Positions 1 to 64,000 of a DNA stretch of 64,000 bases are shown here, in pieces. Both the position numbers and the translations under genes were made by a program. Where the stretch lies: contig JBKDZI010000025.1 of the NCBI GenBank assembly GCA_047971215.1, positions 8,704-72,703 on the forward strand, in the 5' to 3' direction. The notes beneath the pieces were generated by a model. The model was given only the letters and a program-made list of their open reading frames with translations. It had not been told where the DNA came from and made no database searches. Positions within the stretch are counted from its first letter, which is position 1. Each line of letters opens with the position of its first letter. The stretch is from Bacilli bacterium. Its GTDB lineage: Bacteria; Bacillota_I; Bacilli_A; RF39; JBKDZI01.

Positions 1-150
1 TTATTCAAAAAGATTTAAATTCTAATATTATGGAAGAAATATTAAAAAGTAAAGATAGAAGAAATGCATTTATAAAAATTTCTAGTGTAGGATTATATTT
101 AAAAGATGTTTATTATAAATAAAAATCAATAGTTTTCCACCATTGATTTT

Positions 151-696
151 TTATAATTCTCTAATTTTACCTTTTTTCTCAAACGGATCTTTTTTATTAA
201 TTCTATCGTAATACAATTTACCATCTAAATGATCAATTTCATGAGCAAAGGCTATAGAAAGTTCTTCTCTAACTCTATAAATTTGTTTTTCACCATTTTC
301 ATCAAAGCATTCTACTTTTAATCGTGCATGTCTTGGAACTATTCCTTCATAATCTTTTGTAACAGAAAGACAAGCTTCTCCAGCGCCAACACAAATCATT
401 TCGGCAGACCTACTTAAAATTTTAGGATTTATTACAACATAATTTTTAAATTTATTATCTTCATACTCATGTACTATAACAAAAATCTTTTTAGGTATTC
501 CAAGTTGTATAAAAGCTAAACCCATACCAGGTATAATATCATATTTATCAGCCAATTCTAAATTTTGACTATTAGTAAGATAAGTAATTATTTCTTTAAT
601 TATTTCTTTATCTTCATTTGAAAGAGGAAAAGTTACATCTTCTGATTTTTGACGAAGAATTTTATTTTTATCATTAACAATGTTTAAAAGTTTCAT
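151..696 (-). CDS. def: Peptide deformylase. The likely start is the MKLLNIV methionine; the track ORF extends 4 codons further upstream.
   Basis: Motifs GxGxAAxQ-like (GLAFIQLGI), EGCLS and HEIDHLDG are recognisable in the translation. Length is about 181 aa. Confidence 0.85.
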   Translation of the reverse strand: MKLLNIVNDKNKILRQKSEDVTFPLSNEDKEIIKEIITYLTNSQNLELADKYDIIPGMGLAFIQLGIPKKIFVIVHEYEDNKFKNYVVINPKILSRSAEMICVGAGEACLSVTKDYEGIVPRHARLKVECFDENGEKQIYRVREELSIAFAHEIDHLDGKLYYDRINKKDPFEKKGKIREL

Positions 697-777
697 AAAT
701 ACCACCATTAAATATAATAAGAGAAAAAAATGGAAAAGTCAAACAATAAAAGAAGCAAACGCTTCTTTTTGGTTAAA

Positions 778-960
778 TTAAAGAGCAACTCTAGTACCAA
801 TTACTATTACTAGTAATATAAATAATACTAAAATTATAGCTGCTGTACTACCAAAACTACCTTGGTTTTGATAACAATAAGCAGGGTAAGGTTGTCCGCA
901 TGATTGTCCACAAGATGATTGTCCGTAACCAGAAGCTCCACCGTATCCATAATAATACAT
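778..960 (-). CDS. Small Gly/Tyr/Cys-rich protein with a C-terminal transmembrane helix (YjcZ-like sporulation protein family?)
   Basis: The 60-aa reading frame MYYYGYGGASGYGQSSCGQSCGQ...AAIILVLFILLVIVIG follows a strong AGGAGG RBS at the correct spacing. The longer track ORF (107 aa) lacks an RBS. The composition resembles YjcZ-type small spore proteins. Confidence 0.45.
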   Translation of the reverse strand: MYYYGYGGASGYGQSSCGQSCGQPYPAYCYQNQGSFGSTAAIILVLFILLVIVIGTRVAL

Positions 961-1074
961 ATTAATTACCTCCTTATATGATAGTTTATTTATTTTTAGT
1001 AAAATTGTTATAATTAACGCCCAAAATATTTTAAAATTGTTATATATATGATATATTAATGTAGAGGTAATACT

Positions 1075-2283
1075 ATGAAAAAGGATACTATATTTAATCA
1101 TATTGATAAACCATTATTGTTATTATTGCTGATTACAACATTATATGGACTTATAATGCTTTTTAGTGCTAATAGTATTACATCCTTAATTTCAACTCAA
1201 AATATATATTCTGAGTTTTTAAAACAATTTGTCTATTTACTTTTGGCCTTTATTCTTTATTTTATATTAGCAAAATTACCAACAAGAATTTATAAAAAAT
1301 GTATTCCAATTTTAATTTGGCTATCATTTTTTTCTCTTATTTTAGTTTATTTTTTTCCTTCAACAAGAGGAGTTCACAGTTGGATTAAATTTGGTCCAAT
1401 TTCATTACAACCTAGCGAGTTTTCTAAAATAATTTTTATTGTTTATATGGGAGTGTTTTATGGACAAAATATTAAGAAAAAAGCTTTAAAATATACTTGG
1501 TTCATTCCTTTAATAATTGGAGTAATTTTTTGGTTATTAATTTTTATGCAAAAAGACCTTGGAACATCAATAGTTCTTGCAGGTATAGTTTATTTCACAT
1601 TTATATCTTTGCCACTTCAAATAAGAATACAAAATTACTATACAAAAAAAATCAGTCCAAAAATAAATTTTAGGATAACAAGTATTTTTAAAACATTAGG
1701 CTTATTAGGTATAGTTTTCTTGTTTGGATTATTAATATCAGGTGGATTAAATATTATCTTAACTAAAACCCAAATAGAGCGTATTAAATTTGATGATGTA
1801 TGTACTAAAGAAAAATATTATACTACTGGTATGCAACTTTGTAATAGTTTTATTGCTTTTAATAATGGTGGACTTACAGGACTTGGAATAGGTAATAGCA
1901 AACAAAAACTTTTATATTTACCAGAACCTGATAATGATTTTATTTTTGCTATTGTGGTAGAAGAAACAGGGGCACTAGGTGGTATGATAGTTCTTATTTT
2001 AGTATTATCTATTATTTATAGATGTTTAGTAATTTCTAAAAATTCTACTACATTACAAAATTCAATAATATCTTTAGGCGTTGGTGTTTTTCTTTTAATG
2101 CATGTTTTAATAAATGTTGGAGGTGTTAGTGGAGCAATACCTATGACAGGACTACCATTTCCATTTTTTTCATCAGGAGGATCCTTTTTATGGACAATAT
2201 TTATTTCTATGGGAATTGTATCTAGAATATCAATTGAAAATAGTTTAAATCAAAAAAAAATAAGAAGAACAGTTAAATTGTAA
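1075..2283 (+). CDS. SEDS-family peptidoglycan glycosyltransferase (FtsW/RodA/SpoVE family)
   Basis: About 10 TM segments are visible. The conserved SEDS motifs FxIxxEExGxxG (FIFAIVVEETGALGG) and the GGLTGLGIGNSKQK-type loop are present. Confidence 0.85.
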   Translation: MKKDTIFNHIDKPLLLLLLITTLYGLIMLFSANSITSLISTQNIYSEFLKQFVYLLLAFILYFILAKLPTRIYKKCIPILIWLSFFSLILVYFFPSTRGVHSWIKFGPISLQPSEFSKIIFIVYMGVFYGQNIKKKALKYTWFIPLIIGVIFWLLIFMQKDLGTSIVLAGIVYFTFISLPLQIRIQNYYTKKISPKINFRITSIFKTLGLLGIVFLFGLLISGGLNIILTKTQIERIKFDDVCTKEKYYTTGMQLCNSFIAFNNGGLTGLGIGNSKQKLLYLPEPDNDFIFAIVVEETGALGGMIVLILVLSIIYRCLVISKNSTTLQNSIISLGVGVFLLMHVLINVGGVSGAIPMTGLPFPFFSSGGSFLWTIFISMGIVSRISIENSLNQKKIRRTVKL

Positions 2284-2330
2284 TTTCTTTTTTCTTTTTG
2301 TGGTATAATATAATTAAGGAGATGATAGTT

Positions 2331-2852
2331 ATGAAAATAATGATACGTGGAAGTAAAGTTGAAGTTACAAATTCAATGAAAAACATGATTGAAAAGAAAT
2401 TAAGTAAAGTTAATAAATTTATAGCTGATGAAAATAAAGAATGTAAAGTTGTAATTAAACAACAACATAGAAATTACAAAATTGAAATTACGATTAATAC
2501 TCCTTACTTTTTAATAAGAGCTGAGGCTTTAAATGATGATATGTATTCTACTATTGATTTAGTGGTAAGTAAACTTGAAAGACAATTAAGAAAGACTAAT
2601 GCTAAATTAAAAAAACATAAAAATGTTAGTGTATTTTCTTTTGAAGAATTTAATAATCCTACAATTGAAGAAGATTCATTAATTGAGAAAAGAAAAACAG
2701 TTGAACTTAAACCTATGAGTGAAGAAGAAGCAATACTTCAATTGGAACTTATTGGACATAGTTTTTATATATTTAAAAATTCTGATACAAATAGTGTTTG
2801 TTTACTTTATAAAAAAGGAAATGGAAATTACGGAATTATTGAAACTAATTAA
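2331..2852 (+). CDS. hpf: Ribosome hibernation promoting factor (long form, S30AE family)
   Basis: The N-terminal S30AE/YfiA-like domain (MKIMIRG..VEVT..M...IEKKL.K) and the C-terminal dimerisation domain typical of long HPF are both present. An RBS AAGGAG precedes the ATG at 2331. Confidence 0.8.
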   Translation: MKIMIRGSKVEVTNSMKNMIEKKLSKVNKFIADENKECKVVIKQQHRNYKIEITINTPYFLIRAEALNDDMYSTIDLVVSKLERQLRKTNAKLKKHKNVSVFSFEEFNNPTIEEDSLIEKRKTVELKPMSEEEAILQLELIGHSFYIFKNSDTNSVCLLYKKGNGNYGIIETN

Positions 2853-2861
2853 TATTTATAA

Positions 2862-2892
2862 AACTCAATATAAAATTGAGTTTTTTATTTAA
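2862..2892 (+). terminator. Rho-independent terminator after hpf
   Basis: The hairpin aaactcaat-ataaa-attgagttt is followed by a T-run. Confidence 0.6.
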
Positions 2893-2944
2893 AAATTAAT
2901 ACTTGTATTTTTGTGAGATAATGTTATAATTGTATTAAATATTT

Positions 2945-2985
2945 GCTTTCTTAGCTCATTTGGTAGAGCAATTGACTCTTAATCA
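2945..2985 (+). pseudogene. Truncated tRNA-Lys 5'-half copy (acceptor 5' strand through anticodon loop, no 3' half)
   Basis: GCTTTCTTAGCTCATTTGGTAGAGCAATTGACTCTTAATCA matches the 5' 40 nt of the intact tRNA-Lys at 3306, including the spliced CTCTTAATC junction. No T-arm or acceptor 3' strand follows. Confidence 0.6.
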
Positions 2986-3120
2986 TAAGGTCTAAACTCT
3001 ACTATACTTAAACAAACCCTTATAGATAAAGGTTTTAGAGTTAATGAACATAAGTTAAACACTCTATCGTACGTAGAATGTACGTAGAAAAAGAAAAAAA
3101 GCACTAAAAGTGCAATAAAT

Positions 3121-3162
3121 GGGACGTTAGCTCAGTTGGTAGAGCAACTGACTCTTAATCGG
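3121..3162 (+). pseudogene. Truncated tRNA-Lys 5'-half copy
   Basis: GGGACGTTAGCTCAGTTGGTAGAGCAACTGACTCTTAATCGG is near-identical to the 5' exon of the downstream tRNA-Lys plus the first 4 nt of exon 2. It has no 3' half. Confidence 0.65.
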
Positions 3163-3305
3163 CGAGTGTCATTAAGCAAATAAGGTGTAACCCCTTTACT
3201 GATAAGGGTTTATAATATATAGGAATTATACTAATACATGAAATATCGGACTTTTATCGGACAACCGATTAAAAAACATGATTTTTATGTTATAATTCTA
3301 TTCAT

Positions 3306-3647
3306 GGACTGTTAGCTCAGTTGGTAGAGCAACTGACTCTTGGTAATCACACTGGGAGTGTATCATAGTAATATGATAATGAAAATCGAGCAAAAACGGT
3401 AAACGCTGAAATGCTAATACCGTGCTAACTTAATAGATAACGATAAGGCTATTAAGCAGTGTAACGCATAGGAACTGAATAAATATAATGTTCCCACGAA
3501 TGCTTGACAACCTACTTTATAATAAAGGGTTGATAATGTATGCTGAACTATATAGAACAACAATATATAGATGTATCGGATAAAAAGCCAATACGATAAC
3601 AAAATGTAATCAGTGGGTCTGGAGTTCGAGCCTCCAACAGTCCACCA
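3306..3647 (+). tRNA. tRNA-Lys(CUU) interrupted in the anticodon loop by an intron of about 266 nt. The exons are 3306..3340 and 3607..3647, with CCA encoded.
   Basis: The 5' exon is GGACTGT TA GCTC AGTTGGTA GAGC A ACTGA CTCT. The 3' exon is TAA TCAGT GGGTC TGGAG TTCGAGC CTCCA ACAGTCC A CCA. Acceptor, D, anticodon (ACTGA/TCAGT) and T stems all pair. The spliced anticodon loop is CTCTTAA. Confidence 0.8.
3341..3606 (+). ncRNA. Putative group I intron in tRNA-Lys
   Basis: The 5' exon ends in U, which can pair with G in a P1 helix (exon ACUCU with intron GGAGU at intron nt 15-19). The intron ends in G before exon 2. The size of about 266 nt is typical of bacterial tRNA group I introns. No long internal ORF is present; the 62-aa track ORF on the minus strand is spurious. 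Confidence 0.55.
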
Positions 3648-3725
3648 TGAAGTAATTTAAGGGCTACTAGCAATAGTACTCTTTTTTAGTGTTATAATTA
3701 TATTGCTCCGACATTAGTAAATGTC

Positions 3726-4724
3726 TTGAGTGATATTCTAGCATGCGATAATACAATGTCTATCAATTTGTTGAACACATATAAAAATAAAACTGAAGAA
3801 TTATCAATTTTTTTAAATGATTTAAATCGTCAAGGCATAAAATATAATAATTTATTTGTTGATAGTGAACATACTGAAGAAATATTATCATTAATTGAAA
3901 AATTAGTATATGATGGGTTTGTACAAAAATCATACGAAGAAATTTTTAGATGTGATTGTGGCAAAGTTGATATATTAAAACAAGGCATCAATCCTAGTGT
4001 AAGTAAATTGTATTATGAAAAGAATGATGAATATTATTGTAAAGATTGTGGTACTGAATGCAAATCTTTTAAAGAGGAAGTATTAACCCTAGAATTGCCT
4101 GAAGACATTGATGACTCTTTAATAATAGTACCAACCTTCTTAAAAAATGATGCTAATCATTTAAGTAAAACTTTTAAGGGAAGCAAATTACTTGTTTCGA
4201 AACAAAGAGAAACTGGTCATCAAATAACTATTAACGATAAAACCTTTAATATAGATGTCGATTTTATTTGGACTAACTATTTTAGATTATTTGATAATGA
4301 ACAAATTATTATGCTTGCAAGCAATCATCAAACTTATCAAATGTATTTACTGAATTATTTAAACAGAATCATTGGTGGCAATGAAATTTGTTTTGTTGCT
4401 AATCCCTACATGAACCAATCTAAAACTATAAATCCATTGACTGAATACGAAAAAACAACTGACGATATTTACAAAAAATTATTTATTCTATACAACTTGA
4501 AATGGAGAAACAAAAATTGTGATTGGTCTAGAAGTGTAATAGATTACTTGAGTAATACAAGTATTACAAGAAGAAATAATTTGTATAAGGTTATCCAAGA
4601 TTGCGGAAAAAAATTTAACGAAAGCAAAATGCAAACTGATTTATATTTAGAAAGTATTTTACACAAAGGAATAAATATGCAAACAAATATTCCTGAGTCA
4701 AAAAAACTAGTAAAAAGATTATAA
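3726..4724 (+). CDS. Hypothetical protein with paired CxxC zinc-ribbon motifs
   Basis: The frame is 332 aa with CDCGK...CKDCGTEC. No synthetase HIGH or KMSKS motifs are present. It is the first gene of the island downstream of the tRNA. Confidence 0.4.
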   Translation: MSDILACDNTMSINLLNTYKNKTEELSIFLNDLNRQGIKYNNLFVDSEHTEEILSLIEKLVYDGFVQKSYEEIFRCDCGKVDILKQGINPSVSKLYYEKNDEYYCKDCGTECKSFKEEVLTLELPEDIDDSLIIVPTFLKNDANHLSKTFKGSKLLVSKQRETGHQITINDKTFNIDVDFIWTNYFRLFDNEQIIMLASNHQTYQMYLLNYLNRIIGGNEICFVANPYMNQSKTINPLTEYEKTTDDIYKKLFILYNLKWRNKNCDWSRSVIDYLSNTSITRRNNLYKVIQDCGKKFNESKMQTDLYLESILHKGINMQTNIPESKKLVKRL

Positions 4725-4756
4725 TAATAGTAAAATAAATATATGGAGATGATATA

Positions 4757-5443
4757 ATGTATAGTATATTTTTTAGTAAAATAGAACTTGGTATGGATTT
4801 AGTAATAGAACCATTAAAAAAAATCGTTAAACTTAATTCTAAAATTGCAATTTTTCCTTGGGCTTTTCCTATTGAAATAACTTCCAAAGAATTTGAAACT
4901 GATTATTTTCCAGTCAAAGGAAAAAGATACAATAAATATTTAAATGAATTAAAGAAAATTGGAATAGAAGAACAAAATGTGATTGTATGTAATCCTTATA
5001 AAGATACAAGAAAAGAATTACAAGAAATTATTAAAACTAGTGATATTTTATTACTACCTGGTGGTAATCCTGAAATGTTTTTTAAAAAAATATTACACGA
5101 CACAGAATTAATATATGATTTTAAACATTATAAAGGAATTGTAATTGGTGAAAGTGCTGGAACTGAGTTACAATTAAAAAGATATTTTATTACAAGTAAA
5201 AATAATTACTATGAATATTTTGCTGTTTATGATGGATTTGGACTAATAGACAATGAATTTTATATAGATGTCCATACACAAGATAATGAAGAATACCTTA
5301 ATGAATTGAATAAGTATTCAAAGAAAACAAAATCAAATATTTATGCAATATTTGATGATGGTGCTATAATCTATAATAGAAAAACAAATGATTTAGAACA
5401 ATTTGGTAACATTAAAATTGTAGAGCCTAACGAAGAAAGTTAG
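4757..5443 (+). CDS. Peptidase S51 family protein (dipeptidase E / cyanophycinase-like)
   Basis: The LLLPGGNPEMF motif and the GESAGTELQL serine-nucleophile motif (GxSAG) are present. Confidence 0.55.
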   Translation: MYSIFFSKIELGMDLVIEPLKKIVKLNSKIAIFPWAFPIEITSKEFETDYFPVKGKRYNKYLNELKKIGIEEQNVIVCNPYKDTRKELQEIIKTSDILLLPGGNPEMFFKKILHDTELIYDFKHYKGIVIGESAGTELQLKRYFITSKNNYYEYFAVYDGFGLIDNEFYIDVHTQDNEEYLNELNKYSKKTKSNIYAIFDDGAIIYNRKTNDLEQFGNIKIVEPNEES

Positions 5444-5737
5444 GTTTTTCTATGTGTGTGCCTATTAGTCCACTATACTGCTTTTGTTTATTCTAAATAA
5501 TTAGATTTGAAATGATACCCCCTAGTGATTATTTATCATTCAGTCGGACAGTAAATCGGACAAATATTTAATAAAGAGTATTAAAAGATAATAAGTCATG
5601 TTATTGCTATAATAGACAATCGCTAGTATATACTAGTATTTATCACTTTATAATAAACCATAATAACTAACTTTTAAAACTCTTAATCGCTAGGTCGTGT
5701 GTTCTAGTCACACAGGGAGCACCATTAAGAATTTAAG

Positions 5738-5768
5738 ATGGTATCTTTGGATATCATCTTTTTTAATG
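5738..5768 (+). terminator. Rho-independent terminator
   Basis: The hairpin agatggtatc-tttg-gatatcatct is followed by TTTTTT. Confidence 0.5.
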
Positions 5769-5865
5769 ATATAATAGTGATAGAAAACTTCTGTTTATAT
5801 AGTTAAGTTTGTGAGGTGTAAATATAACTAATGATAAAAAGTATATAGATTATATTAATGAAAAA

Positions 5866-8800
5866 ATGGTTTTATTGAATGAAAGCGTTAGGTTAAGTGG
5901 GAAACAAAGTTTATTTGATATAAATATTATAAGCGAAAACTTCTACAGAGATTTATTAGGAATAATTGAAGATGATGAACTTGCGAATGGGAATTTCTTT
6001 GAACAGAATAATGCTGTTTTTGACTTATATAGTGATAAAACAAGGAAATGTTATCAAGTAACTTCAAGAAATGATAAAGCTAAAATTGATGACACTATCG
6101 ACAGTTTTAATAATACGGAGAAGAAACTTTATAATAATTATGATTTACATTTTATAATTATTGGTAAAAAAGTTAATAATCAAAAAATTGTTAAATCTAT
6201 AAATGGTACTCTATTTGATACAAGAAAAATAATAGATTCAGATGATATTTTAACTAAAATTAAAAATTGCAGTATAGAAAAGAAAAAAGAAATATTTGAT
6301 TTTTATAGAAAATATTTTGATAATCAATTAATTAATTTAGATATAAATTTTTTTAGAAACATTTTAGAAGAAAATATTGAAAATTTAGGAGAACGATATA
6401 ATAAACTTATTAATATTTTGACCCCTTTAAATGATTCATTATCTACCTACTTTGTTAATTCAAATGACAAATATAAGTGGCTTAATTCATCAAAATTTTC
6501 TATTGAAAAACTTATTTTAAAAGGTGTTTCGCTAAATACATATAATGACGACTTTATAATTTTTAATAAGGAAGTTAGAAATAATGTCTTTTCAAATATT
6601 ATTATATATTTAAATAATGTTATTAAAAAAACGGATGTATTATTAGAAAGTTTAGATTCGAAAGATGATAAAAATTATTATACAATCAATGAATTAAATA
6701 AACAAAAAGATATTTTATTAGGTATTATTAATAACTTTAGTGTTGCCAATAAGAGTTTGTTTGTATTAAAAGGAAAAGCTGGTATGGGTAAAACACATAC
6801 TGTTACTTATTTTGTAAAAAATGAAATCGAAGAATACAATAAATACTCTTTACTAATTTTAGGACAACATATTAATCAAAGAAGTTCAATAGATTCACAA
6901 ATTATAAATAATTTGAATCTAAATATGACTTTTGATGAGTTGCTTTTTGCTTTGAATGAATATGGATATAAAAAGGATTGTACAGCATCTATAGTTATTG
7001 ACGGAATAAATGAAGGATTGGAATCTTATAATTGGAGAAACTATATTAATGGAATTGTTCAAAAGATTTCCAGATATAACTTTGTAAAAGTATTAATTAG
7101 CATACGTAGTGAATATGTTGATAGCTGTTTGCCAGATGAATTGTTCAATAATGATTTAGTATATACAAAAGAGCATCAAGGATTTAAAGAAAATTTTACT
7201 ACTATAATGACTCAAGTATTTGATTGTTACGACTTAACAATGCCTGTTTTTCCAATCATTGACCATAATTTTTCTAACCCGTTATTTGTTTTTACATTTT
7301 GCAAAATGGTAAAAAAACTAAATAAACCACTAATTATAAAAAAGTATGATGATTTCACTCAGGTCTATATTGATTATATTAATCTCGTTTCAACAAAATT
7401 ATCAGCTTTATTTCATTACGAAAAAGACGATGAAATATTGCAAAACATAATCAAAACATTCATAAACTTTATTTTAGAAAATAAAACTAATTATATTTAT
7501 AAAAAGGATTTACTAAAAATTATAACTGATTCTACTAATGGATATGGTATTGTTGCGAATGATTACCTAATTGCAATGAAAAGTGAAGGATTGATTTACA
7601 AAGATTATGCTTATGTTAAAAATGGAGAAAAAGACGATGCTTATGCTGATGTGATAAGATTTTCATTTGAACGATACGAAAAAATACTGACTGCAACATA
7701 TTTGTTAGATAAGTACAATGATGTTGAAACATTGGAAAGTGACATCAATAACGAAAATAATATTGGGGAATATTTTTCTACATCTAGATATAATATAGAT
7801 TTTGGTTTAATACAGGAGCTTTTTATTATTATACAAAATAGATTTAAAACGGAGATATATGATATTATTGATTTTTCTGGTACGGAGGGTTATTTTCAAG
7901 CCAGATTATCTTAAATTTATATTGAAAGTTTGATATGGAGAAAAGAAATATACGATGGTAAGGAACTAGAAAATTTTAGAACTTTTATTAATGATTTTGT
8001 TGCAAAAGATTTAGAAATATTTGATATATTTATAAAATTATTGATTAAAACATCTTTTATTAAAAATCATCCATTAAATTCTGATTTTTTACATAACTGG
8101 CTTTTTAATAAAAAATTAGGAGAACGAGATTATATTTGGACGATAACTATAAATAACCTATATTTGTATGACAACGAAATATTTGATATGTTGTATGAAT
8201 ATTGTATGACACAGGGAAATAAAAACCTTGATGATGAAACTATCTTGCTATTTTCACAATTATTAGGTTGGTTTTTTACATCTTCTAACAGAAAAATGAG
8301 AGACAAGTTTACAAAATGTCTCGTATCTATACTAGAAAACAAAATACATTTAATGACTAATCTCATCGATATTTTTTTGGAAGTTGATGATATGTATGTG
8401 CTTGAAAGAATATTAGCAGGGTGCTATGGAGAGATATTAAGAAGTGACATATTGGAGCCTAGCAATGTATTTTCCGACTATATTTATAATAGTTTTTTCA
8501 AAGATAAAGTATTAAATCCTAATATCCTAATTCGCCATTATTGTAAATCAATCATTGAATTTGCTACTAGAAATTTTACTATGAATTTTGATATCAATGA
8601 AATATATAATCATAAAAAAAATGAATGGTACAAACAGAAAGAAATTCCTACCTCGGAAGAAATAAAAGAAAAATATGTTTATGACTATAGAGACGAAAAA
8701 ATAAAAAGATATTATTTTTCTTCAAATACAATAGTAAGCTCAATGACTACGGAACATAGTGACCTTGGAATGTATGGAGATTTTGGTAGATATATTTTTG

Positions 8801-9966
8801 AAAGATTAGTAGACCAATGGAAACATCATTTTAGAAAGCAGCAAATATTAGCAAATATCGTAATTAAAAGAGTATTTGATATGGGATATGATGTTGAAAT
8901 GCACGGAATTTATGACTCCACCACTCACAATTATGATAAATATTCTCACAATCCTGAAAGAATCGGTAAAAAATATCAATGGCTTGCTACATACGAATTA
9001 ATTGGAAAATTATGTGATAATTTTAGTATGATAGAATATGTATATAGCGATACTCCAATTGATTTAGAAAAAAATAAGTACCTAGATAGACATTATAATG
9101 AAACAAAGAGTTTAAATAAAATTAATTACGTTATTGTAAATAAATACGATATGAATGATTCATCAATTATTAATATTGATCCATCATTATTTATTACTGT
9201 ACAAGAAAGAAAAGCAATAAAAATTGAATCTAGCAATAGCGATTGAGTTAACCAAGATATAGACGTAAAAGAAGTGATATTCAAAACTATAGATGGTGTA
9301 GAATATATATCACTCGGGAATGTTGAAGAGTGGGTTAATGACGAACATATTGCTGACTGGCACCACCCTTTTAAAAAACGTGTTGCTATAAAATCAATGT
9401 TATTCTTAACTGCAGATGCCAAAAAATTTATGAAAAAAGATTCGAGTATGCTTTGCGATTTAGGATGGAGTTCTCACCTCAATACATATATATTAGAACT
9501 CAGTAAATCAAATTATTATTATGAACAAATTGTGCCTGATGAATATTGTTCTAAGAAGGATGATGACATTGCTTTCTCATTTAGTGAATATTGTTGGGAA
9601 AATGGTGGATACGATGGTTCAATCGATGAAAGTATTAATATCTATTTCCCTTGTTTCTTCTTAATTAAACTCTTAAATTTGAAACAGAAAAATGACTATC
9701 GTTGGTATGACGAAAACGATAACCTTATATGTTTTGATACTTCATTAACAAATGGAATCAACAATTTGTTAATTGAGAAAAATATATTTTTAAAATTTAT
9801 TGAGGATAATGGCTTTTCTTTTGTTTGGGGAATGTATTACGAAAAAGACACAAATAATTGGAGAACTAGCTGGAGAAAAAATGTTACAATAGATAAACTA
9901 GATAAACATGGAAAAATTAGAGAAGTTGTTTTGGAAAAAGAAAGTTATAAATTAAGACAATTTTAA
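5866..9966 (+). pseudogene. NACHT/STAND-like P-loop NTPase, a single 1367-codon reading frame interrupted by two in-frame stop codons (TAA 7912..7914, TGA 9244..9246)
   Basis: The track ORFs 5866..7914, 7930..9246 and 9274..9966 are all in the same frame. Only one stop codon separates each pair, and the latter two lack ATG starts (TTG and GTG are the first codons). Walker A is LKGKAGMGKTHT and Walker B is SIVIDGINEG (hhhhDGxxE, NACHT-like). A roughly 300-aa N-terminal domain and roughly 750 aa of C-terminal helical region are typical of STAND sensors. Confidence 0.5.
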
Positions 9967-10152
9967 AAGCAACTAAATAGTTACAAGATAATAAACAGCT
10001 GATATTGATTTTTATTTTCTATTACATACATTAGCAATTTATTTATCAAGTGTAATAGCCATATGAATTAAAATTAACGTAAAAGATTATATAAACAAGA
10101 AGAATCAAAAATTTTCAATTTATCCATAGAGATATTTAATATTATTATTTTG

Positions 10153-10183
10153 TTGTTTATTATATTTAAAATTGTGATATAAT
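10153..10183 (+). promoter_or_regulatory. Putative sigma-A promoter with extended -10 (TGaTATAAT) upstream of xfp
   Basis: TTGTTT (-35-like) is followed by a 19-nt spacer and TGATATAAT about 25 nt upstream of the ATG. The RBS is AAGGGG. Confidence 0.35.
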
Positions 10184-10207
10184 TTATACAGAATAAGGGG
10201 AATAAAA

Positions 10208-12577
10208 ATGATAGAAGAAATTAATGTTTTATCGTCTAGTGAACTAGACAAAATGGATAAATATTTTAGAGCTGTAAACTATTTATCAGTTGGACAATTG
10301 TATTTGCTTGATAATCCACTTCTTAGAGAACCTTTAAGAATAGAACATATTAAGCCATATGTTGTTGGACACTGGGGAACAATACCAGGACAAAACTTTG
10401 TTTATATGCATTTAAATAGAGTTATTAAAAAAGATAACTTGAATATGTTATTTATATCAGGGCCAGGCCATGGAGGACAAGTTGCTGTTACTAATTCATA
10501 TTTTGATGGTAGTTATAGCGAAATTTATCCACATATTACTCAAGATATGACTGGTCTTAAAAAATTGTGTAAACAATTTAGTTTTCCAGGAGGTATTTCA
10601 AGTCATGCAGCACCTGAAACTCCAGGTTCTATTAATGAAGGTGGAGAACTTGGTTATAGTCTTTCTCATGCTTATGGTGCAGTGCTCGATAATCCTGATT
10701 TAATCGTTGCTTGTGTTATAGGAGATGGAGAAGCAGAAACAGGTCCACTTGCTGGTTCTTGGTTTGCTAATAAATTAATTAATCCTGAAACCGATGGTGC
10801 TGTTTTACCAATTTTACATTTAAATGAATTTAAAATTGCTAATCCTACAATCCTTTCAAGAATAGGCGATAGTGAATTAATTAGTTATTTTAAAGGTAAT
10901 GGTTATATGCCATTTATTGTTGATTATTCAACATCAACTAATATACATGAAACTATGGCAAAAGCTATGGATACTTGTATAACTTTAATTAAAACTATAT
11001 GGAAAAATTCTCGTGAAAACAATTCAGATAAAAGACCAACATGGCCTATGATTATACTTAAAACACCAAAAGGGTGGACAGGACCTAAATTTGTTGATGA
11101 AAAAGAAATTGAAGGAACTTTTAGAGCCCATCAAGTTCCAATTCAAGTAGATAAAGATCATATTGAAAATTTAGAACTTCTTGAAGATTGGCTTAGAAGT
11201 TATAATATAGAAAATCTTTTTGATGATAATGGACGTTTGATAGAAGAACTTAGAGAACTTACTCCAAAAGATGATTTTAGAATTGGATTAAATAAGCATG
11301 CTAATGGTGGTGGTTTATTAAAACCTTTAATAAAACCTAATGTTAGTCATTATGCTGTGGAAATTGAAGCTCCAGGAAATACAATTGCTGAGGATATGAA
11401 AATTCTTGGTAATTATATTAAAGATTTAATTTCATTAAATGAAAAAACTTCTAATTATAGAATTTTTGGTCCAGATGAACTTGCTTCAAATAGACTTTAT
11501 GCAACTCTTGATGTTACTAAAAGACAATGGATGGGAGATATTAAACTTAACGATGATGGATTAGCTAAAAATGGTAGAATTATTGATTCAGTTTTATCTG
11601 AACATTTGTGTCAAGGTCTTTTAGAAGGATATCTTTTAACTGGTAGACATGGATTTATGCATAGTTATGAAGCATTTATTAGAATAATTGATTCTATGAC
11701 AAGTCAACATGCAAAGTGGCTTAAAGTTACTTCCCAGTTGCCATGGCGTCATAAAATTTCATCTTTAAATTATATTTTATCTTCTCATATTTGGCAACAA
11801 GATCATAATGGGTATACTCATCAAAATCCTGGTTTTATAAATCATGTACTTTCATTAAAACCTGAATTTACTAGAGTTTATTTACCAGCTGATGCAAATA
11901 GCTTATTATGTTGTTATGATAAAACTATAAATACTAAAAATTTAATTAATGTTATTGTGGCATCAAAACATTCACGTCCACAATGGCTTAATATGAAAGA
12001 AGCTATTAAACATTGTAATAAAGGAATTGGTATTTGGGATTTTGCAGGAAATGCAACTGGTGAGAAAGTTGATTTAGTTATGGCTTGTGCAGGTGATACG
12101 CCAACTCTTGAAACAATTGCTGCTGTTAAAATTTTAAATGAAAAATTACCAGAACTTAAAGTAAGGGTAATAAATGTTGTAGATTTAATGACACTTCATT
12201 CAAAAGAAGATCATCCAAATGGACTTTATGATTTTGAATATAATTCTTTATTTACTAAAGATAAACCTATTGTATTTGCTTTTCATGGATATAGAGAAGT
12301 TATTAAACAATTAACTTATTCTAGAGTAAATAAAAATATGAATATTCATGGATATTTAGAAGAGGGTACTATCACAACTGGATTTGATATGAGAGTGCAA
12401 AATAAATTAGATAGATTTAATTTAATTATATCAGCACTTGAAAAATTAAATTTGGATGATAATAAAGCATCTTTATTATATGATTGGTGTAAAAATAAAT
12501 TAATAGAACATAAAGAATACATTCATGAAATAGGTATTGATATGCCAGAAATTAAAAATTGGAAATTTAATGATTAA
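10208..12577 (+). CDS. xfp: Phosphoketolase (xylulose-5-phosphate/fructose-6-phosphate phosphoketolase)
   Basis: The protein is 789 aa. The signature EGGELGYSLSHAYGAVLDNPDLIVACVIGDGEAETG and the TPP-binding motifs typical of the XFP family are present. Confidence 0.9.
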   Translation: MIEEINVLSSSELDKMDKYFRAVNYLSVGQLYLLDNPLLREPLRIEHIKPYVVGHWGTIPGQNFVYMHLNRVIKKDNLNMLFISGPGHGGQVAVTNSYFDGSYSEIYPHITQDMTGLKKLCKQFSFPGGISSHAAPETPGSINEGGELGYSLSHAYGAVLDNPDLIVACVIGDGEAETGPLAGSWFANKLINPETDGAVLPILHLNEFKIANPTILSRIGDSELISYFKGNGYMPFIVDYSTSTNIHETMAKAMDTCITLIKTIWKNSRENNSDKRPTWPMIILKTPKGWTGPKFVDEKEIEGTFRAHQVPIQVDKDHIENLELLEDWLRSYNIENLFDDNGRLIEELRELTPKDDFRIGLNKHANGGGLLKPLIKPNVSHYAVEIEAPGNTIAEDMKILGNYIKDLISLNEKTSNYRIFGPDELASNRLYATLDVTKRQWMGDIKLNDDGLAKNGRIIDSVLSEHLCQGLLEGYLLTGRHGFMHSYEAFIRIIDSMTSQHAKWLKVTSQLPWRHKISSLNYILSSHIWQQDHNGYTHQNPGFINHVLSLKPEFTRVYLPADANSLLCCYDKTINTKNLINVIVASKHSRPQWLNMKEAIKHCNKGIGIWDFAGNATGEKVDLVMACAGDTPTLETIAAVKILNEKLPELKVRVINVVDLMTLHSKEDHPNGLYDFEYNSLFTKDKPIVFAFHGYREVIKQLTYSRVNKNMNIHGYLEEGTITTGFDMRVQNKLDRFNLIISALEKLNLDDNKASLLYDWCKNKLIEHKEYIHEIGIDMPEIKNWKFND

Positions 12578-12721
12578 TAAAAACTTTTAAGCTACAAAAA
12601 ATCTAATATTTAATGTTATAAATGAACTAACTAGAGAAAATTTGCCTATTTTTGTTAATCATGCTGTAACTGTAATAAATAATTATTCTTTAGACAAACC
12701 TAAAAAAATTAAATAATCTAA

Positions 12722-12752
12722 AAACCTCATTTGTAAAAAATGAGGTTTTTTA
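12722..12752. terminator. Bidirectional rho-independent terminator between xfp and the bacteriocin operon
   Basis: The perfect hairpin aaaacctcat-ttgtaaaaa-atgaggtttt has A/T runs on both sides. Confidence 0.65.
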
Positions 12753-12758
12753 TATAAT

Positions 12759-12911
12759 TTAAGACTGATATTTACACACTTTTTCATTATATGAGTAACG
12801 CATATAAGTTCCTGTATATGTTCCTATATCATATAGAATAGAAATTGCAATTAAAGCTATTGGTATAAAAATAATAGGAAGAAATTTTTTATAACCTTCT
12901 ATATTTTGCAT
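12759..12911 (-). CDS. Small membrane protein, candidate bacteriocin immunity protein
   Basis: The 50-aa frame MQNIEGYKKFLPIIFIPIALIAISILYDIGTYTGTY... carries one TM helix. Its start overlaps the last codons of the upstream GG-leader peptide gene. It ends immediately before the terminator. Confidence 0.35.
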   Translation of the reverse strand: MQNIEGYKKFLPIIFIPIALIAISILYDIGTYTGTYMRYSYNEKVCKYQS

Positions 12912-13066
12912 AGTTTTTTTGCACTTACAAATCTAATCGCTGAACCAAGACCACGTCCAACTTCATAAATTTTGCCTATTCCTCTAATTAACGCATTTAA
13001 CATAGTACCTGATATTCCAGCACCACCATTTATTTGTTTTAATTCATAAGTTGTATATTCAACCAT
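12899..13066 (-). CDS. Double-glycine-leader bacteriocin precursor (class II-like)
   Basis: The 55-aa frame is MVEYTTYELKQINGG | AGISGTMLNALIRGIGKIYEVGRGLGSAIRFVSAKKLCKI. The leader carries the E-L-x-x-I-x-G-G consensus. A strong AAAAAGGAGGAAAA RBS lies 7 nt upstream. It is located immediately downstream of a C39-peptidase ABC exporter. Confidence 0.6.
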   Translation of the reverse strand: MVEYTTYELKQINGGAGISGTMLNALIRGIGKIYEVGRGLGSAIRFVSAKKLCKI

Positions 13067-13078
13067 TTTTCCTCCTTT

Positions 13079-13238
13079 TTAATTATTACATTTATTTGGG
13101 TTTGTATATCCTGAAAATACACCAATTAAAAATATTACTATACCGGAAATAATTATTGCACCACCAGCAGAAATACCACCACCATTAACGTTTAATAGCT
13201 CATTTTTATTTAATTCTCTCTTTTTAAACTCCTTTCAT
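13079..13238 (-). pseudogene. Second double-glycine-leader peptide gene with an apparent 1-nt frameshift at the start codon
   Basis: The frame ...KEFKKRELNKNELLNVNGGG | ISAGGAIIISGIVIFLIGVFSGYTNPNKCNN has a classic GG leader and a hydrophobic core. The only ATG (13236..13238, preceded by no better site) is offset by one nucleotide from this frame (ATG AAA G|GAG TTT). It is either a frameshifted gene or a sequencing error. Confidence 0.4.
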
Positions 13239-13336
13239 AAAATTTATTAAATGATTTATAATAAAATCATCATCTTTATTAAAATTTAAATAAATTACAT
13301 TATTCTCATGTTTTTGATTTTTATTTAGTTTAAATT

Positions 13337-13666
13337 TTAATAATATTTTTTATAATTAATACCTTGTTCATCTATATATAAATTTTCGTCAATACTATCA
13401 ATATAATAACTTAGTTTTTTTCCATTAATATATACTTTATTGTCTTTTGTAATATACTCTATATCCTTTGAATTTGTAATAACACTAACTATATAATCGT
13501 TTCCACTTTTTTCTACTATTGCATATGTTTTATAAAATGTTTGATACTTGACTTTAAATAAAGTACATATAAATATTAAGCTAATTAATACTATAAAAAT
13601 AGAGTAAAAGTATAATTTATTTGTTTTTTCATTAAAGTCAATTTCATTTATCATTATAATCTCCAA
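13337..13666 (-). CDS. Small single-TM protein, possibly a truncated HlyD/ComB-like bacteriocin secretion accessory protein
   Basis: The 109-aa protein has an N-terminal TM helix followed by a beta-rich segment. Its position between the ABC exporter and the peptides matches the ComB/LcnD slot, but it is far too short for an intact accessory protein. Confidence 0.3.
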   Translation of the reverse strand: MEIIMINEIDFNEKTNKLYFYSIFIVLISLIFICTLFKVKYQTFYKTYAIVEKSGNDYIVSVITNSKDIEYITKDNKVYINGKKLSYYIDSIDENLYIDEQGINYKKYY

Positions 13667-14435
13667 AATCTAAACATTCATTAAATAGATCACTATTATT
13701 ACTTCTATGAGAAACAATAAGTATAGTCTTATCTTTAAATTCTTTAAATATAAATTTAAGAATTTTTCTTTCTAATTTTATGTCAATTTCACTCAAAGCT
13801 TCATCAATTATTAGAATATCAAAATTTTTATAAATACTTCTAGCAAGTATTATTCTTTGTTTTTCACCACCTGATAAATTAAATCCATTTTCTTCTATTA
13901 ACATATTTAAACCCAAATTAGATTTGTCATAAATTGTATTAATGTCAAATTTTTCACAAATATTAATAACTTTTTCTAAATCTTTTTCTTCATCAATAGA
14001 AATATTATTATAAATTGTATCATTAAACAAAAGCTCATTTTGTGAAACATATCTAATATTTGATCTAATACAATTAATACTATAATTATTTAAATCTATA
14101 TCATCTATAAATATTTTGTTATTATCAACTTCATAAAATTTGCACAATAATTTTAAAAATGTACTTTTGCCACTTCCAGAATTACCCTTGATTAAAACTT
14201 TAGACCCTGATTTAATATTTAAATTTAGATTTTTTAAAATTGGATTGTGAATATGGGAAAAATTTAAATTGTTAACCTTTATATTTCCTATTAGATTTTT
14301 ATTTATTTTATTTTCATCACTCATAGATTCATTTTTTATAGAATATACTTCATTAATTCTTTTAAATGAAATATCATATTTTTTATAAATTAAATTAAAA
14401 TCTATTATATGTTTAATCGGATCAATTAAATGCAT
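13644..14435 (-). CDS. ABC transporter ATP-binding domain, the C-terminal part of a split bacteriocin-processing exporter
   Basis: Walker A is GNSGSGKST, the ABC signature is LSGGEKQR, and Walker B is ILIIDEA. It overlaps the upstream TMD ORF by 10 nt in a different frame. Confidence 0.7.
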   Translation of the reverse strand: MHLIDPIKHIIDFNLIYKKYDISFKRINEVYSIKNESMSDENKINKNLIGNIKVNNLNFSHIHNPILKNLNLNIKSGSKVLIKGNSGSGKSTFLKLLCKFYEVDNNKIFIDDIDLNNYSINCIRSNIRYVSQNELLFNDTIYNNISIDEEKDLEKVINICEKFDINTIYDKSNLGLNMLIEENGFNLSGGEKQRIILARSIYKNFDILIIDEALSEIDIKLERKILKFIFKEFKDKTILIVSHRSNNSDLFNECLDFGDYNDK

Positions 14436-15709
14436 AATAATATAATTAACACTAAATCACCTAAAGTAAATTTATTTTTCAAAATAAGTAAACTTCCTAA
14501 GAAAATTAAAATATAAATAATAAAATTTTCTATAAATGATTTAATCAAATTTATAAATGAAATTTTTTTTGAAAAATTTAGAGATTTATTTGTGAAATTA
14601 CTATATAAAAAATTAAATTTATTATTTAAGTTTTTTTCTATATTCATACCTTTTATAGTATCAAAAGAGTTTATACTTTCAATAATATTACTACTTGTCT
14701 TTTCTTCTAAAGTTATAAGATTATAATATTTTTTATATAGACGATTATTAGAAATTAAAGTAAATATTATATAAAAACTAAGTATTATAATTACAATTAT
14801 TAAAAGCAAACTACTTAAAAAATAGAATATACATAAACTACCAATTAATAGAATTAAATCTACAGAAAAGGTTACTATTAATGTAAGTATTGTATCTTTT
14901 AAAACTGAAATATCACGAATTCTTTCTACAAATTCTCCTGCAGTTTTGCTTTTAAAATAATTGTATGGGAGAGTAATAATATGATTATAAATACTAAGCA
15001 TTAATCTTAAGTTAATTTTTTCACCTAAAATTACAAGAAGTCTATATCTTATAAATTCAGTTATACTTTTTAAAATAATAACAACTAAAAATAAAATAGA
15101 TATATTGACTATATTTTCTAAATAACTATTTTGAATATTATCCATAATATATTTCAAATAATAAGTATTTAAAATACTAAAAAATGTAAAAATTATTGAA
15201 ATTATCACTATTAAAAATATAAATGGCTTATATTGAAAGATCAAATCAAATAAAAATTTAGATGTACTTGTTTCATCAATTTTAATTAATTTTTGGGAAA
15301 CATCTATTAAAATTAAAACTTCATTATATATTTTTCTAAATTCATCTAATTTATACTTAATCATACCTTTAGCTGGATCCATAATTTCAATATATTTCTT
15401 ATTAATTTTATAAATTACAACAAAATGCTTATAAGATTTATCAATTGTTACATTAGCAATAGAAGGAAGTTTATGTTTTTCATTTACTAATTGTTCAAAA
15501 GAACATTTATATCCTATAGAATTAATATTAAGTTTTTTTAATGTATTTACAATATCAAAAGCAGTAGTACCATGTTTATTAGTATTTGTCATAAGTTTTA
15601 ACTGAGCAGAGGGATAATTTCCATTATAATATCTTAAAACAGATAAAATACAACTGACTCCACAATCTTTATATTCCTTTTGAAGTACTACATGTTTTTT
15701 CATTTTCAT
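14426..15709 (-). CDS. Peptidase C39 domain plus ABC transmembrane domain, the N-terminal part of a split ComA/LagD-type bacteriocin exporter
   Basis: The N-terminus QKEYKDCGVSCILSVLRYY carries the C39 catalytic Cys motif. About 6 TM helices follow. It would be fused to the NBD in an intact exporter. Confidence 0.7.
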   Translation of the reverse strand: MKMKKHVVLQKEYKDCGVSCILSVLRYYNGNYPSAQLKLMTNTNKHGTTAFDIVNTLKKLNINSIGYKCSFEQLVNEKHKLPSIANVTIDKSYKHFVVIYKINKKYIEIMDPAKGMIKYKLDEFRKIYNEVLILIDVSQKLIKIDETSTSKFLFDLIFQYKPFIFLIVIISIIFTFFSILNTYYLKYIMDNIQNSYLENIVNISILFLVVIILKSITEFIRYRLLVILGEKINLRLMLSIYNHIITLPYNYFKSKTAGEFVERIRDISVLKDTILTLIVTFSVDLILLIGSLCIFYFLSSLLLIIVIIILSFYIIFTLISNNRLYKKYYNLITLEEKTSSNIIESINSFDTIKGMNIEKNLNNKFNFLYSNFTNKSLNFSKKISFINLIKSFIENFIIYILIFLGSLLILKNKFTLGDLVLIILLCI

Positions 15710-15778
15710 TACCTCCTATGTATATTCTACATAAAAGATTTAAAAATCCCTTTAAAAAAAACACTTTTTTCAAAGTGC

Positions 15779-16024
15779 TTAATTTACAAATTTATCTATA
15801 TCTTTTGGAACATTATCATTTACTATAGTTTCAATGATTTTTTTTCTTTTTTCTTCAGATACTTCTTTACCAGTCATCACAGAAATATCATTAATAACTT
15901 CATTTAATGTTGATTCATCTTTAAAATCACCATTAGATAACTTATTAGCTAAATTTAATATTGTGTTTTTATCAACACTAGTTTTTTGTTCAATCTTTTT
16001 GAAAAATTTATCTGAAAATCCCAT
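15779..16024 (-). CDS. Small conserved protein (possibly SpoVIF/YjcC-like)
   Basis: The 81-aa frame MGFSDKFFKKIEQKTSVDKNTILNLANKLSNGDFKDESTLNEVINDIS... resembles small sporulation-associated proteins by eye only. It lies immediately downstream of der. Confidence 0.25.
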   Translation of the reverse strand: MGFSDKFFKKIEQKTSVDKNTILNLANKLSNGDFKDESTLNEVINDISVMTGKEVSEEKRKKIIETIVNDNVPKDIDKFVN

Positions 16025-16070
16025 ACATTCCCCCTTAATTCATTATATGAATTATAGGTAAAAATGTGTA

Positions 16071-17369
16071 TTAGTCATTTTTGTTTTTAAATTTAATAAC
16101 AATTTTAGTACCTTCAAAATCAAAATTTTCTCTAAGTTTATTAATTAAATAACGTTCATAAGAAAAATGAACTAATTTTTTATCGTTTACAGAAAAAGTA
16201 AAAGTAGGAGGCTTAATTCCTGTTTGACTTGAAAAATAAATTTTTAATCTACGACCTTTATAAGAAGGTGGGGGAGTTAAAAGTTGAGCTTCTACAATAA
16301 CTTCATTTAAAACACTAGTTTTAATTCGTTTTGAATAATTTTCATATGTCTTAATAATTTCGGGCATTAAAGTATGAATTCTTTTTTTAGTTAAACTAGA
16401 TAAAAACACTACTGGAACATAAGTTAAAAATTGAAACTCAGCTCTAATTAATTTTTCATATTCTTTAGTACTTTTATTTTTAATTAAATCCCATTTATTA
16501 CAAACTATAACAAGTGCTTTATTATTTTCAAGCGCGTAACCTGCTATATGTTTATCCTGTTCACAAATTCCTTCATTAATGTCTAAGACTAAGACACAAA
16601 TATCAGCATTTTCAATAGCACGAATACTTCTTAAATAACTAAATTTTTCAGTCGATTCATAAATACGACCTTTTTTTCTTAATCCTGCTGTATCAATTGA
16701 AATAAACTTTTGTTTCTCATAATTAAATGGAACATCAACAGAATCGCGAGTAGTACCTGCAATATCAGAAACAATAACTCTATTTTCATTTAAAATAGCA
16801 TTAATTAAACTTGATTTACCAGCATTAGGTCTACCAATTAAGGCAAATCTAATTGTATCATCATCATTATTTTTTTCTTTTTCTAAAATATTTTTAGTTA
16901 TTTCATCTAAAAGTCCACTAATATTAATGCTATGTTCAGAACTTATTGCAACAAGTCTATCAAATCCAAGTTCATAAAAATTATACATATACATTTCATC
17001 ATTAGGATTATCAAGTTTATTTACAGCGACAATTACTTCTTTACCACTTTTTAATAACATATCACGACAATAGTAATCATTAGCATTTAAATCTGCTTTA
17101 CCATCTATAAGAAAAACAATAATGTCAGCTTCATTTATAGCAAGTTCCACTTGAAGTTTAATATCAGCATTAAAATCACCTTGTCCAAGATCTATACCTC
17201 CGGTGTCAACTAAATGAAATTGTTTATTTTTATGCTCACATTTAGTGTAAATTCTATCCCTTGTTACGCCTGGTTTATTTTCAACTATAGAAATCCTTTT
17301 TTTAGCAATTTTATTAAATAGGGTACTTTTACCAACATTAGGTCTACCTACAATAGCAACAGTTTTCAT
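16071..17369 (-). CDS. der: Ribosome biogenesis GTPase Der (EngA), tandem GTPase domains plus a KH-like domain
   Basis: Two G-domains are present: GRPNVGKSTLFN...DTGG and GRPNAGKSSLIN...DTAG, each with NKxD motifs (NKLD, NKWD). Confidence 0.9.
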   Translation of the reverse strand: MKTVAIVGRPNVGKSTLFNKIAKKRISIVENKPGVTRDRIYTKCEHKNKQFHLVDTGGIDLGQGDFNADIKLQVELAINEADIIVFLIDGKADLNANDYYCRDMLLKSGKEVIVAVNKLDNPNDEMYMYNFYELGFDRLVAISSEHSINISGLLDEITKNILEKEKNNDDDTIRFALIGRPNAGKSSLINAILNENRVIVSDIAGTTRDSVDVPFNYEKQKFISIDTAGLRKKGRIYESTEKFSYLRSIRAIENADICVLVLDINEGICEQDKHIAGYALENNKALVIVCNKWDLIKNKSTKEYEKLIRAEFQFLTYVPVVFLSSLTKKRIHTLMPEIIKTYENYSKRIKTSVLNEVIVEAQLLTPPPSYKGRRLKIYFSSQTGIKPPTFTFSVNDKKLVHFSYERYLINKLRENFDFEGTKIVIKFKNKND

Positions 17370-17378
17370 ATTATCTCC

Positions 17379-17966
17379 TTATTTTTTTAACTCTTCTTCA
17401 ATTATTTCATGAACTTTTTCTTTACCTTCTTTTGTTACGGAAGAAAATAATATATATTTATCTTCATAAGCAAGATCAAAACTTTCTAAAATAATACGTT
17501 CATATTTATGTTTTACAGTTTTTCCAATTTTATCAACTTTAGTTAAAATTAATACAATAGGAAGGTTATAATGTTTTAAGAAATTATACATTAATAAATC
17601 ATCTTTAGAAGGCTTATGTCTAACATCAACTATTAAAAAAATCTTTTTTAGTTGCTTTCTTGTTTCAAGATATTCCTCAATCATTTTTCCAAATTTTTCT
17701 CTTTGAGATTTACTTACACTTGCATAACCATAACCTGGAACATCTACAAAATTAAATTGTTCATTAACGTTATAAAAATTTAATGTCCTAGTTTTACCCG
17801 GTTTACTAGAAGTATGAGCATAATTTTTTCTATTAATTATTGTATTTATAAAACTACTTTTTCCTACATTACTTCGACCTAAAAGTAAAAATTCTGGAAT
17901 ATATTCACTTGGATATTGACTACTTCTAACAGCACTAATTGTTAAATTTACAGTTTTTATAATCAT
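17379..17966 (-). CDS. engB: Ribosome biogenesis GTP-binding protein YsxC/EngB
   Basis: G1 is GRSNVGKSSFIN, G3 is DVPGYGY and G4 is TKVDK. The start is placed at MIIKTVN with an AGGAGG RBS. The track ORF is extended upstream through the RBS. Confidence 0.85.
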   Translation of the reverse strand: MIIKTVNLTISAVRSSQYPSEYIPEFLLLGRSNVGKSSFINTIINRKNYAHTSSKPGKTRTLNFYNVNEQFNFVDVPGYGYASVSKSQREKFGKMIEEYLETRKQLKKIFLIVDVRHKPSKDDLLMYNFLKHYNLPIVLILTKVDKIGKTVKHKYERIILESFDLAYEDKYILFSSVTKEGKEKVHEIIEEELKK

Positions 17967-18253
17967 AACTTCCTCCTTTGTAATTACATAATAGATTATA
18001 CCATAAAAAAAGAAGCATATAGCTACTTTTATTAATTCTAAGCACAATATTTTAAAGTTTTTGTTTTTTCTAATGGAAGAGTAGTAGTATTTTTTAGTGT
18101 CGTTTCTAATCCAAACTTTTTAGCAATCATCTGTTCTTTTTCTTCATTACTTTTTTCTTCATTTAATAAAGAAATATAATTAGTTTTATTTTTCTTAATT
18201 TTATTAACATTTACTAAAAGATTTGATAAAATAAATTTTATTTCAGTAGTATT

Positions 18254-18541
18254 TTAAAAATATTCTATATTTTTATAATTACTAACTTGATATATTGAAG
18301 GAAGAGAAAATACATTATTTATATCATATATTTCAATAATTACTGTTTTTTCTTTAGAAGTTTTTTCAAGTACATATACTAAATTATCTTCAACATCACG
18401 AACAAAATGAGTTTGAATTTGATTTGTTCTTGGATTTTGTAGTAACTTTGGATCTGTTAAACTATAACCATTAACAAATATTTGACCTAATAAATAACCA
18501 TTTAAATCTTTATATTTTTTAAATTCAACTATTTTTTTCAT
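18254..18541 (-). CDS. Hypothetical protein
   Basis: This is a 95-aa ORF with no recognisable motifs. It lies adjacent to the tRNA-Cys locus. Confidence 0.25.
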   Translation of the reverse strand: MKKIVEFKKYKDLNGYLLGQIFVNGYSLTDPKLLQNPRTNQIQTHFVRDVEDNLVYVLEKTSKEKTVIIEIYDINNVFSLPSIYQVSNYKNIEYF

Positions 18542-18746
18542 AAATTCCTCCCTCTAAATCAGTAAATATTATAATATCTTATCATTATAGAAGAAAAAAT
18601 GCAATAGGTTTTATGAAAAAAGGTGTAAAAATTTATGTAAACTTAATTAATATCGTTGAAATTTAAATTATTATATATTTTCAAATAAAAAAACAATTAC
18701 ATATAATTATTTTATATAAATAAGCTTTTTATGCTTTTTTTCATTT

Positions 18747-18812
18747 TGGAGGGCCTAGCCGGATTTGAACCAGCGATCAGGGAGTTGCAGTTTTAGCCTC
18801 TGACCTTCATTA
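18747..18812 (-). pseudogene. Degenerate tRNA-Cys-like 3' fragment (anticodon loop, T-arm, acceptor 3' strand, CCA)
   Basis: The reverse complement ...GGCTAAAACTGCAACTCCCTGATCGCTGGTTCAAATCCGGCTAGGCCCTCCA aligns with tRNA-Cys at 18988..19062 (CTGCAAC loop, TTCAAATCC, GGCCCTCCA). It lacks a pairing anticodon stem and a 5' acceptor strand. Confidence 0.5.
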
Positions 18813-18987
18813 TCCGTCTTTGCCTTTGTTTACTTGATATTAGTTAATTTAAAGTTTCATTGAACATCATTAAATTGTATTAAAACTCATTGGTTTGTGA
18901 CATATTTAGTGACACTAATGCTTTTCTAAGTATCTAATTTATTAAATTATCGATACAGTTTTGTATCGACATATTATAATCAAAAAT

Positions 18988-19062
18988 TGGAGGGCCCGAT
19001 AGGATTTGAACCTACGCGTCGAAGAGTTGCAGTCTTCTGCCTTACCACTTGGCTACGGACCC
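18988..19062 (-). tRNA. tRNA-Cys(GCA)
   Basis: The reverse complement is GGGTCCG TA GCCAAGTGGTAAGGC A GAAGA CTGCAAC TCTTC GACGC GTAGG TTCAAAT CCTAT CGGGCCC T CCA. All four stems pair. Confidence 0.9.
19026..19055. repeat. 30-bp direct repeat (tRNA-Cys D-arm/anticodon region), left copy; the partner is at 28443..28472 (29/30 identical)
   Basis: GTTGCAGTCTTCTGCCTTACCACTTGGCTA versus GTTGCAGTCTTGTGCCTTACCACTTGGCTA. The pair brackets a roughly 9.4-kb block that carries integrase and recombinase genes. Confidence 0.7.
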
Positions 19063-19249
19063 ATTTTATATATTATATGTGATAAGATAGATTTCTTTCA
19101 CTTAATATATTATAACTTTTTTCCTAAATTTAGTCAATTGATATGGCTAAATTTCTACAATTTCCAATACATTCAATGTTTATCAATTTTTTATATATTA
19201 ATTCAGTATAGAAAATTATTTCTTCAACTAAAGTGCTAGACCATTTATA

Positions 19250-19800
19250 GTCAAGCCTAACAAGCGGTTTCTTGTAGCCATGAAGTCTTGTAATAATACT
19301 AATAATAACATAGACAATAAGAATTACTATTTTTTAATAGAAACAGACAATTCAAATAGAGATTACATTAAAACCACTGGTTTTAATGAGAAAAACCGGG
19401 CAGAGAGACCATTCCGGTTTTGAAAAGAACTGGTTATTAAGTTAGTTAATGTATTATCTAAAAACTTTTAAGTGCTTTCAGCCAATGTGGTGGTTGTTTG
19501 AGATGCTTGGAATACCTTTAAATAGGAGTTCAAAAGTTTTTAGAGAGGACAGTGATTAACTGATATTTTCGATACTTGGTCAAAACGTGTGCCAACATGC
19601 TTATTTATAGTTTTGATGGGTATTTTGCTACACGGTGAAATAAACTCCACAAAGGGAGTTTAAATGGGCAAATAGGGCGGAAATTGAGAAGATTTGTCAC
19701 ACATTTTTCAAATTCCATACTTATTATCTTTAAATTGAAAAGATACGAGTTTAATCGTATCCAGGTCATCAGTTATTATAGTAATTATACTTACATTTCA
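19250..19800. ncRNA. Candidate large structured non-coding RNA (GC-enriched, ORF-free region inside the element)
   Basis: There is no ORF longer than 60 codons on either strand across roughly 550 nt. GC content is clearly higher than in surrounding DNA. Several local hairpins are visible (for example AAAACCGGG...CCGGTTTT). Confidence 0.3.
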
Positions 19801-20184
19801 TTATCGATTTATATTAGGGTTAGTTTCATATAGAATTAACTCTTTATTTTTAGCATAAAATGCCCCAATAGCATTTCTTATGCTATCAAATAAGTCATCT
19901 TCAACATGAATTGGTTCTAATCCTTGCCCTGCTGCTTTGATTTTTTGTAAGACTTGTTTTTGTTCTTCTTTAGAAATAGCATCACTATTACATAAATTAC
20001 TATTTAAGAAGTCACAAAAGTATTCAAAGTCACTATCCCAATTTATATTTCCGTTATCTTGTGCTTCCCAAGCCAATTTTTCAATTTGTCTTAGTAACTC
20101 GCCTTGTAAATTATCTGCTTGTCCGCTTTTGGGTATAAGATTGTTCCATATATATTTGCATTCTTTAGCATATTTATATGCCAT
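19801..20184 (-). CDS. Hypothetical protein (element cargo)
   Basis: The frame is 127 aa from MAYKYAKE, with a GGAG RBS. The track ORF starts within the RBS. Confidence 0.35.
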   Translation of the reverse strand: MAYKYAKECKYIWNNLIPKSGQADNLQGELLRQIEKLAWEAQDNGNINWDSDFEYFCDFLNSNLCNSDAISKEEQKQVLQKIKAAGQGLEPIHVEDDLFDSIRNAIGAFYAKNKELILYETNPNINR

Positions 20185-20239
20185 AATATCACTCTCCATT
20201 TCTATTTTAACATATTTTTATAATTATTAATTCTATTAT

Positions 20240-20659
20240 TTAGGACAATTCATTAGGTCTAATACTCTCTATTGAAATCAAATCTTTATCATCAAAGATA
20301 AGTTTAAATACTTCTGGTGCATTAAATGGGTTCTCAAAAATCGTTTTATTTTTAAAATCTCTCGGTAATTCATCATAAGAATTAACTCCATGCGATCTTT
20401 CTCCAAAATCTTCATCAATTAAAATATCTAAATCATTTTTATTAGCAATATATTTAGCTGTTGAAATTGTTCTAACATAATTACTTGAAATAACACAATC
20501 AATATTATTAAACTCTTGTAATTCACTTAATATTTTAGCTCTTTCTTCTCCTAAAACCAATAATATATCTTTTTCATTTCTTAATTGAGGTGAATCATTT
20601 TAATTTAGTTTTTAATCTTTAAAGGTTTAGAATGTCTAATAAAATATATTGTAGTCATA
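20240..20659 (-). pseudogene. Histidine phosphatase (phosphoglycerate mutase-like) family gene disrupted by a frameshift/stop
   Basis: The N-terminal piece MTTIYFIRHSKP (RHG-type motif) terminates after 17 codons. The remaining 106 aa continue in another frame. Confidence 0.5.
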
Positions 20660-20673
20660 AATTAATCGACACC

Positions 20674-22543
20674 TCACATTCTACGCTTATTACTTTGTTC
20701 TTCATAAAAATTAGAATCATTATCTGCCATTTGATTTTGCTGTTCTAATTCCATTCTTTTTTGAACTTCTAGTAAATCAAGTTTAGCAGTCTTTAATAGT
20801 TCGATTTCTTGATTAACAACTTTAGATGGTAAAACCTTTTGAGAAGTATCAGATATAATTTTGCTTGTTTCTTGCTGTTGAAGTGGAAGTAATCTTACTT
20901 GTGATGATATTACATCAAAGCATTTATCATGCTCAAAAAAGGGGATATCTATATATAAATCATTATCACTTTCTCTTACTTTCGCCCCAGATTTTTTAGC
21001 TTCTTTAATTATAGCCTTTTGTATTTCACAAGGAATATTATTCTTAGAAAAAGAAAAATATCCACCATTAGTATCGTGTCCTGCACAGGCTCCAGTAGAA
21101 GTTAATCCTCTTTGAGCAAAACTACTCAATAGGTTTTCAAGAGAAGGTAAATCCTCTGAAAATTCTCGTATTGCTAGTTGTCTTTCATTTTCATCTAATT
21201 TACTTATATCTACATTTGGCTTTCCCTTTGCATAAGAATTTTTCTCATACCTACTTGAAAAGTCAAGCCTGTCTGTAATTTGAGAAGCATCAATTTGAGA
21301 AACAATTTTTATCTCATCTTTAGTTGCAACAATATAATTATTCTCGGTAGTTTGACAGATAAATTCACCATTTTTTGTTTTATGGATATTTTCAAAGCCA
21401 ATATCTGAATGAACTGTTTGTTCTTTATCGCCCCATTGAAAAGTTATATCATGCAATTTCGGGGCAAAACTAGGATCGGAGAGTGGAATTGAATAATTTT
21501 CAATGTGTTCAATAGTGCTTGGAAGTGTCAGTTTTTCTAGAGTAGGTGTAAACATAAGTGCAAATTGTTCTAATTGTAAAACTCCACTAGGAACTCTTAA
21601 ACTTTTTATTCCTCTGCACTTTTTCTTTTTGCATATCAATTTGACATATAGCATTTGTGTTTACCATTCCTAAATCTATACTAACAGCTTTACCGCTTGT
21701 GGATTTAATAATCGTTTGGGAATTCTGAAATGATATTTCAGCAAAATCTCCCCTACGAATTTGAAAAGTATATGGAATACCATTATGCGTCTTTTTAATG
21801 GTTAAAATACTATTTTCCTGTGCTTCAAAAACTCCATTTGATCCATCATATTTGCTATTACCTCTTTTACTACTGCCTGAGCGAGCTTCCAGTGATGTTT
21901 GAAATGGCACTTTAAAACTATCTGGCAATTCTACATATTCTAAACCATTTAGATTACGAAAAGCATTATTTCCAGATTTTTCGACTCCTTCATGTAATAT
22001 TAAAGTCTTTATATTCTTACATTGATTTATAAAATTAGATGGTAATTCTTTTATTGAACCAGCTACTTCAACACGAATTAAATTTGTATCGTGCGATGCA
22101 TACATATTACCTAAAGATTTGATATTATTTCCAAGTACGAGATTTTGAACTTCTGGATACATACCAGTTCCTAAATATTCAATAGTGACAGGTAAATTAT
22201 ATTGTGTTCTTGTTGAGTCAAGAGAATTATTTCCTAAAGTTTTAATACCATTAGGTAATGTTACTTTTTTTAGATTAGAGAAAGCCGCTTCGAAAGTAAA
22301 ATATCCATCTGGAATTTTTGTTATACTTCCATCTCCAAAATTTATTTCAGTTGCTCCAGACATACCCGCCAAAGCTTTGTTAGCAATCATATTAAGGTTC
22401 GGATCAAGCTGCTTAACTTCTTTTGGAATATTATAAACTTGTAATCCTTTAGGAACATCAACTAACATTCCAGTCAATTGATCTATAATATATCCATTAA
22501 TATCTTTTAATTGTTGTTTTGGTTTTCTATCAAATATTCCCAT
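20674..22543 (-). pseudogene. BspA-type leucine-rich-repeat surface-like protein, split into two overlapping ORFs (21587..22543 and 20674..21654)
   Basis: The upstream ORF carries LRR_5-like repeats (NIKSLGNxxF...LxxVxLPxSIxxIG pattern). The two ORFs overlap by 68 nt in different frames, consistent with a frameshift in a T-rich stretch. Confidence 0.4.
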
Positions 22544-22717
22544 TTTTTCACCTACTAATTCCTTTAAATTTGTGCATAATCATTTGTTGCTAGATAATCT
22601 ATTATTAGTATATCATTATTTTGGTTTTTTTCTCCCTATTTAACAAGCATTTTACTAAAAATTATGTAAAACGTTTGTAGTAAATTTATATATTTAAATA
22701 GTTATTGAGGAGTTGCT

Positions 22718-23383
22718 ATGAACGAACTATATGAGGCTGTAGAAAAATGTTTTTCTAATGATGTTGTTTTGGCCGATATTGAGAAGACTTTGAGAAACGA
22801 GTTTCTTGCTGCTAAAGCAAGATACAAACGAGTCCAAGATTATCCAGTAATTGCTAGTAATTATATGGATCATATCACTTCTAAGACTGATTTATCCAAA
22901 CTAAACAAAAGAAAAGATGTTTTAGCTTTTAGGATTGTATTTGAGAATGGCGAAGAAATTTATCTTGATAAGAATGTTGTTGATAATTGGTTTTTTGATG
23001 GAGTAAATGATTCAGAAGATGCTGATGATACTATTTATGATGCTTCTGGAGTTGACATTATAAGAAAGGGTTTAGTTTTTAAGGAGGGCTTTTTGAAGTT
23101 GAAATTATCTATTTTAAGTCATTTATATACAGTTGATGGTATTGAAAGTGGACAGATTGATCCTAATGCAATTGATAGATTAACTGAAAAGATGGATATA
23201 ACTCATATTCTTCTTAAACTAGATAAAGATTCTCCGAGTGAACTTTCATTATTAGTCCCTTATGTTGATAGAACTGATTGCCCACCTATTAGTCTCACTA
23301 TTCCAGCTGTTTTCGAGAACAAGTCCCAGTTTATTACTTATGATGATGATTACTTGTATATTCAGTGGTTAATTTTAAAATAA
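22718..23383 (+). CDS. Hypothetical protein (element cargo)
   Basis: This 221-aa ORF has no recognisable motif. Confidence 0.3.
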   Translation: MNELYEAVEKCFSNDVVLADIEKTLRNEFLAAKARYKRVQDYPVIASNYMDHITSKTDLSKLNKRKDVLAFRIVFENGEEIYLDKNVVDNWFFDGVNDSEDADDTIYDASGVDIIRKGLVFKEGFLKLKLSILSHLYTVDGIESGQIDPNAIDRLTEKMDITHILLKLDKDSPSELSLLVPYVDRTDCPPISLTIPAVFENKSQFITYDDDYLYIQWLILK

Positions 23384-23675
23384 GTTGAAAGGAAGCTGTA
23401 ATTATTGCTTAATCATGGTTAAACATAGATAGAGGTAATTTAATGCCTAATCAAGTGGTTACTACTGGTAATTGAGTTAGATATAAGACTCATTGATAAA
23501 GGGTTCAATTATTGCTCTTATTTTTTTACCTAAGGGTGTCAAATTAAACAATTGATTAAATAGACATTGGTAATTAGAGTCAATACTTGGTGATTAAGGT
23601 GTTAAAAGTGCTTCATTAGTCTAATTATTAAAAAAGATGATTGATTAGACACTTAGGAGAAAGGATGGATTTTAT

Positions 23676-24278
23676 ATGTTTGTAGAGACTGGCACTGAAT
23701 ACGGATATGCGAGAGTATCCACTAATAGGCAAGATGGGGCTTATGAGATGACTGCTTTACTAAATGCAGGAGTCAAGCAGTCAAATATTTTCTTTGAAAA
23801 AGAAAGTGGTAGTAATGAATCTAGAGAAAAGTTTAATGAATTACTTGGAATAGTTAAAGCTGGTGACACGATTCGTTCTACTGAGATTACTCGTATTGCT
23901 AGAAATATGCGCAACCTTATAGATATTGTGGAGCTTACAAATAAATTAAAACTTAGGCTTATTATAGGTAACTTAGTTGTTGATTGTAGAACCGATGAAT
24001 TAGATCCTATTACTGAAGTTACTTTATTAGTAATTGGTATGTTTGGGATGTTCGATTTAAAGATGAAGAAGCATCAAATTATGCTTGGGCTTGAGAATGC
24101 TGTTGCTTCTGGCAATAAATTAGGTAGAAAGTTTAAAACTAAAGATGATATTGATGAGAAGTTTTATAAATACTACTCGCAATACAAAAATAATCAAATA
24201 AATCTAACTGAATTATCTAAACTCTCTGGAGTATGCAGACAGACTTGTTATAATTTGATTGATCTTATTGAAAGTTAA
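23676..24278 (+). CDS. Serine recombinase (resolvase/invertase family)
   Basis: The N-terminal catalytic motif YGYARVSTNRQD contains the active-site serine. The length of about 200 aa, with a C-terminal HTH, fits the family. Confidence 0.75.
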   Translation: MFVETGTEYGYARVSTNRQDGAYEMTALLNAGVKQSNIFFEKESGSNESREKFNELLGIVKAGDTIRSTEITRIARNMRNLIDIVELTNKLKLRLIIGNLVVDCRTDELDPITEVTLLVIGMFGMFDLKMKKHQIMLGLENAVASGNKLGRKFKTKDDIDEKFYKYYSQYKNNQINLTELSKLSGVCRQTCYNLIDLIES

Positions 24279-24324
24279 AAGAAGTTACTCATTTGTGAGT
24301 AGCTTCTTTTTTCTTTTATAATAT

Positions 24325-24984
24325 TTAATCTACATCATAATATGTTGCATTATCATATAGGATTCTTCTAAGAGTGAAGGTATCGTCATCGATTTTGGGG
24401 AACTTTTCTTTAATCATATTAATAATTTTATCCTTATCTCTAGTATATTTACTAAATTCTTCATCATAAAAGCTAGCGATTTCTTCTTTATTCGCCCAAA
24501 GCCAAGAATTATCGTTATTCATTTGTTTTATTGTTCTATTTACTGAATCTTTTGTATGACATTTAATATAACGACCATTAACTTTTTTAAAATTATATTT
24601 TCTAAAAAAATAACCTATTCGATTTGAACTTATATCAGTATCAAATAACTCTTTTATTTTTTTTGCTGCTTCTTTATGTGTAGTTATATTATTTTTCTTA
24701 AAAACTTTTCCTATTTCATATTCATACTCTAGGAGCTTAGGAACATTTGTAGGTTTATGCTTTCTTTTCCATATTTTTTTGTTATATTTCGAAACATAGT
24801 ATGATATAGATCTCCTACTGGCACCTGTTTTGTTTGTTATATAAGTTATATCTTTCCCTTCAGAATATAAAAGAAGCACATTACACATTTTTTCTAATCT
24901 TTCATTTTGAGTTCCCCTAAGTGTTTCTTCTAATGACTTTTTTTGATATTCAGTTAATTTAAAATTTCTTCTTGCTTTTCTCAT
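24325..24984 (-). CDS. Hypothetical DNA-binding protein (N-terminal HTH, transposase-like)
   Basis: The frame is 219 aa. The N-terminal region LTEYQKKSLEETLRG...ITYITNKTGASRRSISYYVSKY looks like an HTH. Confidence 0.3.
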   Translation of the reverse strand: MRKARRNFKLTEYQKKSLEETLRGTQNERLEKMCNVLLLYSEGKDITYITNKTGASRRSISYYVSKYNKKIWKRKHKPTNVPKLLEYEYEIGKVFKKNNITTHKEAAKKIKELFDTDISSNRIGYFFRKYNFKKVNGRYIKCHTKDSVNRTIKQMNNDNSWLWANKEEIASFYDEEFSKYTRDKDKIINMIKEKFPKIDDDTFTLRRILYDNATYYDVD

Positions 24985-25156
24985 ATTTTTTCCTCTAACA
25001 CCAATTATACTTCAAAAACGGATAGCGAGCAATATAATCCGTTTTTTTATGAACTGATTTTCCTCGCTACGGTTTTAACCCTTTATATATAAAGTTCTAC
25101 AAAGGGGTAAAAATATTAAAAAGTTTTTATTTTACTGTGAAAGGAGAAAAACGAAC

Positions 25157-25276
25157 ATGGCAAATCAAATTAACGAACACAGTGGTTGTGGGTCCGGGGC
25201 TCATTATGCCCATTTTGCTCGCTCATGTTTTAGTAGGCATAAGAAATGCCAAACAAAGTTGTTGATGCTCAACTAA
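25157..25276 (+). CDS. Small Cys/His-rich peptide (39 aa), candidate sORF upstream of the RecA-like gene
   Basis: The peptide is MANQINEHSGCGSGAHYAHFARSCFSRHKKCQTKLLMLN. An AAAGGAGA RBS lies 9 nt upstream. Confidence 0.25.
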   Translation: MANQINEHSGCGSGAHYAHFARSCFSRHKKCQTKLLMLN

Positions 25277-25306
25277 AAAGTATCGTTACAGTAAGAGGAG
25301 AATTAA

Positions 25307-26371
25307 ATGAAAAGTAATAAGAAAACTACAGGTGGAACTAGCTTAGCTGATTTGGCTAATTCTCTACCTAACTATTTTAGTGATACTACAATAGTGAAAT
25401 CAGGAATATATTCATTGGATTATTTACTTAAAGGGGGATTACAACTTGGATCATTCATTCAGTTTGTAGCGGAGTCTGGAATTGGAAAATCAACTATCGC
25501 ACTACAAGTTGCTAGTAATCTATGTGAGCAAGGTCATAAGGTTTTATATCTCGATAGCGAGGGTTCAGTAACTAATAAAACGTTGGAATCTACTGGAGTT
25601 TCTAAATATCTTAATAATGGGTTTTATTATGTAAGAGAATCCACTTTTGATAAAGTAGAAAAAAAATTAGATAGATTTATATCAACAAATGAAATATCAG
25701 TTATTATGATTGATTCAATAGCCAATCTAATCAATGAGGGTTTTACTAATTTAAATGATGGTATTTCCATCACAAATAACAATACCAATAATATTAGTGG
25801 CCCATTGGTTAAGTTTATCAATAAATATAAATCAGTAGCTACAAGTTGCAATATCTGTTTCGTGTTAGTAAATCAGTATAGAAATACAATAAACATGAAG
25901 ATAGGAACCCAATTAAAAGAATATGGTTCAAAGAATGTCAGATATGCTTCAGATGTCATTATAAAAATAAACGGGATTAAGTCATTTGGATCAGCAAGAG
26001 ACTTTAAAAATTTAACTAATAGTGCTGATGCAGGGATTGCATTGGAATTAGAAATTGTTAAGAGTAATAAGTCGAGACCTGGTACTATTATGCCTGCTTA
26101 TCTAATTTATGGTAAGGGAATAGACAACATGTGGAATTGGGTTTATGAACTTAAAAAGGCGGATGTCATTAAGCAGGCTGGTAAATATTTCTCTTTAGAT
26201 TATGTGGGGAACCAAATAAAGGAAGATGGTATGCCTAATTTCGTTAGAGCACTAGAAAGCACAGAGTTTAGTGTTGATGACTTTACTAACCTAATGCCAG
26301 TTGGTGATGATTTTGATGGTGAGTTTACTCTTGAATTTTCAACTTCGGCAGATGATGGTGGTGAATTATGA
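25307..26371 (+). CDS. RecA-family recombinase/ATPase (divergent, mobile-element encoded)
   Basis: Walker A is AESGIGKSTIALQ. An L2-like region NQYRNTINMKIGTQLKEYGSKNVRYASDVII parallels RecA NQIRMKIGVMFG...ALKFYASVRLDI. The C-terminal tail is acidic (DDFDGEFTLEFSTSADDGGEL). Confidence 0.7.
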   Translation: MKSNKKTTGGTSLADLANSLPNYFSDTTIVKSGIYSLDYLLKGGLQLGSFIQFVAESGIGKSTIALQVASNLCEQGHKVLYLDSEGSVTNKTLESTGVSKYLNNGFYYVRESTFDKVEKKLDRFISTNEISVIMIDSIANLINEGFTNLNDGISITNNNTNNISGPLVKFINKYKSVATSCNICFVLVNQYRNTINMKIGTQLKEYGSKNVRYASDVIIKINGIKSFGSARDFKNLTNSADAGIALELEIVKSNKSRPGTIMPAYLIYGKGIDNMWNWVYELKKADVIKQAGKYFSLDYVGNQIKEDGMPNFVRALESTEFSVDDFTNLMPVGDDFDGEFTLEFSTSADDGGEL

Positions 26372-27093
26372 GCTATGGTTATTTTAAACCTCAATATGGA
26401 GGTAATTTACAAAAGGGCTCTTTAGAGGGACAATATAAATATCTAAAAAGGATTCCAAACATTAGAGTTTACTATGATCATTATGGAAAAGGTAGTCCTC
26501 ACTTTTCAAATCTGATGAAGAAGTTAAGTGAGGGTGATTCCTTATATGTAACCAATGTAAGAGATTTAGGTAAAACTAATAATGGTGTTTTTACAAACTT
26601 CTTAACACTAAAGTCATTAAAGGTTAATTTATTTATCAATGACAAAAAGATTGATATAGATGGACTCTTTAATGAAATTGATACGATGAAAAAGTTTAAT
26701 TATGCGCATACCAAAGGACAACTCCGAGATATCGACATAGTTGATGCTACCATGCTCAAATATATATATAGTTTTATAGAGAATAAAGGAAAGAAAGTGA
26801 ATTTTGAAAATGTAAATATAGCTGATTTGTTATTAGCACTTGGAGAACAACTTAAAAGTTCTCAAAAACAAAAAGATAGTGCTTCTATTGTTATAAGCAA
26901 GGAACTACTATCTTCAAAGGAAGTATGTGAGTTATATCCATGCTTTACCGATGATAATGCCTTAAGAAAGGCTACAGATAAGGGATTGCCTTATCTGAAA
27001 ACTGGCAGACATAGATTTTATAGAAGAATTGATATTGATGGATGGCTTGATAAACAAATTATTATTGAGGGAAATCAGTTGATGTTTGATTGA
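26368..27093 (+). CDS. Protein with a C-terminal excisionase-type HTH domain (Xis-like)
   Basis: The C-terminal segment LYPCFTDDNALRKATDKGLPYLKTGRHRFYRRIDIDGWL matches the Xis/MerR-type HTH_17 pattern (LPxxKxGRxxxFxxxDIDxWL). It sits immediately upstream of the integrase. Confidence 0.45.
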   Translation: MSYGYFKPQYGGNLQKGSLEGQYKYLKRIPNIRVYYDHYGKGSPHFSNLMKKLSEGDSLYVTNVRDLGKTNNGVFTNFLTLKSLKVNLFINDKKIDIDGLFNEIDTMKKFNYAHTKGQLRDIDIVDATMLKYIYSFIENKGKKVNFENVNIADLLLALGEQLKSSQKQKDSASIVISKELLSSKEVCELYPCFTDDNALRKATDKGLPYLKTGRHRFYRRIDIDGWLDKQIIIEGNQLMFD

Positions 27094-27128
27094 ATATACG
27101 TCACAAATAGAAAAGAAAGGAAGATTTT

Positions 27129-28329
27129 ATGATAAATATTCTAGATACAAAGTATATAAAAGACAAAGGAAACGGAACCTACAGAATTAGGTTTCGTATT
27201 CCTGATGCTTTTGGTAAGAAAAACGATTGGTTCACTAGGCAAATCAAAAATAGCACCATAGAAGATGCTATTCAATTAAGAGATGCTGCTCTAAAAGAAC
27301 TTGCAGAAAAAGGTCAGATTGATAGTACTATGAGAGTAAAGGCTTGTGCTGAACTGTGGATGAATCAAGTAGCTGAAAATATAAATGCAGGTTCTACTAT
27401 TGATGACAAGAAATCTAAACTAACAAATCATATTCTACCATATATGGGTGAAGATAGAATGTGTGATGTTAATCGGGAACGTATTCAAGGGTTAATTAAT
27501 ACTCTTAAGAAGAAAGATTCTCAAAGACATGATAGTAATGGTAAAACAATAAAGTTAAGCTCTACCACTATCAAAAATATTTATAGCATTGTTCGTGCTA
27601 TGTTTGCATGGGCGGCTGATGAAGATATTAACATTATTGAAGTTACACCTTGTAGAAAGATTTATTTACCAGAAGTAGATGAGTATGATAAAGAGGTTTT
27701 TGATACAGAAGAAATAGATAGATTACTTGATGCTATTATTAAGCTTCCTATTCAAAGACAGTGTTTATATTTAATTCCACTGTTTTGTGGTCTTCGTAGA
27801 GGTGAAGTTGCAGGTCTAAGATGGAAAGATATTGATTTTGAACATCAAAAGATTCATATTAGAAAGTCATTATCTATAACAAAATCTAAAGGTACGGAAC
27901 TTAAGAAACCCAAGAGCAAAAAAGACCGAACAACTGGAATGAACGATTGGGTGAAAGATAGTCTTTTGCAGCTCAAGGAGGAGCAGCGGAAATTAAAAAC
28001 ATCAATGGGTAAGTTCTATAAAGATAGTGAAATGGTTTTTACTGATGAATATGGTGGATATTTAACTCCAAATGCTATTATGGAGAAGATTTATAAAGAA
28101 ACATAATTTAAAACATGTAGTTTATCACGGTTTAAGAGCAAGCTATGCGTCTTATCTATATAATCGCGGGATACCAATTAAAGAAATATCCGAATCGCTA
28201 GGTCATAGTAAGACTAGAACAACAGATAAATATTATTTAATAACTGATAGTAATACGAATACCCGTATTTCAGAAGTTACAAATGATTTTAAGAGACCTA
28301 GAACAATAGTGACAACTACCTCTGATTAG
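27129..28329 (+). pseudogene. Tyrosine integrase disrupted by a frameshift (ORFs 27129..28106 and 28072..28329)
   Basis: The first ORF carries the N-terminal SAM-like domain and catalytic Arg (LRRGEVAGLRWKDID). The second ORF carries HGLRASYASYL and LGHSKTRTTDKYY (H-x-x-R and catalytic Tyr). The frame switch lies near ATTATGGAGAAGA, with no homopolymer involved. Confidence 0.8.
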
Positions 28330-28442
28330 AGCAAGGCTTGGGACACTTTTTGTGACATTTTTCATAATAAAAGAGTTTGTTATTTCACAAACCCTTATAA
28401 ACACTAGCTTAAATTGACGCTATCAACAAACATGTCCAATTT

Positions 28443-28490
28443 GTTGCAGTCTTGTGCCTTACCACTTGGCTATAGACTCATTACACCGAT
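28443..28490 (-). pseudogene. tRNA-Cys 5'-half fragment (right att-like repeat of the element)
   Basis: The reverse complement TGAGTCTATAGCCAAGTGGTAAGGCACAAGACTGCAAC matches the D-arm/anticodon part of tRNA-Cys. The acceptor 5' strand diverges. The sequence after the anticodon loop is not tRNA. Confidence 0.65.
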
Positions 28491-28564
28491 AACTATATCA
28501 AAAATAAAATATCTTTTCAATATATTTTATGATGTTTATACAAAAAGTTTCATATTTTTAAAAA

Positions 28565-30076
28565 TTATAGCAAATATTTTGTTTTTATATATGTTGTAAC
28601 ATTTTCTAAATCTTTTGTTGAAGGTCCATAAATAACCTTTCCATTTTTTCTAAAAATAGAACCATGACACATACAATCCCATGTTTTGTTTAAGTTATTC
28701 CATTTTACAGAGCAGAGCATATGTGGACAATTTGGTTTTAGAAAAATAAATTCTTGATTGCTTTTTCTATAAGCAAGATATGTTTTATTATCAAACTTTA
28801 TATGACTGCCTGTATTAATTTTAATATCTTTAAGGTTTACTTTTTTTATTAAAAATCGTGCTATTAAAAGACCATTAATTGCTTTTTTTGTAAATTTAAA
28901 ACTATTTAAAGGATTATTTAAATGCATTGATCTTCTAGGATTAAATAGATTAATATATTTATTTTTTTTATTTAATAAAATATCCGATATTACTTTTGCT
29001 GCTATTTGACTAGTTGAAAGTCCCCATTTTGAAAACCCACTTATCAAATATATTTCATCATTAGAATTATATTTTCCAATTAAAGGAATATAATCAATAG
29101 GAAAAACATCTTCTGAAAACCATGTATGAGTTATTAAAGCGTTTTTATCAAATTTAAATAAATCTTCTTTAAGTTGATTAAATTCAGTTTCTTTATCTAT
29201 ATTTTCTTTTGAAATGGTATCTCCAACTAAAATATTCATATTTTCATTTACTAAGTGTCTAAAACTTCTAATTTTATTATCAACATTTATATATTGACCA
29301 TTTATTTTTTTATTTGATTTAAACCTAATAGCGTAACTTTTTTCTTGATAAAGTTTAGAAAAATAATTATTAACTTTATAATTTAAAGGATATTTTGTAC
29401 ACATTACAATTTTATTACACACTATTTTTAAATTAGAAGCACTACATTCATATTTATTGTTTTTTTTATCAATTGAAAAAATAGAAATATTTTCTAAAAC
29501 TTTAACTTTATCTTTTATTATATTTACTAATCCATTTATATATTTTATAGAGTGAAATTGATATTGATTATCATAAGATAAAGCTTTTTTAACTTCAATA
29601 TTAAGTGGTACTTTAGTCAAAGTTTTAAAATTAATATTCATATGCTTATTAAGATTAGATATTTTTTGTAAAGTTTTAACTCCTTCATTTGTTTGTGCAT
29701 ATATATAAGAAGTAACTTTTTCAAAATCACAATCAATGTTTTCTATATCAATAATATTTTTCAAAATTACCATACCTTCGCTTAAAGCTTCGTAATATAG
29801 TTTAGTGCTTTTTAAATCTTTAGATTTAAATATTTTCAAATATAAATCACTAATAACATTAGTAATTTTACCTGTAGTATGTCCAGTTGCTTTAGATCCT
29901 ATTGTATCTTTTTCTGCAATTGTGCAGTTTATTCCATTTTTCATTAAATTATAAGCAGTTGTAATTCCAGAAATACCACCACCAATTATTAAAACATCTG
30001 TTGTTATAATTTTTGAAGATATTTTTCTTTTATTTATTGCATTTTTTATTTCAAGCCAATAAGAATTATTATCCAT
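28565..30076 (-). CDS. FAD-dependent oxidoreductase with a C-terminal Rieske [2Fe-2S] domain
   Basis: The N-terminus VLIIGGGISGITTAY is a Rossmann GxGxxG motif. The C-terminus CPHMLCSVKWN...CMCHGSIF carries the CxH...CxxH Rieske motif. Confidence 0.7.
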   Translation of the reverse strand: MDNNSYWLEIKNAINKRKISSKIITTDVLIIGGGISGITTAYNLMKNGINCTIAEKDTIGSKATGHTTGKITNVISDLYLKIFKSKDLKSTKLYYEALSEGMVILKNIIDIENIDCDFEKVTSYIYAQTNEGVKTLQKISNLNKHMNINFKTLTKVPLNIEVKKALSYDNQYQFHSIKYINGLVNIIKDKVKVLENISIFSIDKKNNKYECSASNLKIVCNKIVMCTKYPLNYKVNNYFSKLYQEKSYAIRFKSNKKINGQYINVDNKIRSFRHLVNENMNILVGDTISKENIDKETEFNQLKEDLFKFDKNALITHTWFSEDVFPIDYIPLIGKYNSNDEIYLISGFSKWGLSTSQIAAKVISDILLNKKNKYINLFNPRRSMHLNNPLNSFKFTKKAINGLLIARFLIKKVNLKDIKINTGSHIKFDNKTYLAYRKSNQEFIFLKPNCPHMLCSVKWNNLNKTWDCMCHGSIFRKNGKVIYGPSTKDLENVTTYIKTKYLL

Positions 30077-30167
30077 AGTATCACCAAAAATATTTTGTGA
30101 TAATAATAATTAAATATACTAAAATTAAAAAAGTATGATATACTTGTAAGGTGCGAGGTAAGTTTTT

Positions 30168-30836
30168 ATGAGAATTGGAATAATTGGTCCATCTAAACAA
30201 GAAATAATGCCTTTTATTTCTAATTTGAATATTAAAAATGAATCTGAAAATTCGATGATGTCATTTTTTGAAGGAGCTTTTAACAATATAGAAGTTGTAG
30301 CTACAATTTGTGGAATATGTAAAGTAAATGCTAGTGTTAGTGCTAGTTTGCTTATAGATGTATATAAATGTAGCCATATTATAATTATTGGAGTTGCTGG
30401 AGCAATTGATAAGAATTTAAAAATATTTGATTGCGTAATTAGTGATAAAGCATGTTATCACGATGTACTGCCTTATCTTTTAGAAGAGGACCCACCATAT
30501 ATGAAAAAAGCTGTATTTACTGCTGATAGTAAAATGATTGCTGATATTAAAAATTCATATAAACAAAAATTGTTTGTAGGAAAAATTGTAACAGGAGAAA
30601 GCTTTATAACTAAGGATAATAGAGATACAATAATTAAAAAGTTTAATCCATTAGTTGTTGATATGGAAACTGCTGCAGTAGCTCACGTGTGCTATTTAAA
30701 GAAAGTTTCTTTTGTTTCTATTAGAACTGTCACAGACACTAAAGATTTATGTGGGATTGAAGAATTTAGAATAAACCTTGTAAAATGTGCACAAAAATCA
30801 ATTGATGTATTAGAAAGTTATATAGGTAATTTATGA
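30168..30836 (+). CDS. mtnN: 5'-methylthioadenosine/S-adenosylhomocysteine nucleosidase
   Basis: The protein is 222 aa and belongs to the PNP_UDP_1 family (MRIGIIGPS, ...VDMETAAVAHVC). Confidence 0.75.
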   Translation: MRIGIIGPSKQEIMPFISNLNIKNESENSMMSFFEGAFNNIEVVATICGICKVNASVSASLLIDVYKCSHIIIIGVAGAIDKNLKIFDCVISDKACYHDVLPYLLEEDPPYMKKAVFTADSKMIADIKNSYKQKLFVGKIVTGESFITKDNRDTIIKKFNPLVVDMETAAVAHVCYLKKVSFVSIRTVTDTKDLCGIEEFRINLVKCAQKSIDVLESYIGNL

Positions 30837-31702
30837 AAGAAAATAGAGTAATTAAAGTCAAAAGTGATGACAAACTTTTAGAATTCATTTTAAAAAATGC
30901 TGAAGATTTACCAAGAAAAAAAATAAAATTTATGCTTACTAAAAAATTTATTTTTGTAAATGGTAGAGCTGTTTCTAAATTTGATTTTCGACTTTACAAA
31001 AATGATGAGGTTACTCTTGACTTATTAGGAAGTTTAAATTTGCTTGGTACGTATAACATTGATTTAATTTATGAAAATAAAGATTTAATTGTTATTAATA
31101 AACCAAGTGGTATGCTTTCTATTGAAAACAATAATTCTAATTTAATTACAGCTTATAGAATTATGATGACTTATACAAAACTTAGTAATAGTCAAAATAG
31201 AATATTTATAGTTCATAGATTAGATAAAGATACATCAGGTGTATTAATATTTGCTAAAAACGAAAGAATTAAATTCAAATTGCAAGAAAATTGGAATGAA
31301 AATGTAAAAATTCGTGGATATTATGCAGTAGTAGAAGGTAAATTAAAAGAAAAAGAAGGAAGGATTATATCTTTTCTTAATGAAGCAGATAAGCAATATG
31401 TATTTTCTACTAATGATAAAAGTGGTAAAAAGGCTATTACCGATTATCGTGTTATAAGTGAAAATAATAATTATTCACTAGTAGATGTGGACATTAAAAC
31501 TGGACGAAAAAATCAAATTAGAGTTCATTTAAAAGAACTTGGTCATCCAATAGTTAAAGATAAAAAATATGGATCTAAAGATAAAGGTTTAAAAAGATTA
31601 GGGCTTCATGCGTATAAATTATCATTTATTCATCCTGATACTAAAAAGACATTGACTTTTACAACTCCAGTGCCAAAAGAATTTATAAAAATTAGTAAAT
31701 AA
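30833..31702 (+). CDS. RluA-family 23S rRNA/tRNA pseudouridine synthase
   Basis: An S4-like N-terminal domain is followed by the catalytic motif HRLDKDTSGVLIFAK with an Asp. The start overlaps the mtnN stop (ATGA). Confidence 0.8.
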   Translation: MKENRVIKVKSDDKLLEFILKNAEDLPRKKIKFMLTKKFIFVNGRAVSKFDFRLYKNDEVTLDLLGSLNLLGTYNIDLIYENKDLIVINKPSGMLSIENNNSNLITAYRIMMTYTKLSNSQNRIFIVHRLDKDTSGVLIFAKNERIKFKLQENWNENVKIRGYYAVVEGKLKEKEGRIISFLNEADKQYVFSTNDKSGKKAITDYRVISENNNYSLVDVDIKTGRKNQIRVHLKELGHPIVKDKKYGSKDKGLKRLGLHAYKLSFIHPDTKKTLTFTTPVPKEFIKISK

Positions 31703-31711
31703 GGAGAAAAA

Positions 31712-33244
31712 ATGAAATTTAACGAAATGAATTTGAGCGAAAAAACTTTAAACGCTCTTGAAACAATGGGATTTGAAACATCTCTACCAATACAAGAAAA
31801 AGCTATACCTGTAATTTTAGAAGGTAAAAATGTAATAGGAGAGGCCAAAACTGGTGCAGGTAAAACATTTGCATTTGGTCTTCCAATTTTTGAAAGAATT
31901 GATAGTGAATCTAAAGATTTAGAAGCATTAATAATTTCACCAACTCGTGAACTTGCACTTCAAATTGCTGATGAGCTTATTAAATTATCAAAATTTCACA
32001 AACAAAAAGTTGTATCTTTAGTAGGTGGAGTAAATATTGGTGGTCAAATTTCTGAATTAAGAAGAAATCCTAAAATAATAGTAGCTACACCTGGAAGACT
32101 TTTAGATCATATGCAAAGTAATAGAATCAATTTTAGTAATATTAAAATGTTTGTTATTGATGAAGTTGATGAATTAGTTAAAGCTGGTTTTAAAGAAGAT
32201 GTTACTGAAATTAGCAAAAATTTTGATGAAAAAGTACAAAAGTTATTATTTTCAGCAACAATTTCAAAAGAAGTAATGGATACTGCCAATAATATGATGG
32301 AAACTTATGAGTTTATTTCTGTTCTTAATAAAGAGGAAAATAAAAATATTACTCAATATGGTATTGTTATTACAGAAAATAATAAACTTAAAGTTTTAAA
32401 AGATCTTTTAGACTTAAATCTACCAAAACTTGCAATGATATTTGGTAGAACTAAAAGACGTGCTGATCAATTAGGTACTGCTTTAAAACAAATGGGATTT
32501 CAAGCAGAAGCACTACATGGTGATTTATCTCAAAAACAAAGAACAGATATAATGACGAAATTTAGAAAAGGTGAAATTAATATTTTGGTAGCTACAGATG
32601 TTGCTGCTCGTGGTATTGATGTTAACAATGTTGAATATGTTTATAATTTTGATCTTCCACAAGAAGTTGAATATTATGTGCATAGAATTGGTAGAACAGG
32701 ACGTGCTACTAAAACAGGCATTACTTATTCTTTTATTAAAGATAGAGAAGTTACGCATGTAAGAAAAATTATGCATGAAACTGGCTTTGATATAGAAATG
32801 GTCAAAACTCCAAATTTTGAAGATTTAAAAGAATCATATGAAAAGAAAGTAATTGAGAAAATTGAAAAAATTAAAAATTATGGTGATACTAAACGTCATG
32901 CTTCTTTAGCTAAAGAGTTAATTCAAATGTATGATGCTGAAAAATTAGTTAGATATTTTGTTGAAAATATAATAACTAACAATGATGCTCAAATTATGAA
33001 ACTAACTGGAGAACCTTCTGTTGCTATTAAACATGGAAATGACAGAATGAATAGAAGAGATAAATCAGGTAGAAGAAGTAACTCTAATGGTAGAAGAAAT
33101 AATTTTAATAGAGATGATTCATTTTCTAATAATAGAAAACCTCATAGGACTGAACGACATAAAAGACATAATCCTAAAAAAAATACTGATAATCACAGAA
33201 GAGAAAATTTCAAACATAAAAGAAATGACAATAAAAATAAATAG
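31712..33244 (+). CDS. DEAD-box ATP-dependent RNA helicase with a basic RG/RN-rich C-terminal tail (CshA-like)
   Basis: The Q motif, Walker A AKTGAGKT, PTRELA, DEVD, SAT and HRIGRTGR motifs are all present. Confidence 0.85.
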   Translation: MKFNEMNLSEKTLNALETMGFETSLPIQEKAIPVILEGKNVIGEAKTGAGKTFAFGLPIFERIDSESKDLEALIISPTRELALQIADELIKLSKFHKQKVVSLVGGVNIGGQISELRRNPKIIVATPGRLLDHMQSNRINFSNIKMFVIDEVDELVKAGFKEDVTEISKNFDEKVQKLLFSATISKEVMDTANNMMETYEFISVLNKEENKNITQYGIVITENNKLKVLKDLLDLNLPKLAMIFGRTKRRADQLGTALKQMGFQAEALHGDLSQKQRTDIMTKFRKGEINILVATDVAARGIDVNNVEYVYNFDLPQEVEYYVHRIGRTGRATKTGITYSFIKDREVTHVRKIMHETGFDIEMVKTPNFEDLKESYEKKVIEKIEKIKNYGDTKRHASLAKELIQMYDAEKLVRYFVENIITNNDAQIMKLTGEPSVAIKHGNDRMNRRDKSGRRSNSNGRRNNFNRDDSFSNNRKPHRTERHKRHNPKKNTDNHRRENFKHKRNDNKNK

Positions 33245-33293
33245 GGTATTCCTAATTTATTTTTTTATGATACAATTATTTTAGGAGGCTGTT

Positions 33294-33464
33294 ATGAATG
33301 AAAAAGTATTAGAAATCTTAAAAGAAAATAAAGAACCTATGAAGGCTGGGGAAGTAACTGAAAAATTAGGTGTTGATAAAAAAGATATAGATAAAGCAAT
33401 TAAATCTTTAGTAAAAGAAGATTTGGTTGAGAGTCCTAAAAGATGTTTTTATAGTGCTAAATAA
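33294..33464 (+). CDS. Small winged-helix-like protein (56 aa)
   Basis: The protein MNEKVLEILKENKEPMKAGEVTEKLGVDKKDIDKAIKSLVKEDLVESPKRCFYSAK follows a strong AGGAGG RBS. It is below the 60-aa cutoff of the ORF track. Confidence 0.35.
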   Translation: MNEKVLEILKENKEPMKAGEVTEKLGVDKKDIDKAIKSLVKEDLVESPKRCFYSAK

Positions 33465-33519
33465 AGTAAATATTAATTTTTATAGACAAATTTGTAATAT
33501 TATGATATGCTTAGATTGG

Positions 33520-33606
33520 ACTTATTATAGTCTAAAATTACATACTGTGTTAAAATAAGCGTAAGCTTAAAGATTTAGGAAAAGCACATGTGCTTTTCCT
33601 TTTTTA
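33520..33606 (+). ncRNA. tracrRNA-like RNA of a degenerate type II CRISPR-Cas locus
   Basis: The anti-repeat TAGTCTAAAATTACATAC (33529..33546) is perfectly complementary to 18 nt of the orphan repeat at 33995..34030. The downstream GTTAAAATAAGCGTAAGC resembles the conserved AAGTTAAAATAAGGC nexus of type II-A tracrRNAs. It ends in the intrinsic terminator AGGAAAAGCACATGTGCTTTTCCTTTTTT. Confidence 0.5.
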
Positions 33607-33667
33607 ATTGCCAAAATTGAAAACCTAAAACTGTATGTTATAATCAAATCAGATTGAGAGGAAAATT

Positions 33668-33982
33668 ATGGAAAAATATACTTTAGCATTAGATATAGGT
33701 ACAACCTCAGTTGGATGGACTGTTATAAATGACAAGTTAGAAATTTCAACATTTAATGAAAAAAATCTTTGGGGTGTAAGATTATTTGATTCTGCTTCCA
33801 CTGCAGAAGTTAGAAGAACTCAACGTGGGTCAAGACGTAGATATTTAAGACGACGTAGAAGATTGGAATTATTGCAATATTTATTTCAAATGGAAATGAA
33901 TAAAATAGATACTAATTTTTTTGATATTACTGTTGAAAATGATAAATGGCTTAAAAATAAACGCTTTATCGCATGCTTGTAA
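33668..33982 (+). pseudogene. cas9: Cas9 N-terminal stub (RuvC-I motif plus arginine-rich bridge helix, 104 aa)
   Basis: MEKYTLALDIGTTSVGWTVIND parallels Cas9 [23 protein letters not shown], with the catalytic Asp conserved. RRTQRGSRRRYLRRRRRLELLQYLFQMEMNKIDTNFF parallels [36 protein letters not shown]. The ORF stops after about 100 residues, directly before a CRISPR repeat. Confidence 0.75.
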
Positions 33983-33994
33983 GAAATTACTTGT

Positions 33995-34030
33995 TTTAGA
34001 AGTATGTAATTTTAGACTAGGTGGAAATGA
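33995..34030 (+). CRISPR. Single orphan CRISPR repeat (type II-like, GTTTTAG... start), the remnant of an array
   Basis: GTTTTAGAAGTATGTAATTTTAGACTAGGTGGAAAT is complementary to the tracrRNA anti-repeat 465 nt upstream. No convincing second repeat follows. Confidence 0.45.
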
Positions 34031-34192
34031 AATAGAAGAAATTATTTCATAAAATAAAAATTTAGAACTAAAACTTATGGCTAAGAAAATATTTCTATAT
34101 TAAAGATTTAATATGCCAAATTTTACAATAAATGTGTATACAAGAGTTTTAATACTTTATAAAATAAAGAATTATGATATATTTGTATTAAG

Positions 34193-35044
34193 GTGATATT
34201 TATGGAAAGACAATTTGAAAATGATAATAAATTAAAAGGATATCTTTCGAATCAAGCCAAAAAAAACAATATATCTTCAAACTATGCGTATACATATTTT
34301 TTTCTGCGTTGTTTTTTAGAAATATTAAATAAAAATAATGATGATTTAATAATTACTGGCAGTTTTTCCAATTTTGCTCATACTAAAAAAATATATAGAC
34401 CTATTACAGATTTGGATTTACAAACAAAAATAGAAAATCTTGATAATTTTGATAATACGGTTTCTAATTTAAATGATAATAATTTAGGAGTTAATTTTAA
34501 TGTTAAACAACGTTTTGTAACTGAAAATGGTACTATAAATTATAGAATTTTATGTAATTTTGGAAAGTTAGAAAGAATTATTAAATCTGATATTAAGATT
34601 GTAAGAAGTGCCCCATTTTCAAAAGTAATAATTCCTAAATTGTTTGATGCTGATTCGCAGATGCTTTTTAATGTTACAGAATTTGAAAAACAAATTGCAG
34701 ATAAATTGTGTATAATAATAAGAAAATTATATACTTATAAAAATTTAAACAATGAATACAAACGTTATAAAGATATATATGACATAAGTAATATAGTAAA
34801 GAATAATAAAGAAAAAATAGATTTTGACAAAGTTTTATTTTATGTAAAAAGTAGATTACAAAATGATGATTTAATTAAAGATCTTAGTAAACAAGATATT
34901 TTAAATTTACTAGACATATTAAACCAAAAATTTTTAGAAAATAATGAGAAATCTTATAATGAAGATGCTAAAAAGTTTCAATTTATGAATAAAATTGATA
35001 ATAATTTGAAAGAAGTAAAACAATCGATCAAACGAAGTTTATAG
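34193..35044 (+). CDS. Nucleotidyltransferase AbiEii/AbiGii toxin family protein (orphan)
   Basis: The length is about 283 aa. The N-terminal segment LIITGSFSNFAHTKKIYRPITDLDLQ fits the GS...R.T.DxD nucleotidyltransferase motif of DUF1814/AbiEii. No AbiEi partner is detected. Confidence 0.5.
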   Translation: MIFMERQFENDNKLKGYLSNQAKKNNISSNYAYTYFFLRCFLEILNKNNDDLIITGSFSNFAHTKKIYRPITDLDLQTKIENLDNFDNTVSNLNDNNLGVNFNVKQRFVTENGTINYRILCNFGKLERIIKSDIKIVRSAPFSKVIIPKLFDADSQMLFNVTEFEKQIADKLCIIIRKLYTYKNLNNEYKRYKDIYDISNIVKNNKEKIDFDKVLFYVKSRLQNDDLIKDLSKQDILNLLDILNQKFLENNEKSYNEDAKKFQFMNKIDNNLKEVKQSIKRSL

Positions 35045-35066
35045 ATATTAATGGGAGGTAAATATC

Positions 35067-35756
35067 ATGATTTGGATATTAACTATTTTTATAGCTATTT
35101 TTATGACTATAGTAGAATTTTTTACAGTAATTTTTATGTTAACAGGACTTTCATATTCAAAAAGTAAATTTCAAGTAATTTCAATGCTAACAAGTACAGG
35201 ATTTACAACAAAGGAAAGTGAACTTATCATGCTTGATCCAAAAAGAAGAAAATTTGCTCAAAACCTTATAATATTTGGATATTGTGCAACTGTAACAATT
35301 GTTTCAATGTTAGTAACTTCACTTAATACAAGTAATAATTGGTATGAATATTTACTTGCAATTATTGCAATAGTAGCTTTTTTAATTATGCTAAATAGCA
35401 AAAGTTTTAGAAAAATATTTGATCCCAAAATTGAAAAATTTGGTTCAAAGTTTCTTTATGATGAAGCAGATAATTATCTTATAATTTTAGAAACCTTACA
35501 TGAAAAAATTGTAGGTAAAATTAAACTGAAAAAAGTTCCAGAGGAATTTATTAATAAAAAAATAGGAGAAATGAAAATAAATAATAAGTATGGAATTCAA
35601 CTTTTAGGTATTGAAAGAGATCGAAAAACATTAAAAATTACAAAAGATAGTTCTTTTGAAAATGATGATTTAATAATATTATATGGGGATAAAGATATTA
35701 TATGTAAGGCTTTAAAAATAGTAAAAACTTCAAAAAAAGATAAAAGAGTTATATAA
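35067..35756 (+). CDS. Membrane protein with a C-terminal TrkA-C (RCK_C) domain
   Basis: Three or four TM helices are followed by a KLKKVPEEFINKKIGEMKINNKYGIQLLGIERDRKTLKI...LIILYGDKDII segment that is typical of TrkA-C. Confidence 0.45.
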   Translation: MIWILTIFIAIFMTIVEFFTVIFMLTGLSYSKSKFQVISMLTSTGFTTKESELIMLDPKRRKFAQNLIIFGYCATVTIVSMLVTSLNTSNNWYEYLLAIIAIVAFLIMLNSKSFRKIFDPKIEKFGSKFLYDEADNYLIILETLHEKIVGKIKLKKVPEEFINKKIGEMKINNKYGIQLLGIERDRKTLKITKDSSFENDDLIILYGDKDIICKALKIVKTSKKDKRVI

Positions 35757-35982
35757 ATTTTGATAACTTATATCATAATGGAATTATGTAGTCAATATTT
35801 ATGAATCTTTGTTTAAATTGTGATTAATCAATAAAAAATATAATAAGGATAAAGGTGTAAAACTTTTTAATTTATTTATAATATTTTTTGTTTTCAATGT
35901 TAGTAAAACATCTTAATCTTAAAAAAATATATTCAATTGCAACAAAAGATATTAAAAAAGGAGAATAAAATTACTTTCCTTT

Positions 35983-36862
35983 TTAGTTTATTTTATTAAT
36001 CAGTTTTTTTAAATCTTCCTTAGTAAAATCATAATTTTTATTACAAATGTTACAATGTAGATTAGCTTTTTCATCTTCTTTTAATATTATTTTTAATTCT
36101 TTTTTACCTATTGCAATTAAAGCTTTTTCAACCTTGTTTTTATTACAATTACATTTAAACTGAACATTTTTTTCTTCAGTTATTTTCACATCAAAATCTT
36201 TAAGTACAAATTGAATTATTTCTTCAAGAGAATTATATTTCATTGTAAGAGTAGTAAATGAAGGTAAATTAGTAAGTTTATTTTCTAATTTAGTAATTAT
36301 ATCATCGTTTGTTTCAGGCATAAGTTGGATCATAAATCCACCAGAATGTTTTACAGTTAAATCATTATTAACTAAAACACCTAAAGAAATGCTACTTGGG
36401 ATTTGTTCACTTGTAGCATAATAATAAGTTAAATCTTCAGCAATCTCACCAGAAACTAATTGAATTTGTCCGCTGTATGATGTTTTAAGTCCTGTATCTC
36501 TTATTACATTTAAATAACCACTTCCAACTGCACTACTTACATCAAGTTTTCCATTTTCTTTTAAAGGTATATCTATATTATTTACATAAGGATACCCCTT
36601 AACAATACCCTTAGAATCAGCACTTACAAGCAACCCTTTTATTGGTCCATCACTAATAATATTTAATGTAAGTAAATCAGTATCATTTTTTAATAAAGAT
36701 CCCATTAAAAGACCACCAGTTAAAAGTCTTCCCCTAAAGCAGCTGTAACAACAGGTGATGTTTTATGTATTGTTCTTGATGTTTCAACAACTTCTTTAGT
36801 ATAGGCAAATGTACCAACTATACTACCATTTGCAGCAGTTATTTTAATTATTTTATCTTTCA
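35983..36862 (-). pseudogene. hslO: Redox-regulated chaperone Hsp33 (hslO) with a 1-nt frameshift
   Basis: The N-terminal 48 codons (MKDKIIKITAANGSIVGTFAYTKEVVETSRTIHKTSPVVTAALGE) are in one frame. The remaining 240 aa (LLTGGLLMGSLLKND...CNCNKNK...CNICNK zinc centre) are in another. The shift sits in an A-run (GAAGA). Confidence 0.7.
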
Positions 36863-37099
36863 TAAAAACCTCCAATAGTTTTCTCTACTATAAAACAATA
36901 ACATAATTTTTGCAATTTTTCACTATAATATAGTTATATATTATCAAAATTATAAGAGTCTTTAATTGATTTAAACACATAAAAGAGTAATAACTATAAT
37001 ATTTTTTTAATATAGCAACTAAAATTTTACATAAAGCAACTAAAAATGTGTAGTAATTATCATAATTTTAAACTATAATTTAAATATAAAGGAGAATTT

Positions 37100-37792
37100 A
37101 TGAATATACTTGAAGTTAAAAATTTAACACGTACATATGGTAAAAATAATAATAAAATATTTGCTTTAGATGATGTTTCTTTTTCAGTGAAAAAAGGAGA
37201 ATTTATTGCAATAGTTGGTACTAGTGGTTCTGGTAAAAGTACATTACTGCATATTTTAGGTGGTGTAGATAAACCAACAAATGGGACAGTTTTAATTAGT
37301 GAAAAGGACATTTATAAGTTAAATGATGATTCATTAACAAAATTTAGAAGAAGAAATATAGGATTAATTTATCAATTTTATAATTTACTTCCTATGTTAA
37401 ATGTAAAAGAGAATATTGAATTACCACTTCAATTAGACAAAAAAATTGTAAAAAAAGAAGACTTTGAAGAAATAATAAAAGTTCTTGATATAGAAAATAG
37501 ATTAAAACATTTACCAAATGAATTATCTGGTGGACAAAAACAAAGAGTTGCTATTGGTAGAGCATTAATTACAAAACCTTCTATAATTTTAGCAGATGAA
37601 GCAACTGGTAATTTAGATTCTAAAACCTCAGAAGAAATCATAAATTTATTTAAAAGATTAAATAAAAATTTTAATCAAACTATAATTATGATTACTCATA
37701 ATCTTGATATTGCTAGTGAAGCTGATAGAATAATTACTATTAAAGATGGCAAAATTATAAGTGATGAGGTAAAAGAACATGAAAATAACTAA
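37100..37792 (+). CDS. ABC transporter ATP-binding protein (MacB/BceA-like)
   Basis: Walker A is GTSGSGKST, the signature is LSGGQKQRVAIGRAL, and Walker B is ILADEATGNLD. Confidence 0.85.
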   Translation: MNILEVKNLTRTYGKNNNKIFALDDVSFSVKKGEFIAIVGTSGSGKSTLLHILGGVDKPTNGTVLISEKDIYKLNDDSLTKFRRRNIGLIYQFYNLLPMLNVKENIELPLQLDKKIVKKEDFEEIIKVLDIENRLKHLPNELSGGQKQRVAIGRALITKPSIILADEATGNLDSKTSEEIINLFKRLNKNFNQTIIMITHNLDIASEADRIITIKDGKIISDEVKEHENN

Positions 37793-40307
37793 TAAACTTG
37801 TAATAGAACGTTTAAAAAAGAATAAAAATAGAAGTTTAGGTACTTTATTTGGTATAACATTATCCAGTATAATAGTTTGTTGTGTATTTTCGCTTCTTAT
37901 GACTTTTAGACTTTTAATAATTGATTCAATTACTATGGACCAGGGTCCTTATTATGCTTTTGTAACTTTAAAAGATAGTGATGATTTAAATGAGTTAAAA
38001 AAAGATGATAGAATAGAAAAATTATTAATTCAAAATGATTTAGGATACGCGGATAATAATCTTAATATTGATACAAAACCTTATTATGAAGTATCGCATA
38101 TTAATAATATTGGTTTAGATAGTCTAGATTTAGTAGAAGGAAAGCTTCCAACTAATGATAAAGAAGTTTTAATTCCGAAAAGTATGCCAAAAGTCAAAAT
38201 TGGTGATAAACTTAAGGTAAATATAGGAAAAGTTTATGATATAGTAACTAATACTACTACAAATGAAATTACAAATAAAAACGAAACTAACTACATAAAT
38301 AATTCAGATAAAATTAGTTTTGAAGAAGATGGAATAACTTATGAAGTTAGTCAAACTTTAGAAAATACTAAGGAACATAATTATATTGTAGTTGGTACGT
38401 ATAAAAGTAATAAATATGATAAAATGTATTTTCCTTATTATACATTATTATCTTATACTGAAGTTGGTACTTCTTTAGGTATTACAACTAAAAATCCAAA
38501 AGATATCTATAATTTTATTGAAAAAGATTATGAAGAAAATTTTGAAAGTTATGACTATAATACTCTACTACTTTTTTTAAATTTCGCAAGTAAAAATGAC
38601 AATGATAATTTAATTTTATTAAAAGTTGGTGGAGTAATTTCATTTATTGTAATGATTGTTTCGATACTGGTAATTTATAATGCTTTTGCTATGACATTTA
38701 TAGAACAAAAGAAGTTATATGGAATTCTTAGAAGTTTGGGATCAACAAAAAAACAAATTAGGCAATTTGTATATAAAGAGGGGTTATTCCTTTGTATTAT
38801 TGGTATACCACTTGGAATTTTTCTTTCAATTTTTGGTATAAATGTTGCTTTATACTTTATTAATAATCATATTTCTATAATTTCAGAAAGTAATATGAGT
38901 TTTAAATTTGTTTTTAATATTTATATTGTTATTTTAACAATTGTTTCTTGTATAATAACTGTATTTATTTCTTCATTACTACCAGCATATAGAGCAAGTA
39001 AAATTTCTCCTATTGAAGCCTTAACTGGTCAAGGAGATGTTAAAATATCTAAAAAGAAAATAAAAGCTGGTTTATTATCTAAAAACATATTTGGAGAAAT
39101 TGGTGTGCTTGCCTCAAAAAATTATAAACGAAGTAAATCAAAATATAGAATAACTTCAATTGCAATAGTAATGAGTATATTATTATTTATGATATTCAAT
39201 ACTTTCTTTAATTATATTAAAACAGGTCTTGAAGCAAATTTTAATCTATTAAATTTTAATTATTATGTAGAATCAAATAATAATAAGGAATTAAAAATAA
39301 TTGATAATAGTTTAAACAATAGTGAATATATTAAAGACTATTTGCATGTAAACAGAATATTTAATTATGAAGAAAATATTTTGGATGTCGATGTTTCTAA
39401 ATTAACAGATATTGGAAAAACAGCTATTTTAGAATTAGATAACAATCTATCTTATGGAATAAATATTTTAACAGAAGAGAGTATGAAAAAAATACTAAAT
39501 CAAGAAGGTTTAAAATATTCAAACTTCAATGATCAAAATAACCCTAGAGGTCTATATGTTAATAATATAAAACAGTATTTTAATAAAAAACATCATATTT
39601 TTAAATTATTTAAAAAAGATATATCTTCAGTAAAACTAAATAATAAAAATTTTGAAATGTACTCTATTAAAAATAATTATACAGGTATAGAAAATTATAA
39701 CTCAATTATAGATATTAATATTTATATAACAAAAGATATATTTGAAAAAATGTTTAAAGGTAATATTGATGGTGGAAATGTATTTTTAATTAACACAACA
39801 GATTCTAAAGGGCTTACAGATGAATTGAAAAATATAAATGAAAATATTGTTTATGAAGATATTTCAATACAACTTAAACTTATGAATGATGTGCTTTTAA
39901 TAATTGGGGTGTTTGTATATGGATTTATTATAGTAATTAGCTTTATAGGAATAATAAATATTTATAATACAATAAATTCAAATATAATACTTCGAAAAAG
40001 AGAAATTATGATATTAAGATCTGTTGGTATGACGAATAAACAAATGAAAACAATGATAATATACGAAACATTCTTATTTACTATTAAAGCTATTGTTTTA
40101 TCAATACCACTTACTTTTGCTTTTACTTATTTAATTCATATTTTATTTTCAGAGACATTATATACTGATTATAAATTTCCATTTATATCTTATGGATTAT
40201 GTATTGCACTAGTATTTATACTCGTTTACTTTGTTGCATATTTAACTGTTAAACATTTAAGTAAAAATGGAAATATCATTTCAAATATAAATTCAGATAA
40301 TTTATAA
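37779..40307 (+). CDS. ABC transporter permease with two FtsX-like domains (BceB/MacB-type, 10 TM)
   Basis: The protein is 842 aa, with two 4-TM FtsX modules and a large extracytoplasmic insertion. It is adjacent to its ATPase. Confidence 0.75.
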   Translation: MKITNKLVIERLKKNKNRSLGTLFGITLSSIIVCCVFSLLMTFRLLIIDSITMDQGPYYAFVTLKDSDDLNELKKDDRIEKLLIQNDLGYADNNLNIDTKPYYEVSHINNIGLDSLDLVEGKLPTNDKEVLIPKSMPKVKIGDKLKVNIGKVYDIVTNTTTNEITNKNETNYINNSDKISFEEDGITYEVSQTLENTKEHNYIVVGTYKSNKYDKMYFPYYTLLSYTEVGTSLGITTKNPKDIYNFIEKDYEENFESYDYNTLLLFLNFASKNDNDNLILLKVGGVISFIVMIVSILVIYNAFAMTFIEQKKLYGILRSLGSTKKQIRQFVYKEGLFLCIIGIPLGIFLSIFGINVALYFINNHISIISESNMSFKFVFNIYIVILTIVSCIITVFISSLLPAYRASKISPIEALTGQGDVKISKKKIKAGLLSKNIFGEIGVLASKNYKRSKSKYRITSIAIVMSILLFMIFNTFFNYIKTGLEANFNLLNFNYYVESNNNKELKIIDNSLNNSEYIKDYLHVNRIFNYEENILDVDVSKLTDIGKTAILELDNNLSYGINILTEESMKKILNQEGLKYSNFNDQNNPRGLYVNNIKQYFNKKHHIFKLFKKDISSVKLNNKNFEMYSIKNNYTGIENYNSIIDINIYITKDIFEKMFKGNIDGGNVFLINTTDSKGLTDELKNINENIVYEDISIQLKLMNDVLLIIGVFVYGFIIVISFIGIINIYNTINSNIILRKREIMILRSVGMTNKQMKTMIIYETFLFTIKAIVLSIPLTFAFTYLIHILFSETLYTDYKFPFISYGLCIALVFILVYFVAYLTVKHLSKNGNIISNINSDNL

Positions 40308-40383
40308 CTAACAAAACAACTATTTATATTTTTAGTTGTTTTTATTTTAAGTTCACATAAAAAATATGCTATAATCATACTAG

Positions 40384-42684
40384 GTGATGTATATGAATAT
40401 AAATACCATTAATGATAATTCAATTATAATAACAACCTTCCAAAAAAAAATGGAATTATTAAATAAAATAAAAAGTTTTTCAAAAATTAAAATATTCACA
40501 AAAGAAGAATTCTTAAAAGAATTCTTCTTTGAAATTGATAAAAATTCTATTTTAATATTATCAAAACAAACGGGATATGATTATGAATTTATTAAAATAT
40601 TATTAAATAATTTATTTTATCAAAGTAATACTGTATATTTTGATAAAATGAAAAATTTAAATAAAATATTAACTATACTCAAAAATGAAAAATTAGTTAT
40701 TAATAACAACTATTTTCAAAAATTTTTATCAAACAAAAAAATATATGTATATCTAGAAGAAAAAGATTTATTTTTATTAAAAATTCTAGAAAATTATAAT
40801 TATGAAATTATAAAAAAAGAAGTAGAAAAAACTAAAAAAATAATTTGCTATGAATTTGAAAATATTTTAGATGAAATTGTTTTTATTTCAGAAAAAATTG
40901 TTGTATTAATTAATGAAGGTATTAATATTAATAACATTAAAATAGTAAGTCTTTCAAAAGATTATAAAAATATTCTTTTACGTGTATTTGATAATTGTAA
41001 TTTGAATTTAATCTTTGAAAATGAAAATTCTATATATTCTTATGAAGAAACCCAATATTTTTTAAATTTATTGAATAACAACAATATAAAAGAATCATAC
41101 TTAAATTTAATTAAAAATTTTACTAATAATAAAATTACAACTGCTATTTGTTTAATTTTAAATAAATATAATTTTGAAAATTTGACTAAGTCTTTTTTAG
41201 AATATGAATTTAAAAATAATTATATTAATGTTGAATTAAATAATACAATTGAAGTTTTGCCATTAAATAAAGTTAATTCAACTGATTATGTATTTATAAT
41301 AGGGTTTAATGATGATACATATCCTAAAGTTTATTTAGATGATGATTATTTAAGTGATATAGAAAAAGAAAAATTATCAATACCTACAAGTATTGATAAG
41401 AATTTAGAAGAAAAAGAAAAATTAAAAAATCAGTTGTTATCAATTTCAAATTTGGTTTTAAGCTATTCTAAAAATATTGATTCTAAACAATTTAAAATTA
41501 GCAGTATTACAACATCAAATAACTTTGAAATAATAAAAGATTTAAAATTAGGATATACAAATTTTAAAAATACAAAATTCCAACTAGCATATGAACTAGA
41601 TAAATTTAATAAATTTAAAATTAAAACTCAAAATTTTAATTACATTTCAAAACTTTTAGATAATTCATTTTATAAAAGTTTTGATAATAGATTTTTAATA
41701 CTTAGTAAAAGTACGATTATTGATTTAACTAAAAAATTAAGTTTATCATATAATTCATTAAATAATTACTACAAATGTAATTATAAATTTTTACTTGATA
41801 ATTTGATAAAATTAGACGAATTTAAAAATGAAAAAATGATTATAGGAAATTTGTTTCATTTTTGTTTGGAAAAACTTTTTAAAAATGAATATGATGAAAT
41901 TAATATAGATATTGTTAAAAAATTTAGTGATGAATTTTATGAAGATAGAAAATTAAATGGTAAAGATAAAATATTTAAAAAAATATATGAAAATAAAATT
42001 TTAGAAGTAGCACAAAATATATTTTCACAAACGGAAAAAATGTCGTTTATTAGTGCTTTTTTTGAAAAAGAATTGTATTATGAAATGGATGGGGTTCCTA
42101 TAAAATCAATAGCTGATAAAATTTGTATTTCTGATAATTTAAATGATGAATATGCTTTTATCGTTGATTATAAAACTGGCTCTTTTGAACGAAAATATGA
42201 TTTAATTGATTTTGGAATTGATACACAACTTTTATTTTATGCATACTTAATATCTAAAACAATGAATTATAAAATTGCTGGTTTTTATTTCCAAAAAACA
42301 TTATATAATAAGGAAATAAATAAAAATGAAGTTAAATTTATGCTTGAAGGATATACAATTGAAGATGATAATATAGTTTCAAATATTGATAAATATTATA
42401 ATATTAATAGTTTTATTAAAAGTATAAAAATTGACAAAAAAACAGAAAAACTAAAAAATAATGAGTATGTTTTTGATAAAGTAGAGCTTAAAAATAATTT
42501 GGAAAAAATTGATTTTAACATTAAAAATGGTATTAAAAAAATTAAAGATGGTCAGTTTACGATTAATCCAAAAATTTATAAAAAGAAAAATATATCTTGT
42601 TCTTTTTGTCAATACTATGATATTTGTTATAAAAAATATAAGGATTTTGATTTTTTAAAGGGGGATAATGATGGGATGGACTAA
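40384..42684 (+). CDS. AddB/RexB-type helicase-nuclease subunit (short form)
   Basis: The C-terminal PD-(D/E)xK nuclease domain has Cys residues (CSFCQYYDIC) consistent with an AddB Fe-S cluster. It is immediately upstream of addA and overlaps it. Confidence 0.6.
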   Translation: MMYMNINTINDNSIIITTFQKKMELLNKIKSFSKIKIFTKEEFLKEFFFEIDKNSILILSKQTGYDYEFIKILLNNLFYQSNTVYFDKMKNLNKILTILKNEKLVINNNYFQKFLSNKKIYVYLEEKDLFLLKILENYNYEIIKKEVEKTKKIICYEFENILDEIVFISEKIVVLINEGININNIKIVSLSKDYKNILLRVFDNCNLNLIFENENSIYSYEETQYFLNLLNNNNIKESYLNLIKNFTNNKITTAICLILNKYNFENLTKSFLEYEFKNNYINVELNNTIEVLPLNKVNSTDYVFIIGFNDDTYPKVYLDDDYLSDIEKEKLSIPTSIDKNLEEKEKLKNQLLSISNLVLSYSKNIDSKQFKISSITTSNNFEIIKDLKLGYTNFKNTKFQLAYELDKFNKFKIKTQNFNYISKLLDNSFYKSFDNRFLILSKSTIIDLTKKLSLSYNSLNNYYKCNYKFLLDNLIKLDEFKNEKMIIGNLFHFCLEKLFKNEYDEINIDIVKKFSDEFYEDRKLNGKDKIFKKIYENKILEVAQNIFSQTEKMSFISAFFEKELYYEMDGVPIKSIADKICISDNLNDEYAFIVDYKTGSFERKYDLIDFGIDTQLLFYAYLISKTMNYKIAGFYFQKTLYNKEINKNEVKFMLEGYTIEDDNIVSNIDKYYNINSFIKSIKIDKKTEKLKNNEYVFDKVELKNNLEKIDFNIKNGIKKIKDGQFTINPKIYKKKNISCSFCQYYDICYKKYKDFDFLKGDNDGMD

Positions 42685-45600
42685 AGCTCAAGAAAAAGCA
42701 ATTTTTGGTAATGTAACTAATACAATTGTTAGTGCAGGTGCAGGTAGTGGTAAAACATTAGTTTTGTCTACTAGAATTTTAACTCACTTGAAAAATAATA
42801 TTGACGTTAGAAATTTAATTGTTTTGACATTTACAAATGCTGCTGCAAAGGAAATGAAAGAACGTGTAATTAAAAATATAAATAAAAACATAGATGAATT
42901 TCCAAAATTAAAAAAACAATTAAATTTTATTGAGAATGCTAGTATAACAACTTTCGATAGTTTTGCTTTATCTCTTGTTAAAAAACATCATTATTTAGTT
43001 AATTTAAATAAAAATATTTCTATTGTAGAAAAAAGTATAATTGAAATAAAAAAAGATGAAATATTAAATGAAATTTTTTTAGAATATTATGAAAATGATG
43101 ATTCTAAATTTGTAAATTTAATTGAAGAATTTTGTGTAAAAAATGATAATGATATTAAAAAACATATAAAAAACATTAGAAATCAAATTGATTTATTATA
43201 TGATAAAGAGGATTTTTTAAATAATTATATTAAAAACTATTATAATGATAAATTTATTAAAGGTTCAATAAATCAATTTGTAAATTTAATTGAAGTAAAA
43301 AAAATTAAGATTAAAAATTTATTAAATAATTGTTTTCAAATGAACACAAATGAAAAAATGTATGATTATTTTGATAAAATAAAAAGTAATTTAAGTTCAT
43401 TATTAAATGTATCTTGTTATAATGATTATTGTAATTTAAAAATAGAAATACCTAGAAGACCTTCTTGTCCAGATTTAGAAGAGGAAGAAAAACAATTAAT
43501 TAAATCTAATATAGATAATATTAAAAGTTTAATTGGAGAAATACAAAATTTTATTAATATTTTTACTAATGTAGATGAAGTTAAATATGGAATTTTAAGT
43601 ACAAAAGATAATGTAAAAATAATTATAGAAATAATTCAAAAGTTTGATAAGCGACTTATGGATTACAAATTAGAAATAAATAATTTTGAGTTTTCAGATA
43701 TATTTAGATTTGCAATTAATATAGTTAAAAATAATCAATTTATTCAAGACTTTTATAAAAGTAATATTTATGAAATAATGATTGATGAATATCAAGATAC
43801 TAGTAATATCCAAGACTATTTTATTAGTTTAATATCTAAAGAAAATACTTATATAGTCGGCGATGTAAAACAATCAATTTATGGGTTTAGAAATGCAAAT
43901 CCAAATATATTTATTCAAAAATATGATGATTTTTCATCTCATCAAACTTATAAAAAAATTGATATGAATAAAAATTTTAGGTCAAGAAAAGAAGTTATTA
44001 ATAATATTAATAAAATTTTTTCTTTAATTATGGATAAAGCAATTGGTGGAGTAAATTATAAATATAACGAAGAGCTAGAATATGGTAATAAAAATTATGA
44101 TATATGTGCTAATCAAAATTATAATATGGATATTTTAAATTATGATTTTTCTAATTTTAAAAAAGATTATTCAAAAACTGAAGTAGAAGCTTTTATAATT
44201 GGTAATGATATTAAAGAAAAAATAGAAAATAAATATCAAATTTTTGATAAAGATAAAAATATATTAAGAGATTCTACTTATAGTGATTTTACTATTTTAA
44301 TATCACAAAAAAAAGATTTTATACTTTATTATAAGATATTTAATTATTTAAATATACCACTTTTAATTCATAATTCTCAAAACTTTATAAATAGTGACGA
44401 AATATATACAATCAAAAATATTTTAAATTTAATATACTTATATAAAACTCATAATTTTTCTAATATTAAACATAGTTTATACAGCGTTTTAAGAAGTTTT
44501 GTGTATGGTTTTGATGATGAAACCATTATAAATTTAATTAATAATGAAAATATATTAAATGAAATTAAAGATTTAGAATTAATCCAAAAAGTTCAATTAA
44601 TATCATCACAAAATTTAAATTGTTATGAAACTTTGTTAAAAGTATATCAAATTTTTGGTATTTATGAAAAATCATGCACATTAGAAAATGTCGATTTTAT
44701 CCATAAAAGATTAGATTATTTACTTGATATTTCAAAGAAGATTAGTGAATTAGGATATAACTTACAAGAATTTATCGATTATTTAGAAATTCTAATTACT
44801 GATGAAAATTTAGATGTTGAATTTAATATGCAAGAAAAAAATGATTCAGTAGTTAACATAATGAGCATTCACAATTCTAAAGGATTAGAATATAATGTTT
44901 GTTATTTTAGTGGACTTGATTCAAAATTTAAATTAAATACAAAAGATCATTTCTTTTTCAATTATAATTATGGAATTATAATTCCCTTTAATAAAGACAA
45001 TCAATTATATGAGGGGCCTTATAAATATCTTATTAATGAAGATTATAAAATAAATGAAATCTCTGAAAGAATTCGCCTTTTTTATGTAGCTCTTACAAGA
45101 GCTTGTGAGAAAATTATTATGGTTTGTGATTTTAATAAAGAAAGCAATGTACATAATAATGAGTTTGTAAATAGTGATGTTAAAGAAAATTATTCATCGT
45201 TTTTAGATTTTTTAATATCAATTAAGAAAGAGCTGTCTTTATTTTCCAATATTATTAATATAGAAAATTTAAATATAACAGCAAATTATGAAATGTCAAA
45301 TTCTATTACTATTGAAAATAATATAATAAAACACGATTTTATTTCAATCAAAAGACCTATAATTGAAGAAGAAAAAATAAAAGAAATTACTTTAATAGAA
45401 AACGATATAAAAAAATCGATAGAATTTGGTACAAAACTTCATAAAATATTTGAATATTTTGATTATTCTAAAAAGGACATAACAAGGATAGAAATGGAAA
45501 ATAGAAAGTATATGGAAAAATTTTTAAATTCAGATTTAATAAAAAACTTTGAGATAGAAAATTACATAACAGAATATGAGTTTATAAAAGACAATAAACT

Positions 45601-45796
45601 ATATAAAATAGATTTGATTTTAGAATCTAAAGACAAAATTTTATTAATTGATTATAAACTTAAAAATTTATGATTAGATTATGATGAAAAAATATTGTTT
45701 TACGAAGATTTTGTAAAGAATATGACAAAAAAAGAAGTTTTAAGTTATTTATATAGTATAATTGATGGTAGTTATAGAAAAATAGAAAAGAGGAAA
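42668..45796 (+). CDS. addA: AddA/RexA UvrD-like helicase-nuclease; the last roughly 40 codons are in a shifted frame (45674..45796)
   Basis: Motif I is AGAGSGKT. UvrD motifs and the RecB-family nuclease motif LIDYK near the C-terminus are present. The main ORF stops at 45673. The remaining conserved tail (DYDEKILFYEDFVKN...) is readable only after a frame change. Confidence 0.7.
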
Positions 45797-45798
45797 TA

Positions 45799-46356
45799 AT
45801 GAAAGAAAAATATATAAACTTATTAAAAAGTACAAAAAGAGAAAATATTGAAAGTTTAATTTCATATTTAGAAAATGAAACAGATTTTTTTAAAGCTCCA
45901 GCAAGTAGTAGATTTCATGGAAACTATGAAGGAGGTCTTTTAGAACATAGCTTAAATGTTTATACTAGGTTAAGTTTATTAAATAAAATAGAAGAAAAAA
46001 AACTTAGTGAAGAATCAATAATTATATCATCACTTTTACATGATATTTGTAAAGTTAATATGTATGTAGTTGAACTTAGAAATACTAAAAATGAATGTGG
46101 AGAATGGATTAAAGTACCTTTTTTTAAAGCTTTTGATAAATCACCTTATGGTCATGGAGAAAAGTCAGTTAGAGAAATTGAAAAATTTATTAAAATATCT
46201 GAAGAAGAAGCATATGCAATAAGATGGCATATGGGAGCATTTGAAGGAGAGAGATTTTATAATTTAATTGATTCTGTATATACTTCAAATTTACTTGCAC
46301 TTCTTTTACATCATGCTGATGTTTATGCATCAAAAAGAATGGAAAAGACTGTTTAG
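45799..46356 (+). CDS. HD-domain phosphohydrolase
   Basis: H...HD motifs are present (SLLHDICK, RWHMGAF). Confidence 0.55.
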   Translation: MKEKYINLLKSTKRENIESLISYLENETDFFKAPASSRFHGNYEGGLLEHSLNVYTRLSLLNKIEEKKLSEESIIISSLLHDICKVNMYVVELRNTKNECGEWIKVPFFKAFDKSPYGHGEKSVREIEKFIKISEEEAYAIRWHMGAFEGERFYNLIDSVYTSNLLALLLHHADVYASKRMEKTV

Positions 46357-46364
46357 GAGGTTTT

Positions 46365-46982
46365 ATGTTTTCTTTTGAACATTTAATTTATGCAATCCCC
46401 ATATTACTTTTATCATTAACAGTACATGAATATGCTCATGCTTTTGTATCATATAAACTAGGCGATAAAAGAATAAAAGAAACAGGAAGATTATCATTAG
46501 ACGTTAGAAAACATATTGATCCAATAGGTTTTCTAGCACTAATTATTTTAGGTTTTGGTTGGGCTAAACCTGTGGAGGTATATCCTCAATATTATAAAAA
46601 TAAAGAAAATGGTGTGTTTTATGTAGCGCTAGCAGGACCGCTTTCAAATCTTTGTCTTGCAGCAATTGGTATTTTAATTCAAATTATATTATTACGATTA
46701 GAATTTTTCAATATTAATATATTTTCAGTTTTATCATATTTTTGGCAAATAAATATAGCGCTGTTTATATTTAATTTAATACCCGTAATTCCTTTAGATG
46801 GATCAAAAATATTAAATAGATTTTTACCTAATTATATCAAAGAATTATACGAAAAAATAAATATATTTTTAGTTATTATATTAATGTTTTGTTTGTTTTT
46901 CACTGGAATTTTCGACAATTTTCTTGTTGATGTTTATAACAAAATTATTTTTGATATTATATATAAATTTGGAGTATTTTAA
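46365..46982 (+). CDS. Site-2 protease family (peptidase M50) membrane metalloprotease
   Basis: The HEYAHA zinc-binding motif sits in the first TM helix, with multiple TM helices following. A later LDGS-type motif (PLDGSK) is also present. Confidence 0.6.
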   Translation: MFSFEHLIYAIPILLLSLTVHEYAHAFVSYKLGDKRIKETGRLSLDVRKHIDPIGFLALIILGFGWAKPVEVYPQYYKNKENGVFYVALAGPLSNLCLAAIGILIQIILLRLEFFNINIFSVLSYFWQINIALFIFNLIPVIPLDGSKILNRFLPNYIKELYEKINIFLVIILMFCLFFTGIFDNFLVDVYNKIIFDIIYKFGVF

Positions 46983-47020
46983 AATTAATTTTTTAAATAT
47001 AATTAAGTATAGGAGGATTT

Positions 47021-48475
47021 ATGAAATTTTATGAAATTATTAAAAATTATAAAGTAGATATTATTCAATCTAAAGAAACTACCATTAAACACTTAAGTAT
47101 TGATTCAAGAGATATAAAGGAAAATACAATGTTTTTTTGTATAGAAGGTTTAACTTTTGATGGTCATAACTACATTGATAAAGTTGTAAAAAAGGGAAGT
47201 AATACTATTGTTGTTAGTAAAAATTTAAAATTTTATCCTAAAGATATTGCTGTTGTTAAAGTTGATAATGTTAGAGAGTTTATGGTTCATTGTGCTTCAA
47301 ATTTTAATAATAACTCTCATCAGAATGTTAAAATGATTGGAGTAACTGGGACAAATGGTAAAACTTCAATTGTCCACTTTTTAAAAAGCGTTTTAGAAAA
47401 GAATAGTATAATTACTGGTTCAATTGGTACAGTTGGATTTAAAGTAGGAGATGAAATAATAGATAAAAGTGTTAAAACTTCTAGTTCTCCTGATACAATT
47501 GATTTACATGAAATTATTAATATAATGGTTAAAAAAGGTGCAACACATATAGCAATGGAAGTGACTTCTCATGCATTAGCATTAAATAAATGTTATGGAA
47601 TAAATTTTGAAGTTGGTATTTTTACTAATCTTACTCAAGATCATCTAGATTTTCATAAAACCATGGAAAATTATTGTGATGAAAAAGTTAAATTAATGAA
47701 AAAGTCTAATGTTAGTATAATAAATGTTGATGATAAATATGCTAATAAATTTATTGAAAATGCTAAAAATAAAGTTGTTACATATTCTATTAAAAATGAT
47801 TCTGATTTTAAAGCATCTAATATTATTTTTGAAAATAATTCTATTACATATAATTTAAAGTTTAATGAAAATATTTATAATGTTTATGTTCCAATACCTG
47901 GAGAATTTACAGTTTATAATACTCTTGCTACTATAGCAGCACTTGTAAATTTAGGTCTTAACATTGAAAGTATTATTAATACGTTTAAAAACATAAGCGG
48001 TGTTTTAGGCCGTATGCAAAGAGTTGAAAACGATAAAAATAAAACCATTATTATAGATTATGCTCATACTCCAGATGCTCTTGAAAATGTTATTAAGTCA
48101 ACTAAAAATTTTTCAAAAGGTAAAGTAATTACAGTATTTGGATGTGGTGGCAATAGAGATAAAACTAAAAGAAGTACAATGGGGAAAATTTCTGGGCAAT
48201 TATCTGATTTTACTATTGTTACCTCAGATAATCCAAGAAACGAAGATCCTAAAAGCATAGTTTTAGAAATTGAAAATGGAATAAAACAAGTTACAAAAAA
48301 TTATAATGTTTTAGTAAATAGATTTGATGCTATTAAAAAAGCAATAGAAATTGCTAATGAGCAAGATGTAGTAATTATTGCTGGAAAAGGACACGAAAAT
48401 TATCAAGAAATTTGTGGAGTAAAACATCATTTTGATGATTATGAGGTAGCAAAAGAAATATTGGAAAGCTTATGA
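47021..48475 (+). CDS. murE: UDP-N-acetylmuramoyl-L-alanyl-D-glutamate--2,6-diaminopimelate ligase
   Basis: The Mur ligase core is GVTGTNGKTS. The DNPR motif (SDNPRNEDP) indicates meso-DAP specificity. Confidence 0.85.
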   Translation: MKFYEIIKNYKVDIIQSKETTIKHLSIDSRDIKENTMFFCIEGLTFDGHNYIDKVVKKGSNTIVVSKNLKFYPKDIAVVKVDNVREFMVHCASNFNNNSHQNVKMIGVTGTNGKTSIVHFLKSVLEKNSIITGSIGTVGFKVGDEIIDKSVKTSSSPDTIDLHEIINIMVKKGATHIAMEVTSHALALNKCYGINFEVGIFTNLTQDHLDFHKTMENYCDEKVKLMKKSNVSIINVDDKYANKFIENAKNKVVTYSIKNDSDFKASNIIFENNSITYNLKFNENIYNVYVPIPGEFTVYNTLATIAALVNLGLNIESIINTFKNISGVLGRMQRVENDKNKTIIIDYAHTPDALENVIKSTKNFSKGKVITVFGCGGNRDKTKRSTMGKISGQLSDFTIVTSDNPRNEDPKSIVLEIENGIKQVTKNYNVLVNRFDAIKKAIEIANEQDVVIIAGKGHENYQEICGVKHHFDDYEVAKEILESL

Positions 48476-49806
48476 ATTTAAGTTTACTTGAAATTGAAAA
48501 AAGTGTATCTGGAAAATTATTTAATAAAAATGATGAAATAATAACAAATATCACAACAGATAGTAGAAAAATTAAAGAAAACACACTATTTATTCCCTTA
48601 AAAGGAGAAAATTTTGATGGTCATGATTTTATCTCTTCTACTTATAAAAATGGATGTTTATGTGTTTTATCTGAAAAAAGACTTGATATAAACAAACCAT
48701 ATATTTTAGTTAAAGATTGCTACAAAGCATTACTCGATTTAGCACAATATTATAAATCACTTTTTAATATTACTGCTATTGGTGTTACAGGAAGTGTTGG
48801 TAAAACTACTACTAAAGAAATGATTGCCTCTGTTTTAGAAACCAAATTTAATGTTTTAAAAAATGAAGCAAATTTTAATAATCATATTGGTCTACCACTT
48901 ACTGTTTTTAATCTTAATAAAACACATCAAATTTTAATTAATGAAATGGGCATGAATCATTTTAACGAGATAAATAAATTAAGTAAGGTAGTTTGTCCTA
49001 ATATTGCAGTTATTACAAATATTGGAACTGCTCATATAAAAAACCTTGGTAGTAGGAAAGGCATTTTAAAAGCAAAAATGGAAATACTTGAACATATTAA
49101 ACAAGAAGGCATTTTAATAGTAAATAGTGATGATGATTTATTATGTAATGTCAATTATAAAAATACTTTGTTTTATGGTATTAATAATAAATCTTGTATA
49201 AGAGCAAACAATATTGTTGAAAATGAGGATAATATTTCATTTGATTTATCTTATGATAATAAAGATATTAATGTAGTTTTAAATACCAGTGGTATTCATA
49301 TGGTTAAAAATGCTCTTTGTGCAGCATTAACTGGTTTTTCATTAGGTCTTTCAAAAGAGGAAATCAAATTAGGTCTTTCAAATTATAAAAATGCTGAAAG
49401 TAGATATGAAATAATAAAATTGAAAGATTTTACTTTTATTGATGATTCATATAATGCTTCATATGATTCAATAGTTGCTTCAATTACAGCTTTTTCAAAA
49501 AGAAAAGGTACTAAACTTTGTATTTTAGGAGATGTTTTTGAGGTAGGAAATCAATCAAAAACTATACATGAAAATATTGGTTTATTTTTAAATTCAGTTG
49601 ATATAGACAAAGCTATATTTATAGGAAAAAATTCTAAATTTGCATATGAAAAATGTAATTTAAATAAAGAATATTTTGATATATTAGAACAATTTTTGAC
49701 AATAGTAGATGAAAAAGTAAAAATTTTTGATAATGTTTTAACTAAAGCATCAAATGGAATGAAATTTAATCAAATCAAATCACATATTTTAAATACATAT
49801 AAATAA
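48472..49806 (+). CDS. murF: UDP-N-acetylmuramoyl-tripeptide--D-alanyl-D-alanine ligase
   Basis: The Mur ligase core GVTGSVGKTTTKEM is present. The gene follows murE with an ATGA overlap. Confidence 0.85.
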   Translation: MNLSLLEIEKSVSGKLFNKNDEIITNITTDSRKIKENTLFIPLKGENFDGHDFISSTYKNGCLCVLSEKRLDINKPYILVKDCYKALLDLAQYYKSLFNITAIGVTGSVGKTTTKEMIASVLETKFNVLKNEANFNNHIGLPLTVFNLNKTHQILINEMGMNHFNEINKLSKVVCPNIAVITNIGTAHIKNLGSRKGILKAKMEILEHIKQEGILIVNSDDDLLCNVNYKNTLFYGINNKSCIRANNIVENEDNISFDLSYDNKDINVVLNTSGIHMVKNALCAALTGFSLGLSKEEIKLGLSNYKNAESRYEIIKLKDFTFIDDSYNASYDSIVASITAFSKRKGTKLCILGDVFEVGNQSKTIHENIGLFLNSVDIDKAIFIGKNSKFAYEKCNLNKEYFDILEQFLTIVDEKVKIFDNVLTKASNGMKFNQIKSHILNTYK

Positions 49807-49858
49807 TTTTGTGCTATAATTTGTATAGAATACATATAAATATATAAAGGAGATGTTT

Positions 49859-50245
49859 ATGAATTATGGAAAAGTAGTTTTAATTGTAATAGCTTGTATT
49901 GCTTTAATTGGTATTGTTTTCAATTATAAAATAAATAATCATAATAATGTTGATGCATCAATTAAACAAATTTCTAGTGTAGATTTAATTAATTTTATGA
50001 GCGAAAATCCAAGCTATCAATATATTGATGTTAGAGAATTAGATGAAGTTTTAGATAGCTTTGTTGAAGGTTTTTCAAATATACCACTTGAAAATATTGA
50101 AAAAGGTAATTTTGCATTAAACAAAGATATACCAGTTGTTGTTTTATGTAGAAGTGGAAACAGAAGCATGGATGCAGCAAGAATTTTAATTAAGGATGGA
50201 TATAAAGTTTATAATGTTGAAGATGGAATTCTTGGAATGGAATAA
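49859..50245 (+). CDS. Rhodanese-domain protein with an N-terminal membrane anchor
   Basis: The active-site loop CRSGNRS is present. The start is chosen at the second ATG for RBS spacing. Confidence 0.55.
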   Translation: MNYGKVVLIVIACIALIGIVFNYKINNHNNVDASIKQISSVDLINFMSENPSYQYIDVRELDEVLDSFVEGFSNIPLENIEKGNFALNKDIPVVVLCRSGNRSMDAARILIKDGYKVYNVEDGILGME

Positions 50246-50311
50246 TTTAGTTGCATTATTCCTTTTTTTTTGATATATTTAATTAGTAATAGTTACTATT
50301 TTGGAGGGATT

Positions 50312-50683
50312 ATGAATTATTCTATTCAAAGAAACTTAATTTTAGAAGAAGTTAAAAATAGATGTGATCATCCAACAGCTGAGATAATTTATGAATCAAT
50401 AAAATTAAAATTACCAAATATTAGTCTTGGAACAGTATATAGAAATTTATCAAAATTATCAGATTTAGATTTAATAAATCGAGTTACTATTCCAAATTCT
50501 AAAGATAGATTTGATAAAACATTATTACATCATAGTCATTTTATTTGTTCAAATTGTGGTATTGTTTATGATTTATTTGAAATTGATAATAAAAGTATAA
50601 TTAATACAATTGAAAAAACAAAAGAATATAATGTTAAAGATTTGTCATTAACAGTAAGTGGTACTTGCGCAAAATGTACATAA
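50312..50683 (+). CDS. Fur-family transcriptional regulator (PerR/Fur/Zur-like)
   Basis: An HTH is followed by HHSHFIC and by CSNCG...CAKC metal-binding motifs. An RBS GGAGGG is present. Confidence 0.7.
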   Translation: MNYSIQRNLILEEVKNRCDHPTAEIIYESIKLKLPNISLGTVYRNLSKLSDLDLINRVTIPNSKDRFDKTLLHHSHFICSNCGIVYDLFEIDNKSIINTIEKTKEYNVKDLSLTVSGTCAKCT

Positions 50684-50690
50684 TTTTAGA

Positions 50691-50715
50691 ATAAAATCCT
50701 ACATGGATTTTTTTG
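50691..50715 (+). terminator. Rho-independent terminator
   Basis: The hairpin AAATCC-tacat-GGATTT is followed by a T-run. Confidence 0.55.
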
Positions 50716-50829
50716 TTCATAATTTTTGCATTTAGAAATATATTATTATTTAAGAGCAAGTTTTCTTTTTTATAAAAGATTTATTCTTATAAAATAATAT
50801 GATATAATTGAAAAGGTAGAGGTGACAAA

Positions 50830-51108
50830 ATGGAAAATAAACAGGTTTTATATATTGCTAATATAGCAAAATTAAATGTTAATGAAGAAAATATTAATAA
50901 TTATAAAAATAAACTAGAAATTCTTATTGATGAATTAGATAAAATTATAAAATTAGATATGACTTCTAAAAAAGTATTTTCTACAACAGATAATTTGAAT
51001 AAATTTAATGTATTAGATATAGAAAAAGTTGATAAAAAAGTATTGTTTAAAAGTATTAAAAATGAAAATGAAGATTATATAGAAACAGTGAAGGTGCTGC
51101 ATGACTAA
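50830..51108 (+). CDS. gatC: Glu-tRNA(Gln)/Asp-tRNA(Asn) amidotransferase subunit C
   Basis: A 92-aa protein precedes gatA and gatB in a conserved operon arrangement. Confidence 0.8.
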   Translation: MENKQVLYIANIAKLNVNEENINNYKNKLEILIDELDKIIKLDMTSKKVFSTTDNLNKFNVLDIEKVDKKVLFKSIKNENEDYIETVKVLHD

Positions 51109-52525
51109 TTATTTAGATTTGAGTTTAGAACAAATACATAATAAACTTAAGAAAAAATTAATAAAACCAATTGATCTTGTAAATGAGGCATTTGAAAAAA
51201 TAGAAAAAGAAGATTATAATGCGTTTATTACATTATGTAAAAAAGATGCTATACAAAAAGCTATAGAACTTGAAAATAAAGAAGTTGATAATCTTTTTTT
51301 TGGTATACCAATTACCGTAAAAGATATATTTTGTACTAAAGGTGTTAAAACTACTTGTGGATCTAAGATGCTTGAAAATTTTGTTCCAATTTATGATGCT
51401 ACTGTAATAAAATTTATAAAAGACGCTAATATGATTATTATAGGAAAAACTAATATGGATGAATTTGCTATGGGAGCAAGTGGAGAGACTAGTTATTTTG
51501 GAGCAACAAAAAATCCTTTTGATTTAAATTACATTACTGGTGGTTCTTCATCTGGTTCAGCTGCAACAGTTTCAAGTAAAATTTCTTCAATTTCTATTGG
51601 CACAGATACTGGAGGGTCAGTTAGACAACCTGCAAGTTATACTGGTTGTGTAGGAATGAAACCAACTTATGGTAGAATTTCTAGATATGGTGTTATTGCT
51701 TATGCATCATCTTTAGATCATGTTGGAATTTTTTCAAATAATGTAAAAGATAATGCTCACATGTTAAATTTATTATCTAAAGACTGTTATAATGATTTAA
51801 CTAAATTTGAAACAAATGAAGATTTTACTTTAGAATTAGAAAAGTCTAAAAAATTTAAAATTGCAGTTCCTAACTTTTTTGTTGGTGATATAGTTGATGA
51901 AAAAATTAAAAACTCAATAAATAAAATAATTAATTTATTAAAAGAAAACAATTATTCAATTGATTATATTGATATGCCTTATTTAAATCATTCAGTTACT
52001 TTATATCAAATAATTTCAATGGGAGAAGCTAGTAGTAATCTTGCGAGATTCGATGGAATTAAATATGGTTTTAAACCAGAAAATGTTACTAATTTAAATG
52101 AATTAATTAAAGAAACTAGATCTAATGGTTTTGGAGAAGAAGTAAAAATGCGTCTTATGATTGGGGCCTATATTTTATCAAGTGAAAATGCTCATATATA
52201 TTATGAAAAAGCTTTGAAACTTCGTGGAACAATTATAAATTCTTTTAATAAAGTATTTGAAGAATATGATTTGATAATTGGACCAGTTACAGCTAGTATG
52301 CCTTCAAAAATAGGAGATAATGATGGAAATCCAATAAAAAGTTTTTACGATGATTTATTTACAATACCAGCAAATTTGTGCGGTCTTCCAGCAATTTCAC
52401 TTCCTATAAATAAAAATCAATTTCCTATTGGTCTTCAAATTATTGGAAATAAATATAAAGAAAATGATGTATATAATTTAGCCCATTTTATAGAAACTTT
52501 AGTCAAAGGAGGAGCAAATGATTAA
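51101..52525 (+). CDS. gatA: Glu-tRNA(Gln) amidotransferase subunit A
   Basis: The amidase signature GGSSSGSAATV and the Ser-cisSer-Lys triad region are present. Confidence 0.9.
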   Translation: MTNYLDLSLEQIHNKLKKKLIKPIDLVNEAFEKIEKEDYNAFITLCKKDAIQKAIELENKEVDNLFFGIPITVKDIFCTKGVKTTCGSKMLENFVPIYDATVIKFIKDANMIIIGKTNMDEFAMGASGETSYFGATKNPFDLNYITGGSSSGSAATVSSKISSISIGTDTGGSVRQPASYTGCVGMKPTYGRISRYGVIAYASSLDHVGIFSNNVKDNAHMLNLLSKDCYNDLTKFETNEDFTLELEKSKKFKIAVPNFFVGDIVDEKIKNSINKIINLLKENNYSIDYIDMPYLNHSVTLYQIISMGEASSNLARFDGIKYGFKPENVTNLNELIKETRSNGFGEEVKMRLMIGAYILSSENAHIYYEKALKLRGTIINSFNKVFEEYDLIIGPVTASMPSKIGDNDGNPIKSFYDDLFTIPANLCGLPAISLPINKNQFPIGLQIIGNKYKENDVYNLAHFIETLVKGGAND

Positions 52526-53927
52526 AACAATTGGTATTGAAGTTCATCTTGCTTTAAAAACAAAAGAAAAAGCCTTTTCTAACAGTGTAAATGCTAATTT
52601 GGATGTTCCAAATAGTAATTTTAATTTAATAGATTTTGGATATCCTGGAACTCTTCCACTTATAAATAAAGAAATAATTGATAGTGGATTAAAAATGGCT
52701 TTAGCTCTTAATTGTAAAATTAATAAAGAAATGCATTTTGATAGAAAAAATTATTTTTATGCTGATTTACCTAAAGGATATCAAATAACTCAAAATAAAA
52801 CTCCAATTGGATATGATGGTTATGTTGAAATTTATGTAGATGGACAATTAAAAAAAATTGATATTGAAAGAATTCATATTGAAGAAGATACTGCTAAAAG
52901 CATTCACAATGTAAATAGTACTTATTTAGATTATAATAGATGTGGTACTCCACTTTTAGAAATTGTTACAAAAGCAGTTATTAAAGATGAAAAAGAGGCA
53001 GTAGCTTATCTTGAAACTTTAAAAAATATCGCTTTATTTTTAAATATTAGTGATTGTAAAATTGAAGAAGGTTCAATGAGATGTGATACAAATATTTCAC
53101 TTAGAAAAAATGAAGATGACCCTCTTGGTAATAAAGTTGAAATTAAAAATATTGGTTCATTTAGTGAAGTTGCTTTAAGTATAATTTTTGAAGAAAAAAG
53201 ACAACGTGAATTAATTGAATCTGGTAAAATTGTTGAAGTTGAAACAAGAAGAATTAGTGGTAAAGAAACTCTTCCAATGAGAAAAAAAGAAAAAGGAAAC
53301 GAATATAAATATCATGAAGAACCAGATGTTCCTAAGATTATTTTAAGTGATGAAAAAATATCAACAATGAAAGATGAGGTGAAATTACTTCCTATTAATT
53401 TACATAAAAAATATAAAGATTTTGGATTAAATGATATAATTATTGGTGCTCTTATGAGTAATATTCAGCTTTTAAAATTTTATGAAAAAGTCTTAGAAAC
53501 CAAAGCAGATTATTTAAAATCTGCAAACGTATTATGTAATAATGTACTTAGTTATTTAAATGAAAAAAAATTATTAATTAGTGAAACTAATTTAAAAGTA
53601 GAAGATTTTTCTAAATTAATAAATAAATTAACAGATAATAAAATTAATAATAATATGGCAAAAGATATTATTTTAAAGTTAATTAAAGAGCCTAAAACTA
53701 TAGAAGAAATTCTCAATTGTGATGAATATAAAATATTAGATGAAAGCGAAATTGTTTCTATTATTGAAAAAATAATTGAAGAAAATCCATCATCTGTTGA
53801 AGATCATAAAAATGGTCTTAGTAAAGCAATGAAATTTTTAATGGGACAAGTAATGAAACAAACAAAAGGTAAAGTTGATGCAAAACGTGCAAATGAACTT
53901 TTATTTAATTGTTTATCAAAATATTAA
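52518..53927 (+). CDS. gatB: Glu-tRNA(Gln) amidotransferase subunit B
   Basis: The GatB N-terminal catalytic domain (MRCDTNISL) and the C-terminal YqeY-like domain are present. Confidence 0.9.
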   Translation: MIKTIGIEVHLALKTKEKAFSNSVNANLDVPNSNFNLIDFGYPGTLPLINKEIIDSGLKMALALNCKINKEMHFDRKNYFYADLPKGYQITQNKTPIGYDGYVEIYVDGQLKKIDIERIHIEEDTAKSIHNVNSTYLDYNRCGTPLLEIVTKAVIKDEKEAVAYLETLKNIALFLNISDCKIEEGSMRCDTNISLRKNEDDPLGNKVEIKNIGSFSEVALSIIFEEKRQRELIESGKIVEVETRRISGKETLPMRKKEKGNEYKYHEEPDVPKIILSDEKISTMKDEVKLLPINLHKKYKDFGLNDIIIGALMSNIQLLKFYEKVLETKADYLKSANVLCNNVLSYLNEKKLLISETNLKVEDFSKLINKLTDNKINNNMAKDIILKLIKEPKTIEEILNCDEYKILDESEIVSIIEKIIEENPSSVEDHKNGLSKAMKFLMGQVMKQTKGKVDAKRANELLFNCLSKY

Positions 53928-53972
53928 TTTGATTATTTTTAAACTTTAAAGTATAATTATAAAGAGGTGTGT

Positions 53973-54437
53973 ATGAGAAAATTTATAAAAAGAAATATGC
54001 TTATAATTGGTATGTGTTGTTTTCTATTTTTAGTATTTATATTTTTTATGATTGTTTTGTCATTGTTTTGGCCAAATAAAAGTGTATCTTTATATGGTAA
54101 TAGATTAGATGATATAAAAAAAATTGAATTAGATTCTAATTTACAAACAACTTTGGAATCAAATTTTTCAGATTATAATGTAAAAAGCAGCTATAATATA
54201 GAAGGTAGATTAATTGATGTTTCTTTAAAGTTAAACAATTATGTAGATGAAAGTAAAGCAATGACTGATTTTAGCGAAATTGTTTTAAATTCTTTAAGTG
54301 ATGAAGTTAAGAATTATTATGATATTGAATTATTTATAACTTATGTTGATGCTGAAAAAACAGAAGAATCTGATAAATCTTATGTTAAAATAGGTTATAA
54401 AAACAAAAATAGTAGTAGGATGGTGTTTGCAAAATGA
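53973..54437 (+). CDS. Hypothetical membrane-anchored protein
   Basis: An N-terminal TM helix is present with no known motif. The ORF overlaps the start of the downstream sensor gene. Confidence 0.3.
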   Translation: MRKFIKRNMLIIGMCCFLFLVFIFFMIVLSLFWPNKSVSLYGNRLDDIKKIELDSNLQTTLESNFSDYNVKSSYNIEGRLIDVSLKLNNYVDESKAMTDFSEIVLNSLSDEVKNYYDIELFITYVDAEKTEESDKSYVKIGYKNKNSSRMVFAK

Positions 54438-56437
54438 AAAATCGAAAGTTACTAGCATTAGTAATAGTAGCATTAGTTTTAATTACTAGTGTTGTAATTG
54501 TTACTTTTTTTCTAAATCCAAGTGATGAAACAAATCTCAGTATTCTAGATAAAAAATGGATAGAAGAAAATAAAAATACTATTATTGATAGTTCAATTAT
54601 TAACAATGTTTCGGTTATAAGTAACGAAGGAGAGGGCTTAATATTTGATTTTATTAATTTTATAGAAGCGGATACTGGTCTTGAATTTAACAAAACTGCC
54701 CACGATACTTATTCTAGTGATACAAAAGGTGATGTTGTAATTACTAAAGTAGATACATATAACGCTAATGATTTATTACTTTATGAGGATGAATATGTAT
54801 TTATTGGAAAAGAAGATAAATTATATAATGAATTAACAAGTTTTAATGATAAAAATATTGGTATTATTAAATCAAAAGAATCAGAAGCTTCTATAAAATT
54901 ATCCGATATAAATATAAAATTTTATGATACTTATGAACAAATGAAAATTGCTTTTGATTATAAAGAAATAGATTTTTTCATGGTTCCAAGAATTAGTTAT
55001 ATAGAAAATATGATTAATCAAAATTTGTTTATTAACTATGTTGTTCTTGATATTAATGATTATTATGTGATTAAATTAGATACCAAAAATGAAAAACTTA
55101 ATAATATAATAACTAAAGAATTTAATTTTTTCAAAAATAATAAACAAAAAAAATTGTTAAATTCTCATATTTATAATATATATATAACCGCTAAAAATAT
55201 AACAGAATTAGAACTAACAAATATGAAATCAGTAGTTTATAATTATGGTTACATAGAAAATAGACCCTATGATAGTTTAACTAATAATTTTATAAATAAA
55301 AATATAATTAATGATTTTAGTAAATTTGCAGAAGTAGATATTAAATTTAGTGAATTTAATTCAATTGAAGCTTTAAATAAAAAATTTAATGATAAAACTT
55401 TAGAAATTACTACTAATATGTATTCAAAAACAAATGAAAAATATATTACAAGTATTTCAATATTGACAGAAGATTTAGTAGTTATTACACATTTTGAAAA
55501 TGAATTTTCAATAAATAATATTAATTCTTTAAGTGGTAAAGAAGTTAAAACACTTAATATGGAAACGTTTAATGTATTAGAAAATATTGAAGATATAAAT
55601 TTAATTAAATATAGCACTATACATGAACTTAAAAATAATATTAATAAAGATAGTATTATTGTATTAGATAAAAATGTATATAATTATTATAAAATACAGT
55701 ACTTTAAAGATTATAATATTATATTTGATAATAATAATTTTAATGTTAATTTTTTATTTAATAGTAAATACTCAAATTTAACAGATTTATTTAATTTCTT
55801 TATAAGAATGCAAAATATGAAAAAATATATGAACTATCAAAATGAAATAAATCAAAGTGATATTATAAATATTGCATTGCCTAAAAAAACTATAGGTATA
55901 TTTATAATAGTAGTAATAGTAGTAACAACTTTATTAATTTTAGTAGGTTCTGTTTTTAAACAAAATAAAAAAATATCAAAAATTGATAAGATAAAATATA
56001 TGGATTCTTTAACATCATTAAAAAATAGATCATTTTTAAATGAACATGTTGAAATTTGGGATAAATCTGAAAGTTTCCCTCAAGCAGTAGTAATAATTGA
56101 TTTAAATAACATTCAATTTATTAATGATTCTCATGGTCATGATGAAGGGGATTTAGTTATTGGTAAAGCTGCAAATATTCTTATTAATGAACAATTACCA
56201 AATTCTGAAATTATTAGAACAGATGGGAATGAATTTTTAATTTATCTTATTGGATATACTGATAAACAAATTATGGTGTTCTTAAAGAAAATTTATAGAA
56301 ATTTAAAAGCTCTTCCATATGGTCATGGTGCCTCTTTAGGTTATAGTATGAGAGAAAATAGTTCTAAAACTATTGAAGATACTATTAATGAAGCAACTAT
56401 TTCAATGAAAGAAAATAAAAAATATGAAAAAAGGTAA
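54434..56437 (+). CDS. Membrane sensor protein with an extracytoplasmic solute-binding-like domain and a degenerate GGDEF domain
   Basis: A signal anchor is followed by a roughly 450-aa periplasmic region and a TM helix. The GGDEF-like domain reads FINDSHGHDEGD...RTDGNEFLIYL, with DGNEF replacing GGDEF. Confidence 0.55.
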   Translation: MKNRKLLALVIVALVLITSVVIVTFFLNPSDETNLSILDKKWIEENKNTIIDSSIINNVSVISNEGEGLIFDFINFIEADTGLEFNKTAHDTYSSDTKGDVVITKVDTYNANDLLLYEDEYVFIGKEDKLYNELTSFNDKNIGIIKSKESEASIKLSDINIKFYDTYEQMKIAFDYKEIDFFMVPRISYIENMINQNLFINYVVLDINDYYVIKLDTKNEKLNNIITKEFNFFKNNKQKKLLNSHIYNIYITAKNITELELTNMKSVVYNYGYIENRPYDSLTNNFINKNIINDFSKFAEVDIKFSEFNSIEALNKKFNDKTLEITTNMYSKTNEKYITSISILTEDLVVITHFENEFSINNINSLSGKEVKTLNMETFNVLENIEDINLIKYSTIHELKNNINKDSIIVLDKNVYNYYKIQYFKDYNIIFDNNNFNVNFLFNSKYSNLTDLFNFFIRMQNMKKYMNYQNEINQSDIINIALPKKTIGIFIIVVIVVTTLLILVGSVFKQNKKISKIDKIKYMDSLTSLKNRSFLNEHVEIWDKSESFPQAVVIIDLNNIQFINDSHGHDEGDLVIGKAANILINEQLPNSEIIRTDGNEFLIYLIGYTDKQIMVFLKKIYRNLKALPYGHGASLGYSMRENSSKTIEDTINEATISMKENKKYEKR

Positions 56438-57287
56438 AAATACAAGAAAATTTATAATAATTTATGAATTTTTTAAGAGAATTTCACAATTACCAGTAAC
56501 GAAATTTCTACCTGGTCATATGGCATTTTCTTTAACTTTATCAATCATTCCACTTTTAACAGCTATATTTGTAATAACATCTGCTTTTTCACTTCAAAAT
56601 AAATATATTTTTGAGTTATTAAATGAAGTATTTGATGAAAAAACTGTAACTTCTTTTCAAAATATGGTACAAGGTGATGGTACTTTTATTAGTTCTATTT
56701 TATTTATTATAATCTCAATATATTTTGCATCAAAAGTTATGAGGTCAGTTATTACAGCTTCAAACTATTTATATGATAGGAGTTATTTAAATTATATTAA
56801 AACACTTTTAAAATCATATTTTTTAACTTTAATTTTATTATTAACTTTTATAATTGGTACTTTTATTCCATTGTTATTAGATGTGTTTTATACAATAATG
56901 AAATCTATTCCATTTTTAGGTAGTTTTTATACAAGCATTGCAGGTTATTTAGATACACTTAACATAATTAAATTACCAATTGTATACATATATATATATT
57001 TTAGTGTTAAAACAATGTATTTAGTAACGCCAACAGGTGGATTAAAAAGTAAAGAAGTAAGAATTGGAGCTATTTTAGTTTCATTCTTTTGGTTAATTAC
57101 AACGTATGGTTATTCATTTTATTTAACTAATATGGCAGATTATAGTGCAGTTTATGGTTCTATTAGTGCAATTATAATATTATTATTATGGATTTATTCA
57201 CTATCATATATTTTTATACTTGGACTTGTAATTAATAATCAAATTAAAGAACAAGGAAGTATATTTAATTTTAAAAAGTACGTATAA
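56424..57287 (+). CDS. YihY/BrkB family membrane protein
   Basis: Six TM helices are present. The family pattern is recognised by eye. Confidence 0.5.
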   Translation: MKKGKNTRKFIIIYEFFKRISQLPVTKFLPGHMAFSLTLSIIPLLTAIFVITSAFSLQNKYIFELLNEVFDEKTVTSFQNMVQGDGTFISSILFIIISIYFASKVMRSVITASNYLYDRSYLNYIKTLLKSYFLTLILLLTFIIGTFIPLLLDVFYTIMKSIPFLGSFYTSIAGYLDTLNIIKLPIVYIYIYFSVKTMYLVTPTGGLKSKEVRIGAILVSFFWLITTYGYSFYLTNMADYSAVYGSISAIIILLLWIYSLSYIFILGLVINNQIKEQGSIFNFKKYV

Positions 57288-57370
57288 AATATAATATATT
57301 TTCCATAATATTTGTGGATATATAATTTATATATATCTACGACTACATTTAATATGTGGCTTTTAAGTAA

Positions 57371-57396
57371 AGTAGGTTTAATTCCTACTTTTTTAT
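57371..57396 (+). terminator. Rho-independent terminator
   Basis: The hairpin AGTAGG-tttaatt-CCTACT is followed by TTTTTT. Confidence 0.55.
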
Positions 57397-57440
57397 TGTA
57401 AAAAAAGATTGTATAATATATACTTATACTAGGTGATGTT

Positions 57441-58865
57441 ATGAAGAATAAAAGTGGATTTACTTTAATTGAAATGCTTGGAGTAATAGTAGTGCTTAGT
57501 GTAATTATGGCATTTGCACTACCAAATGTTATAAATATTGAAAGAAAATTAGATAAAAGTAATAAAATAAAAATAAATGAAATGATTTATATGGCAGCTA
57601 GTAGATACATTGAAGCTGATGAAAACATGCTTAATGTTATAAGTGGTATGTCAAATAATAATTGTAATAGCTATATTTCTATCTCATTAAATACTTTAAT
57701 TGATAAAGGATACCTTAGAAAACCTATTATTAATTATTCTAATAATAACGAAATAGATTATGATTTAGCTGTAAAAATTACAAAAAAAGATGATAATACA
57801 TTAAATTATTCTTTTCCTGTAGCAGAATTAGATTATATTCCAAATAGTAATAATATAAGTAAAATAATTCAGTTACCTACAGAAAAAATTGACTCTTTAA
57901 TATTATTAGATAATGGAGATGTATTTGCTAATGGAGCAAATACAAATTATAGATTTGGAGTTGAATCTACTTCATTAACTAATTATGAAAAATTAAATTT
58001 AAGTAATATAAGTAAAATTTCTTCTTCAAATGACTTCTCACTATTTTTAGCAGAAAATGGATCTGGTTTTGCAGTAGGAAATAATTCTAATAATCAAATG
58101 GGTGGATACATTTCTAAAGGAATAGAACAAAATATAGTACCATTATCTTATGCTAAAGATAATTTTGCTATTATTGATATAGCTGCTTCTACTAATTTTT
58201 CAGCATTAGTTGATAAAGAAGGCGATTTATATGTTACTGGAGTAAATACTACTGGTCAACTTGGAACAGGAGATAATAATAATCTTACAACTTATACTAA
58301 AGTTGCAAGTAATGTTAAAAGTGTTGCAGCAGGGGATTTTAGTTTATTTTATATAGATAATGATAATAAATTATATGCTACTGGTATTAATACCAATGGT
58401 CAACTTGGTATTAATAATGGAAACTTAAGTGTTAATTCTTTTACTTTTGTTGATAATGATGTTACAAAAGTAGATAGTTCAAATGTAGCTACAATTTATC
58501 AAAAAACTGATGGTACACTTTATGGCGTTGGTAAAACAAATGCAGGAATTGGTATTATAAGTACTAAGGAAAATATAGAAATTCCAACAAAAATTAATTT
58601 AGGTAATGTGGTTGATTTTGATATAAGTGGATCTGGAACATTGTTTCTAACAAAAAATGGTAATCTTTATGCCTCTGGAACAGATTCTTCTTCAAGCGGT
58701 CAATTTGGACTTGCTAATAAAGGTTTAACTTTAAGTGAACCAACTTTAATTAATACTAATGTAAAAGAAATTAGTAATTCCAGTACTAATTCTATGATTT
58801 TATTTAAAAATGGTTTATTGAAAGTAAATTCAAAAACAGAAGACTTTTCTGAAATATGTTTTTAG
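57441..58865 (+). CDS. Prepilin-type N-terminal cleavage/methylation domain protein fused to RCC1-like repeats
   Basis: The N-terminus KSGFTLIEMLGVIVVLSVIMAF is a class III signal peptide. Downstream are repeated ...TGxNTxGQLGxG... units (TGVNTTGQLGTGDNNN, TGINTNGQLGINNGN, ASGTDSSSSGQFGLANKG) typical of RCC1 blades. Confidence 0.5.
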   Translation: MKNKSGFTLIEMLGVIVVLSVIMAFALPNVINIERKLDKSNKIKINEMIYMAASRYIEADENMLNVISGMSNNNCNSYISISLNTLIDKGYLRKPIINYSNNNEIDYDLAVKITKKDDNTLNYSFPVAELDYIPNSNNISKIIQLPTEKIDSLILLDNGDVFANGANTNYRFGVESTSLTNYEKLNLSNISKISSSNDFSLFLAENGSGFAVGNNSNNQMGGYISKGIEQNIVPLSYAKDNFAIIDIAASTNFSALVDKEGDLYVTGVNTTGQLGTGDNNNLTTYTKVASNVKSVAAGDFSLFYIDNDNKLYATGINTNGQLGINNGNLSVNSFTFVDNDVTKVDSSNVATIYQKTDGTLYGVGKTNAGIGIISTKENIEIPTKINLGNVVDFDISGSGTLFLTKNGNLYASGTDSSSSGQFGLANKGLTLSEPTLINTNVKEISNSSTNSMILFKNGLLKVNSKTEDFSEICF

Positions 58866-58871
58866 AATAAA

Positions 58872-58906
58872 AATCCCATTTCTTATAAAAAGAGATGGGT
58901 TTTATT
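58872..58906. terminator. Bidirectional terminator between convergent genes
   Basis: The hairpin AAATCCCATTTCT-tataaaaa-GAGATGGGTTTT has T/A runs on both sides. Confidence 0.55.
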
Positions 58907-58909
58907 TTA

Positions 58910-60013
58910 TTAATGAGTATTTTTTGAAGCATTAAATATCATTCCAATCATAAGCATATAAGAAATAAGAGAAGAACCGCCATAACTAATAAATGGAAGA
59001 GTAATACCAGTAATAGGTAAAAGTCCTAAAATCATCCCAATATTTTGAAATTGAGAATATAAAATAATTCCAAAAAAACCAATTATCATATATTTATCTA
59101 TATAATTTTTAATTTTTATTGCAATATCAAGAATTTTTAAATTAAATAAAAATAAAATACTAAGAAAAATAAAGGTGGCTAAAAAACCAAAGTTACTTGC
59201 AAAAACAGCAAAAATATAATCAGTATGTGCCTCGGGAATATAAATATCATTACTTGCAAATCCATGTCCAAACAAATGCCCTGAACCAATAGATGCAATA
59301 GCATTTTCATATTGATACCCAGTACCATCTTTCCAACTCATAATCCGTTCCATTCTATAAAATGAATTTATACCAAAAACTTTTTCAAATAATTGTTGAT
59401 TATATAAAAATGAATAAAATAAAAATGAAACAGCACTAATTATAATTGCACCACCAATTATAAAAAAACGAAGTCTAATACCACTAATAAATAACATAAA
59501 AACAAATATAATTAAGTAAATAAATGTGCTTCCTGTATCAGGTTGTATAAATGTAAGTATTGATGGTATTAAAGTAATTACAAATAATTTCAAAATTAAA
59601 ATTAAATCATTTTTAATACTATTGTTCTTACCTTTAAAATTATCAATTATTTTTGCATTTATAAGTATTAAAATTATTTTCATAAATTCACTAGGTTGAA
59701 AAGAACCAAAAGGAGTAATAAACCATGATGTAGCACCGTTTATAACTTTTCCAAAAAATAATACTAATACAAGAGATAGTATACCTAAAACATATAATAT
59801 GAAACTATATTGATATATAAGCTTATTATTTATTTTAAGAAGAATTAGTACAAGAATAATGCCAAGTCCATACCAAACTAATTGTTTCATATATATTCCT
59901 TGTAATGATTCTTTTAATAAGGAATCTGAGGCATATATGCTCGTAATACTAATTATTATTAAAAGAAATAACAGTATTGTTAAAGATACAGATATTTTAT
60001 ATTTTTTTATCAT
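58910..60013 (-). CDS. SEDS-family protein (second FtsW/RodA paralog)
   Basis: Ten TM helices are present, along with motifs PEAHTDYIFAV and GGSSLISYMLMIG. Confidence 0.8.
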   Translation of the reverse strand: MIKKYKISVSLTILLFLLIIISITSIYASDSLLKESLQGIYMKQLVWYGLGIILVLILLKINNKLIYQYSFILYVLGILSLVLVLFFGKVINGATSWFITPFGSFQPSEFMKIILILINAKIIDNFKGKNNSIKNDLILILKLFVITLIPSILTFIQPDTGSTFIYLIIFVFMLFISGIRLRFFIIGGAIIISAVSFLFYSFLYNQQLFEKVFGINSFYRMERIMSWKDGTGYQYENAIASIGSGHLFGHGFASNDIYIPEAHTDYIFAVFASNFGFLATFIFLSILFLFNLKILDIAIKIKNYIDKYMIIGFFGIILYSQFQNIGMILGLLPITGITLPFISYGGSSLISYMLMIGMIFNASKNTH

Positions 60014-60083
60014 ATTTTCACCAATTTTAGTTTATCATTACTATTTTGTATAATTTGTCATAAAATATTCTAGGAGGGATATT

Positions 60084-60422
60084 ATGAACCAAAAAAAGCC
60101 TAAAATTTATACACCACTTACTAATAAATCTTTTAACAATAATATGGAAAACGCTCAAATATTAAATCAACCAAAAGAAGATGAAAACATAGTATTCAAA
60201 AAAGATGAAACTATAGAAGTTCCAAATATAGAAAATATTCAAAATAAAATAGAAAATATTTTAAATTCAGAATATAGTTTTAACGGAATAAGGAGCCTAA
60301 TTACAACTACAAGTGGTACATATCAAAAAAAGATTGCAAAATTAGTATATGATTCTATTATTACAGTTGATGGTGAAATTATACCGATTGAATTTATTTT
60401 AGATATAGAAAAAATGCAATAA
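60084..60422 (+). CDS. Hypothetical protein
   Basis: This is a 112-aa ORF with a GGAGGG RBS. Confidence 0.3.
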   Translation: MNQKKPKIYTPLTNKSFNNNMENAQILNQPKEDENIVFKKDETIEVPNIENIQNKIENILNSEYSFNGIRSLITTTSGTYQKKIAKLVYDSIITVDGEIIPIEFILDIEKMQ

Positions 60423-60474
60423 AATAAATGGACCAAGTGTCTTTTTATTTTATTGCATTTTTAAATTAATTATG

Positions 60475-61662
60475 TTAAAAAGTTCTAATTTTTTTATTTT
60501 CTATTTTGTTTGTCATAGTTTTTTCAACTATTTTTAATAAAGAATTAAGTTGCATAAGTGCTTTTACATCAATATTCAAAAATCTATTTAAGTTCATATA
60601 TTTTTTATATCCATCAACTGATGGATTACGATTAGTTTCTAAATAATACCATTTATTATCATTACTATTATAAATAAAATCAATACCTAAAACTATACCC
60701 TTTGAAGATCCAAAGAGTGGTGCAATTTCTTTACATTGATTGACAATTTCTAGTGGTAAATCAATGTTTTCATTATCAATATTATGAAGTTTTAAAATCA
60801 ATTTATCTGTTTGGCTAATAGTATTTTCATCATTTTTTAATGGTAATACTCTACCACCACTAGATGCATTTGAAATAATATTTTTTGAATTTAAAAAATA
60901 CTGAGAATTTGGATCATTTAAATATTCACATGGATTAAAAATATCAATACCAAAATTTTTAGTTTTATTAATACTTGTTTTATTAGTTGACATTAAAAAT
61001 AATGATGATAATATATCACCTGTGCAAGAAGTAACTACTCTAATAGAAGAGTTAATACCTTCAATTCCAGCAATATATTCTTGAGTGACAAATTCATTTT
61101 TTAGATTAAGTTTTTTACTTTCAGGTAAATCTAATACAGCAATTATTTTTTCTAATTGACTTTGATTTTCAATTAAATATTTATCTTCACCACGATTGGC
61201 AGTGGCATTTTTAAAAATTACTGGAAAAAATGGATTTAAAATATACTCATTTACTGATAAAGTTAAAGGAACTAAAACATTTGAAAAGTTACTTATTTCT
61301 TCTTCAATCAATCCTCTTTTTTTTGATGATCTTCCTAATAAATCAACAATTGGCCCATCGTTTTTATAATCCTTAATATCTGTTATTACAGTGAAGCCTA
61401 ATTTTTGAGCAATAGTATTGAATTTATTCATTATCTCTGATATTTTTATTGTTAGCAATATAGGTATTATTTTTTGTTTTATTAGTTTATATTCATAAGT
61501 AATTTCTTTTAATTCTTTTTCATTATTAGGAACTAAAAGATAAGTTTTTTTATTTAAGCGATATGGAAATTCTTCAACTATTTCATCAGATAAATTTAAA
61601 AATATTGAGGCATCGTTAATATTTTTATTTTTATAATTTTTGACCTTTTGATTTATATTCAT
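60475..61662 (-). CDS. ATP-grasp domain protein (RimK/YheC-YheD-like?)
   Basis: FPVIFKNATANRGEDKYLIEN resembles the ATP-grasp B-loop. The C-terminal ...YYLETNRNPS resembles the Mg-binding E/N motif. Confidence 0.35.
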   Translation of the reverse strand: MNINQKVKNYKNKNINDASIFLNLSDEIVEEFPYRLNKKTYLLVPNNEKELKEITYEYKLIKQKIIPILLTIKISEIMNKFNTIAQKLGFTVITDIKDYKNDGPIVDLLGRSSKKRGLIEEEISNFSNVLVPLTLSVNEYILNPFFPVIFKNATANRGEDKYLIENQSQLEKIIAVLDLPESKKLNLKNEFVTQEYIAGIEGINSSIRVVTSCTGDILSSLFLMSTNKTSINKTKNFGIDIFNPCEYLNDPNSQYFLNSKNIISNASSGGRVLPLKNDENTISQTDKLILKLHNIDNENIDLPLEIVNQCKEIAPLFGSSKGIVLGIDFIYNSNDNKWYYLETNRNPSVDGYKKYMNLNRFLNIDVKALMQLNSLLKIVEKTMTNKIENKKIRTF

Positions 61663-61904
61663 TCTTAACTCCTGTTATATAAATTTTTATATATATATAA
61701 TAATTCAAAACTATGGTAAAGCAACTAAATTTTGTCATTGTTCTAAACAATTCTAATTTATCTTACTGAAGATATTTGTTAAATTATTATATATAGCATG
61801 TGAGGAAAAGAAATTTCTAATTTTCTAATTCTATTTCCTAATTAATCAAGCATATAATTTCTCTTACATTTTTAATAACACTAAAATATTTAGCATAATT
61901 TCTT

Positions 61905-62348
61905 TTATTTCTTTTCATTGCTACTTTTTTCTTCTTCAGTCATCTCTATATATCCTAAAGAAATAGGACTAATAGGGTATGATAATCTAACTATATACTT
62001 ATCTTTGGGAGATAATTCGATATATTGTTTTCTTTTTCCTTTAGCACATATAAACATATAAATATAATAATATATTAATTCATCAATATCATTGACATTT
62101 TCATATGCTTTAGGGAAATATATATGAAGTATATCAAGTGATAAATTAAAACCTGGAGTAATTCGTACTTCGTTAACCTTTATTTGTTCTTTAAAGTTGT
62201 TTTTCCAATATCCCTTTAACAACTCTTTATCAGCACTTTTATAATATATACTGCCACAAATCATATATTGATTGGTAGAATTAACTATTAAATCCTTACT
62301 TTTTAAATTATCTAATATATTACCACTCACTATAAATAATTTTCCCAT
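61905..62348 (-). CDS. Macro-domain-like protein
   Basis: IVNSTNQYMICGS, ITPGFNL and ILHIYFPK parallel the macro-domain motifs VNAANxxLxGGGG, ITxGxxL and VIHTVGP. Confidence 0.3.
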   Translation of the reverse strand: MGKLFIVSGNILDNLKSKDLIVNSTNQYMICGSIYYKSADKELLKGYWKNNFKEQIKVNEVRITPGFNLSLDILHIYFPKAYENVNDIDELIYYYIYMFICAKGKRKQYIELSPKDKYIVRLSYPISPISLGYIEMTEEEKSSNEKK

Positions 62349-62429
62349 ATATTAAATATTTCATATCTCACATATAACAAGCCAAACACTTAATTCATAA
62401 ATATATCGCTACATCTATTATAACAACTA

Positions 62430-63068
62430 TTATTTGATTTCATTAACTAATATCTTAAATGTACCACTATTTGTATCATCTAAATTAGAAAACTCATTCC
62501 ATCTAATATGATATTTACTTCTTAATACTATTGAATTTTCTAGTCCTTTTTTTGTTCCACTACTTGTATTTTCGTGCCAATCTAAAATACCTTCTTTTGT
62601 TGTATTATCATCTAAAGAAAACTGTTCATAAAAACTATTAACTTTTTTAGGATTTCTAGTATAACTAAGTTCGTTAGTAAGAAATATCGTATATCCTTTA
62701 TTAAAATTGTTAATATTATCTTTTATTCTTTCTAATCTCTGAATGTCTTTCAAATATAAATAACAACCAATATCTTTATACCCTTGATTTTTTTAATAAA
62801 ATTTTTCATTATTAACTTTTTTAATACATCGCTTTGTTTTATATTTTAATTCTATTGGTATCCACAAATTTTCAATAATTACTAATATATCAATATGCAT
62901 ATTTAAATCAAATTCAGGACAATATTCTAATCTAACTACTGAATTTTGATACAATTCTCTTATTACCCAAGCAAATTCTAATTGCATATCAGCTTCAGAA
63001 GTAAATATCTTTCTTTTGCTTTTTACTATACCAATTACTTTAAAAATATCAAACATTTGTGTTATCAC
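62430..63068 (-). pseudogene. PD-(D/E)xK-like nuclease-fold protein split by a frameshift in a T7/A7 homopolymer (ORFs 62793..63068 and 62430..62753)
   Basis: The upstream ORF has HIDILVIIEN..IPIELKYK (D...ExK). The downstream ORF has no ATG (the track start is ATT) and continues the protein after the TTTTTTT run at 62787..62793. Confidence 0.4.
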
Positions 63069-63173
63069 CCAACGACATTATAACACAAAATATATAATAT
63101 TAATCATACCAATATTATTTCATATTACAATCACTAATTTCTAATAATTATACAATTGTTATAAGAGGTGTAA

Positions 63174-63504
63174 TATGAACAAACTAATTGAAAATAATTT
63201 TAAACAAGTAAGACTTAACAGAGGTCATAAACAAATAAAGGTTGCTATGGATTTATAAACTACACAAGAAACTATTAGCTCTTATGAAATAGGGAGAATT
63301 TTCTCTAGTTATCCAATTAGCAAATTATTATAATACATCTATTGATTATCTTTTATGTAGAACCAAATATGATATGCCGATAGATACTATTAAATCCAAT
63401 AATATTTCTGATACTGATTTTACTATTATAAATAAAATCAATCACTTATCTAATACTGATAAAGCTAAAGCTGAGGGCTATATTGATAGATTTAATGATA
63501 AATA
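63174..63504 (+). pseudogene. XRE-family HTH regulator remnant with two frame disruptions
   Basis: MNKLIENNFKQVRLNRGHKQIKVAMDL is followed by a stop. The HTH continuation TTQETISSYEIGR and IQLANYYNTSIDYLL lie in the other two frames. Confidence 0.45.
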
Positions 63505-63678
63505 ACTATACTCATTAACTTTTATATAAAGTATTTTCCTTGTTTTAACTACCACTAAATTAAATCAATATAACAAAAGCTTGATTTTTTTATACTAAGT
63601 TTATATATCTATACCTAGTTATATCTGATTATCTTTCTATTATTTGTTATATTTGATTATATACTAATTTTATATATA

Positions 63679-63972
63679 TTATATGATACTTAAAAAGGTA
63701 TTGTATTTTTTTATATTCCCTTTAATAATAGGAGTATTCCTCATTGATAACTCTGTGAATACTCTGCACTTTATTATAATTACTTGATATTTTTTATTGA
63801 TATACTCTTTTTGTTCCTTTTCATCTTTCTCTAGAGTTATATTATAAAAATAATCTTCTATCAATTTAAATTTACTATATATTTTAAATAACTTCTTTTC
63901 GTAAGTAGGTTGACCTATACTATTAGATTTATATTTCTGGTTTAATCTTTCTTTAGAACTCTTTACTTTCAT
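63679..63972 (-). CDS. Hypothetical protein
   Basis: This is a 97-aa ORF with no motif. Confidence 0.2.
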   Translation of the reverse strand: MKVKSSKERLNQKYKSNSIGQPTYEKKLFKIYSKFKLIEDYFYNITLEKDEKEQKEYINKKYQVIIIKCRVFTELSMRNTPIIKGNIKKYNTFLSII

Positions 63973-64000
63973 ATACTCGCTATAATAATCTTTAAGACTA

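Follow-up and report, generated by a model that had tools for sequence, protein, structure and literature searches.

Within the 64,000-nt stretch of DNA analysed here (termed the window), the 5' part of a tRNA-Lys gene with anticodon CUU occurs three times in direct orientation, at 2943-2980, 3119-3156 and 3304-3341, so that successive copies are spaced 176 and 185 nt apart. Between tRNA position 8 and the anticodon loop, identity among the copies is 79-100%, and their positions 8-38 are identical to those of tRNA-Lys genes in other organisms; their first seven bases, in contrast, are wholly different from one copy to the next (GCTTTCT in copy 1, GGGACGT in copy 2 and GGACTGT in copy 3). The three 5' parts that an earlier note on this DNA had reported are therefore real, with starts at 2945, 3121 and 3306. 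Copies 1 and 2 extend through the anticodon loop to the sequence CTCTTAATC and diverge thereafter. This 9-bp core is present in anticodon-loop sequence at 2976-2984, 3152-3160 and 5680-5688. ARAGORN finds no tRNA at copy 1 or copy 2, and the Rfam tRNA model scores them at 25.1 and 19.1 bits, below its 29-bit threshold. The spacers behind these two copies show no significant sequence similarity to each other and have only their architecture in common. The features of the locus are as follows, where A, B and C denote three tRNA-Lys genes and where E1 and E2 denote two elements that, on the reading developed below, brought in B and C.

2922-2930, plus strand: promoter of gene A, an extended -10 element (TGTTATAAT) read from the sequence
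2945-2984, plus strand: A5', orphan 5' half of the resident tRNA-Lys(CUU) gene A, acceptor strand GCTTTCT, ending in the core CTCTTAATC at 2976-2984; attL of the first insertion
2985-3120, plus strand: left arm of E1, in which a hairpin (about 3014-3035) is followed by two tandem copies of GTACGTAGAA (3069-3078 and 3080-3089); a decayed promoter is also present
3121-3160, plus strand: B5', orphan 5' half of the intronless tRNA-Lys gene of E1, acceptor strand GGGACGT, core at 3152-3160; attL of the second insertion
3161-3305, plus strand: left arm of E2, containing TCGGAC twice (3246 and 3257) between a terminator-like hairpin (3192-3208) and a promoter (TGTTATAAT) at 3288-3296
3306-3340, plus strand: exon 1 of gene C, a tRNA-Lys(CUU) gene carried by E2, ending at U35
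3341-3606, plus strand: group I intron of 266 nt containing no ORF, recognized by homology and covariation
3607-3647, plus strand: exon 2 of gene C (TAATCAGTGGGTCTGGAGTTCGAGCCTCCAACAGTCCACCA), from U36 to the CCA end
3726-5443, plus strand: cargo of E2, consisting of a 332-aa ORF with Cys-rich motifs (3726-4724) and a 228-aa S51-peptidase-like ORF (4757-5443)
5444-5679, plus strand: right arm of E2, with TCGGAC at 5544 and 5556, i.e., 136 and 124 nt before the core
5680-5724, plus strand: A3', orphan 3' half of gene A and attR, found by a scan for T arms followed by CCA

The third occurrence of the core opens a sequence (A3') that has the layout of a tRNA 3' half, namely CTCTTAATC GCT AGGTC GTGTG TTCTAGT CACAC AGGGAGC A CCA. 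It starts with exactly those nine bases that end copies 1 and 2 (5680-5688) and continues into a T arm (GTGTG/CACAC), an acceptor 3' strand (AGGGAGC) and ACCA. This acceptor strand pairs with the GCTTTCT of copy 1, two G.U pairs included, and when A5' is joined to 5689-5724 ARAGORN calls a 76-nt tRNA-Lys(ctt); in the controls, where B5' or C5' was joined to A3', no tRNA was called. Copy 1 and A3' are the two halves of one gene and, therefore, 2985-5679 is DNA that was inserted into the anticodon loop of that gene at the core CTCTTAATC. No functional tRNA has been rebuilt at attL or attR, inasmuch as copies 1 and 2 are sub-threshold and A3' has no adjoining 5' partner. The 3' strand that would match B5' (ACGTCCC) is absent from the plus strand of the window. 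These boundaries replace those of the earlier note, which had assigned a block at 3660-10200 to residual cargo and had included in it a NACHT-like NTPase: the insert is bounded by copy 1 and A3', and the NTPase, which apparently is a SMEK-domain protein, lies together with its neighbours (5866-9966) outside of A3'. The claim that only the third copy continues into a 3' half does not hold either, since copy 3 is itself broken by a 266-nt intron, with its second exon at 3607-3647; the orphan 3' half at 5680-5724 had been missed.

The regular spacing of the copies, together with promoter-like sequence common to units 1 and 3 (the TGnTATAAT motif of the gene A promoter recurs 5' of copy 3, at 3288-3296), might be explained by local tandem duplication of a promoter and a tRNA 5' part followed by decay, without mobile elements. 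Such a duplication is made highly improbable, however, by copies that differ fully at positions 1-7 and yet match the tRNA-Lys of other organisms over positions 8-38, by the pairing of copy 1 with a 3' half that is 2.7 kb away, and by the occurrence of the same layout beside integrases in other genomes (see below). Another arrangement considered was that of a split or trans-spliced tRNA in which three alternative 5' halves use one 3' half; it was discarded, as neither copy 1 nor copy 2 has an acceptor strand that pairs with ACAGTCC.

Copy 3 leaves the tRNA sequence after ...GACTCT and resumes it 266 nt downstream. In its native sequence gene C is seen neither by ARAGORN nor by an Rfam scan at gathering thresholds; with 3341-3606 removed, ARAGORN calls a tRNA-Lys(ctt), and gene C is the only intact copy at the locus. 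When 2900-3660 was compared with phage genomes by sensitive blastn, some 220 nt of the interrupting sequence aligned, at 70-76% identity, with introns that split phage genes and adjoin homing-endonuclease ORFs of the HNH or LAGLIDADG type. The split genes encode, for example, the terminase large subunit (in Staphylococcus and crAss-like phages) and a RecD-like helicase (in a Bacillus phage), or belong to a DNA polymerase region (with a LAGLIDADG ORF), and some of the matching records are annotated 'mobile intron protein' or 'intron-encoded endonuclease'. A profile made solely from 12 phage sequences matches the window at 3381-3622 in nhmmer, with E = 2e-52.

The structure of the intron was obtained from an RNAalifold consensus of 13 sequences, which contains P3, P4, P5, P6, an extra hairpin between P7 and P3', P8, P9 and P9.1, and from a full pre-tRNA model that was written by hand and for which pairs were counted over six tRNA-Lys intron sequences. 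The helices are located in the window as follows.

3337-3358: P1
3361-3378: P2
3386-3391/3502-3507: P3
3396-3460: P4-P6
3466-3470/3539-3543: P7
3471-3494: extra hairpin
3508-3532: P8
3548-3570: P9
3573-3594: P9.1

Over the 13 sequences, compensatory changes are seen at 40 of 49 intron pairs, and the P7 pseudoknot is paired in every sequence, with a switch from A-U to G-C in five of them. In the full pre-tRNA model 98.9% of cells are paired and 28 of 90 pairs show compensatory change; with the partners slid, these figures do not exceed 47% and three, respectively. The U35.G wobble of P1 is invariant in all six tRNA-Lys sequences, while the inner part of P1 covaries, and in all six a terminal G stands directly 5' of TAATCAG; in the window this omega G is G3606, the last base of the intron. 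The invariant U35.G and the terminal G before TAATCAG therefore place the intron at 3341-3606, between U35 and U36. The Rfam model Intron_gpI (RF00028) gave no match to it at E-values up to 10, which says little because the model also misses the homologous phage introns. The transcript of gene C, as judged from its sequence, should self-splice to a normal tRNA-Lys(CUU).

The intron thus resembles the group I introns of Staphylococcus, Bacillus, Clostridioides and crAss-like phages that are associated with homing endonucleases, with which it shares a homologous catalytic core and covarying helices P3-P9, but differs from them in having no ORF and in residing within a tRNA gene; an endonuclease-bearing tRNA-Lys version exists in a metagenomic locus, L096. 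Like known tRNA group I introns, it lies in the anticodon loop, where it separates position 35 from position 36; its 5' splice site is marked by a U.G wobble, its last base is a G, and standard tRNA finders miss it. Introns at 35/36 in tRNA genes belong mostly to subgroup IA (PMC13011429), and both this position and the hairpin between P7 and P3' fit the description given there, which suggests that the present intron is likewise of subgroup IA. Unlike those introns, it lies in a tRNA-Lys(CUU) gene of Bacilli ('Lys' is absent from the main text of PMC13011429), its nearest sequence relatives are introns of phage protein genes, and the gene containing it rides on an integrative element. As for possible intron remnants elsewhere at the locus, the spacer behind copy 2 gave z = 4.6 against the intron in pairwise local alignment, and the phage-intron profile was negative in both spacers; the similarity of the copy 2 spacer is read as AT-rich composition plus a common hairpin.

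Related elements were obtained both by scanning metagenomes for the conserved end of the intron directly followed by the 3' exon of tRNA-Lys and by looking up integrase homologues, of which a search gave 967. The scan found three further intron-bearing tRNA-Lys genes (L094, L096 and L100), and the look-ups added L102/L108, L103/L109, L105, L111 and L113. Eight related elements, with seven different integrases, target tRNA-Lys, and each of the eight encodes a tyrosine integrase. Six of them (L100, L108, L109, L105, L111 and L113) carry an intron-bearing tRNA-Lys gene, which after splicing is a tRNA-Lys(ctt) in all six cases and which sits just inside attL. A seventh, L112, carries an intronless gene whose anticodon stem (CTCGA/TCGAT) departs from that of the target (ACTGA/TCAGT). 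The eighth, found at two near-identical loci (L106/L107), has no tRNA gene of its own and rebuilds the host gene: its integrase, which is 56% identical, uses the same anticodon-loop site, and the block of identity begins at the anticodon stem and extends to the 3' end. For five of the seven non-rebuilding relatives an orphaned half of the host gene can be seen. In L108, L109 and L111, which are 6.9, 9.2 and 7.9 kb in size and for which both ends are visible, the host gene is split into complementary halves (GGGCTGT/ACAGCCC in L108 and L111; GTCTCCT/AGGGGAC in L109) and the acceptor stem of the carried tRNA-Lys is either different or identical; the core is 24 bp in L108 and L109.

In L100 the tyrosine integrase gene (Pfam 5e-26; PHROG integrase 1e-56) adjoins the 3' end of the intron-bearing tRNA and is followed by an HTH_17 excisionase-like gene and by Cro/CI-type regulators, while an orphan, intronless 5' part of another tRNA-Lys lies about 150 nt upstream of the tRNA. 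The proposal of the earlier note that the breakpoints are the crossover sites of tyrosine integrases acting in the anticodon loop is borne out. Integrase-bearing relatives split tRNA-Lys(CUU) at the same core. Besides the integrase, the relatives of 6.9-9.2 kb have genes for regulators of the HTH type, for an excisionase-like protein and for defence-like cargo; structural genes were not seen, and these relatives look like integrative islands or satellites. Among viral contigs, searches with two DNA patterns gave no match, and an integrase search returned only relatives of at most 32% identity. One further contig, P0145, ends about 150 nt past its integrase gene, and no tRNA is seen on it. Intron identity and integrase identity show a weak, non-significant correlation (Spearman 0.30, p = 0.28).

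The arms of these elements share a common geometry. In the complete relatives, 6-mers repeated in both arms form tandem pairs at +85/+96 after the left core and at -136/-124 before the right core, the repeat of L108 being TGTGCAA and that of L109 and L111 [G]TATGCAA; the sole exception is one unrelated, common 6-mer in L108. Within the 64 kb of the window, TCGGAC occurs four times, in each case within an arm of E2, with two occurrences standing in tandem at +85/+96 relative to the 3152 core and two more at -136/-124 relative to the 5680 core. Because this geometry matches that of the complete relatives, 3161-5679 constitutes one element of the same family (E2), with a size of 2.5 kb and with both arms intact. 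By analogy with lambda-like systems and with the phages of PMC10865867, the paired repeats are putative arm-type integrase sites. The left arm of E1 likewise has its repeat GTACGTAGAA at +85/+96, that is, beginning 85 nt past the core as in the related elements; this repeat has no partner on the right side, and GTACGTAG is restricted within the window to its two places in the E1 left arm. Left and right repeats are identical in all four elements that can be compared (window E2, L108, L109 and L111).

No integrase or excisionase gene is present in 2985-5679, and a tblastn search of the window with the L100 integrase matched only at 27.5-28.2 kb; the copy in the window is therefore a non-autonomous or decayed derivative. 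Neither of the E2 cargo ORFs belongs to a Pfam or PHROG family, apart from a weak S51 peptidase match, and neither has a homologue among the related elements.

The possibility that the locus records an assembly artefact arises because the window is a contig of a metagenome-assembled genome, in which a 38-nt repeat could have been misjoined, and because a contig of an independent assembly (Logan contig L081) breaks inside copy 2. Up to that point, however, the Logan contig is identical to the window at every base through hpf, copy 1 and the beginning of copy 2; moreover, the complementary halves and matching arms form an internally consistent layout, and this layout recurs in unrelated assemblies. 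An artefact is thus scarcely credible.

Taken together, the split halves, the matching arms, the structure and homology of the intron, and the same layout in integrase-bearing relatives argue that the locus was probably formed by nested, non-rebuilding insertions into tRNA-Lys of elements that bring replacement genes, of which C bears an intron at the crossover site. The history would have begun with a single tRNA-Lys(CUU) gene, A, located between hpf and the SMEK-domain gene. E1 would have entered A by recombination at the 9-bp core CTCTTAATC of the anticodon loop. Gene A would not have been rebuilt, because the attachment site of E1 has just this short core in common with the tRNA; instead, E1 would have supplied B, an intronless tRNA-Lys(CUU) gene of its own that lay some 140 nt inside the left end of the element. 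B, being intronless and having its core intact, would then have been the insertion site of another member of the family, E2, which would have supplied gene C. The 3' half of B, the body of E1 and its right arm may subsequently have been lost, probably through recombination between directly repeated cores or 3' halves. As a result the right arm of E2 would have come to abut A3', giving the order A5', arm, B5', arm, C, two ORFs, arm, A3'.

Because the 3' half of B and the right arm of E1 are absent, this two-step history needs an extra deletion. No such local deletion is necessary, and the junction between the E2 right arm and A3' is exactly as expected, if gene A was entered only once by a composite element that already held the B5' relic from an earlier host, the nesting having taken place elsewhere. 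Yet the arm beside A5' (GTACGTAGAA) and the arm beside A3' (TCGGAC) are mismatched, as opposed to the identical arms of the four comparable elements; a single integrase must, therefore, have worked on mismatched arms, and for this reason a single event is considered unlikely, and nested insertion in place is the reading followed here. An empty site was sought in 80 hpf loci of species-representative genomes, of which the nearest is 51% identical and none has tRNA-Lys downstream; such a site could not be shown because the organism has no close relative among the genomes available, the nearest hpf of all being 53% identical. A look-up of exact proteins for synteny returned a single identical contig of 1 kb.

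The more familiar interpretation, and that of the earlier note, is one of ordinary att scars: elements that rebuild their target gene would have integrated repeatedly and been lost, leaving 5' halves behind and, in 3660-10200, their cargo. Williams, in 2002, is said to have described an anticodon-loop class of tRNA-targeting integrases, for which the gene is rebuilt. The present elements resemble this class in crossing over within the anticodon loop, as the breakpoints indicate, and the related integrase of L106/L107 does use the same site in rebuilding mode. They differ from it in that the identity in the window spans 9 bp only, the gene is not rebuilt, and 5' halves rather than 3' fragments accumulate. 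Rebuilding integration, as L106 illustrates, duplicates the 3' part of the gene and not the 5' part; the acceptor strands of the three 5' parts differ, and that of copy 1 alone matches A3'; and the insert ends at 5679 rather than at 10200. A rebuilding element canonically leaves an intact hybrid gene with the gene's 3' part directly repeated behind it; at this locus the repeated parts are 5' parts, and the sole 3' fragment pairs with copy 1 and not with the intact gene. Rebuilding and loss thus form a decidedly unlikely account. Under nested insertion, the accumulation of 5' halves is explained by elements that leave the gene unrepaired and contribute a complete new gene each. What survives of the earlier proposal of serial integration is that more than one integration took place; copies 2 and 3, having different acceptors, are not scars of the host gene but element-borne tRNA genes, and the elements were not simply lost afterwards, given that a 2.5-kb derivative with both arms persists at 3161-5679.

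The closest known counterpart is the tRNA-dependent lysogeny of actinobacteriophages such as Fionnbharth, LeBron, Gaia and others (Guerrero-Bustamante and Hatfull, mBio 2024, PMC10865867). In those phages a tyrosine integrase uses an attB within a tRNA gene, often tRNA-Lys; the common core is 8-17 bp long, and hence the tRNA is not rebuilt; survival depends upon a phage-encoded tRNA of the same isotype; arm-type sites occur in pairs; and close relatives exist that do rebuild the gene (PMC10865867). Destruction and replacement of the tRNA have been shown experimentally in actinobacteriophages, with one possible Lactobacillus prophage outside of that group (PMC10865867). The locus described here shares with this system a core in the anticodon loop, the absence of rebuilding, a carried tRNA of the same isotype and anticodon, paired putative arm sites, and closely related integrases that may or may not rebuild (here, L106/L107 being the one that does). 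It differs in that the elements measure 2.5-9 kb, show no phage structural genes and reside in uncultured, low-GC, gut-type Bacilli; in that the replacement gene lies directly inside attL; in that a group I intron splits the core in six of the seven non-rebuilding relatives and in E2 of the window; and in that the events in the window are nested and have left a derivative that lacks an integrase. Integration that leaves the tRNA gene broken and supplies a replacement is, then, already known, and what is new is a group I intron in the replacement gene at the crossover site; within the literature searched, no paper was found that links an element-borne tRNA intron to an attachment site. A self-splicing intron and a site-specific integrase here act on the same few bases of the anticodon loop, and the intron-bearing gene travels on the element.

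This arrangement has a consequence at the level of DNA. In gene C the core is interrupted (CTCT / intron / TAATC), and because 266 bp now split it the gene is predicted no longer to be a substrate for an integrase of this kind. Whether introns protect genes from integration thus becomes a testable question. That the intron has been kept on these elements because it splits the crossover core is a tentative proposal, and one that we regard as somewhat doubtful. If it is true, then a working copy of the target gene can sit on an element at a distance of about 200 bp from attP without the element recombining with itself; once integrated, this copy offers no landing site to further elements; a host allele that gains the intron becomes resistant to the whole element family; and the intron serves as a shield for the tRNA gene that operates on DNA and is invisible at the RNA level. 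Consistent with this are the fates of B, which was intronless with an unchanged stem and was hit, and of C, which bears the intron and was not, as is the occurrence of the intron in six of seven non-rebuilding, integrase-bearing relatives, the sole intronless case (L112) having an altered anticodon stem; these, however, are few elements, and host genes are intronless by ascertainment. That such a shield is necessary is contradicted by a tRNA-Cys element in the same window, which carries an intronless cognate tRNA, and by mycobacteriophages that do likewise (PMC10865867). An alternative to selection is hitch-hiking of a homing intron, for which the endonuclease-bearing L096 provides a comparison.

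Two practical points follow from the locus as it stands. An intact tRNA-Lys(CUU) gene is invisible to ARAGORN and Rfam, and genomes of this kind may be scored as being without that tRNA. With regard to host range, tRNA-replacing integration occurs here in small elements of uncultured gut-type Bacilli and affects two tRNA genes within a single 64-kb window. The nested array itself would constitute a natural record of an intronless replacement gene that was struck by a later element.

A second element in the window occupies a tRNA-Cys(GCA) gene on the minus strand (18747-28479), and its arm geometry is that of the elements at tRNA-Lys: the motif TGTCAC occurs 87 nt past the left core (the short crossover sequence in the anticodon loop) and again 124 and 112 nt ahead of the right core. 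Its features are as follows.

28479-28444, minus strand: orphan tRNA-Cys 5' half
27129-28106, minus strand: tyrosine integrase ORF
within 18747-28479, minus strand: HTH_17, AAA_25/RecA-like and resolvase genes
19062-18988, minus strand: intact, intronless tRNA-Cys, inside the element
18790-18747, minus strand: orphan tRNA-Cys 3' half

When joined, the two orphan halves make only a poor tRNA (as judged by ARAGORN). The integrase may be frameshifted, because its similarity runs on beyond the ORF, in another frame, up to 28236.

Among the related metagenomic elements bearing an integrase, L112 (13745-14011, minus strand) carries an intronless tRNA-Lys(ctt) whose anticodon stem is changed (CTCGA/TCGAT); the 3' half of this gene differs very little from the orphan tRNA-Lys 3' half in the window. 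The cargo of this and three other related elements looks defence-like:

L109: Mrr_cat/NA-iREase1
L111: Fic
L112: BrxC_BrxD, TerB_N and a helicase
L144: methyltransferase, SWI2_SNF2 and SocA_Panacea

In the window, 5866-9966 encodes a 682-residue protein that has a SMEK_N domain and, weakly, a PhoH-like match, along with two further ORFs for which no family was found; these genes lie just beyond the orphan tRNA-Lys 3' half and therefore do not belong to the att-bounded insert (2985-5679).

Every left arm compared (that is, the element DNA directly after the left core, in the window and in the related elements L100, L108, L109 and L111) contains a hairpin of variable sequence about 25-35 nt past the core. 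The hairpins around the orphan tRNA-Lys 5' halves (copies 1 and 2) are these:

3014-3035 and 3189-3211: left-arm hairpins, with counterparts at matching positions in L100, L108, L109 and L111
3101-3113, minus strand: terminator-like hairpin in the spacer that separates copy 1 from copy 2; GCACTTTTAGTGC precedes a run of T

Within the second left-arm hairpin, 3192-3208 was scored as terminator-like, with a T-rich tail; this hairpin may stop read-through from the promoter of the orphaned host tRNA. The minus-strand hairpin shares its position with a plus-strand sequence that resembles a decayed promoter, that of gene B, the intronless tRNA-Lys whose 5' half survives as copy 2.

The intron of the intact tRNA-Lys gene (3341-3606) also occurs, at the same site, in a 1.3-kb metagenome contig (L096), where the 3' exon is nearly identical to that of the window and the intron additionally contains a long ORF. 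This ORF looks like a homing endonuclease, and its presence speaks for mobility of the intron by homing. The Rfam 15 model Intron_gpI, even at permissive thresholds, detected neither the window's intron nor its phage homologues (L082-L085); standard annotation will miss introns of this family.

The D-arm motif GGTAGAGCA has one further exact match in the window, at 37556-37564 on the plus strand, which is probably due to chance.

Follow-up and report, generated by a model that had tools for sequence, protein, structure and literature searches.

The window analyzed here is a stretch of 64,000 nucleotides from the genome of a Bacilli bacterium (GenBank assembly GCA_047971215.1, contig JBKDZI010000025.1), with a G+C content of 24%. 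It carries on the + strand, at positions 3306-3647, a tRNA-Lys(CUU) gene that is split in its anticodon by a 266-nt insert, which occurs once in the window and is not repeated elsewhere in it. The chromosomal surroundings are ordinary: genes for a peptide deformylase, FtsW/RodA and a ribosome hibernation factor lie upstream, and those for an unknown protein, an S51 peptidase, a SMEK-domain protein, a phosphoketolase, a C39-peptidase ABC exporter, the GTPase Der and a tRNA-Cys lie downstream. Two partial, intron-less copies of the gene, referred to here as stubs, precede it. The features of the locus are:

2945-2993, + strand: stub 1, intron-less 5' part of tRNA-Lys(CUU), about positions 1-49, with acceptor strand GCTTTCT and its own TG-TATAAT block
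3121-3160, + strand: stub 2, intron-less 5' part, about positions 1-40, with acceptor strand GGGACGT
3269-3296, + strand: promoter-like site from a consensus scan, of putative function, with -35 TTAAAA, a 16-nt spacer and a TG-extended -10 TATAAT
3306-3340, + strand: 5' exon of tRNA-Lys(CUU), comprising the acceptor 5' strand, the D arm, the anticodon stem 5' strand and the loop through U35
3341-3606, + strand: intron, assigned to group I from its sequence, 266 nt, no ORF; first base T, last base G
3607-3647, + strand: 3' exon, U36 through the encoded CCA

The 5' exon (GGACTGTTAGCTCAGTTGGTAGAGCAACTGACTCT) ends in GACTCT, while the 3' exon (TAATCAGTGGGTCTGGAGTTCGAGCCTCCAACAGTCCACCA) begins with TAATCAGTGGGTC and ends in CCACCA. 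Joined in silico, both exons were recognized by ARAGORN as a tRNA-Lys(ctt) of 76 nt having all its stems Watson-Crick and the CCA encoded, so that precise removal of the intron rebuilds an intact host gene. In intron mode ARAGORN also returned a single split tRNA with outer limits exactly at 3306-3647 and an intron of 266 nt, although default ARAGORN and the Rfam tRNA and intron models reported nothing at 3306-3647. These results bear out the initial annotation of this DNA, which had read the locus as a tRNA-Lys whose halves, about 266 nt apart, form a perfect CUU cloverleaf. The body of the tRNA is well conserved; positions 8-35 are identical across six intron-bearing homologues and the intron-less gene of L116, and positions 8-48 of the window gene are the same as those of this intron-less tRNA-Lys(CUU). 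In the acceptor and T stems, the 5' and 3' exons covary across the homologues. The promoter-like site, with its TG-extended -10 at 3291-3296, ends 9 nt before tRNA position 1.

To find relatives of the insert, a single genome of each species was scanned for exons of tRNA-Lys lying 236-296 nt apart. The scan returned mostly tandem tRNA arrays, plus genuine split genes. Ten non-tandem candidates were extracted, eight being genuine split tRNA-Lys genes and the other two a nested-tRNA oddity (L027) and a poor archaeal match (L004) that was treated as chance. Three of the split genes, from low-GC metagenome-assembled genomes labelled uncultured Bacilli or 'Mycoplasma sp.' (L051, L109 and L111), have inserts clearly homologous to the window intron. 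A search with three motifs common to four Bacilli-type copies (GCAAAAACG, AACGCATAG and TATGCTGA) found them co-occurring, identical, in 157 contigs (99 metagenome stretches and 58 viral contigs), which hold 93 distinct cores. Only four of these finds are hosted by tRNA genes (L146, L147, L202 and L206) and the remainder are in phage-like contexts.

The intron family lives mainly in protein-coding genes of phages, most of its members being located between the halves of split phage genes. BLAST against annotated phages gave 59 records that were 68-77% identical to the intron along up to 88% of its length, including crAss-like phages, where the match is beside or inside terminase large subunit genes, as well as phages of Staphylococcus, Clostridium/Clostridioides and Bacillus. 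Two CDSs flank the match in Staphylococcus phage SA2, each annotated as terminase large subunit, and in Bacillus phage PJN02 it is placed between two RecD-like helicase CDSs, following ORFs annotated as 'mobile intron protein' and 'endonuclease'. For one member of the family (L124), excision at U-1 and omega-G gave an ORF continuous across the junction that matched the PHROGs terminase large subunit family phrog_6681 (E = 1.4e-34), while Pfam returned nothing for the same spliced ORF. When the window row was left out in building the family HMM, the model still matched window positions 3382-3606 with E = 3.8e-49 (162 bits); the match is therefore not due to chance. The phage introns (in terminase genes, in RecD-like helicase genes, or between tail and tape-measure genes) thus belong to the same family as the window intron and share its structure, but they have protein-coding hosts and several carry endonuclease ORFs, whereas the copy in the window interrupts a tRNA gene of the chromosome, is devoid of ORFs and has a guide matched to the anticodon loop. 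Within the family, the copies with tRNA hosts make up one subgroup, which suggests a single colonization of tRNA-Lys(CUU) in low-GC Bacilli-like bacteria.

A secondary structure of the intron was drawn by eye from the window and four Bacilli-type copies, and afterwards tested on alignments. Its predicted elements in the window are listed below, together with the covariation found for each; "double-changed" refers to pairs in which both sides vary.

3336-3359, + strand: P1, exon ACUCU (3336-3340) with guide GGAGU (3355-3359), placing U3340-G3355 at the 5' splice site
3361-3378, + strand: P2 hairpin, 7 bp, GUAA (GNRA) loop; compensatory changes in 3/7 pairs among tRNA-hosted copies and 7/7 in the family
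3386-3391, + strand: P3 5' strand, partner 3502-3507; 99% of cells paired, 4/6 pairs double-changed (n = 105)
3396-3423, + strand: P4 (3396-3401/3418-3423) and short P5 (3405-3406/3413-3414), with A-rich J4/5 and J5/4
3424-3460, + strand: P6 (G3424-U3460 and C3425-G3459) and P6a (3429-3436/3449-3456)
3464-3470, + strand: P7 5' strand, A3464, bulged C3465 and GCAUA (3466-3470); partner 3539-3544
3471-3494, + strand: P7.1 hairpin between P7 and P3', 5 bp; 4/5 pairs double-changed
3502-3507, + strand: P3 3' strand; covariation from the alignment of 105 sequences
3508-3532, + strand: P8 hairpin; outer pairs double-changed 5/5
3539-3544, + strand: P7 3' strand, UAUGC and U3544
3548-3570, + strand: P9 hairpin, 7 bp; double changes in 6/7
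3573-3594, + strand: P9.1 hairpin with conserved loop AUAAAAAG; double changes in 7/7
3606, + strand: omega-G, the last base of the intron; a G precedes TAATCAG in 6/6 tRNA-hosted copies

The guide of P1 begins at the 15th base of the intron, and the C-G, U-A, C-G and U-G pairs that it forms with the exon are invariant in 6/6 tRNA-hosted copies. This helix can be extended by pairing 3341-3344 with 3351-3354, and the MFE fold forms it. Elsewhere in the family the guide changes with the host gene, as seen for instance in a terminase, where GCGGGG faces the exon GACCCGU. Since one T is ambiguous at the boundaries, an intron at 3342-3607 is formally possible; however, U-1 and omega-G are obtained only with 3341-3606. 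Because of these two bases, of the U3340-G3355 pair at the end of P1, and of the uninterrupted CTCTTAATC present in both stubs and in L116, the insertion site is, as judged from the sequence, between anticodon nucleotides 35 and 36 of tRNA-Lys(CUU). Most members of the family end in AACAnnnTG, and the only ORFs within 3341-3606 are short spurious ones, with no homing endonuclease among them.

To evaluate the predicted helices, P2, P3, P4, P5, P6, P6a, P7 (as a pseudoknot), P7.1, P8, P9 and P9.1 were tested on an alignment of 105 distinct family members, in which 95.1% of the cells were paired, compared with 71.9% in column shuffles and 28-45% when the partners were slid by 1-3 columns. Changes on both sides were found at 47/61 pairs, including 4/6 of the long-range P3. 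P6a showed them in 8/8 pairs, and the C-G pair of P6 is replaced by G-C or U-A in 11 sequences; P5 is short and weak (84% paired). As for the joining segments of the window intron, J3/4 is AAAAA (3392-3396), A3396 being counted both as the end of J3/4 and in the first pair of P4, and J8/7 is AUAAUG (3533-3538). The window intron carries every column that is invariant over the 105 sequences.

P7 and the first three pairs of P4 could not vary in this alignment, as they were fixed by the search pattern; a second viral set was thus gathered with P7 left free. It comprised 84 distinct members, and a fully complementary P7' was located by script in 77 of them. The helix was GCAUA/UAUGC in 57, GCGUA/UACGC in 19 and the canonical GACUA/UAGUC in 1, and the nucleotide on the 5' side of the bulge is paired with the one that follows P7' in 77/77 (A-U in 56, G-C in 21). 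P7 is then a helix of six pairs in which a single bulged nucleotide precedes a G-C pair, the arrangement of the guanosine-binding helix of group I introns. In the window A3464-U3544 closes the helix and G3466-C3543 is the presumed guanosine-binding pair. The initial annotation had proposed a P1 formed by ACUCU and a GGAGU lying 15 nt into the insert, with a U-G pair at the splice site and a terminal G; P1 was confirmed in the window, and the U-G pair and the G hold in 6/6 tRNA-hosted copies. The P3-P7 core and guanosine-binding site, which it had suggested looking for by folding, were found as well and are supported by covariation (n = 105; n = 77 for P7).

Finally, we aligned six distinct tRNA-hosted pre-tRNAs along the whole structure, tRNA stems and P1 included. 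Here 97.9% of the cells were paired and 29/86 pairs showed double changes, located in the acceptor and T stems and in P2, P3, P4, P6a, P7.1, P8, P9 and P9.1. The introns of these six are mutually 79-88% identical; such changes in both tRNA and intron helices at this level of identity therefore argue that both have been kept foldable, under selection.

Judged by its sequence and predicted structure, the 266-nt insert is a group I intron: it has the U-G pair in P1, a P3-P9 core, the P3/P7 pseudoknot, the bulged P7 with its G-C pair, and omega-G. The intron appears structurally intact and would very probably self-splice, while transcription of the tRNA-Lys(CUU) gene, catalysis and splicing in vivo are what we infer from this model. 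Taken as a whole, we regard with high confidence the explanation of the locus as a tRNA-Lys(CUU) gene interrupted at 35/36 by a non-coding group I intron, which would be removed as follows. Transcription of the gene would be driven by the promoter whose TG-extended -10 is at 3291-3296, and the intron would fold into a P4-P6 domain and a P3-P7-P8 domain joined through the P3/P7 pseudoknot, plus P2, P7.1, P9 and P9.1. Pairing of the guide GGAGU (3355-3359) with the exon ACUCU would form P1 and present U3340-G3355, and a free guanosine bound at the G3466-C3543 pair of P7 would attack after U3340. Omega-G3606 would next occupy the guanosine site, allowing the 3'-OH of the exon to attack before U3607 and so join U35 to U36; the product would be a mature tRNA-Lys(CUU) with its encoded CCA.

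The covariance model for group I introns in Rfam (RF00028), which had been suggested initially as a check, gave no match at the locus, either at the gathering score or at E ≤ 10. Nor did it give a score for 15 other members of the family, including copies between split phage genes, and the Bacilli-type inserts of L051, L109 and L111 went undetected; its silence at the locus is uninformative for that reason, and we read it as a gap in the model and not as counter-evidence to group I membership. It has been reported that the Rfam group I seed held no bacterial introns (Williams 2020, bioRxiv 10.1101/2020.01.27.920355). The observations counted against the explanation are the silence of RF00028, the weakness of P5, a sequence similarity to published IA introns of only 7-16 bits and, as regards mobility, an intron without a homing endonuclease.

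We also considered that the insert could be a decayed, splicing-dead group I intron or some other inert insertion, which would make the gene a pseudogene like the stubs. Two dead 5' copies do adjoin it, the standard tools make no tRNA or intron call, and a low-GC bacterium is usually able to read AAG with tRNA-Lys(UUU). Nevertheless, all helices of both intron and tRNA are intact, the window retains every column invariant over the 105-sequence alignment as well as the promoter-like site, and the compensatory changes in tRNA and intron among six copies that are 79-88% identical point to continued selection, all of which makes a dead gene improbable. Even less probable is that the insert represents another kind of structured element, for example a piece of a group II intron, a miniature transposon or a scar left by integration. 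The silence of the Rfam group I model would fit such an element, but the insert is too short for group II and gave no match to RF00029; it has neither target-site duplication nor terminal repeats and is not repeated in the window; and its topology, the host-dependent pairing between guide and exon, omega-G and the restored reading frames all fit group I. Group II, archaeal-type intron and transposon readings were rejected on size, lack of repeats and covariation pattern. As for the identity of the tRNA, ARAGORN in intron mode puts the intron two bases upstream and hence names the gene tRNA-Thr(CGU) with an insert at 34/35, a splice form that likewise folds as a valid cloverleaf, yet we find this scarcely credible because it requires C-1 and a U at the intron's 3' terminus, contrary to the group I rule, and is at odds with U3340-G3355 at the end of the P1 helix in 6/6 copies, with a tRNA body matching the intron-less tRNA-Lys(CUU) of L116 and the stubs, and with the same two-base shift of ARAGORN and tFind being documented for introns at 35/36 (PMC13011429).

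To place the group I intron of tRNA-Lys(CUU) among those known, we looked at its subgroup. An extra helix P7.1, accompanied by P7.2 in some introns, between P7 and P3' is said, after Michel and Westhof in 1990, to define subgroup IA. The predicted hairpin at 3471-3494 occupies this very position, which would assign the window intron to IA; it is the only hairpin seen between P7 and P3', and its loop (UGAAUAAAUAUAAU) does not vary among the six tRNA-hosted copies and recurs unchanged in most, not all, members of the family. The core of the intron presumably resembles that of the Twort orf142-I2 phage ribozyme, a likeness that we take as a lead only.

Subgroup IA introns at 35/36 have been described in tRNA-Asn, tRNA-Asp and tRNA-Tyr of Patescibacteria (PMC13011429, mSystems 2026); two of them, in tRNA-Asn and tRNA-Asp, self-splice in vitro, and insertions at this site are rare outside Patescibacteria and mostly of subgroup IA (PMC13011429). 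When aligned with these two introns, the window intron showed its elements in the same order. Both have the 35/36 site, U-1, omega-G, a guide near the 5' end and a P2 with a GUAA loop, followed by an A-rich J2/3 (AUGAAAA in the window, UGAAAA in Patescibacteria). They also have in common P3, P4 with A-rich joints, the stretch GC-UAA-P6a-..GU, P7, P8, a hairpin between P7 and P3' with the loop UGA..AAUAAU, and a J8/7 starting with GAUAA or GAUGA. Moreover, the Patescibacteria introns mostly lack an endonuclease, and ARAGORN and tFind either overlook them or displace them by two bases, as ARAGORN does here. The two differ in their hosts (tRNA-Lys(CUU) in the window, tRNA-Asn and tRNA-Asp in Patescibacteria), in P7 (GCAUA/UAUGC versus GACUA/UAGUC) and in the organism, since that of the window, with 24% G+C, FtsW and standard housekeeping genes, is not one of the Patescibacteria; furthermore, splicing has been tested for the Patescibacteria introns and is predicted for that of the window. 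The family HMM gave weak collinear matches to three such IA introns, with E values of 5e-6 to 3e-3 in a 3.8-kb set (7-16 bits); this set also contained examples of IC3, IB2 and IA1, none of which it matched.

The initial annotation regarded tRNA-Lys as an unusual host. This turned out to be less so than stated, as shown by several published and newly found cases. The bacterial tRNA classes interrupted by introns have been raised from 4 to 21, and the seed alignment of the same study includes Mle24.Lys.3Ug and Mpe6.Lys.4Ug (Williams 2020, bioRxiv 10.1101/2020.01.27.920355); tRNA-Lys genes split at 34/35 or 35/36 are therefore already on record. Among the rows listed from Table S5 of PMC13011429 there are Lys(TTT) introns at 34/35 in Actinomycetota, labelled IB2 or IC3, and the phylum Bacillota is represented by Arg(TCT) only. 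In our own scan, the split tRNA-Lys genes of Pyrinomonadaceae (L048 and L100) and Planctomycetota (L021, L036 and L065) carry a different intron type; RF00028 detected L048 and L100 at 56-59 bits, and did not detect L021 and L036, the two Planctomycetota inserts covered by that scan. Like the window gene, Lys.3Ug, Lys.4Ug, the Actinomycetota cases and those of Pyrinomonadaceae and Planctomycetota are tRNA-Lys genes whose anticodon loop is interrupted by a group I intron, and Lys.4Ug, L048 and L100 even share the 35/36 site. However, their introns are of a different family (IB2 or IC3, with ...AUGCUGGAACACCCUGAGAGC...CAGAGACU...) that lacks P7.1, and most of them interrupt the UUU isoacceptor and come from high-GC phyla. 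The classical IC3 introns of cyanobacterial tRNA-Leu(UAA), tRNA-fMet, Azoarcus tRNA-Ile and Agrobacterium tRNA-Arg, which are self-splicing and lie in the anticodon loop, resemble that of the window in being small and usually without an ORF, but they have no P7.1, occupy sites 33/34, 34/35 or 36/37, and are readily found by RF00028.

In the literature we found no description of an intron of this phage-type family at 35/36 of tRNA-Lys(CUU) in low-GC Bacilli. What is new here is the CUU isoacceptor in low-GC Bacilli-like bacteria together with a phage-type intron bearing the predicted P7.1 hairpin, the kind of gene itself being known. With this finding, the bacterial tRNA genes known to be interrupted by group I introns come to include tRNA-Lys(CUU) of low-GC gut-type Bacilli, and a tRNA intron is directly linked to a very common family of phage introns. 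Given that this family is invisible to the Rfam group I model and that the gene is either missed or misnamed as Thr, genomes carrying it appear to have no tRNA-Lys(CUU); many split phage genes, such as those for terminase and helicase, will likewise be annotated as fragments.

The tRNA-Lys(CUU) gene and the stubs upstream of it differ in their acceptor strands, GGACTGT in the intact gene against GCTTTCT and GGGACGT in stubs 1 and 2, respectively, while both stubs carry an uninterrupted CTCTTAATC. Stub 1 reached a Rfam tRNA score of 25 bits, below the tRNA threshold, and the region upstream of it (2921-2936) is identical at 15/16 positions to the promoter block of the gene (3287-3302). A similar disposition was observed at L202. 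Its intron-bearing gene has the acceptor GCACCCT and is preceded, 190 nt upstream, by an intron-less stub that covers positions 1-47 and has the acceptor GTCTCCT and a promoter of its own; the distance from the 3' end of the gene to the end of a tyrosine integrase gene is 68 nt. Because the acceptor stems differ and a comparable stub occurs at the integrase-flanked L202 gene, the stubs may represent what is left of resident alleles, free of the intron, that incoming DNA displaced. The two intron-less 5' copies (+ strand, 2945-2993 and 3121-3160) had been noticed initially and taken to mean that the intron arrived after them; the copies are certainly there, but that order of events is just one reading. 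In the window neither an integrase, nor an att repeat, nor a 3' fragment of tRNA-Lys was found, the sole match being a 3' fragment of tRNA-Cys, and tblastn of nine window proteins against the other intron-bearing loci gave zero matches with which to establish synteny. A more speculative proposal, which we consider rather unlikely, is that the intron-bearing tRNA-Lys(CUU) is a horizontally moving allele that acquired its intron from terminase-type phage introns and displaced the resident gene, leaving promoter-bearing 5' stubs behind; if so, the intron would be the label of a tRNA integration hotspot and might also protect it. The idea that the tails of the stubs are decayed 3' parts of the intron was not supported: pairwise local alignments gave z values of about 4 and 2.6, but the family HMM, run with --max, found nothing in 2850-3305. 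A terminator-like hairpin lies at 3192-3208, after stub 2.

The Rfam group I intron model RF00028 had no match in any of the intron family members tested (15/15), even at E<=1. The family, whose loci are L121-L277 and L284-L355 together with the phage records MH356730, OM634653 and NC_055895, numbered no fewer than 93 distinct cores in the first scans. It often splits phage genes, such as those of the terminase large subunit and a RecD-like helicase, which are thus annotated as fragments. In L257 and L158, two family loci sharing the same core, a pair of family introns sits nearly back to back in the flank upstream of the match: one ends in ...GGTAACAATCTG, and no more than ~60 nt later comes the P3 start of the next. 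This spacing suggests that the introns are nested or that the exon is very short.

The tRNA-hosted copy L202 has the following layout:
5897-7027, + strand, tyrosine integrase gene
7102-7433, - strand, intron-bearing tRNA-Lys(CUU) gene
7569-7616, - strand, intron-less 5' stub

The stub, located 190 nt upstream of the intron-bearing gene, differs from it in the acceptor stem and has a promoter of its own; suf genes adjoin it. The end of the integrase gene lies 68 nt from the intron-bearing tRNA-Lys(CUU) gene's 3' end.

Other tRNA-Lys genes presented another intron or layout:
L048 4430-4779 and L100 6145-6491, split tRNA-Lys (CUU, site 35/36), Pyrinomonadaceae
L021 1188-1540, L036 256-610 and L065 4912-5266, split tRNA-Lys (UUU), Planctomycetota
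L027 1861-2196, - strand, two tRNA-Lys(UUU)-like halves, acceptor pairing 7/7, Gemmatimonadales MAG

The Pyrinomonadaceae and Planctomycetota genes host a group I intron other than that of the window, resembling the Lys introns of Actinomycetota to which PMC13011429 gives the label IB2. RF00028 matched the introns of L048 and L100, and gave no match to L021 and L036, the two Planctomycetota copies scanned. The halves of L027 are 260 nt apart, and this spacer holds a second, complete tRNA-Lys(UUU) gene scoring 80 bits.

Further features were observed in the window itself:
3101-3113, - strand, terminator-like hairpin
3192-3208, + strand, terminator-like hairpin, after stub 2 (an intron-less tRNA-Lys 5' part)
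5866-9966, region of a SMEK-domain protein and two proteins without Pfam match
18744-18800, - strand, tRNA-Cys 3' partial copy, anticodon loop through CCA (...ACTGCAACTCCCTGATCGCTGGTTCAAATCCGGCTAGGCCCTCCA)
18988-19062, - strand, complete tRNA-Cys(GCA) gene
23676-24278, serine resolvase gene region

The 3101-3113 hairpin, situated between the two stubs, has minus-strand orientation; there is no minus-strand gene there to terminate. The SMEK-domain protein (682 aa) and the two Pfam-less proteins that follow it may make up a small islet of variable or defence type; further along comes a serine resolvase gene. On the minus strand, the partial copy of tRNA-Cys, ~200 nt downstream of the complete gene, resembles an att-type scar left by an element, either integrated or lost.

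Follow-up and report, generated by a model that had tools for sequence, protein, structure and literature searches.

Among the characterised Avs2 proteins, that of Klebsiella pneumoniae (KpAvs2), which carries an Mrr nuclease, degrades DNA indiscriminately (PMC11564622), and a helical extension has been described for EcAvs2 (PMC13601566); for short pAgo systems, the SMEK domain is regarded as a nuclease (PMC10810196). The window analysed here, a stretch of 64,000 nucleotides from a metagenome-assembled genome (MAG), contains a locus that by homology to PADLOC and NCBIfam models and to the EcAvs2 structure 9o4e has the layout of an Avs2 gene, with an N-terminal effector, a central STAND NTPase and a C-terminal sensor composed of a TPR region and a β-rich part. 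The locus is very probably one antiphage gene of the Avs2 family (AVAST type 2), turned into a pseudogene in the recent past: what it lacks of such a gene is an uninterrupted translatable ORF, the frame being broken by TAA 7912 and TGA 9244 and having no start codon behind its Shine-Dalgarno motif (Table 1).

On the forward strand, 5866-9966 translates as one frame of 1367 codons, with in-frame stops at codons 683 and 1127 ahead of the terminal TAA (9964-9966) and no frameshift, as the first-pass annotation had read it. The three resulting ORFs match collinear segments of PADLOC PDLC02162 (positions 161-695, 703-1110 and 1140-1350 of 1379; PADLOC Avs2 model E-values for the three pieces 4e-82, 7e-89 and 7e-23) and also collinear parts of the NCBIfam Avs2 model NF041813, so that their shared frame is not a chance run. 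These profile searches, which had been suggested in the same annotation, bear out its view of the pieces as one large protein, as do two intact metagenomic homologues of 1373 aa (P0001 and P0002; 59% and 58% identity) that cover 100% of the concatenated translation. A family profile matches the EcAvs2 cryo-EM chain 9o4e_A with E = 3.7e-149.

Table 1. Features of the Avs2 locus and of the tRNA-Lys(CUU) region upstream of it (window coordinates).
Feature	Coordinates	Strand	Remarks
Decayed 5' part of the split tRNA-Lys(CUU) gene	2945..2984	+	behind TGTTATAAT promoter (2919-2936)
Replacement tRNA-Lys(CUU) gene on 2.7-kb insertion	3306..3647	+	266-nt sequence interrupts anticodon loop
Orphan 3' part of the split tRNA-Lys(CUU) gene	5681..5724	+	anticodon loop CTCTTAATC, variable region, T-arm, acceptor AGGGAGC, ACCA
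Intrinsic terminator of the tRNA	5735..5768	+	11-bp stem, loop of 4, T-run (stem-loop 5735-5760)
Avs2 promoter-like site	5748..5775	+	TGGATA-16-TATAAT, extended -10 TG; 10/12 matches; -10 conserved in L003 and L004
Shine-Dalgarno motif	5810..5817	+	GTGAGGTG; conserved with intact homologues
In-frame 5' coding remnant	5824..5865	+	ITNDKKYIDYINEK; no ATG/GTG/TTG; completes SMEK_N profile
ORF 1	5866..7914	+	682 aa, ATG start
SMEK/Mrr-like PD-(D/E)xK nuclease effector domain	5866..6345	+	aa 1-160; Pfam, PADLOC and PDB matches
Helical extension, effector to ATPase	6346..6735	+	aa about 161-290; 9o4e profile match, AF2
STAND NTPase module	6736..7911	+	aa about 291-682; phmmer alignment to 9o4e_A residues 330-713
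Walker A	6772-6795	+	GKAGMGKT, aa 303-310; GKAGIGKS in EcAvs2
Walker B	6988-7017	+	SIVIDGINEG; IVIDGINE = aa 376-383; VFIDAINE in EcAvs2
Premature stop 1, TAA	7912..7914	+	codon 683; directly before conserved YIESLIWRK motif, NTPase/TPR junction
α-Helical TPR-like sensor region	7915..9243	+	aa 684-1126; PADLOC Avs2 6.7e-89, profile 703-1110 of 1379; aligns with 9o4e residues about 714-1215
ORF 2	7930..9246	+	438 aa, TTG start, frame as ORF 1
Premature stop 2, TGA	9244..9246	+	codon 1127; in place of conserved Trp
C-terminal sensor domain and natural stop TAA (9964-9966)	9247..9966	+	aa 1128-1366; PADLOC Avs2 6.7e-23, profile 1260-1462 of 1504; NCBIfam Avs2 1161-1293 of 1317
ORF 3	9274..9966	+	230 aa, GTG start, frame as ORFs 1 and 2

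The N-terminal 300 aa, previously set down as an unknown domain, instead comprise a SMEK/Mrr-like nuclease domain and the helical extension of Avs2. The nuclease domain is matched by Pfam SMEK_N (PF21941; E = 3.2e-25, 89.1 bits against a cutoff of 27), by PADLOC Aga_REase (6e-16), by the Mrr domain of PDB 26bh_D from the Kordia jejudonensis Mrr-APAZ pAgo system (3.2e-16 as a profile, 3.4e-10 as a single sequence) and, with the upstream codons included, by NCBIfam NF033859 (77.6 bits against a cutoff of 30). Structure prediction had been proposed earlier for this region: an AF2 model built from only 5 sequences gives the domain an α-β-β-β-α-β order (H24-34, E40-42, E52-56, E61-66, H71-82, E93-98; pLDDT about 75-86), and a Foldseek search with the 682-aa model returned generic AAA+/ORC matches, including ORC/Cdc6 proteins, and Avs4 (8dgf), with none for the N-terminal domain. 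Across the family, E24, D53, Q64 and K73 of this domain do not vary. The extension that follows consists entirely of helices in the AF2 model (pLDDT 80-93), and the profile match to EcAvs2 9o4e begins at query position 160, corresponding to chain residue 153. The P-loop and Walker B first recognised as those of a STAND NTPase are both present, aligned with EcAvs2 and invariant in the family alignment (G303, G306, G308, K309, D379, N382 and E383).

As to the family, the initial assignment to the antiphage sensors of the Avs kind holds and can be narrowed to Avs2, while its NACHT/bNACHT label has to be given up: Pfam NACHT (PF05729) has no match at E≤1, only NPHP3_N (0.0029) and AAA_22 (0.012) being weakly matched, and the PADLOC matches include no bNACHT model, the strong ones all being Avs2 or the Aga_REase effector model. 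Against an NF041813 equivalog cutoff of 1000 bits the concatenate scores 576.7; because this value, exceeded by P0004 (1543), is not reached by the intact relatives P0001 (618.5) and P0003 (564.1) either, the low score points to a divergent SMEK-bearing subclade rather than to decay, and membership appears to apply at the level of the family, not of the equivalog. The earlier suggestion to look for intact orthologues in relatives was answered at 58-59% identity by the homologues described above, and no nearer intact allele was found: the protein search for a conspecific one had its nearest match at 59% identity, exact look-up of piece 1 gave a contig of run SRR30067258 as sole match, a scan of genome contigs yielded none from the species of the window itself, and the nearest relative by Xfp (80% identity, L026) showed neither synteny nor Avs2. 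Viral contigs held only distant Avs2 relatives (24-30% identity).

Both premature stops fall on positions that are coding in the homologues. TAA 7912 is aligned with a GAT codon (D) in P0001 and P0002, with AAT (N) in P0003 and with E in EcAvs2, and TGA 9244 with W in all four, the codon being TGG in L003, L004 and L005. A third lesion is probably the loss of the start codon through an ATG-to-ATA change at 5824, as judged from three homologous loci and the Shine-Dalgarno spacing; the ATA stands at Shine-Dalgarno distance where the homologues have ATG, no in-frame ATG, GTG or TTG occurs between 5812 and 5866, and with the upstream codons included the NCBIfam SMEK_N match covers profile positions 1-96 instead of 13-96, its score rising from 68.6 to 77.6 bits. 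The frame 5866-9966 thus stands as first annotated, but not its start at 5866, since the coding frame reaches upstream to about 5824-5836. The outcome of every one of the three lesions is A/T, as would be expected of a genome with 24% GC: TGG to TGA and the presumed ATG to ATA are both G-to-A changes.

Because 88 of the 90 family-invariant residues are kept (a range as in intact members) and there is no frameshift, the inactivation can be regarded as recent, which upholds the earlier reading of two clean nonsense codons in these terms. The segments after the stops are no more diverged from an outgroup than those before them, and preservation is so good that some product may still be under selection. 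The locus is most likely non-functional, a loss of function that we infer; the only possible product would be a sensor-less protein of 682 aa, devoid of the N-terminus of its effector domain and made from an ATG that has no ribosome-binding site.

It is improbable that the stops stem from faulty sequencing or assembly, or from the calling of a minor allele, in the MAG and that the real gene is intact and functional. Such an origin would be in keeping with the metagenomic assembly of the window DNA and with a gene otherwise as well preserved as an intact one. The sole other assembly with the sequence, a Logan contig of SRR30067258, represents one run that may share sample or reads with the MAG, both being assembly-level sequence; yet this independently built contig has both stops, the same ATA and the same three ORFs while differing from the window by SNPs, one of them synonymous within the gene at 8364, which makes a one-off assembly error unlikely. 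It would moreover be improbable for one gene to have suffered consensus substitution errors at each of three functional sites, and the AT-directed lesions are as expected of the genome's composition. The population may be heterogeneous, with an intact allele at lower frequency. An alternative code in which TGA is read as Trp was rejected, given that TGA ends 8 of 45 large ORFs of the window (including addA- and murE-like ones) and that Trp is encoded 65 times by TGG; of TGA and TAA, which the first-pass annotation had taken as normal stops of neighbouring genes, TGA is thereby confirmed as a terminator. The housekeeping ORFs of the window are unbroken.

There is still less to recommend the view that the gene is not dead, whether as a multi-subunit Avs2 made as separate chains by re-initiation at TTG 7930 and GTG 9274 (or by read-through), or as a sensor-less nuclease-NTPase fragment of 682 aa with a regulatory or toxin-like role of its own; we regard it as very improbable. 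Both stops do lie near module junctions, NTPase/TPR and TPR/C-terminal sensor respectively, the candidate TTG and GTG are 16 and 28 nt past them, and the downstream segments, as noted, are without excess divergence; near-cognate read-through of TGA at a low level would restore the original Trp. However, neither candidate start is preceded by a Shine-Dalgarno motif, a restart at 7930 would fall in the middle of YIESLIWRK, a strongly conserved motif, stop 2 replaces a conserved Trp rather than a linker position, TAA is not a leaky stop, and the upstream start codon is apparently lost as well. In addition, the protein search yielded 35 homologues, every one of them unsplit and 33 of them exceeding 1190 aa. 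Were the proposal true, the split Avs2 would be a natural multi-subunit form of a pattern-recognition receptor that is normally a single chain. Finally, three ORFs are what gene callers annotate, but that these are distinct genes from different families which merely share a frame is ruled out for practical purposes, as the pieces match successive segments of the same PADLOC and NCBIfam Avs2 models and of single-chain homologues, and neither piece 2 nor piece 3 has a separate Pfam family.

The Avs2 pseudogene directly follows a split tRNA gene. The inverted repeat and hairpins earlier noted at 5690..5768 can now be identified as the T-arm of a tRNA-Lys 3' fragment (GTGTG-TTCTAGT-CACAC, 5697-5713) and as an intrinsic terminator with its T-run, the only one found in a terminator scan (0.0 expected in shuffles). 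Present as a single copy within the window, the fragment lies about 140 bp upstream of the ATG and 100 bp upstream of the ancestral start at 5824, and aligns with the complete tRNA-Lys upstream of intact homologues in L003, where ARAGORN places it at 2323-2398, and L004. The counterpart 5' part is a sub-threshold Rfam tRNA match (25.1 bits, E = 0.01), and joining 2945-2984 to 5689-5724 yields a sequence that ARAGORN folds as tRNA-Lys(ctt). The order of tRNA-Lys(CUU), terminator, promoter and Avs2 is conserved in L003 and L004, and in the latter an integrase, HTH genes and AIPR lie downstream of the Avs2 gene. Because the gene follows the split tRNA-Lys and intact homologues share this junction, one of them with an integrase, the locus reads as the remnant of a tRNA-integrated island. 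The tRNA-adjacent island of the first-pass annotation is therefore retained, its tRNA being the 3' fragment of tRNA-Lys(CUU), which ARAGORN had missed; the tRNA-Cys that ARAGORN did call (18988-19062) was rejected, since it is encoded on the opposite strand at a distance of 9 kb, beyond xfp, an ABC transporter and der. No integrase was found between 5444 and 13644; the window contains no direct repeat and has the tRNA 3' end nowhere else, and a far-end att repeat was found neither there nor in L004. GC3 is 18.8% in the Avs2 gene versus 11.4% in 45 other ORFs of the window.

A separate observation concerns the replacement tRNA-Lys(CUU) gene on the 2.7-kb insertion. When introns are allowed, ARAGORN joins its exons into a perfect 76-nt tRNA-Lys(ctt); a group I intron was discarded as an identity for the 266-nt interruption, Rfam Intron_gpI giving no match with the threshold relaxed to E≤10. 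Metagenome contigs scanned for the exact junctions of this interruption yielded nothing, and the two ORFs on the insertion had no PHROGs match. With its unclassified interruption, the tRNA-Lys mosaic is a more unusual feature than the Avs2 pseudogene.

By analogy with the family, the intact protein of roughly 1380 aa would have worked like characterised Avs2 with Mrr-type effectors. Binding of a phage protein, in the canonical case the large terminase through its ATPase domain, would fall to the C-terminal TPR region and β-rich sensor, which are homologous to those of the family; the STAND NTPase, loaded with ATP, would then tetramerise and bring together the N-terminal SMEK/Mrr-like PD-(D/E)xK domains, leading to indiscriminate DNA degradation and aborted infection. 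The gene very probably arrived as cargo of an island integrated at the tRNA-Lys(CUU) gene. The decay of this island includes loss of the integrase and splitting of the tRNA by the later 2.7-kb insertion, and in Avs2 itself the change of TGG to TGA, the TAA at the NTPase/TPR junction and probable loss of the ATG. Thus interpreted, three "hypothetical" ORFs become one Avs2 pseudogene that should not be counted as active among the defence systems of the MAG, and the locus would offer a clean, datable example of defence cargo decaying fast after its island was immobilised, through AT-directed point mutations and not frameshifts. The SMEK-Avs2 cassette moreover recurs at tRNA-Lys(CUU).

In summary, the gene is a further member of the known Avs2 family and leaves the knowledge of Avs2 unchanged. 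Its closest counterparts, the uncharacterised P0001 and P0002, share its SMEK-Avs2 architecture, its seat directly 3' of tRNA-Lys(CUU) and its terminator, promoter and Shine-Dalgarno motif, but are uninterrupted and start with ATG behind the latter, P0002 being followed by an integrase; about 12 nt past the natural stop, the homology to L003 and L004 stops. With the Kordia jejudonensis short pAgo partner (PDB 26bh; PMC10810196) it has in common the Mrr/SMEK nuclease domain, homologous to its N-terminal 160 aa, which in Kordia is fused to APAZ and works with Argonaute, whereas in the present gene it serves a STAND sensor as effector. EcAvs2 (PDB 9o4e; PMC13601566) is homologous from the helical extension through the NTPase and TPR region to the C-terminal sensor, with conservation of Walker A, Walker B and the ERIGKKYQW motif; its effector, however, is uncharacterised and probably non-enzymatic, in contrast to the SMEK/Mrr nuclease domain found here, and the residues T1128, R1130 and R1132, with which EcAvs2 contacts the bridging ATP, lack conserved counterparts, a gap, Y and K taking their places in the alignment to 9o4e. 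At the K1025 position, each of the eight other homologues aligned has R. Among known systems it also resembles KpAvs2 (PMC11564622), which likewise combines an N-terminal Mrr-type PD-(D/E)xK nuclease, a STAND NTPase and a long Avs2-type sensor, and from which a mechanism of phage-protein binding, oligomerisation and indiscriminate DNA degradation would be expected; unlike KpAvs2, the present gene belongs to the MAG of an uncultured, very AT-rich (24% GC) Bacilli bacterium, has no apparent counterparts of the KpAvs2 operon's accessory genes, has a nuclease of the SMEK_N subfamily, and carries two stops and no start codon.

Translation of window positions 5866-9966 (+) gives 1367 codons in one frame, interrupted only at codons 683 and 1127 before the terminal TAA; in the mechanical ORF list the same frame appears as three ORFs (682 + 438 + 230 aa; pieces 1-3), the second and third opening at TTG 7930 and GTG 9274. 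The first-pass annotation had described just this frame and these two stops, and had taken TGA for an ordinary terminator. The window (GC ~24%) indeed uses the standard genetic code, because TGA ends 8 of its 45 large ORFs, Trp is encoded as TGG 65 times in its ORFs, and its long housekeeping ORFs have no internal breaks.

As judged by homology, the three pieces are successive segments of one Avs2 (AVAST type 2) protein, in agreement with the earlier proposal of a single large protein. The PADLOC Avs2 model PDLC02162 (1379 positions) is matched piece by piece at 161-695, 703-1110 and 1140-1350 (lowest E-value 7e-89), and the pieces fall in the same sequence along NCBIfam NF041813 (Avs2). A four-sequence family profile finds the cryo-EM chain of EcAvs2, 9o4e_A, at E=3.7e-149 (single-sequence search, 4.6e-100). 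The suggested search for intact orthologues, run on 5.8 billion proteins, yielded two intact metagenomic homologues of 1373 aa, P0001 and P0002 (59% and 58% identity, 100% coverage), together with further, more distant full-length Avs2-like proteins; no split homologue was among those returned. The Walker A (GKAGMGKT) and Walker B (IVIDGINE) motifs are both preserved and can be aligned with those of EcAvs2. Of the NACHT/STAND-like assignment first made, the STAND part stands, and NACHT or bNACHT membership is rejected, since Pfam NACHT has no match in the protein. The joined translations score 577 bits against NF041813, under its equivalog cutoff of 1000; the intact relatives P0001 (618) and P0003 (564) are likewise below it, with P0004 above it at 1543, which places the protein in a divergent Avs2 subclade.

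The gene is thus a decayed new member of the known Avs2 family. Stop 2 lies at a position that is Trp in P0001-P0003 and EcAvs2, encoded by TGG in the loci of the close homologues (L003, L004) and of a distant relative (L005); one G->A change accounts for it (TGG -> TGA). Stop 1 aligns with Asp (GAT) of close relatives, Asn (AAT) of P0003 and Glu of EcAvs2, directly before the conserved YIESLIWRK motif. P0001 and P0002 begin 13 codons 5' of the conserved 'EKM' Met, which is window ATG 5866; the upstream stretch 5824-5865 (ITNDKKYIDYINEK) is still in frame and homologous to their N-terminus, and with its codons added the NCBIfam SMEK_N match covers profile positions 1-96 instead of 13-96 (+9 bits). 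L003 and L004 share the Shine-Dalgarno (SD) site GTGAGGTG (5810-5817) and the -10 box with the window, whose codon at SD distance is ATA; no in-frame ATG, GTG or TTG occurs between the TGA at 5812 and 5866, and ATG 5866 has no SD. From this we infer start-codon loss as a third lesion.

The gene is very probably dead in this genome, and the first reading of it as a large antiphage-sensor gene, now decayed, was correct. That the stops are assembly errors is improbable: the window derives from an NCBI 'MAG: Bacilli bacterium', which could share one read set with the Logan assembly of run SRR30067258, and a minority intact allele is possible, yet that assembly has this locus too (window 3312-18351), shows the identical three ORFs and departs from the window sequence at 8 positions, one of them a synonymous C/A at 8364 within the gene. 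A functional split gene is slightly less probable again, as neither TTG 7930 nor GTG 9274 is preceded by an SD. Three separate genes are refuted by the matches to consecutive parts of the same Avs2 models and single-chain homologues.

Outside the lesion sites the gene is well preserved. It keeps 88 of the 90 positions identical across eight other family members, and a leave-one-out test puts this count within the range of intact members; against the outgroup P0003 it is 31.2% identical (P0001, 33.2%; P0002, 32.8%), divergence is no greater in segments 3' of the stops than in those 5' of them, and no frameshift occurs over 4.1 kb, all of which supports the recent inactivation originally proposed. 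Because two stops are present and ~6% of random substitutions in the gene sequence would give a stop, at most a few dozen neutral substitutions are suggested. Codon 1025 (8938-8940), aligned with the bridging-ATP contact R1132 of EcAvs2, is Lys in the window and Arg in 8/8 other aligned homologues, and may reflect drift since inactivation.

Features of the Avs2 locus and its surroundings
Feature	Position	Strand	Remarks
Upstream flank			def, ftsW/rodA, hpf; housekeeping
Older tRNA-Lys(CUU), 5' part, decayed	2945-2984	+	preceded by TGTTATAAT promoter
Second orphan tRNA-Lys 5' half	3122-3160	+	on 2.7-kb insertion
Apparently complete tRNA-Lys(CUU)	3306-3647	+	on 2.7-kb insertion; 266-nt interruption in anticodon loop
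332-aa ORF	3726-4724	+	on 2.7-kb insertion
S51-peptidase-like ORF			on 2.7-kb insertion
tRNA-Lys(CUU), 3' part	5681-5724	+	anticodon loop to ACCA; ~140 bp 5' of ATG 5866
Intrinsic terminator	5735-5768	+	after tRNA-Lys(CUU) 3' part
Stop 1	7912-7914	+	TAA, codon 683
Stop 2	9244-9246	+	TGA, codon 1127
Downstream flank			xfp phosphoketolase, C39-peptidase ABC transporter, spoVIF, der; housekeeping

The sole tRNA called by ARAGORN and Rfam is a tRNA-Cys 9 kb from the gene. The P0001 and P0002 genes are placed alike, each behind a complete tRNA-Lys(CUU) (ARAGORN call at L003 2323-2398); tRNA, T-run, -10 and SD are alignable between the window and these loci, and homology between all three loci breaks off about 12 nt past the stop codon. 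In L004 a tyrosine integrase, HTH genes and an AIPR abortive-infection gene follow, and more distant homologues lie in other defence islands or viral contigs. GC3 is 18.8% in the gene vs 11.4% in the window's other ORFs. The shared junction, the L004 integrase and the GC3 contrast mark the gene as cargo of an island targeting tRNA-Lys(CUU); of the tRNA-adjacent island first suggested, the adjacency holds, with neither integrase nor far-end repeat found in the window.

Taken together, 2919-3160 and 5681-5724 are a mosaic left by repeated events at a single tRNA-Lys site. A 2.7-kb insertion separates the two parts of the older tRNA-Lys, whose 5' part joined to 5689-5724 folds as tRNA-Lys(ctt). 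The interrupted tRNA-Lys, overlooked by default ARAGORN and by Rfam, yields a perfect 76-nt tRNA-Lys when its exons are joined. Its insert, whose limits can be set as U|...G, pairs with the 5' exon in a P1-like hairpin, and its fold is better than those of shuffled sequences (z=-3.8). Rfam gives no match for it at E<=10, group I introns (Intron_gpI) included, and two junction scans of metagenome contigs gave none either; it may be an intron of unrecognised type or the remnant of an integrated element. Neither Pfam nor PHROGs has a match for the 332-aa ORF. An element resembling an extended -10 promoter (T[AT][AGT]TGTTATAATT) occurs at 2919-2936, 3285-3302 and 3687-3704 (+), twice before tRNA-Lys 5' halves and once before this ORF. 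Direct-repeat pairs TCGGAC(A)-N5-TCGGACA at 3247-3265 and 5545-5563 (+), 5' of the interrupted tRNA-Lys promoter and of the orphan 3' part, might bind a protein, as arm-type or operator sites.

Elsewhere in the window, a second defence-related gene (34193-35044, +) encodes an AbiEii nucleotidyltransferase toxin domain (type IV toxin-antitoxin/abortive infection). A bacteriocin-type ABC transporter (13644-15709, -) is divided, likewise in the Logan assembly, into two ORFs that share 10 nt, one of 427 aa (C39 peptidase and membrane domain) and one of 263 aa (ATPase domain). Transporters of this type usually consist of a single chain of about 700 aa; the break here reflects either a frameshift in a pseudogene or a naturally split gene. 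Across 39000-46000, GC falls to 16-19%, extreme for housekeeping genes, over PD-(D/E)xK (PDDEXK_1) and UvrD helicase domain genes that look like AddAB/RexAB. In the distant relative's defence island (L005 8920-19039), with type I restriction enzyme and DEAD helicase, two SMEK-Avs2 paralogues (1354 aa and 1339 aa) stand in tandem with an IS110-family transposase between them.

The N-terminal 300 aa, initially regarded as an unknown domain, match known families. Residues 3-133 match Pfam SMEK_N (3.2e-25, 89 bits, cutoff 27), regarded as a nuclease domain in short-pAgo partners (PMC10810196); the same residues are hit by the PADLOC pAgo-associated REase model (6e-16) and resemble the solved structure 26bh_D, 'Mrr domain from Kordia jejudonensis Mrr-APAZ pAgo' (3.2e-16 profile, 3.4e-10 single sequence). 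E24, D53, Q64 and K73 are invariant within the family. In the AlphaFold2 model of piece 1, built from 5 sequences only (mean pLDDT 71), residues 24-98 (pLDDT about 75-86) run alpha-beta-beta-beta-alpha-beta, an order consistent with a PD-(D/E)xK core. The stretch from about residue 160 to 290 is helical, with homology to the 'helical extension' described for EcAvs2 (PMC13601566).

By analogy with the family literature (PMC13601566, PMC11564622), the TPR and C-terminal sensor pocket of the intact protein would bind a phage protein (the large terminase or a different one), the ATP-bound STAND module would drive tetramerisation, and the clustered N-terminal nuclease would become active, killing the infected cell. 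The architecture is of the common Avs2 type, since Klebsiella pneumoniae KpAvs2 carries an Mrr nuclease and degrades DNA indiscriminately after phage proteins are sensed (PMC11564622).

Follow-up and report, generated by a model that had tools for sequence, protein, structure and literature searches.

Class IIb bacteriocins are defined by two adjacent peptide genes in one operon, with double-glycine (GG) leaders of 15-30 residues, GxxxG or similar helix-helix motifs in the peptides, an immunity gene in the same operon, and a dedicated ABC transporter with a leader peptidase together with an accessory protein; the lactococcin G operon has the order lagA-lagB-lagC-lagD-lagE (PMC2850506). Non-producing derivatives of a bacteriocin locus are described in pneumococci, where a frameshifted blpA gives rise to strains that make no bacteriocin and keep the immunity, the so-called 'cheaters' (PMC3171984).

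The 64-kb window, that is, the whole stretch of DNA analysed here, comes from a metagenome-assembled genome of an uncultured organism. Positions 15709-12720 of its minus strand contain a split C39-peptidase/ABC exporter, a small membrane protein, two GG-leader peptides, a 50-aa membrane protein and a terminator hairpin. As judged from the sequence, this region is likely to hold a conserved five-gene two-peptide bacteriocin cassette in a copy that was inactivated recently and in which the exporter, the accessory gene and peptide A are broken. The features are as follows.

14426..15709, minus strand: C39 peptidase and six-helix ABC membrane domain of the exporter, encoded by the 5' part of its gene (Pfam and NCBIfam profiles)
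14430..14452, minus strand: exporter frameshift within TTAATTATATTATTATGCAT, with a net loss of 1 nt (three-frame translation)
13644..14435, minus strand: ATP-binding domain of the exporter, encoded by the 3' part of its gene in another frame (Pfam ABC_tran, 2.8e-27; TIGR01193 positions 424-671)
13337..13666, minus strand: N-terminal fragment of the accessory protein, TM helix and most of the beta domain (family HMM, 61.2 bits)
13224..13349, minus strand: C-terminal piece of the accessory protein, which the other frame encodes as ILLKFKLNKNQKHENNVIYLNFNKDDDFIINHLINFMKGV, with the stop TAA at 13226-13224 (accessory HMM, E 2.4e-5)
13079..13222, minus strand: remnant of peptide A (TIGR03949; family HMM, 72.8 bits; codon alignment)
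12899..13066, minus strand: peptide B, intact (family HMM, 65.9 bits)
12759..12911, minus strand: immunity-like 50-aa single-TM protein (family HMM, 35.0 bits, E 2.9e-10)
12720..12750, no single strand: bidirectional intrinsic-terminator hairpin closing the operon (13-bp stem, 5-nt loop)

The genes thus follow the order exporter-accessory-peptide A-peptide B-immunity-like gene. Three lesions fall within 1.3 kb, namely a frameshift in the exporter, another in the accessory gene, and the altered start codon of peptide A; no lesion affects peptide B or the immunity-like gene. An earlier note on this DNA had listed the open reading frames, and a check of frames and translations recovered all of them in place on the minus strand. 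HMMs built from 80 related loci match the corresponding pieces of the window with E-values from 1e-10 to 1e-26, so the features of the cluster are not due to chance. The related loci used for comparison were taken from species-representative genomes; 83 of them contain the exporter, and 71 have enough downstream DNA for the other genes. Their small ORFs were assigned by HMMs, as classification by regular expressions undercounted peptide B and the third small gene.

Several class IIb features are present in the window: adjacent peptide genes, GG leaders, GxxxG, and a C39-ABC exporter with its accessory gene directly upstream (both frameshifted). With lactococcin G-like systems the cassette shares the paired GG-leader peptides, the GxxxG motifs, the small membrane gene in the same operon, and the C39-ABC exporter with an accessory gene. 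The suggestion of the earlier note, a class IIb-like pair with decay of the exporter and one peptide, is supported by the conservation of the pair, the GxxxG motifs, the TIGR03949 match and the C39-ABC exporter. The differences from known class IIb operons are the following. First, the order of the genes is the one given above, and the accessory protein is about 145 aa long, with one TM helix and one beta domain, whereas classical accessory proteins have about 450 aa. Second, each of the two peptides has one conserved C-terminal cysteine. Third, there is homology between the immunity-like protein and peptide B. Finally, three of the five genes are broken in the window.

The first exporter ORF (the TMD ORF) probably starts at its second ATG (15703), which is supported by a Shine-Dalgarno (SD) sequence and yields 425 aa, as in the NCBI annotation; it stops at TAA 14428-14426. 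It contains the Pfam domains Peptidase_C39 (1.4e-32) and ABC_membrane (2.5e-28), and covers positions 2-415 of 673 in NF045998 and 3-416 of 708 in TIGR01193. It has the active-site-type motif of C39 peptidases, QxxxxxDCG, and the alignment shows H95 and D111 to be invariant. Walker A, the signature LSGGEKQR, Walker B and the H-loop can be made out in the translation of the second ORF (the NBD ORF), and the TGA stop of this ORF lies at the point where the aligned part of the homologues ends. Since the two ORFs cover TIGR01193 contiguously, and the repaired fusion aligns in one stretch over residues 2-669 with both PCAT1 (PDB 4RY2, E 1.8e-99) and ComA (PDB 8HF7, E 2.4e-76), they are contiguous halves of one gene and not the unrelated genes that the earlier note had allowed for. 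The repaired junction ...LGDLVLIILLMHLIDPIK... aligns to 20 full-length homologues with a 1-residue gap. Among the homologues listed, the 119 other hits are single proteins of 657-710 aa, the only exception being the window's own 425-aa fragment. A search of JGI metagenomes with a variable-gap DNA pattern across the exporter junction found no allele.

The best NCBIfam match of the C39-TMD part is the Mbov_0121 family NF045998; the two ORFs score 204.1 and 148.2 bits with this model (curated cutoff 500) and 187.8 and 163.3 bits with TIGR01193 (cutoff 523.85), in both cases below the cutoff even when summed. In the available text of the literature, Mbov_0121 is named once each in a comparative-genomics and a secretome study. 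The three-domain architecture of PCAT1 and ComA, the active-site-type motif and the ATPase motifs are all present in the window gene, but a frameshift located between TM6 and the NBD breaks it in two. By architecture and motifs, the exporter is a divergent, broken member of the peptide cleavage/export ABC transporters.

According to the junction alignment, the split lies in the linker after TM6 and costs at most one residue. The NBD ATG (14435-14433), 7 nt upstream of the TMD ORF stop, is placed for termination-reinitiation, so that an exporter made of two polypeptides is conceivable; ABC systems commonly have their TMD and NBD on separate chains. Such an exporter could be part of a cassette which still works in reduced form, with a dispensable accessory protein, peptide B acting alone as a one-peptide bacteriocin and the 50-aa protein providing immunity. 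We regard this as improbable: no SD sequence precedes the NBD ATG, and the exporter is one open frame in all 83 related loci and split in none. Further evidence on this reading is given below with the small genes.

The accessory ORF from 13666 encodes 109 aa; its likely start is ATG 13654 (105 aa), which overlaps the NBD stop. The earlier note had described a 109-aa single-TM protein; the ORF is real, but it is not a complete gene, being the frameshifted N-terminal three quarters of a conserved protein of about 145 aa. Apart from the window's own sequence, all ten homologues below E 0.001 have 127-153 aa, and the query ends at about residue 105-110 of these. The frameshift probably occurred in the A6 run 13351-13346 and removes the last ~38 residues. 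When repaired, the protein has 143 aa and aligns with its homologues end to end, the score rising from 61.2 to 88.2 bits. The accessory proteins of the cassettes match nearly the whole 126-position profile of the MAG1140 family NF045999, under its curated cutoff of 35 (best 25.1 bits, E 1.6e-5); a text search of the literature found no mention of MAG1140. The accessory gene is present in 63 of the 71 related loci; its absence from the other eight suggests that it may be dispensable, which would suit a cassette working without it.

Peptide A is encoded by an open frame ...KRELNKNELLNVNGGG... at 13082-13234, which has no ATG, GTG or TTG codon, and its SD sequence AAAGGAG is located at 13235-13229. 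The leader, (K)RELNKNELLNVNGG, has 15 residues and is followed by the mature part GISAGGAIIISGIVIFLIGVFSGYTNPNKCNN. In a codon alignment, 13 of 16 homologues have their ATG at codon -15 from the GG, and in the window this place is occupied by AAG 13222-13220; the defect is a substitution of the start codon, ATG to AAG, and no frameshift is involved. The earlier note had placed the start of this peptide at an ATG 1 nt out of frame. This candidate was rejected, as the ATG in question (13238-13236) is a Met codon of the accessory protein, in frame with its C-terminus, and the homologues' ATG corresponds to the window's AAG. Genetic code 4 (TGA read as Trp) was also considered as a way of extending the peptide A frame and was rejected: TAA stops lie just upstream, and TGA ends the NBD at the point up to which the homologues can be aligned.

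With respect to known families, peptide A exceeds the cutoff of TIGR03949, the model of the lactobin A/cerein 7B family (21.5 bits), with 29.5 bits for the restored N-terminus MKEFKK... and 29.3 bits with Met at the AAG position. The likeness to this family rests on the TIGR03949 profile, and the match spans the leader and the Gly-rich hydrophobic stretch. In the A family, 40 of 43 members match the model at E<=0.01; of three members scored individually, two are below the cutoff. Peptide A of the window has GxxxG at mature positions 1 and 19. The family shows a conserved C-terminal motif, DG(Y/F)xRPLKC or SGYTNPNKC; the latter, with which the window's mature peptide A ends, is a normal variant of a subfamily. 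A literature text search for these two motifs returned no relevant paper.

Peptide B has a 15-residue leader, MVEYTTYELKQINGG, and a GGAGG sequence 5 nt upstream of its ATG; the mature part is 40 aa long, with a net charge of +6, one C-terminal Cys and a GxxxG motif (GRGLG) at mature position 22. The earlier note had read its mature region (~40 aa) and ribosome-binding site correctly. A search with the single sequence found only peptide B itself, and relatives appeared with a profile from the homologous loci: 342 clusters of 51-71 aa, without a Pfam domain and named 'hypothetical protein' where named. The family matches no Pfam or NCBIfam model, and peptide B does not match TIGR03949. Its comparison with the lactococcin G alpha/beta models NF038035 and NF038034 gave 14.7 bits (E 0.026), under the cutoff of 37, and in the family homologues the matches to the lactococcin G model are confined to the leader. 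The likeness to lactococcin G suggested earlier thus holds for the shared features, while at the level of sequence there are only weak, sub-threshold leader matches. A PDB profile search with the A and B families yielded nothing significant, the best hits being leader-only matches to CtA peptide and carnobacteriocin B2 (E 0.2-0.5).

Peptides A and B are both present, in the same order, in 70 of 71 loci, which speaks for their acting as a unit. GxxxG was found in 80/80 A-family and 79/80 B-family peptides; the check for this motif proposed in the earlier note was thus positive for both window peptides and for nearly the whole families. For a one-peptide bacteriocin exported by a split transporter, one may point to the intact ORF and strong SD sequence of peptide B. 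The co-occurrence of the two peptides argues against it, and decay explains the presence of three independent lesions in one operon better than adaptation does.

Downstream, the start of the immunity-like gene overlaps the last 13 nt of peptide B, including its stop codon, and the same overlap occurs in the homologous loci, in agreement with the overlapping TM gene of the earlier note. The family of this protein was found in 50 of 71 related loci. It matches no Pfam or NCBIfam model and is homologous to mature peptide B (hhalign probability 94%, E 1.1e-7). The operon-closing hairpin, also predicted earlier, was confirmed; it has T-rich tails on both strands, and two terminator-like sites were found versus 0.2 expected in shuffles. 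No convincing sigma-70 promoter was found in the interval between spoVIF and the exporter.

Both indels are located in A/T-rich low-complexity runs, where sequencing errors concentrate, and both are single-base length changes in a metagenome-assembled genome. Every catalytic motif and invariant exporter column is preserved as well, and one may ask whether the locus is intact in the organism, the lesions being sequencing or consensus errors. We consider this of low probability. A separately assembled Logan contig is identical and gap-free over 8281 nt, through all three lesion sites, its six mismatches all lying at the contig end, outside the cluster. As this contig may share the same reads, it excludes an assembler artefact and leaves room for a systematic read error. 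The peptide A defect, in turn, is a base substitution, and three errors within 1.3 kb with none evident elsewhere would be an odd distribution, as ORFs of 682-1001 aa are intact elsewhere in the window. Given the identical Logan assembly, the substitution and these long ORFs, the three lesions are probably real. Moreover, since all 47 invariant exporter columns are kept and the mature end of peptide A is normal, the decay is probably recent.

The exporter-accessory-A-B-immunity cassette is a conserved, so far unnamed family in uncultured gut Bacilli, for the whole of which a bacteriocin function is predicted from sequence. It was found in at least 70 species, usually among housekeeping genes; a syntenic intact copy follows engB-engA-spoVIF in one of the related loci (L003). 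None of these lineages is mentioned in the IIBacFinder paper. For a bacteriocin locus, the conservation of the cassette is unusually high.

Such conservation among housekeeping genes is atypical for bacteriocin islands and could speak for signalling or other physiological peptides, e.g. a quorum pheromone pair with a ComA-like exporter. Pheromones such as ComC and BlpC likewise use GG leaders and C39-ABC exporters, and there are weak sub-threshold leader matches to the BlpC, ComC and EntF models. No pheromone model reached its cutoff, however, while the class IIb model TIGR03949 was passed; the earlier note had named GG-leader pheromones as the alternative, and none of the pheromone-family matches is significant. 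The mature peptides (31-40 aa) are membrane-type with conserved GxxxG, and the overlap of a small TM gene with the second peptide is what one would expect of an immunity gene. Neither a histidine kinase nor a response regulator adjoins the cassette in the window or occurs among the called neighbours of related loci L002-L004, and inspection by eye of ten upstream neighbours revealed none. A signalling role therefore appears very improbable, and a bacteriocin remains the preferred reading.

A single C-terminal Cys is conserved, nearly invariant, in each of A and B. It is a rather speculative idea, to which we give little credence, that the family could form a distinct two-peptide type, with an intermolecular A-B disulfide via the C-terminal cysteines, a B-paralogue serving as decoy immunity and export by a one-domain mini-adaptor.

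By analogy with the family architecture, an intact cassette would produce both pre-peptides with GG leaders, which the C39 domain of a PCAT-type ABC exporter would cleave while the peptides are exported with the use of ATP; a small adaptor, anchored in the membrane and equipped with a beta domain like that of membrane fusion proteins, presumably aids the process. Outside the cell, hydrophobic A and cationic amphipathic B may act jointly on target membranes via GxxxG helix-helix contacts, and the small TM protein encoded just downstream could protect the producer. In the window the exporter and accessory genes are frameshifted and the start of peptide A is lost, so that the strain has most likely lost the ability to make or export the two-peptide toxin.

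The locus is most likely a recently pseudogenised producer locus keeping the immunity-like gene, comparable to the pneumococcal blpA 'cheaters', in which the exporter gene is likewise frameshifted into smaller ORFs and the bacteriocin and immunity genes are kept (PMC3171984). There are differences: the pneumococcal phenotype has been tested, the mutation concerned is a conserved repeat polymorphism, and a pheromone induces the immunity (PMC3171984), whereas the present case consists of a single genome, has no regulatory genes and shows two lesions more. The present state may be that of an immunity-only 'cheater', or the decay may simply be at an early stage.

As far as this genome is concerned, the main outcome is a correction of annotation, as four pieces, separately called or uncalled, belong to one probable decayed bacteriocin operon, whose three pseudogenising lesions can be placed to within a few bases. 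For the family, the cassette could be a weapon in common use among gut bacteria that are hard to culture, and could supply new peptide pairs, and the broken copy suggests producer/cheater dynamics as known from the pneumococcal blp loci.

The contig that holds the window is 75,971 bp long and belongs to a metagenome-assembled genome listed by NCBI as "Bacilli bacterium" (locus tags ACK5HL_). The earlier note had proposed a two-peptide, class IIb-like bacteriocin cluster; all of its ORFs were recovered in place on the minus strand, together with the overlap between the third gene and the preceding peptide and the terminator hairpin:

14426-15709, minus: C39 peptidase and transmembrane-domain (TMD) ORF; the start backed by a Shine-Dalgarno (SD) sequence is the second ATG, 15703, giving 425 aa as in the NCBI annotation
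13644-14435, minus: nucleotide-binding-domain (NBD) ORF
13337-13666, minus: 109-aa ORF (accessory fragment)
13082-13234, minus: open frame ...KRELNKNELLNVNGGG... (peptide A)
12899-13066, minus: peptide B, 55 aa
12759-12911, minus: third gene (C), 50-aa ORF, overlapping the 3' end of peptide B by 13 nt
12720-12750: hairpin with a 13-bp stem (terminator-like sites: 2 found, 0.2 expected in shuffles)

GC content is 17-21% inside the cluster (13000-15500) versus 25-32% in flanking genes, which may reflect membrane-protein composition or foreign origin. Between spoVIF and the exporter (15710-15778), spoVIF is followed on its 3' side by a weak hairpin ending in a T-run (CACTTT-gaaa-AAAGTG-T8), and no consensus sigma-70 promoter was found. 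Elsewhere in the window, positions 5866-9966 hold an uncharacterised three-gene block: its first gene encodes a 682-aa protein whose N-terminal part matches the SMEK domain (PF21941, E 3e-25), and the next two ORFs (438 and 230 aa) are without Pfam match. Two overlapping minus-strand ORFs (326 and 318 aa, sharing 68 nt) occupy 20674-22543, with BspA-type leucine-rich repeats in the upstream one; they may be separate genes or a single surface-protein gene interrupted by a frameshift.

The exporter ORFs are the two halves of one gene broken by a frameshift. Peptidase_C39 and ABC_membrane (Pfam) fall on the first and ABC_tran on the second, and their coverage of TIGR01193 (profile positions 3-416 and 424-671) and NF045998 (2-415 and 421-662) is contiguous, in agreement with the split exporter proposed earlier. 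With the two ORFs joined (junction ...LGDLVLIILL-MHLIDPIK...), the repaired fusion aligns in one continuous stretch to PCAT1 (4RY2, E 1.8e-99) and ComA (8HF7, E 2.4e-76), and an alignment with 20 full-length homologues runs through the junction, where a single residue is missing. The other 119 matches listed, besides the 425-aa fragment of the window itself, are all single proteins (657-710 aa, 33-43% identity), and in every one of 83 related loci the exporter reads as a single open frame, contradicting the idea of two unrelated genes. The break looks recent, as none of the 47 invariant alignment columns has changed and both the C39 active-site-type motif and the ATPase motifs are kept.

The 109-aa protein, described as a single-TM protein in the earlier note, is present but incomplete: it is a truncated accessory protein, bearing the second frameshift of the cluster. 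An exhaustive HMMER search (E<=0.001) returned eleven proteins: the 105-aa product of the window itself and ten of 127-153 aa, on which the window query stops near residue 105-110. The lost C-terminus was found in the adjacent frame (ILLKFKLNKNQKHENNVIYLNFNKDDDFIINHLINFMKGV followed by a stop, 13349-13224), beginning directly at an A6 run (13351-13346), and this segment alone is matched by the accessory family HMM (E 2.4e-5). Repaired to 143 aa, the protein aligns end to end with its homologues, and its family HMM score rises from 61 to 88.2 bits. The accessory appears to be a single-domain protein related to membrane-fusion proteins, with a weak match to NCBIfam NF045999 (MAG1140 family). In its AlphaFold2 model (pLDDT 85), a beta domain lies between an N-terminal TM helix and a C-terminal one, and the frameshift takes away the last strand and the last helix.

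Peptide A has lost its start codon and carries no frameshift. The ATG described earlier as 1 nt out of frame (13238-13236) is actually the Met of the accessory C-terminus (...NFMKGV before the stop). In a codon-level alignment of 16 homologues anchored on the GG cleavage site, 13 have ATG at codon -15, preceded by a conserved SD sequence; the window has AAG there (13222-13220), 6 nt after AAAGGAG, and the open frame of peptide A contains no ATG, GTG or TTG. The mature peptide ends in SGYTNPNKC, a normal subfamily variant present in several other species, so no decay is visible in the peptide body. In the public annotation of 12899-13666, peptide B (ACK5HL_02800) and the accessory fragment (02810) have consecutive protein accessions; therefore tag 02805 has no protein, and it probably stands for peptide A, annotated as a pseudogene. 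The third gene's exact 50-aa sequence is absent from the protein collection.

It is improbable that these lesions are sequencing errors: a separate assembly (Logan contig, run SRR30067258) is identical over 8281 nt with zero gaps, its six mismatches all lying at the contig end outside the cluster; one lesion is a substitution; and outside the cluster the window has long ORFs without any break.

Around close exporter homologues, the common layout is exporter, accessory (~134-149 aa), hydrophobic double-glycine (GG) peptide A (~45 aa), cationic GG peptide B (~55 aa) and TM protein C (~55-62 aa), with the start of C overlapping the end of B in an ORF scan. In one related locus, L003, an intact cassette occupies the position that it has in the window (engB-engA-spoVIF-exporter); EngA of that organism and EngA of the window share 61% identity. 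A scan of one genome per species gave 80 further loci (L005-L084), nearly all in metagenome-assembled genomes labelled Bacilli, Mollicutes, Tenericutes, Erysipelotrichaceae or Bacillota, a few bearing other labels (e.g., Muribaculaceae or Clostridia); uncultured Bacilli or Mollicutes make up most of them, and judging by the sample names their sources include the gut of humans, rabbits, goats and mice. HMMs built from related loci were applied to the 71 loci whose sequence continues for 1300 nt or more past the exporter and detected A and B, in that order, in 70, the accessory in 63 and C in 50. The window's A, B and C score 72.8, 65.9 and 35.0 bits, respectively. In many listed loci, rpsU (S21) and a yqeY-like gene come after the cassette; the window and L003 differ, with engB-engA-spoVIF preceding it.

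The two-peptide reading of the earlier note is supported, with two corrections, the frameshifted accessory and the lost start of peptide A. Window peptide A matches TIGR03949 (class IIb bacteriocin, lactobin A/cerein 7B family) with 29.5 bits (cutoff 21.5); at E<=0.01, the model also matches 40 of 43 A-family members. Peptide B has no significant match in Pfam, NCBIfam or PDB; a B-family profile search returned 342 clusters of 51-71-aa proteins without Pfam domain, named, if at all, "hypothetical protein". Mature A has ~31 aa and a net charge of about +1, mature B ~40 aa and is cationic (+6 in the window). The GxxxG motif, which the earlier note had suggested looking for, occurs in 80/80 A and 79/80 B peptides. 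The cassette matches class IIb bacteriocins in their defining features: adjacent genes, GG leaders (15-30 residues in that class), GxxxG motifs, an operon immunity gene (here putative), and an accessory protein alongside a dedicated ABC transporter (Nissen-Meyer et al., PMC2850506). Models of lactococcin G, with which the earlier note had suggested a comparison, match weakly and in the leader only. The same is true of pheromone models, and a signalling role for the peptides is very improbable; no histidine kinase or response regulator stands beside the cassette in the window or L002-L004 (related loci), and an inspection of ten upstream neighbours by eye revealed none. Neither another C39 exporter nor an additional GG peptide is present in the window.

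By hhalign (probability 94%, E 1.1e-7), the third-gene family and the mature part of B are homologous, sharing the motif G..xG[ST]x[ILV]R...C (window 12759-12911; e.g., L004:7748-7924 and L008:6808-6972 in related loci). This suggests that the immunity-like protein derives from the toxin peptide, and a toxin-derived decoy immunity is therefore conceivable. Exactly one Cys lies near the C-terminus of the mature peptide in 72/80 A and 73/80 B, making an intermolecular disulfide conceivable; such a bond is not known to have been described in class IIb pairs. A disulfide-linked A/B pair and decoy immunity are possible mechanistic twists.

By analogy with the families involved, the C39 domain of an intact cassette would cut the leaders during ATP-driven export, assisted by the accessory as a mini-adaptor; A and B would act jointly on target membranes, and C would protect the producer. 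In the window, three lesions lie within 1.3 kb, while B and C are still intact ORFs. Together, the lesions most likely abolish production and export of the two-peptide toxin, in line with the decay of the exporter and one peptide proposed earlier. A reduced system that still works, with the split exporter re-initiating at an ATG placed 7 nt before the stop and with B acting alone, is unlikely, as the exporter is split in no other locus and A and B nearly always co-occur. The closest documented parallel to the window copy is the pneumococcal blp locus, where frameshifted blpA leaves strains without bacteriocin secretion and with immunity kept (PMC3171984). Systems of this kind are already well known, and a broken copy is ordinary biology; the cassette family itself occurs widely, is conserved and for the most part lacks annotation.
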